From the NCBI GenBank assembly GCA_038143065.1, contig JAYQLI010000037.1, positions 1-17,963 on the forward strand: 17,963 bases of DNA, given 5' to 3'. Below, piece after piece: positions 1 through 17,963 of the stretch. This stretch comes from Rhodospirillales bacterium (GTDB taxonomy: Bacteria > Pseudomonadota > Alphaproteobacteria > Bin95). The position numbers and the translations under genes were made by a program. The stretch's first letter is position 1. Every line of letters begins with the position of its first letter. The notes beneath the pieces were generated by a model. That model saw only the letters and a list, made by a program, of their open reading frames with translations, was not told the origin of the DNA and ran no database searches.

Positions 1-724
1 AGGTTCATCGCCGGATCGTTCGATATTTCGGCAACACGGGTGTTTGCTGGGTTCTCAAAGATTTCGTGCGCGGGCCCCTGTTGCAGCACCCTACCCTCGT
101 CAAGAATGATGATATCACCACAAGCTGCATAGCTTCCAGAGGATCGGTGCTGGAATAAATCAGGATAGAGTTTGACGATACTTTGTCAGAAAGATATTGC
201 GGAATTCCTCACGAAGCTGCTCACGAAGCTTGTAGTCAAAGGTTAACCAAAGGTTCGTCCAACAACAAGATGCCGGCCTGTTTCGCCAGCGACCGGGCAA
301 GTGCCACACGTTGCTGCTGGCCGCCGGACAGAGCCTGAATTTTTCTGCCTTCGAAGCCAGTGAGGCCGACGCTCTCCAGTGAGTCCATCACCCGCCCTGA
401 TCACGCCTTCATCCATCTTCCGCTGGCGCAGCGGAAGGCGACACGTTGTCGAACACGGTCAAATGCGGATAGTTGATGAACTGTTGATAGACCATCGCGA
501 TGTTGCGTTCCCAGACCGGCACTTGGCCCAGATCTGGTCATCTAACATCATGCGGCCGCCTTCCGGCGTGATCAGCCCAGCAATTGTCTTCAGCAGGTGG
601 TCTTGCCGGATAATGTCCTCCCAAGGATGGTGTAGAGTTCACCTTTCTGCATGCCGAATGACACATCATTCAGGTGAAATTCGTCTTCTGGCTTGTAGGT
701 CAGCCCCTTTGCGATTAAATCCAT
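1..724 (-). CDS. Carbohydrate/polyol ABC transporter ATP-binding subunit (MalK/GlpS-like); 3' end runs off the window, frameshifted as read
   Basis: Manual translation across frameshifts: MDLIAKGL..., Walker [10 protein letters not shown]-loop [13 protein letters not shown], signature [13 protein letters not shown], Walker [10 protein letters not shown] and [11 protein letters not shown]. The variant H-loop region [13 protein letters not shown] resembles GlpS-type subunits. Confidence 0.9.
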
Positions 725-725
725 C

Positions 726-1584
726 TTACTTCAGTGCTCCAGACAAGTTCCCTTTCGACAGGAAACGTTCAACAATAAAGGCCACCACGATCGGCGCGAC
801 CGAGATCAATGCTGAGGCCGAAAGGCTCCACCAAGGCGTAATCGAGGAATTCAGGGCCACGATCCGCACCGGCAACAGCTGCACCTCGGTAAAAGTGAGG
901 ATGAAAGCGAAGAAGAAGTCAGTCCATCCAAAGATCAGGCAGAACATGCCGGCGACGATCATGCCAGGGATGGAGTTCGGCAGTACCACCTTGAAAAATG
1001 CCTGATAGGGGTTGCACCCATCTATCAGCGCCGTCATCGTCTATTTCACGCGGCACCTTGTTGAAAAAATCCACCATGATCCAGACGGCTATCGGCATCA
1101 GCAGCACGATATAAACCATTATCAGACCTACGGGAGTCGAGCCCAAGATAGCCAAGCATTATGAAGAACGGAATCGACAGCACCCACCGGCGGCAATACG
1201 CTGCGAGATAAAGAAAGAAGGTTATGTCGTTGTTCTTGATGAAGCCCGCCTTGAATGTAAAACGCGACAGGGCATAAGCCGCAGAGTGCCTAGCAGAATG
1301 CTGATCAAGACTGGCTGAACAGGTTACAATGATGCTGTTGAAATAAGGCTCAACGATATCGACCCTCCACTCGCCGGAGTCCGCCACAATACGCGCCAGC
1401 CTTCCAGCGTCGGTTCGAACTGTAACCAAGGGATAGGTAGCTCCGCTGGTCACCGACTGAAAATCCTTAAATGACGTTGACAGTGCCCAGAGGGAAAGGC
1501 GCCACCACAAATATCGACCAAATGCAGATGAAGCCGTATTTTAGGAATGTGTATAGATTTAGCATGGTCAGTCTGTTTGATCAT
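726..1584 (-). CDS. Carbohydrate ABC transporter permease (MalG-like), frameshifted as read
   Basis: Joined ORF pieces: YFNSIIVT, AYALSRF, LMPIAVWIMVDFFNKVPREID, ALIDGC (EAA loop), FFKVVLP, FGWTDFFFAFILT, ERFLSKGNLSGALK. Confidence 0.88.
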
Positions 1585-2426
1585 GACCACCAGAACCTTG
1601 GCAATGATGGTCAGACTGACGATCATAATAACAAGATAGGTGAAGGATAGTGCTGCAGAATAACCCATTTGAAATTCAGCGCAGACCCTTTATGAAAATA
1701 TAGAAACTAGATGTTTCCGTTGCCGTTCCAGTCCTCCAGATGTTAGAACATAGATCGTATCCATTATCTTTGAGGCTTCGATTAATCTTATAATGATCGC
1801 CCCAATTGATATGGGTGCCATTAGCGAAATGTGACATAGATAAATTTGCAGATCGGCCCTGCCCCGTCGATGGAGGCAGCAAGGAACGCCTCCTCAGGCA
1901 GTGACAATAATCCGGCGAGAAGCAGCAGGAACATGAACGGTGTCCACTGCCAGGTCTCGACAATAACCACCGTGACTTTTGCCAAGGTCTCGTCACTCAG
2001 CCACAGCGGAGTGATCTCGAACAAGCTGAGGAAATCATTCACCGGACCTAGAAGTTCATGAAATACCGTTTTCCAGATTACCGTCATGATGACCGGCGTT
2101 GTCATCATCGGGATAAGAACAGCACCGGAAAAACCGCTTGAGGCCAGATCGCGCCATACCATCAGCGCTAACGAGAAGCCAAGCACATATTGCAGAAACA
2201 CGGTGGTCAGTGACAGAAAACTCCCAGCCGGAAAAAGATTCCCAAAAACGTTTGTCTTCGGTGAACAATCGGACGTAGTTTTCAAGACCAATAAAATCCA
2301 GACCGGGATAGAAACTGTCCCAGCTCGACAGACTGAGCCTGATGGTAAAAGAATTGGGAAGATCAGGATCCCAATCAGCACCAGAAGGCCCGGCAGCAAG
2401 AAGATGTGTTTATGCCTGAAGTTCAT
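1568..2426 (-). CDS. Carbohydrate ABC transporter permease (MalF-like), frameshifted; 3' end approximate
   Basis: FLLPGLLVLIG, LIPMMTTPV, ETWQWTPFMFLLLLAGLLSLPEEAFLAASIDGAG (EAA loop), MGYSAALS. Confidence 0.88.
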
Positions 2427-2471
2427 AGCGAACCCTCAAATTCGGGTGTTTGAAATACGAAAAATGAACAT

Positions 2472-2499
2472 GGGTGACCGGCGGAGGGTCCGGTCACCC
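2472..2499. repeat. Intergenic inverted repeat between the binding-protein and permease genes (probable mRNA stabiliser or attenuator)
   Basis: GGGTGACCGG-N8-CCGGTCACCC, a perfect 10-bp stem 16 nt after the inferred binding-protein stop. This position is common in ABC operons. Confidence 0.7.
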
Positions 2500-2515
2500 G
2501 TTAATCAGCAGTTAG

Positions 2516-4050
2516 TTAAAGGTTGTCCTCAAGCGCAACGCCAACAGCAAGCTTCACGGACATTGTCTTTACCAACACGATTCAGGATTTTCTCCCACTC
2601 AGCGGCTACCTCATCTAGAGCCTCCTGTGGGCTCAGCTGGCCAGCGAGCGCCTTTGAAGTGCCGGTTGCCACCGCACTGGTAAACTGGAAGACACCAGGA
2701 CAGCGTAGCGGGAATACGCGGTTGGTGCTCTTCTCTTCCATGTCCAGCAAAGTCTGAGTGTATTCCTTGGCGATTTGCTCATCCCAGCCCTGACGCTCCA
2801 CATAAATGCTCGGAACGAAGTCAGACTTCTTAAACAGGTTCACACCGAAGCGGCCAATGGCAATGTCCAGCCTGGTGGTTTGCGTCATTCGAGAAGAAGC
2901 ATAGATAGTCGAACGCCATGTCGTGATTTTTTGACTTCTTGGCAACAGCCGCGGCCCAGCCCCAGACGATGTAAGGTGCCTGATTGAACTCTTTGTCCCA
3001 GTCACCCTTTATGCGGTTCCAGACGCGGTCCGAACCTGGAAGCGGCGCAGCGCCAACTTTGTTCTTGATCGGGCTGTCATCTTCCATGGCAGCAACGAAT
3101 GCATCGTCCCAAGAGAAGCTGAACAGGGTCTGTCCACCACCAAATGAGTTGATCTCGTCACCGAGGCCAAAATTGATGCCGCCCGGCGGCACATATTTGG
3201 TCGCCTCGACCCAGTCGGTGAGCGCCTCTACAAATCCCGGACCGTTGATAGAGGTGTCATAGTCTCGAGGTCAAGAAGAGATCCGCCCGGTGTACGGGGA
3301 TTCTTCCGAATAGGCGACCGAACGGCTAAGAACGCTGCATACATCAGGTCGTCCTTTTTCATGACCTCGGCCGAGCCGTACTCAAGCTCGCCGTCACCAT
3401 CCCAGTCCCAGCCATTGAAAAAGGCAGCGATCTCGCCATACTCTTTCCAGGTGCGCGGAACCCGCAGTTCCTTGCCTGTCTCGGCCTTGTACTTTTTCTG
3501 ATACTCGGGATTGTCGATTACGTCCTTGCGATACTTCCAGATAATGACGGTCACCATCAATCGGGAACTGGATCATCTGGCCGTCCCAGGAAGCCACGTC
3601 GATATGCGACTTGGTGACGTCCTGCATCTGTCGCATGTTGACGTAGTAGTCTGGCACTGGCTCCAGATACATCATCCAATCGCGGATGAAGTTGGAGAAG
3701 CCAAAGACGATGTCATAAGGTGCCTGGCCAGCCTGAAAGGGGACCATCGCCTTAGAGTAGAGGTCACCCGCCGGTGTGTGGATCACGTTGACTTCCGCAC
3801 CAGTGAGCTTGGCAAACTGCTCAGCATGGAGCGCGGTCGGTTCGCCCATAACAGGTACGGCGTGCGTGTTGATGGTAAGCTTTGCGTCCGCTATGATCTT
3901 TCTTCGACATTGACTCATAAGAACACTCGCCGGGGATATCACCAGTGTTTTTAATATGCGGAAACTGGTCGCTCCACTTGTCGGCCTGCACGGCGGTGGC
4001 GATGATCGACGCCCCACCACGATGCCTGTTGATAACACACTAAATTTCAT
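2516..4050 (-). CDS. Carbohydrate ABC transporter substrate-binding protein, frameshifted as read
   Basis: GGAGG RBS before ATG 4050, signal-like N-terminus, QFPIDGDRHY, YRKDVI, VPRTWKEY, FSWDDAF, GAAPLPGS, ALAGQLSPQEALDEVAAEWEKI. Reframed C-terminus VGVALEDNL*. Confidence 0.88.
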
Positions 4051-4092
4051 AGTTTCCTCCATATAATTTCCTGTGGATGAAAGGGGTCTAGA

Positions 4093-5140
4093 TTAAGGTA
4101 CAAGAGCAGCACGACCCCTTACGTCGCCGCTATTCAGGTCGTGCAAAGCCTTATTGGCCTCGTCGAGCCGGTATTCCTGCATCGACAATGTCACGAGCCC
4201 TTTATTTGCGAGCTCCATGAGTTCATAGAGTTCGGCCCAAGTGCCAACTAGATTGCCGACGATAGTCTTCTCGGAAATGATCATGTCCGGCGAGAACCTG
4301 AATTTCTTCGCCATATCCAACGCGATGTAGTAGAAACCACTATTGGCGGTCATGTTCAGGCCCTTGGTGGTTGAACCATGCTCACCGACGAAGTCGATGA
4401 CAGCTTCGGCGCCCTTGCTGTGGGTCAGTTCCATAACCAAATTCATGCTCGTTGCCGTCGATAGCACCCCTTGTCAGCACCAAGTTCGATGGCGTGCTTC
4501 AGGCGTTGGCAGATTTTTCGACAACGATGATGTCAGCGTCGCCATCAGACACTGGATCGCAATGTGACCGAGGCCACCGGCGCCAATAATGACACAAGCT
4601 TGCCCCGGCGGCAGATGGCGTGTTGCTTTTTTTACAACCCGATAGGCGGTAAGGCCAGCATCAGAGAATGGTGCAACATCCTTCGGCGTTAGAACTGATG
4701 GCAGTTTGATCAAGTTGCGGACACTTGTTTTCAGTAGCTCTGCATACCCACCTTCCTTAATGTTAAGACCGGAAGCACCATCTTCTGCATGCATGTCGTG
4801 ACCACCTGACGACATGAAAGGCATGTGCCATCTGTTCCAGAGATCAGCGGATGCAATATGACAGGGTCACCCTGCACCAAAACCTGTAACGTCCTTGCCA
4901 ACCTCTTCAACCCAGCCAGCGTTTTCATGCCCCATAACAGGCAGAAGCTTGTTGTCTGGGTCCTGAATATGACGCCAAACTCCCTCAATAATATGAAGGT
5001 CGGTACGACATACCCCTGCTGCACCAATCTTAACGATTACATCGGATGATTTTTCAATCTTTGGGTCAGGCATTTCGGCACCCTTTGCCAAACGATGTTT
5101 TCATCTCTGTATCGTACTCATAAAATGCTTGAGCTTTCAT
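4093..5140 (-). CDS. Zn-dependent NAD(P) alcohol dehydrogenase (MDR family), frameshifted as read
   Basis: GVCRTDLH, GHENAGWVEEVG, FSDAGLTAY, GAGGLGHIAIQ (Rossmann), VIDFVG, GDVRGRAALVP. Confidence 0.9.
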
Positions 5141-5206
5141 TTACTTCACCTTTCAACACTTTCTGAGTTGAGGTTGGTGACTTCAACAGTCATCAATTAC
5201 AGTTTA

Positions 5207-5254
5207 TGTTCAAAAAGGAGCAAAAAGGCCGAAATAGTGTTCAGTTTTTGAGCA
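5207..5254. promoter_or_regulatory. Two putative activator-binding sites in the divergent adh/regulator intergenic region
   Basis: TGTTCAAAAAGGAGCA (5207-5222) and TGTTCAGTTTTTGAGCA (5238-5254) are similar imperfect palindromes starting 31 bp apart. Confidence 0.45.
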
Positions 5255-5357
5255 GTGTGCTATGTTGTCAGATAATATTTGCTAGGATAACGTTCTTATG
5301 CTTGGTGGAAATAAGGTCTTAATATGTCGATGCGAACAGACATTGTGAGTGAAGACT

Positions 5358-7005
5358 ATGCGTTCGATATTCAGAAATTCAGGATCTTCAGAAAAAGGAG
5401 GTATGTTTTCTGCAATCTCCGACAGCTGGTCGCGTTGCCGTGAATTTGGACTACGCGCATTGGGAAACCCACAGAGGCAGTACTTAGCGACGAAAAATTC
5501 CGGTTGATATTGAGCAGAATGAGGGCGTTCGACATATAGTATTGCCTGAGCTGGAACTTCTGTATAACCAGATTGCCGGGCACTAATTTTATGGTTGCCT
5601 ATGCTGATAGCGATGGTGTGGTTCTTGATTCCATTCAGGATGATGATTTTCAAGCTGGCGAAGGTGGGAAAGCTGTAGTTCCTGGCTCTGTCTGGAAGGA
5701 AAGCCATCGAGGAACGAACGCTCTGGGCCTTGCCATACACAGCCGCCGTCCCGCTATTGTCGCCGGGCGCGACCATTTTTCAGGCTTGGTGACCTGTGTC
5801 ATGCTTTGCCGTGCCAATTTTCAACCATGAGAGCGATATTGTCGGCGTTATCGATGCTACATCAAACGCCAAGGCTCGTAACGAACACACTAGCCTTGGT
5901 CAAGCTAGCCTCTCGGAACATTGAAAACCGCCTTTTCGCCGAACAATTCTGCGACTCTTCGATTCTAATGTTCCACGCTCGCCATGAATACCTTCCAACA
6001 ACAAGCGTCGCGATGATTGCGTTGATGATTACGGCTTCATTGAAGGCGCAAATTACCAACGCAAAGTCTATGTTGAAGACGGTTTGAACTTAAACAGCAA
6101 ACAACATTTCAGCGAGGTATTTCAGGTCAAGTTTTCAGAAAATTATCGACCAGGCGCGGTCAAACGAGATTGTTCGTATCCGTGATAGCTAGGTTCATTT
6201 GTCTTTATGAAGGCGCAGCCTCCTGTCACGCGCCGCTTTGTCCAAGATGAGAGTGATTTCATCATCCACAATGGCCAACACCTTCTGGTAAGTGAGTAAT
6301 GCCAGCCCCAATAACCCGACGAGTGGATATGCCTCAAAGACCGACACGCGCCTTCCAGGGATGAGGTTTTGAAAAAGGAGATTGAATCAGCGGTCCGCTC
6401 ATTATCAATCGGACTACCTGTGGTTATTGAGGGGCGAGCCTGGTACCGGTAAAACTGAACTGGCCCGTGAATTTTCAATAAAACTTTTGATAATGGGGAG
6501 CCTAGCAGTAATTGATTGCCATGTTCTAACCGCAGAAAACTTCAAAAGCTATCTCTTTGGTGATGAGGGTATGATCAGTTTTTTGATCCTGATTCTGTAA
6601 AGAATTCCAAGGGCAAGCTTGCTCTCGCGCGCGGTGGTTGCATATTATTCCGAAACGCGCAAACGCTTGATAAGGAGATTCAGCAGCGGATTTCAGACGC
6701 AATGACCTTTGAAGAAGAGCGGCGGCGTGATGGCTTAACGCCAGTCATCACCGGCTGGTTTTTTGTCGGACCCCTATCATGGGTAGAGCACACCGATAAT
6801 GATATCATACCGGCATTCTCCAAAAGCATCAACGGAAAGACAGTAACGGCGCCACCACTATCGCATCGATCAGATTTTCAAAAGGTGGCTTCAGCTATCA
6901 TCGCTGATGTCTCGCAGAGCACTCCTTTCACCTGTTGCGCCGAGATCCTACAGGAGGGAGAACTGGCCAGGCAATTTGAAGCAAGATAGTTACATTCAGA
7001 TTTAG
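5358..7005 (+). pseudogene. AcoR-like GAF + AAA+ transcriptional activator, truncated before the C-terminal HTH
   Basis: DSWSRCREFGL, ADSDGVVL, GSVWKESHRGTNALGLA, ALVKLASRNIENRLF (AcoR GAF region), GEPGTGKTELA (Walker A), GKLALARGG. NWPGNLKQ (6961-6984) is followed by unrelated residues and TAG at 7003-7005. No Fis-type HTH follows. Confidence 0.8.
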
Positions 7006-7034
7006 GTATCAGTCTGTTCTCAGAAAACTTCAGT

Positions 7035-7057
7035 TTTGACACAGATTTGACACAGTA
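7035..7057 (+). repeat. Tandem arm-type integrase site, left copy
   Basis: TTTGACACAGATTTGACACAGTA (11-bp period), ending 13 bp before the integrase ATG; identical to 12450-12472. Confidence 0.85.
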
Positions 7058-7070
7058 AAAGGTCAAATCA

Positions 7071-8054
7071 ATGGGTTGTGTGCGTAAAAGAGGTAAGTCT
7101 TGGAATGCTCAAGTGAGGATTGCTGGATGGAGAAGTTTTACCAAATCATTCAAGTCAAAGTCAGATGCTGTTTTTTGGATTGCAGGAAACAGAACATCAA
7201 CTCAAGACAGTTACCTCTTCCAAGAGTGAATGTTGGTGAGATCACCTTAAAAGAGAACTTCTACAGACTTATCCCAAAGAAGTGTCGTTCAATTTGAAAG
7301 GTTCAGAAATAGAAACATACAAACTGAAATTATTCAAAACATCCGATTGCAGAGAACAAACTTGTTAATCTTACTCAACGCAAACATTTTGAATATCTTC
7401 GTGATGAGAGGTTAAAAGTTAAAGTCTGGAACTGTTCATGCAGACTTGATGATGTTTAGAAGAGTATTCAAAACTGCAATACACAAATGGGGATATGGAC
7501 TACCCAAAAACCCTGTTGAATATCTTCAACTACCATCACCTCACAAGTCTCGTAAACGCAGATTGATGCCTAGTGAAAAAGAACACCTCCTTACCGCTGC
7601 ATCATCACAACGCAATATCTACATCGCCTATATCATTGAGTTTGCGATTGAAACAGGTATGCGCCGTTCTGAGATACTGAAACTCCGATGGTGTGATGTT
7701 GATTTGGAGAATGGGTTTGCATCTCTTTATGACACCAAGAATGGTGAAGATAGACGAGTGCCTCTCACTAGAAGGTGCATAGAAGTTCTTCAGACGGTGC
7801 CTCATACTAATGAACAATTGTTCCCCATCTCTGCCACCTGTTTGCGTCTTGCATGGAACAGAGCACGCAATAAAGCAGGCATCACTGATTTACGGTTTTA
7901 TGACTTGAGACATGAAGCAGTTTCACGGATCTTTGAGATGGGAATGTCAGTTCCAGAAGTGGCACTAATATCTGGACATAAGGATGTAAGACAGTTGTTC
8001 AGATACACCCACTTGAACCCATCAAATGTGTTCAAGAAGTATGCGGCGTTCTAG
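7071..8054 (+). CDS. int: Tyrosine recombinase/integrase (Rci/HP1-like); N-terminal third frameshifted as read
   Basis: N-terminal arm-binding-like MGCVRKRGKSWNAQVRIAGW; catalytic motifs ETGMRRSE, DTKNG, FYDLRHEA, ISGHKDVRQLFRYTH. Confidence 0.92.
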
Positions 8055-8317
8055 AACAGTCCAGCGACATAGTGATAAATGCCATACACGATGACACAAA
8101 TCACCACGAGTATGATGAAGAGTGTTTGCAGGAAGTCATGCACTAGCGCTTTGACTAGTTGTTTGGTTTTGACTGAACCAAGGGCGAGATAACAAAGGAC
8201 TAATGACACTGGGAAAGAAAACCAAAAGACAGTTGAGACAATCCAGAACTTTATGAACCCCATATCCTTAAATGGATTTTCATCGTCATTTTTTATTATC
8301 TGGTTTTCGGTATTCAT
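8051..8317 (-). CDS. Small membrane protein with two hydrophobic segments
   Basis: Intact 88-aa ORF with FWIVSTVFWFSFPVSLVLCYLALG and LFIILVVICVIVYGIYHYV. Its stop overlaps the integrase stop. Confidence 0.7.
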   Translation of the reverse strand: MNTENQIIKNDDENPFKDMGFIKFWIVSTVFWFSFPVSLVLCYLALGSVKTKQLVKALVHDFLQTLFIILVVICVIVYGIYHYVAGLF

Positions 8318-8375
8318 AGAGGTGTCTCTATTGCATTTATAGATTAGAAAATCGTTATCAGTTTTGAGGGGTGTA

Positions 8376-8579
8376 TCATGATGCAGTCATAGACTGCAAA
8401 GTGTTCCTCTGTTTCCTCTGTGCAGTACTCTCTTGCATCTTCCTGTCACGAACCATCTTCAGTCCTTCGTTCACCATTGAGTTGATACTAGTAGTGGCAG
8501 CGTCCAACTCTTTAACTCTTTGGCAGTCCATCCAAAGGTTGTAGTCAATTCTTGCGGCGTAATCGTGAGTTATCTTCAT
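8376..8579 (-). CDS. Small protein, possible ribbon-helix-helix DNA-binding protein
   Basis: 67 aa. Strand-like HDYAARID, helix YNLWMDCQRVKEL and second helix SINSMVNEGLKMV fit the RHH pattern by eye. Confidence 0.5.
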   Translation of the reverse strand: MKITHDYAARIDYNLWMDCQRVKELDAATTSINSMVNEGLKMVRDRKMQESTAQRKQRNTLQSMTAS

Positions 8580-8718
8580 TCTTAATTTTCCTTTTCGGGA
8601 TTTTCCGTTGGTTTAGAAGATTCAGCAGGCGCCCAAAGAGTGGATTTGGTTCAAACCGTTTCTTACCTAACTGTTTACAGATTTTATCCCATGACAGTTC
8701 TGGTTTATCGTCTATCAC
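8545..8718 (-). CDS. Small basic hypothetical protein (57 aa, below the ORF track cutoff)
   Basis: GTG start overlaps the upstream stop (GTGA coupling). MIDDKPELSWDKICKQLGKKRFEPNPLFGRLLNLLNQRKIPKRKIKNEDNSRLRRKN*; overlaps the next ORF. Confidence 0.5.
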   Translation of the reverse strand: MIDDKPELSWDKICKQLGKKRFEPNPLFGRLLNLLNQRKIPKRKIKNEDNSRLRRKN

Positions 8719-8915
8719 TTTATCCCCCGCTGATTCCTATCCATCTGAGCGTTCTGTTCGCCCAGCAGCAATGTCTGTTGAGAAATCTCACCAAACATCT
8801 TCACCAGCACCTTTCGTGCGGCAATCTCATCTTTTGATTTGATGTATTCGTTACCGAGCGTGATGAGTTTCTTGCCCGATGCGTCTATGCGTTGTTTGAG
8901 TTGTTGTATGTCCAT
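8715..8915 (-). CDS. Small helical hypothetical protein, first gene of a three-gene operon
   Basis: Intact 66-aa ORF preceded by purine-rich AAAGGAACAGAGGT. Confidence 0.65.
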   Translation of the reverse strand: MDIQQLKQRIDASGKKLITLGNEYIKSKDEIAARKVLVKMFGEISQQTLLLGEQNAQMDRNQRGIK

Positions 8916-8943
8916 ACCTCTGTTCCTTTCAGAGGTATTTATA
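8914..8943 (-). promoter_or_regulatory. T4-type late promoter consensus TATAAATA overlapping a hairpin that sequesters the RBS/start
   Basis: Minus strand reads TATAAATACCTCTGAAAGGAACAGAGGTATG. The stem ATACCTCTG/CAGAGGTAT is perfect (9 bp) and includes GAGG and the AT of ATG. Confidence 0.55.
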
Positions 8944-9070
8944 TGAACTTTTAAAAATGACTTTGGAAAAGTCTAAAAATCAAATTTCTATGACACACAA
9001 ACACAAATTTTCCGTTATGTTGTATTTCGATCCCCTGCAATTTATCCACAATTTTGGTGTCATATTAAAA

Positions 9071-10101
9071 ATGAATAAGACGCAAGAGTCATCTTTGAGA
9101 GTGATAAGTCTGTTTTCTGGATGTGGTGGCATGGATTTAGGGTTTCAGAAGGAGGGTTATAAAATAATCTTTGCTAATGATATCGAACCTTCTGTTAAAG
9201 ACACCTATCAACATAACTTAACCCGAAATTAAAATTGCAGATATTCGAACTTTTAATAAGGCGGATATTCCTGAGGCAGAAATAGTAATCGCCGGCATAC
9301 CGTGCCAACCGTTTTCAAACGCAGGAAATCGGCAGTCGACAAAAGACACAGATGGCAACCTTTTTTTCAAGTTCTGGAGGTGAGGAACATCACATCCGAA
9401 AAGACCAAAGGTGGAAGTGTTTGAAAATTCAGAGGTTTTTTGTCATCTAAAGACGAAAACGGGATATTGTTGACTGACCGCTTTAGCGCTGAAATTGAGA
9501 CAACTTGGTTACTCTACGTTTTTCAAACTTCTAAATGCATCAGATTTTGGCGTTCCCTCTAACCGATATCGTGTGTTTATTGTTTGTGTCTTGACTGAAA
9601 AGAAAAAGATTTTGTTTTCCAGAACCTAATGAAAAAATCAGACCTAAAACTGTGGGGGCAATAATTAACAAAAAATTACCACACAACGAAGTTCAAGAAG
9701 TTTGGAATTTGCCTCCATCTTCAAGGCGTATAATTGGTTTCATTCCTGAGGGCGGTTCTTGGAAAAACATACCAGATGAAAAATTAAGTGAACGCTTCTT
9801 GAAGATTCGGCAAAATCCAAAGAAATATCGTGCGCCAAATTTTTATCGGCGTTTTGCCCGTAATGAAATAATGGGAACAGTAACCGCACGAACATCCTCA
9901 CCTGAAAATAGTGGGATTTTGCATCCGTTGGAAGATCGTAGGTATTCTGTGAGAGAAGTCGCACGATTTCAAAGTTTTCCCGACAGTTTTAAATTTCTGG
10001 GAAACAATGTAAGCGCAAAGTATAAAATGATTGGCAATGCCGTCCCACCATCTTTAGCGCAGGTAATAGCAAAGGCAATTAAAGATCAATTTTTCTGTTG
10101 A
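9071..10101 (+). CDS. DNA cytosine-5 methyltransferase, frameshifted as read
   Basis: Motif I SLFSGCGGMDLGF, ANDIE, motif IV AGIPCQPFSNAG, motif VI FEN, motif VIII FGVPSNRYRVFIV, motif IX RRYSVREVARFQSFPD, motif X YKMIGNAVPP. Confidence 0.93.
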
Positions 10102-10661
10102 AGTATCCACTGTTTTGCAGTTCAATTATTTCAACATCATCGTCAAATCTTCCCATCCCAGTGTTGCAACTGTCACAAACATACCCCCTAGGTTCACCTG
10201 TTTTATGGTTGTGCTCTAGAACAATTCTGCTCATGCCCACAATGCTTGTTTTTTCACAAATAGGTCATTGAAATAACTCATATTTCTCAGGTTTTCTTTT
10301 TTCCCATGTCTTTTTCAGAGCATCAAACAAGAGCCTTTCCATCTTTTTCTAATCTGCAACCTACAAGATGGTCTTTTTTAATCTTGTTATCTTTTTTCGC
10401 CGATTATTTTCAAAATTCACATCGGTTGCAAGCAAGCGGAAACACCGATCACAAATTTTATTTTGATAATCATCACCACATTTTGTTACGTCAAAAAATT
10501 CAACTTCGTCACGATTGAACTCATATGCTTTGTTTACTCGTGGAAATTGTATCAAGATTGTGTTGTGGCGATCTGTTGTAACAAGACCAATCTCACTCTG
10601 CTTTAGAGTTATGTCACCTAACTGTTTTGTCTCGCACTTTAATCTCATCATACCGTGGCAT
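10086..10661 (-). CDS. Hpy99I-family type II restriction endonuclease (beta-beta-alpha-Me, Zn-binding), frameshifted as read
   Basis: KICDRCFRLL, FENNR, RPSC, PICEKTSIVG, IVLEHNHKTGEPRGYVCDSCNTGMGRFDDD. Convergent with and overlapping the MTase 3' end; GGAG RBS before ATG 10661. Confidence 0.8.
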
Positions 10662-11238
10662 ATCAACTGCTCCAAGAACATTGCAATCCAACGTTAGCAA
10701 TTAATATTTTTAATTGGTAGAAATTTACTTTCCTAACGAGAACTACACCATCTTAAACAATGCCAACCTTAACCTATCTGTTGAAATTTAATGTCCTGTT
10801 TTTGGGCAAACTCTTTTTCGCACTCCTTTTTTTAGGGAGTATAATGAATAGAGCACGCCAAGTTTTTGGCAACGGTTGGATGTAGCAACAGAGTATCTCA
10901 ACGGAAATTACATTGCTGCACTTTATCTGTTGCTAATGATCGTAGCGATAATCAGCAAGATCTGAACTCGTTTGGAAAACTTCAAAAACTGTTCAAAGTC
11001 TGGATGCCCTTTTCAACAAACCCATGATGACTTGCTTCATCTTGGGTGGAAATTGGGAGCGCCAACCAAGGGTTATCTTTTTCCAATTTACTGTTTGTTG
11101 CAAGAGCAGGTTTTAATGGATTTCTTGTTTTCACTGAAAAATTGAGTTTTAGAATTCTCAACCCCCTCTGACTTCATTTTGATATAACCCATACCAGAAC
11201 AGTCAAAGCGCACTGGTCGGTGATTGCTCGAGGTTTAA

Positions 11239-11769
11239 TCACCACAAATCTGGTTTAGATAGTGCAGAGACACACTCAAACTGGATTGGTTGTTCTGGAA
11301 CAGGAGTGTCATCCAACATCATACCTGTCCAACCAAATGGATATTGCAATGTGTATGGCGGCAGGAATGAGTGTCCAATCTCTTCTTTGAACCCAAACCG
11401 TCCATAGTAGGCAGGGATCTCCATAAACCATTAGAACACCAACACCATCTTGGGTGAGCATATCTATTCCAGATTGATGAGGTTTGAACCAACACCTTGT
11501 TTCTGATGTTCTGGAGACACAGCAAGTGGAGCAAGAATATATCCAAGATACTAGAGTCAGATTTCAAGAAAGATTGGACTGTAGGACACATAACCAATTA
11601 CTTGATTATCAACTTCAGCAACTAATGACTTGATTGAGGGACTGGTGGTTTCTTGATGGAGTTCTTGAACAAGGTTCATGATGACTTTGTTCTCTTCATC
11701 AGAAAACGCAGTTTCAATAACCTTTAGGATTGAGTCCAAATCTGTTTCTTGAGCAAGTCTAATATCCAT
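11239..11769 (-). CDS. GNAT N-acetyltransferase (YhbS-like), frameshifted as read
   Basis: MDIRLAQETDLDSI, SLVAEVDNQVIGYVSYSPI, LAPLAVSPEHQKQGVGSNLI (acetyl-CoA motif), PAYYGRFGF. Confidence 0.88.
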
Positions 11770-11797
11770 AATCAATCTATAACTTAATTCTGAATCC

Positions 11798-11835
11798 TCA
11801 TCCACCTGTGGTGGATGAATGCACCGAAGGTGCAT
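11798..11835. repeat. Two abutting perfect hairpins with 3-nt loops
   Basis: TCATCCACC-TGT-GGTGGATGA (11798-11818) immediately followed by ATGCACC-GAA-GGTGCAT (11819-11835). Confidence 0.75.
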
Positions 11836-11908
11836 GGTCCAGATTGAAATGAAATCAAGATAAGGACTAGCGAACAAAGTAATCCTTATTCATCACTTAC
11901 ATAGTAAT

Positions 11909-12325
11909 TTATAAGGATTGTTGGACATTTTGGACAGTCCAACCAAAATAATTTACCTCATGTTCAGTGAAGAGTTTCTTCAACTCATCTTGGTTAGATT
12001 TCTTCTCTTCAATTTTGGATATTGATTTTGGTGCAACAAACTGAACCTGTCTCAATCCAACACCTTCATCCTTGCAAAGAGTTGTTTTGGATAGAACTGG
12101 TGTCTGAAATCATCTTCTTCATTCACCTCATTGCATCTCTCAATCATCTTCCTCAGCGTCCAGTGTGGGAATGGTTTACCTTGTTGATTGGTTAAACCTC
12201 TGCGATTGAGTGCATCAGCAAGTTCTTCAAAATCAGAAATTGGTTCAGCATCTGGATTGTCAAAATGTTCAGTGAGGATAGACACCATCTCTCTGAATAT
12301 CTTTTTATACTTGTTTCTTGTTCAT
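11909..12325 (-). CDS. Small putative DNA-binding protein next to the right att region; probably frameshifted, ends approximate
   Basis: FEELADALNRRGLTNQQGKPFPHWTLRKM resembles the 'IAxxLNxxGxxTxxGxxW' winged-helix motif of recombinase-associated domains. An alternative frame continues VGLRQVQFVAPK...QQSL* to 11909. Confidence 0.55.
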
Positions 12326-12449
12326 TTCTTCATCTCGTTAAAAACAGATAAGAAAGACAGCGGCAGCGTATTCTTTCAAACCTTCTTCAATTCTATTTAT
12401 GTGTCCATTGATTTTGATATGAAGAATGTGGGTTTTACGCACTCAGAAC

Positions 12450-12472
12450 TTTGACACAGATTTGACACAGTA
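12450..12472 (+). repeat. Tandem arm-type integrase site, right copy
   Basis: TTTGACACAGATTTGACACAGTA, identical to 7035-7057, 65 bp before the tRNA fragment. Confidence 0.85.
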
Positions 12473-12537
12473 GACCATTCAGATATACTGAATCAGAGAG
12501 AAAAAATCTGTGAAAAAATAAGCGTTTTCAATATATT

Positions 12538-12599
12538 GCTGGATAGAGCACAGACTACGAATCTGGGGGTCGGGAGTTCGAATCTTCCCGAGCGCGCCA
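12538..12599 (+). tRNA. 5'-truncated tRNA-Arg(ACG), att-site copy
   Basis: GCTGGATAGAGCA-CAGA-CTACGAA-TCTGG-GGGTC-GGGAGTTCGAATCTTCC-CGAGCGCGCCA: anticodon ACG at 12557-12559, T-arm and CCA present. The 5' acceptor strand and 5' D-stem strand are replaced by TTTTCAATATATT. Confidence 0.88.
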
Positions 12600-12671
12600 T
12601 TTTCCATTCTGACACCCGCAGAAAATAACGCGTTTCAGCCTGTTCGCTTCATCGCGGGCGTACAAATGGTC
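12583..12671 (+). repeat. Left arm of ~90-bp inverted repeat (tRNA 3' end + 59 bp + part of arm site)
   Basis: 12583-12658 matches the reverse complement of 14346-14421 at 75/76 positions. ACAAATGGTC (12662-12671) matches 14332-14341 in reverse. Confidence 0.93.
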
Positions 12672-12678
12672 GTACATT

Positions 12679-13822
12679 ATGACGAAGGTATCTGCGCCTT
12701 ACCTATACCGGAAACGCGGTATTTACTATCTTCAGAAACGCATCCCAAAGCCTCTGATCCCAAAATATGGGCGATCAATTCTCCAGCGGTCGCTTCGAAC
12801 AACTAATCGGGCTGACGCGGTTAGGCTGTCCAGTTCCATCGTCTCTTCACTTGAGCGTGAATGGCAAGCTTTACTTTTCGATATACCAAACACGTCTGCT
12901 TCCGCTTTTTATCACCTGACATCAGGGCAGCAGCACGAGCCATTGCTAACAGAAGCAATGCAGCTTTATCTGAAAGATGGCGGGAAGGATCTGGATTTCA
13001 GATTATGCCAAGCCACAAACACGGTCATAAAAAGTGTTGTTAGTTTGGTTGGCGATAAAACGTTATCAGCATACTCACGAAACGATGCGCTCCGGTTTAG
13101 AGACACATTGGTCGCCAGAGGCGTCTCTCAAGCAACAGTCAAACGTCATTTTGCACGCCTCAGAGCTATATGGAATTTTAGCGCTCGGGAACACGGCATC
13201 ATGACAACCAACCCATTTGCGAATATGAACCTTGGAGGCGGTAAGGTGCCGAGGAAGCGGCGCCCAATTCCAACTGAGAGCATCTTCAACATACAAACAC
13301 TATGTAGCGAGATCGACGATGACATGCGCTGGATTGTTGCCACTATATCAGATAGTGGAATGCGGCTCGCAGAGGTAATAGGCCTTCAAAAGGATGATCT
13401 GAGCCTTGATGTTGAGATACCGTTTTTGCGGCTCTCAGAGCATCCGTGGAGGCGCTAAAAACATCAACCAGCAAGCGTGATGTACCCCTAGTTGGCGCGG
13501 CTCTGTGGGGTTTAAAAAGGGCTTTAGATGAGGCAGAAGGCCCACTGCTTTTTCCGCGCTATTGCATCTTAGAAAACAACAAGGCCAATTATGCCAGCGG
13601 TGCGTTAAACAAGTGGCTAAAAGCATATGTGCCTGATGGTTGTGTTGTGCATTCGTTCAGACATAGTTTGCGAGACAGGTTGCGAGCAGCAGAATGTCCA
13701 AGTGACATAATCGATCAAATTGGGGCTGGCAGACAGCTGGTATTGGGCAGCGTTATGGCAAAGGGTATGAGTTAGATATACTCCATAATTGGCTTAAAAA
13801 AGGCTGTAAGCAATCATACTAA
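12679..13822 (+). CDS. int: Tyrosine recombinase/integrase with DUF6538-like N-terminus; two frameshifts as read (about 13455 and 13725)
   Basis: YLYRKRGIYYLQKRIPK...SLRT, DSGMRLAEVIGL, LKTSTSKRDVPL, HSFRHSLRDRLR, reframed WQTAGIGQRYGKGY. The R-K-HxxR-W-Y set is complete. Confidence 0.92.
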
Positions 13823-13945
13823 TTTTGCTTGACGCCCTGCCCTACAAAAAAAATTATGCAATCGCTTTGTTGAGTGCTTTCAACTTTGTCACACTTCTGC
13901 AACACTACCATCGCATATTAAAATAGAAAACAACAGGAGTTAGTA

Positions 13946-14330
13946 ATGGGCTTTGATGTTGGGAATACAACTTTTGGGTTCACAATGCGCGTACCCGATG
14001 CGGACGTAGCAAGCTGTAGACGATCTTATTGCTTCGCACGCTGCTTGATGGGAGAAACGCACTCGTTAACAGGTGAAGACGGTAAGCTTCACACACTCGA
14101 ATATTATGTATCTAAAGCTGCTGAGCTAAACGATATGATGGACCCCTTCAAAAGGTACAACCGGGAACGTCGTGTACACGGTTAGCGAAGTTCATAAAGC
14201 CCTCAACGAGCATTTTGGAAAGCATGTTGAGCTGGGACAAAGTTGGGACCGGATAGGCGAATTCTTCGGTTTGTTCGAAAAATACAGCCCACTGGTGACT
14301 ATGGCCGGAAGGGTTACAGCTAAACTCTAA
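13946..14330 (+). CDS. Hypothetical protein, possibly dimeric alpha-beta barrel fold; frameshifted as read
   Basis: AGGAG RBS. Reframed it reads MGFDVGNTTFGFTMRVP...DLIASHAA...ETHSL...YYVSKAAELNDMMDP(S)KGTTGNVVYTVSEVH...KHVELGQSWDRIGEF...GRVTAKL*. Confidence 0.6.
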
Positions 14331-14331
14331 A

Positions 14332-14421
14332 GACCATTTGTGCTTCCCGCGATGAAGCGAACAGGCCGAAACGCGTTATTTTCTGCGGGTGTCAGAATGG
14401 AAAATGGCGCGCTCGGGAAGA
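14332..14421 (-). repeat. Right arm of the inverted repeat, containing the last 17 nt of tRNA-Arg on the minus strand
   Basis: TGGCGCGCTCGGGAAGA (14405-14421) is the reverse complement of TCTTCCCGAGCGCGCCA. Confidence 0.93.
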
Positions 14422-14487
14422 GAATTTGCCACCGCGTTGGCCTGAAACCTTAATGATTCTGCCACCTACTGACTGCTCGGCAAGTCG

Positions 14488-14510
14488 AATGTACGACCAT
14501 TTGTACGACC
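14488..14510 (-). repeat. Tandem arm-type site of integrase 2, outside the right inverted repeat
   Basis: AATGTACGACCATTTGTACG (14488-14507) is the exact reverse complement of 12659-12678; 12-bp period. Confidence 0.85.
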
Positions 14511-14802
14511 GCAGCGCCCTGATCCGCCGATACCCCCCCATTGAAATCACGGGCGGGAGCGCTTTGTATTACGCATGATCGCATCAGGAGCAGCCAAGCT
14601 TTGACGCAATATAATAGGGCCGCCCATAACCTGATATATATCATATATATCACTTATTATATGAATGGATGGCCTAGAATAGGTCGGTGTCAGCGAGTGT
14701 GTAATTGCCGTTTGGGACGCGGGTTGTCGCTGAGATTTGTGATGTCAAAAAGCAGCTTACCGTATAAGCTAAAGCCGAAAATGATTAATGAAAGGATTGG
14801 AG

Positions 14803-15603
14803 ATGGAGTTCAATACAGCTTTCGGATTTGTTCCTATTGATAAGCGCAGAACCATCTCAAAGCCTCGCAAATCCGGTATTACAATGGTGTCGGACTATCA
14901 ATTGGGGTTGGCGTCTCTGTCTGACCTTATTGAAGTCGCTGGCCATTATATTGACTTATTCAAAATTGCCACTGGCACATCCCGGCTTTTTGAGAAAACT
15001 CATTTGCAGGCCAAAATTGAAATGCTACGAGCTAACGACATTAGGCCCTTTCTTGGAGGTCAATTTCAAGAATATGTCCTTCACACAATGGGCGTTGATG
15101 CAATGCCGCGACATTTCAGTGAAGCGCAGGCTCTCGGGTTCGATATCATAGAAATTTCTGACAATATGGTTCAACTTGGCCAAGGTTTGAGGCAACAACT
15201 CTTTGATATGGTTCGCGATCAGGGCATGACCCCTGTGGGAGAAATCGGCGACAAGCGGGAAAGCTCCTCGATATTGTCAATCATCGACGAGGTGAATGAG
15301 GTTTTGGATCTGGGCGCAGAGTTTGCCCTAATCGAAGCAGCTGAGTTGATGCACGGAGGTGTGCCAAATGAGGAGTTGATTTTAGCTATTCGGCAAAATG
15401 TTGATATTACCCGCTGTATCTTTGAACTCGCAACGCCTCGAGTTGGGAGTACGACGGTTCAAATTTATGCAGGAAAAAAATTCCTTGTAAAGACGTTTGG
15501 CCCAGATGTGAATTTGGGCAACGTGACACCCGATGTGATAATAGAGACTGAAACAACCCGTCTCGGCTTGGGATCTGCTGGGCCTCTCGACTTCCTAAAA
15601 TAA
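14803..15603 (+). CDS. comA: Phosphosulfolactate synthase (ComA family)
   Basis: KPRKSGITMVSD, AGHYIDLFKIATGTSRL, LGFDIIEISDN, PVGEIG, ALIEAAE, IFELA, FGPDVNLGNV, ETTRLGLG. Intact ORF; an alternative start is at 14788. Confidence 0.85.
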   Translation: MEFNTAFGFVPIDKRRTISKPRKSGITMVSDYQLGLASLSDLIEVAGHYIDLFKIATGTSRLFEKTHLQAKIEMLRANDIRPFLGGQFQEYVLHTMGVDAMPRHFSEAQALGFDIIEISDNMVQLGQGLRQQLFDMVRDQGMTPVGEIGDKRESSSILSIIDEVNEVLDLGAEFALIEAAELMHGGVPNEELILAIRQNVDITRCIFELATPRVGSTTVQIYAGKKFLVKTFGPDVNLGNVTPDVIIETETTRLGLGSAGPLDFLK

Positions 15604-15665
15604 AAATAACATTTAGCACTAGTAGAAAAGTAGCCAAACACTGACTTGGCACTTCAGCTTTACCC

Positions 15666-15989
15666 TCAAGTTTGCGTTTCATTGCGCTTGGCAAGCATGC
15701 TCTTGTTTACCGCCCTAAGGACGTCCAAATAGCTGCCCTCAGCGCCAGTAACCACTTCCACCTTCGCCTTCCCCCAACCGCGGTCTACGAGCGCCTGAGC
15801 AGCGGTTCCCCGTACACGTTCATCCTTGCCGTCACGCATCAACTCAACCAGCGTGTCGATAGCCTCAAGCGTATAGGAGCGAGCTAACTCAGCGACACGG
15901 TGTTCGTCCTTTGGACGGCCTCCGGGATTGCCTGATTGACCGGGTGCGAATTGGCCTGATCTAAGCCGAGCTTTTTGAATGGTTTGCAT
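15666..15989 (-). CDS. DUF5681-type protein (GQSGNPxGRP), terminase-small-subunit-like
   Basis: GQFAPGQSGNPGGRPK...LARSYTLEAIDTLVELM...RVRGTAAQALVDRGWGKA, a motif set typical of phage-associated DUF5681 proteins. Confidence 0.7.
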   Translation of the reverse strand: MQTIQKARLRSGQFAPGQSGNPGGRPKDEHRVAELARSYTLEAIDTLVELMRDGKDERVRGTAAQALVDRGWGKAKVEVVTGAEGSYLDVLRAVNKSMLAKRNETQT

Positions 15990-16075
15990 AGGGGGATTAT
16001 AGCATTGGTGAATGATGGTGGTAAGGCCACCTAATGAGTCACACAATGACCCCATACCAGCCATAAACCTGTCAT

Positions 16076-16153
16076 AATACGGGTTCAGTGTTAACTGTGA
16101 ACCTAACGTATTTCCTCCCTAAACTCGGCCAGCCTTTGCGCTGGCCTTATTTT
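16076..16153 (+). ncRNA. Candidate small RNA: hairpin, anti-SD tract and intrinsic terminator
   Basis: AATACG-GGTTCA...TGAACC-taa-CGTATT stem, then TCCTCCCT, then GGCCAGC-CTTTGC-GCTGGCC-TTATTTT. Confidence 0.35.
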
Positions 16154-16160
16154 GTGGCAG
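16127..16160 (+). terminator. Intrinsic terminator, direct-repeat copy 1
   Basis: GGCCAGCCTTTGCGCTGGCCTTATTTTGTGGCAG, a 7-bp GC stem plus T tract; identical at 16540-16573. Confidence 0.8.
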
Positions 16161-16189
16161 AATTTTTAGGAACAAAAAAGGAGAGCAAA

Positions 16190-16513
16190 ATGAAGTTTTT
16201 ATTTTTAGGCAATTACTCGAATGCTGGCCTTGCTGGATTTTTGAAAAATCCCGAAGATGATAGGCGCGCAGCAATTTCTGCAATGGTTGAAAAATCAGGT
16301 GGCGAATTTATCGACCTACAGTTTCTCAGGGGAAAATACGACATCGCAGTTGTTGCTGAGGTCTCAAGCTTCGAGGATGCTGCAGCGGTTAAAGTCCTTG
16401 TAGCGGCATCAGGGGCTTTAGACAGGCTGGAGATGATGGAATACATCGATATGAATGATATTGCCACTCGAGCGAGCAAGATAACCGGAGCATATCGTGC
16501 GCCGGGGGGATAA
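16190..16513 (+). CDS. GYD-domain protein
   Basis: MKFLFLGNYSNAG...DRRAAI...EKSGGE...RGKYDIAVVAE...AASGA...AYRAPGG; AAGGAG RBS. Confidence 0.85.
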   Translation: MKFLFLGNYSNAGLAGFLKNPEDDRRAAISAMVEKSGGEFIDLQFLRGKYDIAVVAEVSSFEDAAAVKVLVAASGALDRLEMMEYIDMNDIATRASKITGAYRAPGG

Positions 16514-16539
16514 GATTTGATAACACGGCACGCTTTAAT

Positions 16540-16573
16540 GGCCAGCCTTTGCGCTGGCCTTATTTTGTGGCAG
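16540..16573 (+). terminator. Intrinsic terminator, direct-repeat copy 2
   Basis: 34/34 identical to 16127-16160; similarity continues a further 17 bp with 4 mismatches. Confidence 0.8.
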
Positions 16574-16583
16574 GGTTTTTACG

Positions 16584-16748
16584 ATCAAAACTGACAATCT
16601 AGAAAAGCAGGTTAAGTTGTTGAATGTTCTAGTCGATGGGTGCAGGAAGCATCCCGCGTACAGAGCTATCCGCCCCGCTACAGGCCGTTGCAAGCCTTGT
16701 GTTGATATGTGGCAGGCAAGACAAGAGCTGAAAAAGCTAAACAAATGA
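16584..16748 (+). CDS. Small Cys/His protein, possible Zn-binding; start uncertain
   Basis: Open frame IKTDNLEKQVKLLNVLVDGCRKHPAYRAIRPATGRCKPCVDMWQARQELKKLNK* (CxxH...CxxC). The stop overlaps the next ATG (ATGA). No in-frame ATG at the 5' end. Confidence 0.5.
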   Translation: MKTDNLEKQVKLLNVLVDGCRKHPAYRAIRPATGRCKPCVDMWQARQELKKLNK

Positions 16749-17068
16749 CCCGCACCCTACTCACAGCCATATTCCTGACCCTGTTCAGCCAAACGGCTTG
16801 GGGCGATAGAAATTACCAAATCTTGGATTTGAGGTTTTCTATATCTGACGGGTTTGATGGCCGTAAGCTCAGTTGGCCATCGCAGTTTAACTATCACGCA
16901 TTTTATCTAGAGCCGTATATTTACAATTCTATAGAAGCTTGTACAGCCGTACTGGCTAGGCGCAGGAATGCCGGAGAATTTAAAGGATACCGAATTCAAT
17001 TAAATGAAACAGGGACTAATGGCTCCTTTCCAGACACATATTGGAGTGATGAATTTGGTATGAGGTAG
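16745..17068 (+). CDS. Exported hypothetical protein
   Basis: Signal peptide MTRTLLTAIFLTLFSQTAWG. Confidence 0.65.
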   Translation: MTRTLLTAIFLTLFSQTAWGDRNYQILDLRFSISDGFDGRKLSWPSQFNYHAFYLEPYIYNSIEACTAVLARRRNAGEFKGYRIQLNETGTNGSFPDTYWSDEFGMR

Positions 17069-17122
17069 TAAAATGCGTAACCCCTGAATATCCACCCCCT
17101 CGTGGCAAACGATGAAGTCATT

Positions 17123-17461
17123 ATGACCCGCTTCCTTCTCCCATTGATACTCCTTATCCTGTTCAGTCAGCCCGCGTGGACGGCAATTGCAGACGAGCAA
17201 AAAGCCTGTTACCTAATAGCTGACCAGCGTGATTGGGGAGGCTTAAGACTTGGGGCAGCGGAAAGCTATCTTGAAGCTGCAACAGCCTGCCACAAAGGCG
17301 ACCACTTAACAGTCGCTGAAATACCAGTCCGGCAAGCTGGTTACTTCATCATCGAGGCCTGCGACCCAGCATTTGCAATAACAACGCTGCACATATCAGA
17401 TATTCTGGTCAGCATTACTTGTGTGAAATCTAACTACAAAGAATTACGGCAAGGTAACTGA
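17123..17461 (+). CDS. Exported Cys-containing hypothetical protein
   Basis: Signal peptide MTRFLLPLILLILFSQPAWT(A); four Cys in the mature part. Confidence 0.65.
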   Translation: MTRFLLPLILLILFSQPAWTAIADEQKACYLIADQRDWGGLRLGAAESYLEAATACHKGDHLTVAEIPVRQAGYFIIEACDPAFAITTLHISDILVSITCVKSNYKELRQGN

Positions 17462-17766
17462 TGGAAACCAACCGCTTCAAGCAGAAACTATATGATGAAT
17501 TTGACGCCAACTGTTACAAAGTGTTTGGCGTGAGCGGCACGCGGGTACACGAAGTTCTTAGTGAACGTGGCGATGACTTGTATGAATTGTTTGAGCAGGC
17601 CTTTGACCACGGCGGCGCGGCATTTATGCGCCTCAAAATGTTGATGTCAATCGCGACACTTGAGACGGTATATTATGAAACCAAGATTGGCAAAGAGTTG
17701 TCTGAAGAAGAAATGGATGAAACCACGTGTTCCCATTGGGTGCGTCATGCATTCGTTCCGACATAG
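17461..17766 (+). CDS. Acidic hypothetical protein whose 3' end runs into an integrase remnant
   Basis: TGATG coupling with the upstream gene. The last ~18 codons overlap the integrase remnant out of frame. Confidence 0.55.
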   Translation: METNRFKQKLYDEFDANCYKVFGVSGTRVHEVLSERGDDLYELFEQAFDHGGAAFMRLKMLMSIATLETVYYETKIGKELSEEEMDETTCSHWVRHAFVPT

Positions 17767-17908
17767 CCTAAGAGACAGGCTCCGGGCTGTCGAATGTCCT
17801 GCTGACATTATCGATGCCATAGGTGGGTGGACGACCAAGGGGGTTGGGCACCAATATGGTAAAGGTCACAGCTTGCAGGTCATGAACGGATGGATGAAGA
17901 AGCTATGA
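17711..17908 (+). pseudogene. C-terminal remnant of an integrase paralogous to 12679-13822
   Basis: KWMKPRVPIGCVMHSFRHSLRDRLRAVECPADIIDAIGGW...QYGKG aligns with KWLKAYVPDGCVVHSFRHSLRDRLRAAECPSDIIDQIG. No N-terminal part is present upstream. Confidence 0.88.
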
Positions 17909-17963
17909 ACCTCGGTTCAAGAACCAAGATCCAAGGAAACAGTCACTTGTATCTCGGTCCACG

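Follow-up and report, generated by a model that had tools for sequence, protein, structure and literature searches.

The window, that is, the whole stretch of 17,963 nt that we analysed, carries at 8943-8936 on the minus strand a promoter-like octamer, TATAAATA, which stands at the head of a row of small open reading frames, ORF1, ORF2 and ORF3 (Table 1). On the evidence of its sequence, this site is the head of the core operon of an integrative island of about 5.4 kb, of the tRNA-Arg type, from marine Alpha- and Gammaproteobacteria, and the island is located in bacterial chromosomes. An intact relative of its integrase, 326 aa long, is found in locus L034, and the right copy of the direct repeat also adjoins an HTH_62-like gene in L018. 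ARAGORN called no whole tRNA in the window, and the integrase end of the window island has no intact tRNA; relatives adjoin intact tRNA-Arg genes. The integrase, the tRNA-Arg 3' fragment at one end and the direct repeats are shared with the islands in which a tyrosine integrase targets a tRNA, but the present island is very small and its core genes belong to no known family.

Table 1. Coordinates of the features of the island and of the site at the head of ORF1
Feature	Position	Strand	Basis
Promoter-like octamer TATAAATA	8936..8943	-	Sequence and homologous contexts
Outer 5' arm GTTCA (ATCCA in most relatives), pairing with TGGAC 8914-8910	8944..8948	-	Minimum-energy fold
Inner hairpin: ATACCTCTG 8938-8930, loop AAAGGAA 8929-8923, CAGAGGTAT 8922-8914	8914..8938	-	Sequence, fold energy, pair counts
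ORF1 (66 aa), helical hairpin predicted, without known family	8715..8915	-	Homologues, AlphaFold2
ORF2, 57 aa, GTG start, doubtful gene	8545..8718	-	Within 149-nt insert 8581-8729
ORF3 (67 aa), one long helix predicted, without known family	8376..8579	-	Homologues, AlphaFold2
Sister module: TATAAATG 8341-8334 and hairpin ATAGAG/CTCTAT (8331-8326 with 8321-8316)	8316..8341	-	Sequence, fold
88-aa protein with hydrophobic stretches, membrane protein by eye	8051..8317	-	Translation
Tyrosine integrase, frame broken in first third	7071..8054	+	PF00589, E 5e-28, for 7446-8054
Direct repeat of 23 nt, left copy, two TTTGACACAG units	7035..7057	+	Sequence
Gene for a cytosine-5 DNA methyltransferase, broken into two frames and divergent from ORF1	8957..10101	+	PF00145 on 8957-9232 and 9652-10101
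Recombinase-like HTH protein gene, 5' end cut short relative to 140-aa relatives	12052..12288	-	PF20552, E 0.007, below cut-off
Third octamer CATAAATA, then GAATTGAA, upstream of HTH_62-like gene	12394..12401	-	Kept in L015, L018, L044
Direct repeat of 23 nt, right copy, 5415 nt from left copy	12450..12472	+	Sequence
tRNA-Arg(ACG) 3' fragment, attachment-site remnant	12538..12599	+	Sequence; matches tRNA-Arg region of L015

A sequence-only reading of this DNA had described three overlapping small ORFs forming a three-gene operon. The three open frames do overlap as described, and ORF1 and ORF3 are a conserved pair followed by the membrane-protein gene, but ORF2 is a poorly supported insert and doubtful as a gene. 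Actually, ORF2 has a single homologue among 5.8 billion proteins, the segment 8581-8729 is absent from the common form, in which ORF1 and ORF3 are joined directly, and contigs from RNA libraries jump from 8580 to 8730. ORF1 has 286 homologues (78-95% identity among the 120 matches listed) and its AlphaFold2 model (pLDDT 93) consists of two helices, while ORF3 has 239 homologues and a model (pLDDT 90) with one helix from residue 3 to 66; the idea that ORF3 was a ribbon-helix-helix protein was dropped on account of this single helix. At L014, the locus of an isolate, the cassette is present with a shorter ORF1. Neither Pfam nor PHROGs gave a family for any of the three ORFs. Nothing relevant was found when the ORF1 protein was compared with phages and with plasmids or the DNA with phages, and in a Foldseek search of viral and PDB libraries the ORF1 model matched generic helical hairpins only, none of them at E <=0.001.

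The 88-aa membrane protein further downstream was found in 12 loci and has no Pfam match above the cut-off. It is headed by a sister module, whose hairpin (-5.5 kcal/mol, z -2.2) includes the A and the T of the ATG at 8317 and whose box, TATAAATG, ends in G. The module is kept at about 30 loci, some of which have no gene behind it: it stands directly behind the integrase stop in L015-type loci or behind a methyltransferase gene (L096, L099), and in several loci no gene comes after it. This placement behind gene ends resembles that of a terminator. CATAAATA is found before the HTH_62-like gene in 4 loci, followed directly by NNNN TGAA in two of them (the window and L018) and by TC and then TGAA in L015 and L044.

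Regarding the octamer at the head of ORF1, its mere presence is not surprising, since the window has 1 match where 0.32 are expected and 57 of 200 shuffles contain one or more; likewise, ATAAAT is not enriched in the window (12 counted, 12.3 expected). The octamer and the hairpin recur, however, before homologous genes at other loci. Among 70 distinct homologous contexts, 44 belong to the class NATAAATA and 20 to the class NCTAAATA, the individual forms being TATAAATA (33), CCTAAATA (17), CATAAATA (11), TCTAAATA (2), ACTAAATA (1) and others (5), with none in one context. Counted for each position, the letters of TAAATA are retained by 66-69 of the 69 contexts, whereas positions more than 8 nt upstream of it reach 47 of 69 at the most. 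The former figure is partly so by construction, because the contexts were anchored on TAAATA with at most one mismatch. Furthermore, much of the conservation of the box may reflect recent spread, since most copies are about 95% identical in DNA. At the distance of a -35 element no sequence is conserved across the homologous contexts. A sigma-70 promoter with a -35 was rejected, given that no fit exists at a spacing of 16-18 nt, and a sigma-70 promoter scan did not call the site.

The sequence-only reading had also described the octamer as overlapping the 5' arm of a 9-bp hairpin whose 3' arm holds GAGG and the AT of the start codon at 8915, and this was confirmed on the minus strand, where GAGG (8920-8917) lies in the 3' arm CAGAGGTAT together with the first two letters of the ATG (8915-8913). 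The inner stem is therefore present, but the whole stem is longer than 9 bp, since GTTCA (8948-8944) pairs with TGGAC (8914-8910) and leaves TATAAA bulged. In the relatives this outer arm reads ATCCA in 30 of the 69 contexts; in 41 of the 69, compared with 8% of control pentamers, it can form four or more of the five pairs with UGGAY. Because the five nucleotides before the octamer (ATCCA) pair with the UGGAY of the start region, the octamer appears as the bulge of a two-part hairpin. Regarding its stability, the hairpin folds at -12.3 kcal/mol (z -4.58), which none of 200 dinucleotide shuffles equalled. No Rfam family was found in the window at gathering scores.

GAGG stands only 1 nt from the ATG, which by the established spacing rules is too close for a Shine-Dalgarno site. 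The likely one is AAGGA in the loop, at a distance of 8 nt from the ATG; relatives retain it, including those with a loop of 14 nt. The stem thus holds the AUG and the spacer, while the loop holds the likely ribosome site. By geometry, a transcript arising from the box would be without the 5' arm, both 5' arms being at or upstream of the box; in T4, according to excerpts of PMC1524935, the box TATAAATA occupies -13 to -6, a rule that places the predicted start here at G8930. RNA from this predicted late start onward folds at only -0.7 kcal/mol.

If the motif and a covarying stem belong together, both should be conserved in the homologues, as the sequence-only reading had anticipated. The motif largely is, with N(A/C)TAAATA at the same place in 64 of the 70 distinct contexts, but the stem is only weakly so, with 1 compensatory pair. 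In total, 93.6% of the cells are paired and 15 cells are unpaired; besides that one double change, 6 changes give G-U pairs. The covariation is weak, as 21-43 of 500 shuffles reach the observed values. In the main group of relatives masking was no stronger than with a shuffled 5' part (accessibility of the ribosome site 0.44 against 0.38-0.42). The divergent ORF1 genes (65-83% amino acid identity) retain ATCCATATAAATA, and the leader behind the box has changed. Those divergent relatives that lack the main hairpin pair the region of the ribosome site or of the AUG with other arms, located at or upstream of the box. The alternative masking fold of L062 reaches -14.5 kcal/mol, with 0 of 200 shuffles as stable, and masking as strong as the real one was obtained with a shuffled 5' part in 0 of 100 shuffles for L070, 2 of 100 for L084 and 3 of 100 for L095.

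The proposed purpose of the hairpin had been the silencing of read-through transcripts. This rationale is weak: among 51 contexts the upstream neighbour is divergent in 43 and on the same strand in 7, and therefore read-through RNA in need of silencing is not expected. The sequence from ORF1 to ORF3 is present in the RNA libraries of four studies. One RNA-library contig ends at 8930 and two end at 8941, while others continue upstream into unlike sequence; contigs cannot show transcription starts, and these ends fall where the similarity between loci stops. In the same way, the zero depth of these contigs over 8581-8729 and beyond 8950 is no evidence of silence.

As nucleotide motifs, both octamer classes match T4-type late-promoter classes. 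Excerpts of PMC1524935 give CTAAATA as the late-promoter motif of Aeh1 and describe the T at -13 as poorly conserved in relatives of T4. With Aeh1 and the marine HTVC008M taken together, late promoters of marine and Aeromonas T4-like phages show the same two box classes as the island (NATAAATA, and CTAAATA in Aeh1). In the first 50 kb of the pelagimyophage HTVC008M we found 10 boxes placed 6-7 nt before annotated start codons, 7 of them NATAAATA and 3 NCTAAATA. At this distance a leaderless RNA would result in the phage, in contrast to the 15-nt leader with a ribosome site of the island; another difference is that the C at -12 is preceded mostly by C in the island contexts and by A or T in HTVC008M.

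The arrangement as a whole is also found in T4-type phages. According to part of PMC2988022, a late promoter lies within a hairpin in I-TevI, I-TevII, I-TevIII, segB, mobE, soc and e. The site shares with these masked late promoters (T4 e, soc, I-TevI/II/III and segB; mobE of Aeh1) an 8-bp box of the TATAAATA type without a -35, placed in such a way that its own transcript would be without the 5' arm covering the translation start. It differs from them in being in a bacterial integrative island and not in a phage genome, in having the spacer and the AUG covered by the stem with the likely Shine-Dalgarno in the loop, in that the upstream genes mostly point away, in that no late sigma is encoded nearby and in that the start is a predicted one.

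A further link to T4-like phages comes from L098, a circular relative of 10.3 kb (123-nt terminal overlap) from a collection of viral contigs, which has ORF1 with CCTAAATA and a gene for a gp62-like clamp loader (phrog_225, E 3e-20). By tblastn this gene matched 536 phage records, among them Synechococcus (361), Vibrio (65) and Cyanophage (60) by organism name, and 14 of the 15 best matches listed were annotated as clamp-loader subunit. When the gene was sought in the other loci, it was found only in L009/L039, which are one contig; gp62 was thus seen in a single relative, which counts against the link.

What is observed is the anatomy, its conservation and its match to the late-promoter classes; the transcription start, the masking of translation, the sigma reading the box and the role of the island are inferred. 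The mechanism suggested is the following. The core operon would consist of ORF1, ORF3 and then the small membrane protein, in an island targeting tRNA-Arg. The N(A/C)TAAATA box, without a -35, would bulge from the 5' arm of a two-part hairpin, with the ORF1 start codon and the spacer lying in the 3' arm. An RNA begun at G8930 would have no 5' arm, leaving the Shine-Dalgarno and the AUG open, and any longer RNA would fold and hide the AUG. The box would most simply be read as a T4-type late promoter, and the late sigma of an infecting T4-like myovirus would then turn on the core operon and also the second unit with the same box (12401-12394). On this reading the island would respond to phages, as a satellite or as a defence. 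We propose tentatively, and at somewhat less than an even chance, this whole reading of a T4-type late promoter in a masking hairpin whose operon is switched on by the late sigma of the infecting phage.

The alternative that survives best is a -10-only promoter, which would be read by the RNA polymerase of the host, by a factor encoded in the island or by the factor of another type of phage, with a hairpin that does no more than shield the translation of the core operon against stray RNA where the variable cargo meets the conserved core. That the island sits in bacterial chromosomes and that its core genes appear in RNA libraries would suit this explanation, as would the fact that no gp55 gene is among the island ORFs scanned, and TATAAA agrees with the -10 box in 5 of 6 positions. 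Nevertheless, the invariant part is TAAATA and not TATAAT, there is no TG extension besides the lack of a conserved -35, and the sigma-70 scan passed over the site. A sigma-70 -10 box requires A at -11 and T at -7. No hexamer inside TATAAATA or CCTAAATA has both, C stands at -12 in 20 of the 70 contexts, and no context combines the A at -11 with the T at -7. This explanation is possible, although rather doubtful.

It is unlikely that the palindrome and the box act as DNA, either as an operator for the small helical proteins or as a joint for cargo exchange like the promoter-stem-loop units of the T4 type. In its favour, the similarity between loci ends sharply at the head of ORF1, with unrelated cargo upstream, the ends of many metagenome contigs lie no more than about 100 nt from the site, several loci have truncated extra copies 0.6-1.8 kb apart, and G038 has decayed copies between Sel1-repeat genes. 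However, the left arm is longer than the right one by an insert of 6 nt, which would be strange in an operator with two symmetric halves, and the one-sided stem changes include 6 that keep G-U pairs and thus point to RNA on the minus strand. Besides, ORF1 and ORF3 are predicted to be plain helices without a DNA-binding fold, and recombination at a joint agrees with the promoter reading rather than taking its place. The weakest explanation is an intrinsic terminator for transcription of the other strand from the integrase side, with TATAAATA as the complement of its U-rich tail: although TTATATGA comes after the stem when the plus strand is read (TTTATATGG in the relatives) and the sister module has the same orientation behind the integrase stop and the methyltransferase gene, this is very improbable, as neither window site is among the 4 terminator-like sites called in 6900-12700, the tail has only 4 T in 8, a U-tract needs no fixed A positions and yet TAAATA is kept, and no plus-strand gene ends near 8914 in the window.

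Returning to the masked late promoter, if the island responds to a phage it may be compared with phage satellites, such as P4, a satellite that is switched on by the late regulator of its helper, P2 Ogr, or the VEIMEs and PICMIs. As in these, a small island bears an integrase and no capsid genes, a circular relative is present in a viral collection, and the cargo includes the methyltransferase type. Of the features by which a satellite is recognised, integrase and attachment site are both found here. On the other hand, among the ten ORFs of the window island that were scanned there is no replication, packaging-hijack or AlpA-type gene, and the recurrent neighbour families scanned contained no replication or packaging-hijack family apart from the gp62-like gene of one relative. 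The YwqK-like cargo is an ORF of L034 read by eye; methyltransferases and YwqK-like antitoxins are abundant in one VEIME module, according to part of PMC9618062. In the literature that we searched, which included few subscription journals, no host island or satellite was described as keyed to a T4-like late sigma. T4-like myoviruses are among the most abundant marine viruses. It counts against the late-sigma reading that we know of no T4-like phage for most of the named hosts.

In a wider picture, which we consider somewhat improbable, the islands would be plugged into the T4-like late programme, the two box variants would track two late-promoter classes, and the small coiled-coil proteins, the membrane protein and the recombinase-like regulator would be turned on to hijack the phage or to abort the infection. 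If this is true, host genes responsive to T4-like phages would be recognisable by an N(A/C)TAAATA within a start-masking hairpin, and this would open a way to the satellites or defences of pelagic bacteria that are not yet genetically tractable. Furthermore, the two box variants would be a readable record of the phage lineage to which each island is tuned. If the reading fails, the cassette remains a well-defined and widespread regulatory joint for the swapping of cargo in a very small mobile island.

The cassette described by the sequence-only reading, an octamer overlapping a start-codon hairpin and followed by three overlapping small ORFs, is present in the window as claimed. On its own the octamer could be a chance occurrence, since it matches once against 0.32 expected and appears at least once in 57 of 200 shuffles. 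The hairpin, in contrast, is not a random occurrence: it folds at -12.3 kcal/mol (z -4.58), which none of 200 shuffles equals, and an RNA beginning at 8930 has almost no fold (-0.7 kcal/mol). The stem had been described as 9 bp long; these pairs are found, but the stem is longer, because GTTCA pairs with TGGAC outside it, making TATAAA a bulge within a two-part stem. Likewise, GAGG lies in the 3' arm, but only 1 nt from the ATG, and AAGGA in the loop, 8 nt 5' of the ATG, would be the better putative ribosome site.

Coordinates of the cassette and of the island features in the window
Feature	Position	Strand	Remark
Octamer	8943-8936	minus	TATAAATA
Inner stem	8938-8930 with 8922-8914	minus	ATACCTCTG + CAGAGGTAT, loop AAAGGAA
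Additional pairing	8948-8944 with 8914-8910	minus	GTTCA with TGGAC
ORF1 ATG	8915	minus
ORF1	8715-8915	minus
ORF2	8545-8718	minus
ORF3	8376-8579	minus
Insert	8581-8729		contains most of ORF2
23-nt direct repeats	7035-7057 and 12450-12472		flank the island genes
tRNA-Arg(ACG) 3' fragment	12538-12599		beyond the right-hand repeat

Regarding conservation, 86 ORF1 starts preceded by 50 nt or more of sequence gave 70 distinct contexts; L001 and L002, as own-genome duplicates, and L003-L008, the decayed copies in genome G038, were excluded. The octamer was TATAAATA in 33, CCTAAATA in 17, CATAAATA in 11, TCTAAATA in 2 and ACTAAATA in 1; five contexts had other forms, each single, and one had no octamer. 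The motif is thus conserved in the homologues, with 64 of 70 contexts carrying one of these five sequences, although most copies share ~95% DNA identity and the conservation is therefore in part due to recent spread. The similarity between loci starts abruptly at the box, and the sequences upstream are unrelated. When contexts were anchored on TAAATA with at most one mismatch, these positions were conserved in 66-69 of 69 contexts, a figure partly produced by the anchor itself, and positions more than 8 nt upstream of TAAATA in at most 47. The divergent ORF1 genes (65-83% aa identity) appear more telling than this count: ATCCATATAAATA is retained and the leader behind the box is altered.

The sigma-70 -10 box has A at -11 and T at -7, and no hexamer within TATAAATA or CCTAAATA has both; no -35 is conserved across the contexts, and the site was not called in a sigma-70 scan. 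T4 late promoters carry TATAAATA at -13 to -6, with the T at -13 poorly conserved among T4 relatives and CTAAATA from -12 in Aeh1 (excerpt of PMC1524935). The box fits both known variants, and T4-type late promoters are a better match than any host promoter type tested. The first 50 kb of the pelagimyophage HTVC008M hold 10 boxes 6-7 nt 5' of annotated start codons (five TATAAATA, two GATAAATA, two ACTAAATA and one TCTAAATA), so one marine T4-like phage uses both classes of the island family, and its late RNAs would begin at or beside the AUG, i.e. leaderless. These ten late-type boxes (bases 1-50000) have the form NATAAATA or NCTAAATA. A promoter within a hairpin has been reported for I-TevI, I-TevII, I-TevIII, segB, Aeh1 mobE, soc and e (excerpt of PMC2988022).

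Of 69 contexts, 30 have ATCCA as the pentamer preceding the box, and in 41 the pentamer makes four or more of five pairs with UGGAY in the start region; among control pentamers 8% do so. A covarying stem had been anticipated; across 26 distinct rows of the main group, 93.6% of the inner-stem cells are paired, but with one double change, 6 G-U changes and 15 unpaired cells, values reached by 21-43 of 500 shuffles, and compensatory support is weak. Alternative arms occur in the L062 type (TACTTC/GAAGTA plus ATCCATAT/ATATGGAT; -14.5 kcal/mol, 0 of 200 shuffles) in L012 and L080 (CTAATCC/GGATTAG), and in L070, L079 and L084, where they lie upstream of the box. Comparing the ribosome-site window with a shuffled 5' part, we found masking above the control in L070 (0/100), L084 (2), L095 (3) and L062 (6), but not in the main group (0.44 vs 0.38-0.42) or L079 (66/100).

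Several results speak against the late-promoter reading, among them the ~95% identity of most copies and the RNA-library contigs that run past 8941. Read-through transcripts needing silencing had been supposed, but the upstream neighbour is on the opposite strand in 43 of 51 contexts, so read-through RNA is unexpected. Moreover, a sister module (TATAAATG and a hairpin over an ATG at 8317), retained in ~30 loci, adjoins the integrase stop with no gene after it in several loci; in L096 and L099 it comes after a methyltransferase gene. Such a position fits a terminator or cassette joint.

The cassette is real and conserved. By its geometry, RNA from the box would be translatable and a longer RNA would not, and a promoter inside a masking hairpin is probably its design. 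Reading by a T4-type late sigma is a tentative proposal that we lean slightly against.

For ORF1 there are 286 homologues, of which the listed 120 show 78-95% identity and come chiefly from marine metagenomes; ORF3 has 239 and ORF2 has 1. None of the three matched a Pfam or PHROG family. A relative of ORF1 is encoded in 109 metagenome stretches (80 kept) and 1 viral contig, and the genome contigs bearing ORF1 carry the labels SAR116, other Alphaproteobacteria, Cellvibrionaceae and isolate IMCC14465. AlphaFold2 models predict a helical hairpin for ORF1 (pLDDT 93) and a single long helix for ORF3 (pLDDT 90), and both are putative coiled-coil proteins. The common form of the relatives is a direct ORF1-ORF3 overlap. 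ORF1-ORF3 was found in RNA-library contigs from four studies, and those from three runs skip the insert; some contigs continue upstream of 8941 into dissimilar sequence and they give no readable start site. The 2-Mb genome G038, of another family, has decayed ORF1-ORF3 heads around C1:787-793 kb, with internal deletions, box CCTATATA and a stem now CAC/GTG, interleaved with Sel1-repeat protein genes on the opposite strand.

The window is a complete contig (17,963 bases) of a 4.6-Mb genome in 52 contigs, and numerous frames are interrupted. The direct repeats enclose genes for a tyrosine integrase (PF00589, interrupted near its start), a hydrophobic protein of 88 aa and a cytosine methyltransferase that is split, together with the small ORFs and other small genes. 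Relatives adjoin intact tRNA-Arg genes; the window has no complete tRNA, so the integrase-side junction is rearranged or misassembled. Homology to L015 carries the island ~50 nt further left than the repeat (6984-7034), with no tRNA gene beyond, unlike L015 and L018, which have one there; the left junction is, on this comparison, taken as rearranged or chimeric. In 1-6900 and 12679-13775 many genes (transporter-like, dehydrogenase-like) seem split into short frames, as does a second integrase (domains DUF6538 and Int_N), divided at ~13450; either the genome is rich in pseudogenes or the assembly is rich in indels. A non-coding-looking segment of ~80 nt (11157-11240) has 87-95% identity in L009 and L013, and in L034 its counterpart joins directly 3' of a truncated ORF1 copy. 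L015 (~6200-6254), L066, L068, L072-L074, L077 and L092 have a tRNA-like 3' piece (GGTTCAAATCC T-loop), different from tRNA-Arg, between the sister module and an ORF1 that is shortened, suggesting insertions, tandem or nested, that came from a different host.

A CATAAATA box also precedes the gene for a recombinase-like HTH protein at the opposite end of the island in the window, L015, L018 and L044, with TGAA 4 bases on in the window and L018 and 2 bases on in L015 and L044. The viral-collection contig L098 (10,388 nt) has an exact 123-nt terminal overlap, which makes it a 10.3-kb circle or concatemer. Its genes include a large serine recombinase, which spans the junction, a small resolvase, a GIY-YIG nuclease, ORF1 (box CCTAAATA) and a clamp-loader subunit like gp62 of T4-type phages (E 3e-20 to phrog_225; PF16790, E 0.001, under the cut-off). 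This gp62-like gene gave tblastn matches in 536 phage records, by name mostly Synechococcus, Vibrio and other cyanophage (14 of the best 15 are annotated as clamp-loader subunit genes), and was absent from the other loci, which makes L098 a single case.

Our literature search found no description of a host island wired to T4-type late transcription; marine satellites with cargo similar to that of the island are described in an excerpt of the VEIME paper (PMC9618062). The island may be a satellite of T4-like phages or a defence tuned to them, although we regard this as rather unlikely.

Follow-up and report, generated by a model that had tools for sequence, protein, structure and literature searches.

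Direct repeats alone are taken to mark the boundaries of genomic islands that insert into tRNA genes. In the stretch of 17,963 nt analyzed here (the window; contig JAYQLI010000037.1), an integrase gene lies between inverted copies of a tRNA 3′ end. The host is a Puniceispirillum-like (SAR116) marine alphaproteobacterium. A preliminary description, made from the sequence alone, had proposed a self-inverting module. We find it probable that the window covers the left end of a tRNA-targeting element in its integrated state, with a lambda-type (arm-plus-core) tyrosine integrase whose N-terminal domain is DUF6538 and a second attP located 3′ of int. We hold the structural reading with fair confidence, and regard any single functional role of the second copy as tentative at best.

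The integrase gene is enclosed by inverted attachment sites

A repeat search of the window revealed a 76-nt inverted repeat (12583–12658 and 14346–14421; 99% complementary, one mismatch) and an outer inverted pair of 25 nt (12654–12678 and 14488–14512; 96%). The longest exact inverted match between 11500 and 15500 was 54 nt, compared with a maximum of 16 nt and a mean of 12.3 nt in 100 mononucleotide shuffles, confirming the repeat and the outer tandem arm site recorded in the preliminary description. The sole mismatch is an A at about 12636 in the left copy; here the window's right copy has G, as do all 17 site instances listed for loci L011 and L014–L028. Inside the arms lie only the integrase gene (12679 to about 13830) and some 500 nt with small ORF pieces.

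A site census identified one constant 17-nt core as the meeting point of all flank types. The window contains only two copies (up to 3 mismatches allowed), mutually inverted: the tRNA 3′ end itself, TCTTCCCGAGCGCGCCA (12583–12599, plus strand), and a second core at 14405–14421 on the minus strand. The first is followed by the int-proximal P′ arm, 'B', of 59 nt (12600–12658, plus strand), which is conserved in L011, L013–L028 and the window's right copy (14346–14404, minus strand). Tandem arm-type repeats, in which CGTACA occurs twice, abut the int ATG (12654–12678, plus strand) and have their inverted twin at 14488–14512, and a 10-nt arm-like match, read directly in the sequence and assigned by site comparison to a partial, diverged arm-type repeat, lies at 14336–14345 on the minus strand. 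Beyond the inverted core, the P arm (14422–14687, minus strand) consists of a 66-nt spacer, the tandem arm-type repeats at 14488–14512 and a conserved extension to 14687, the boundary to variable cargo, where the short-read contig sets X9 and X14 have loose ends.

The P-arm block adjoins the core in relatives as well: in four loci from independent assemblies (L022, L023, L024 and L026) the sequence runs through P arm, core and P′ arm, and in L015 the block forms part of an attR-type site. Four junction types, the full set of attB, attP, attL and attR, occur in the Arg family, namely P arm with P′ arm, P arm with flank X, O1 with P′ arm and O1 with X, and all four meet at the constant 17-nt core, which supports the earlier attP-like reading of the right site as arm, core and (partial) arm. 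As judged from these parts, the right-hand inverted site is an intact second, internal attP (P arm, 17-nt core, P′ arm) directly 3′ of int. No distal direct core was found in the window (positions 1–17963, the contig ending at 17963).

The left site adjoins a truncated tRNA gene

The preliminary description had placed a tRNA-Arg at the left site. In the window, ARAGORN called 0 tRNA genes and Rfam gave 0 matches at the gathering score or E-value threshold. Alignment to the full tRNA-Arg genes of L011, L023 and genome G000 (C35:2520986-2521062) revealed an Arg-type 3′ end belonging to a 5′-truncated tRNA-Arg(ACG) fragment of about 60 nt (12540–12599, plus strand; approximately tRNA positions 15–77), in which the 5′ acceptor and D-stem strand are missing. 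By its sequence this fragment is no functional gene. Loci L017 and L025, both of which span the left site, share the identical truncation and upstream flank. Since the window copy lies behind a truncated tRNA, it would have been displaced from the tRNA gene within a tandem array.

The integrase is intact in the population

The integrase gene (12679–13830, plus strand; DUF6538, Int_N and Phage_integrase in Pfam) is spread over three frames in the window, being broken by two 1-nt deletions at 13455 and 13721. All four metagenome runs, from 4 independent studies, carry both missing bases (+T after 13455 and +G after 13721), and the frameshifts are therefore long-read indel errors; with both bases restored, the frame is open for 406 codons, and the need for a "repaired int", as called for in an inversion assay, finds no support. 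The N-terminal piece matched DUF6538 (PF20172) with 55.1 bits (cut-off 27) and Int_N with 27.6 bits, and the 109-aa C-terminal piece gave no Pfam match. The ortholog in L023 is intact, with 380 aa and the domains DUF6538, PF00589 and Int_N, and the N-terminal part of the window protein is 92% identical to it over residues 1–283. DUF6538 and PF00589 are present in 9 of 9 aligned integrases, whose catalytic residues R229, K261, H325, R328, W351 and Y360 (L023 numbering) are invariant; matching motifs (R, K, H-x-x-R, W and Y) can be made out in the window frames, interrupted only at the two run-corrected indels. For this integrase, the 17-nt core is the probable site of action and the CGTACA arm repeats are the probable arm-binding sites.

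The layout recurs across an integrase family

A one-off rearrangement scar, or an assembly chimera limited to the window contig, had been named as an alternative, and the contig is indeed an error-rich long-read one, with many indels relative to short-read contigs and with ORFs of at least 200 aa covering only 25% of it versus 75% of the main contig. However, the same layout is present in JGI short-read contigs, in GTDB genomes of six other families and in the finished isolate genome of Ruegeria sp. TM1040; this recurrence in independent assemblies and across the integrase family refutes the scar and the chimera, to which we assign virtually no probability.

L023, a locus from a 120-kb metagenome contig, repeats the order tRNA 3′ end, arm, int, inverted arm, inverted tRNA end, P arm; it has a full tRNA-Arg and an 83-nt, 100% identical inverted repeat beginning within the int stop codon. 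Among 401 alphaproteobacterial genomes sampled for the family, matches were obtained at 7 loci from 6 other genomes, targeting tRNA-Thr, -Gly, -Leu, -Phe and -Arg(CCG), and inverted repeats of 68–187 nt with 98.5–100% identity were found at six of the seven. Wherever the tRNA abuts the arm, the repeat extends over the tRNA 3′ end, by 14 nt in four loci. Genomes G001 and G002 have the layout at tRNA-SeC, with arm sequences that differ between them and each match their own partner. In G000, where tRNA-Arg(ACG) and tRNA-SeC are unoccupied, 7 of 20 regions with integrase hits are bracketed and the 13 others are mostly fragments; its contig C5 carries three cores in the order forward, reverse, forward and a 953-nt inverted repeat. 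The opposite geometry, with arms outside the cores, was seen on G000 contig C36.

No bracket was detectable at 4 of the 20 loci with full-length int: in L011 and L020 int contains in-frame stops and the flank extends for only about 300 nt, the arm of L032 is decayed, and L076 has no bracket arm in 15 kb. A search of IMG/VR with the arm pattern gave 0 matches. The integrase profile found 10 loci there, the three strongest of which were analyzed; L097 has an 84-nt, 100% identical bracket, and the integrases of L096 and L098 are cut at the N-terminus. The inverted-attP layout is a hallmark of a tRNA-targeting element family in marine alphaproteobacteria. It belongs to a widespread alphaproteobacterial integrase family with an extra, perfect, inverted attP behind int, distributed in the sample searched over SAR116, roseobacters and four further families.

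Where the fit is tightest, the arms stop at the int start codon and resume 5–40 nt after the stop codon, a spacing that would suit a role at the RNA level, in which base pairing of the 3′ inverted arm with the 5′ leader would govern how stable the int mRNA is or how well it is translated, with lambda sib as the model for control of int mRNA of this type. Nevertheless, the perfect identity of the DNA, in place of pairing that tolerates G-U, points to a process at the DNA level; the mismatch in the window would give A.C, and in TM1040 and C5 about 1 kb of the P arm also belongs to the inverted repeat, well past what an mRNA would need. We therefore consider the RNA role very improbable.

A complete element in Ruegeria sp. 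TM1040

The finished megaplasmid of Ruegeria sp. TM1040 (NC_008043.1) displays the order tRNA-Phe core, 68-nt arm, int, inverted arm and core, 1131-nt inverted arm, 9.1-kb cargo, 1131-nt arm and direct core. Its inverted repeats of 85 nt and 1148 nt are each 100% identical and share the inverted core, and the direct core stands at the far end of the element. Tritonibacter mobilis A3R06 provides the empty tRNA-Phe site, with a 17-nt overlap. The cargo comprises a type I restriction-modification system, BRO and SprT. Direct tRNA 3′-end repeats are thus present at both element ends in TM1040 and in C5, as compared with two mutually inverted cores in the window. As TM1040 is a cultured strain, the role of the second copy is directly testable there.

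The whole-element reading of the window, which contains neither a full tRNA nor a distal direct core, rests on these relatives. The full layout, as observed in them, starts with the tRNA core and P′ arm, followed by int (in some cases with a small cargo). Next comes an inverted block of P′ arm, core and P arm, in that order, and then the main cargo, the P arm, the direct core and the chromosomal flank. The distal direct core of the window's element would lie beyond the contig end. Distal P-arm copies sought in G259, G139 and G399 were only contig-end repeats or parts of over-complex arrays.

The integrase gene is found in a single orientation

Switches of the Hin/hix, Fim and shufflon type have their recombinase gene between, or next to, target sites in inverted orientation. 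By analogy, Int could recombine the tRNA-side core with the inverted core and flip the int arc, toggling expression of int or cargo or building a complete attP beside int. The enclosure of the recombinase gene by identical inverted cores, as with hin, agrees with such a switch, as does the 98.5–100% identity of the arms across many lineages, which indicates that the copies exchange sequence somehow; the geometry of the inversion proposed in the preliminary description was also supported. Against this, int is co-directional with the tRNA at 17 of 17 loci with a called tRNA and in five of five truncated-tRNA cases read by eye. Flipped junctions were found at 0 of 9 int-proximal and 0 of 5 P-arm sites, and no such joints appeared in 4 runs, whose Logan contigs (k=31) are unable to phase the 53-nt exact repeat. 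A consensus scan for promoter-like sites gave a count at chance level (5 versus 4.3 expected), with none on the minus strand. Thus, of the self-inverting module the inverted target sites with their recombinase stand, but none of the 14 informative sites is flipped and int is always co-directional; inversion of the int arc is topologically possible but unsupported, and we judge the switch improbable. The elements also differ from these switches in that their sites are a full attP and an attL with arms, derived from a tRNA end.

The arrangement of L015 differs from that of L021 and the window by what a single core-by-core inversion would yield, which would favor the switch. We rejected L015 as a product of int-arc inversion; we read it instead as an internal attP recombined with a secondary attB-like site, a reading that is no more than suggestive because the attB-like partner comes from another genome, with about 80% identity. 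Tripartite ICEs of Mesorhizobium reportedly undergo integrase-driven inversions between inverted att/tRNA sites. Integrase-driven inversions between inverted sites are likewise described for pTN3 of Thermococcales in the accessible part of one report (PMC5495485). In both, inverted integrase sites give inversion and not excision, and the L015 arrangement fits this; those cases are, however, large chromosomal inversions between separate elements or tRNA genes, and not a conserved inverted attP inside each element. The layout predicts integrase-driven inversions with secondary sites. In short-read set X5, record 22 ceases to match the window after 14341, and record 20 shows 12 differing letters ahead of 12583.

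The excised form and the possible use of the internal attP

What the data support directly for the integrated element with an internal attP is its architecture and recurrence, the empty site, a fixed orientation and, in the population, an intact int. Integration and excision of the whole element would proceed via the two direct cores in the ordinary Campbell way. Given two direct end cores and an internal inverted attP, the excised circle would be divided into a small int arc and a cargo arc by two long inverted repeats that each bear an attP core. The internal attP presumably persists because it has a use, most likely as a substrate for recombination, either of the inverted copies with each other once the element is excised or with attB-like secondary sites; a poorly reactive pair of integrated attL and attP would explain why int is never seen flipped. 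Candidate roles of the second copy include isomerization, amplification, single-strand integration and regulation. No circular form was encountered, and 0 of 10 IMG/VR integrase loci was a small circle.

The yeast 2-micron plasmid carries the gene of its tyrosine recombinase FLP, which acts at FRT, in one of two unique arcs that are separated by two long perfect inverted repeats, each containing the recombinase target. The predicted excised circle resembles it in having a recombinase arc and a cargo arc split by target-bearing inverted repeats, and differs in that the element also integrates into a tRNA gene via one copy and that its isomers and its amplification are putative. A rather unlikely, bolder view would make the internal inverted attP the working heart of a new kind of integrative element, in either of two versions: Int could flip the excised circle in the 2-micron manner, amplifying it from one replication start, or the copies could pair in a single-stranded transfer form into a duplex attP, with CTX- or integron-like integration by an arm-binding integrase of the element itself.

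Taken by itself, the single-stranded version is improbable. CTX phage attP(+) and integron attC are folded single-strand sites, and CTX phage and integron cassettes integrate by a single-strand exchange followed by replication. Similarly, the element would enter or move as ssDNA, its two inverted copies would pair into the stem of one duplex attP with int and cargo as loops, and one strand exchange with the tRNA followed by replication would produce the integrated form, which keeps both copies near one end. Such folding predicts exactly the order seen, with core and arm ahead of the first loop, inverted arm and core plus inverted P arm between the loops, and P arm and core after the second loop, and would account for the invariant orientation and, through mismatch correction in the stem, for the perfect arm identity. 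On the other hand, no rolling-circle Rep or relaxase was seen in the elements examined (a replication-type gene occurs only in some elements, C5 having a primase-like gene), the loops would measure 1.2–24 kb, and ordinary double-strand excision is already possible via direct attL and attR. In contrast to CTX and attC, the stems would be 85–1200 bp with kilobase loops, and the recombinase is element-encoded and has arm sites; we know of no single-stranded stage in this element family.

Relation to other islands, cargo and neighboring genes

Marine tycheposons belong to the tRNA-targeting integrative islands with lambda-type tyrosine integrases (bioRxiv 10.1101/2020.12.28.424599). As far as the accessible part of that preprint goes, they and similar islands share with the present elements an int gene beside the tRNA 3′ end, partial tRNA repeats in direct orientation at both ends of the element, truncated tRNAs and integrase fragments left by tandem accretion, and metabolic or defence cargo in oceanic bacteria. 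That part mentions only direct repeats, tandem junctions and one inversion by homologous recombination; compared by layout, the present elements differ in having an intact inverted attP right behind int, with int and cargo each enclosed by inverted repeats. This enclosure affects the calling of island boundaries, and the layout explains assembly breaks beside these integrases. At the junction of cargo and inverted arm in the window variant, short-read contigs X1 and X9 reach only 17 nt (bridging rule, 31 nt).

The int arc of the window carries a small cargo (13831–14335, plus strand) with ORF pieces at 13946–14185 and 14172–14330, neither of which matched a Pfam family. Together with the int tail from 13768, this segment stands in place of 35 nt in L023, and it has no relation to what is inserted between int and the inverted arm in L068, L069 and L071. 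Other indels at 13796, 13926, 14011 and 14143 were seen in 4 of 4 runs. A scan for promoters and terminators gave no terminators, and a DNA similarity search against plasmids and 40 relatives gave tRNA matches only. The cargo arc starts with genes for a ComA-family phosphosulfolactate synthase (plus strand) and a DUF5681 protein (minus strand) at 14788–16064, as assigned by Pfam; both also adjoin the P arm in L015 and L016, and ComA is absent in L024. Toward the contig end, a paralog from this integrase family is represented by a C-terminal fragment (17645–17908, plus strand), with 66% identity to residues 304–376 of the L023 integrase.

Inverted attachment sites around the integrase gene

The repeat search of the window revealed a 76-nt inverted repeat with one mismatch (12583–12658 and 14346–14421), confirming the repeat claimed in the preliminary description, together with an outer inverted arm pair of 25 nt at 96% identity (12654–12678 and 14488–14512) and a 10-nt arm-like match (14336–14345). 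Exact inverted matches between 11500 and 15500 reached 54 nt, against a maximum of 16 in 100 shuffles. The 17-nt tRNA 3′ end, hereafter the core, occurs in exactly two copies, mutually inverted, and no third copy was present in the window. The region comprises an attL-type half (core, P′ arm, arm repeats; 12583–12678), int (12679 to about 13830), small cargo of the int arc (13831–14335), and an internal attP (14336–14687) whose P arm, core, P′ arm and partial arm repeat run along the minus strand, after which the cargo arc starts with ComA, DUF5681 and later genes; the distal end of the element lies outside the window contig. The attP-like reading proposed for the right site proved correct, the order of P arm, core and P′ arm being shared with relatives, and the structural reading as a whole is well supported. 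In the metagenome contig L015, the P arm block of the window stands beside another right flank, forming an attR-type site. Position 14687/14688 also marks where variable cargo abruptly begins: ComA comes next in the window, L015 and L016, L024 lacks ComA there, L022 has other sequence, and runs X9 and X14 have loose ends at this position.

The tRNA-Arg 3′ end described earlier was upheld only in part: the core is there, but the gene is a 5′-truncated fragment of ~60 nt (D loop to CCA), and in the window ARAGORN called no tRNA and Rfam found nothing. The fragment differs from the tRNA-Arg(ACG) of the same genome, which lies unoccupied on contig C35.

Contig quality and integrity of the integrase

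The window is a complete contig of 17,963 nt, one of 52 in an assembly where long ORFs cover 25% of bases in small contigs vs 75% in the 2.86-Mb contig. Four sequencing runs, from four studies, supplied Logan contigs that were aligned to 11900–15200. All four runs contained an additional T after 13455 and an additional G after 13721, corresponding to both integrase frame breaks, and further indels at 13796, 13926, 14011 and 14143; with the six indels applied, the frame was open over 406 codons. Since both frame-break bases were restored in every run, the breaks are attributed to sequencing errors in the contig, and the population carries an intact integrase. Genes for an ABC transporter, a solute-binding protein, a zinc-type dehydrogenase and a sigma-54-type regulator were likewise frame-split in 1–7000 and throughout the window, and indels relative to the short-read contigs occurred once per ~100–300 nt of the aligned part. 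These frequent indels and frame-split genes indicate that the window is unpolished long-read sequence, so that its apparent pseudogenes are unreliable. The 87%-identical integrases adjoining full tRNA-Arg in L011 and L020 carry in-frame stops in short-read assemblies and, unlike the window copy, appear to be real pseudogenes.

Recurrence of the site in independent contigs

A protein search identified Puniceispirillum-like MAGs as relatives, and the exact 26-nt arm pattern matched 15 metagenome contigs. Sites were compared in 19 instances (two each in the window and L023, one in L011, and 14 other loci), and in all 19 the shared block starts at an identical 17 nt of tRNA 3′ end, followed by the 59-nt P′ arm. 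Five types of left flank were found: full tRNA-Arg at six loci (L011, L014, L018, L020, L021, L023); truncated tRNA with the upstream flank of the window at three (window, L017, L025); P arm with tandem arm repeats at five (window right site, L022, L023, L024, L026); a decayed tRNA-like flank, O1 (L015, L016, L028, L019); and one further type (L027). On the right, nine sites continue into tandem arm repeats and then the int ATG, those of L022, L023 and L024 into half an arm repeat and the reverse complement of the int 3′ end, and the window right site into cargo, with several other right flanks elsewhere. L023, taken from a 120-kb contig, combines a full tRNA-Arg with an intact integrase of 380 aa, and its perfect inverted copy of 83 nt starts within the int stop codon, with zero cargo between; compared with L023, 35 nt are replaced in the window by 578 nt (13768–14345) holding a new int tail and small ORFs. 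An assembly chimera or a one-off scar private to the window contig, both raised earlier as alternatives, were ruled out, because the layout recurs in independent metagenome contigs. L018 (1–166) runs from full tRNA-Arg through core, P′ arm and arm repeats straight into the P-arm spacer without int, as if a formerly canonical element had undergone a deletion between its direct arm repeats.

Organization of the whole element

A family member annotated as "DUF6538 domain-containing protein" is encoded on the finished megaplasmid of Ruegeria sp. TM1040 (NC_008043.1; locus L094). In coordinates of this locus, tRNA-Phe (19853–19927) is accompanied by an 85-nt perfect inverted repeat around int (19911–19995 and 21169–21253) and a 1148-nt perfect inverted repeat (21237–22384 and 31533–32680), and the inverted 17-nt core is common to both repeats. 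Each arm of the 1148-nt repeat contains a BRO gene, and the 9.1 kb of cargo within it encodes a type I restriction-modification system, a SprT-like protein and a hypothetical protein; at its far end lies a core direct to the tRNA core. One arm-type repeat (CGTAGACC) adjoins the int ATG, and two lie in the P arm. Tritonibacter mobilis A3R06 represents the empty site, where tRNA-Phe joins the distal flank directly with a 17-nt overlap. Contig C5 of the window's own genome shows the same three-core order as TM1040, with a 953-nt inverted repeat that takes in the 3′ end of a primase-like gene. The order in TM1040 and C5, together with the empty site, indicates that the element is inserted in the ordinary way, with direct cores at its two ends. 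It holds one extra, intact attP, inverted and directly behind int. The cargo arc of TM1040 also contains a 147-nt inverted repeat (97%; 22398–22544 and 29677–29823) around the type I restriction-modification genes.

Excision via the direct cores would produce a circle with two inverted attP-bearing repeats. As to function, we propose that the internal copy is a used attP, held identical to its partner through recombination between the copies. For lambda Int, attL × attP is established as an unproductive pair; because we infer the same for the present integrase, the internal attP would be inert towards its neighbors in the integrated state.

Distribution of the inverted bracket in the integrase family

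The window's own genome contained 22 matches to the integrase family, many of them fragments, on C1, C3, C5, C12, C13, C14, C22, C27, C34, C35, C36, C38, C41 and C46; most matches fall on the small contigs, which look like separately assembled flexible islands. An inverted repeat of 59–149 nt brackets the gene in 7 of the 20 match regions examined and is absent from 13; a truncated tRNA-Phe supplies, with its 3′ end, the outer end of the arm in C5 and C46. The bracket also occurs at tRNA-SeC in two further species of the genus (86 nt at 100% and 100 nt at 95%), where arm sequences differ between species but within each bracket the right arm matches the left one; in a third species, the right arm is decayed. 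Sampling 401 genomes evenly across the class yielded a close homologue in six other genomes from six families. Six of seven loci were bracketed (68–187 nt, 98.5–100% identity), adjoining tRNA-Thr, -Gly, -Leu, -Phe or -Arg(CCG), and one (L076) had no bracket within 15 kb. The tRNA end within the arms measured 14, 14, 14, 14, 17, 17, 21 and 25 nt. Overall, the bracket was present in 16 of 20 full-length loci, the exceptions being L011, L020, L032 and L076. Inserts of 0–1.3 kb separate int from the right arm and are unrelated among lineages, examples being a cold-shock protein, a zinc-ribbon ORF and a 441-aa protein. In C36 (6931–8700), an N-terminally truncated integrase paralogue lies between inverted copies of a decayed tRNA-like block with the cores at the inner ends, the opposite geometry to the window.

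Orientation of the integrase arc

Topology permits inversion between identical inverted sites, and inversion between the two cores would leave all junction sequences unchanged. None of the nine int-proximal sites had the P arm on its left, nor did any of the five P-arm sites have the int 5′ end on its right. int was co-directional with the tRNA in 17/17 loci with a called tRNA, some of them close relatives, and in 5/5 truncated-tRNA cases. Rearranged joints were absent from the four runs, whose k=31 contigs cannot phase the repeat. The active self-inversion suggested in the preliminary description thus showed no sign; a self-inverting switch is unproven and disfavored because orientation is fixed, and rare flipping of the int arc is possible. 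Fixed orientation is uniquely predicted by another candidate role of the inverted copy, a folded single-strand attP. Further candidates are 2-micron-like isomerization or amplification of the excised circle, capture of secondary sites, and mRNA end-pairing, all four being proposed on grounds of geometry.

In L021, tRNA-int is followed in direct order by P arm, core, P′ arm and an asparaginase block. These modules recur in L015, L016 and L028, where the two halves lie on opposite strands and have acquired new neighbors, O1 joined to the P′ arm and the P arm joined to flank X, and an O1|X site is present in C36. This comparison may reflect an integrase-made inversion between the internal attP and an inverted secondary attB; we keep it as a lead only, because the partner site was taken from a different genome, with ~80% identity.

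Relation to known elements and neighboring islands

The nearest solved structures by sequence were three "Int protein" chain sequences (such as 6EN0, 6EMY and 6EMZ; E about 5e-7), which we take to be Tn1549 integrase. Neither a mention of DUF6538 nor a published description of the inverted-attP layout was found in the full-text literature searched, which comprised main texts and a minority of the subscription journals. In the part of the preprint consulted, tycheposons (bioRxiv 10.1101/2020.12.28.424599) are described with direct partial tRNAs, tandem arrays, integrase remnants and one inversion by homologous recombination; as described there, they have no inverted attP behind int, in contrast to the present family. 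PMC6109161 was unrelated as far as its consulted part goes. The family represents a variant of tRNA-integrating elements that is conserved and apparently undescribed.

Direct repeats of 23 bp (7037–7059 and 12450–12472) delimit a second integrative island. This AT-rich island (7037–12472; 36–42% GC) encodes a small tyrosine recombinase (from 7072), a C5 cytosine methyltransferase (about 8900–10101), a GNAT protein and an HTH protein, and in L017 these 23-bp repeats enclose a shorter island. The truncated tRNA and the direct repeats around this small-integrase island indicate that the region consists of tandem, partly decayed islands. A 51-nt direct repeat (92%; 16127–16177 and 16540–16590) is located on both sides of a GYD-domain gene.
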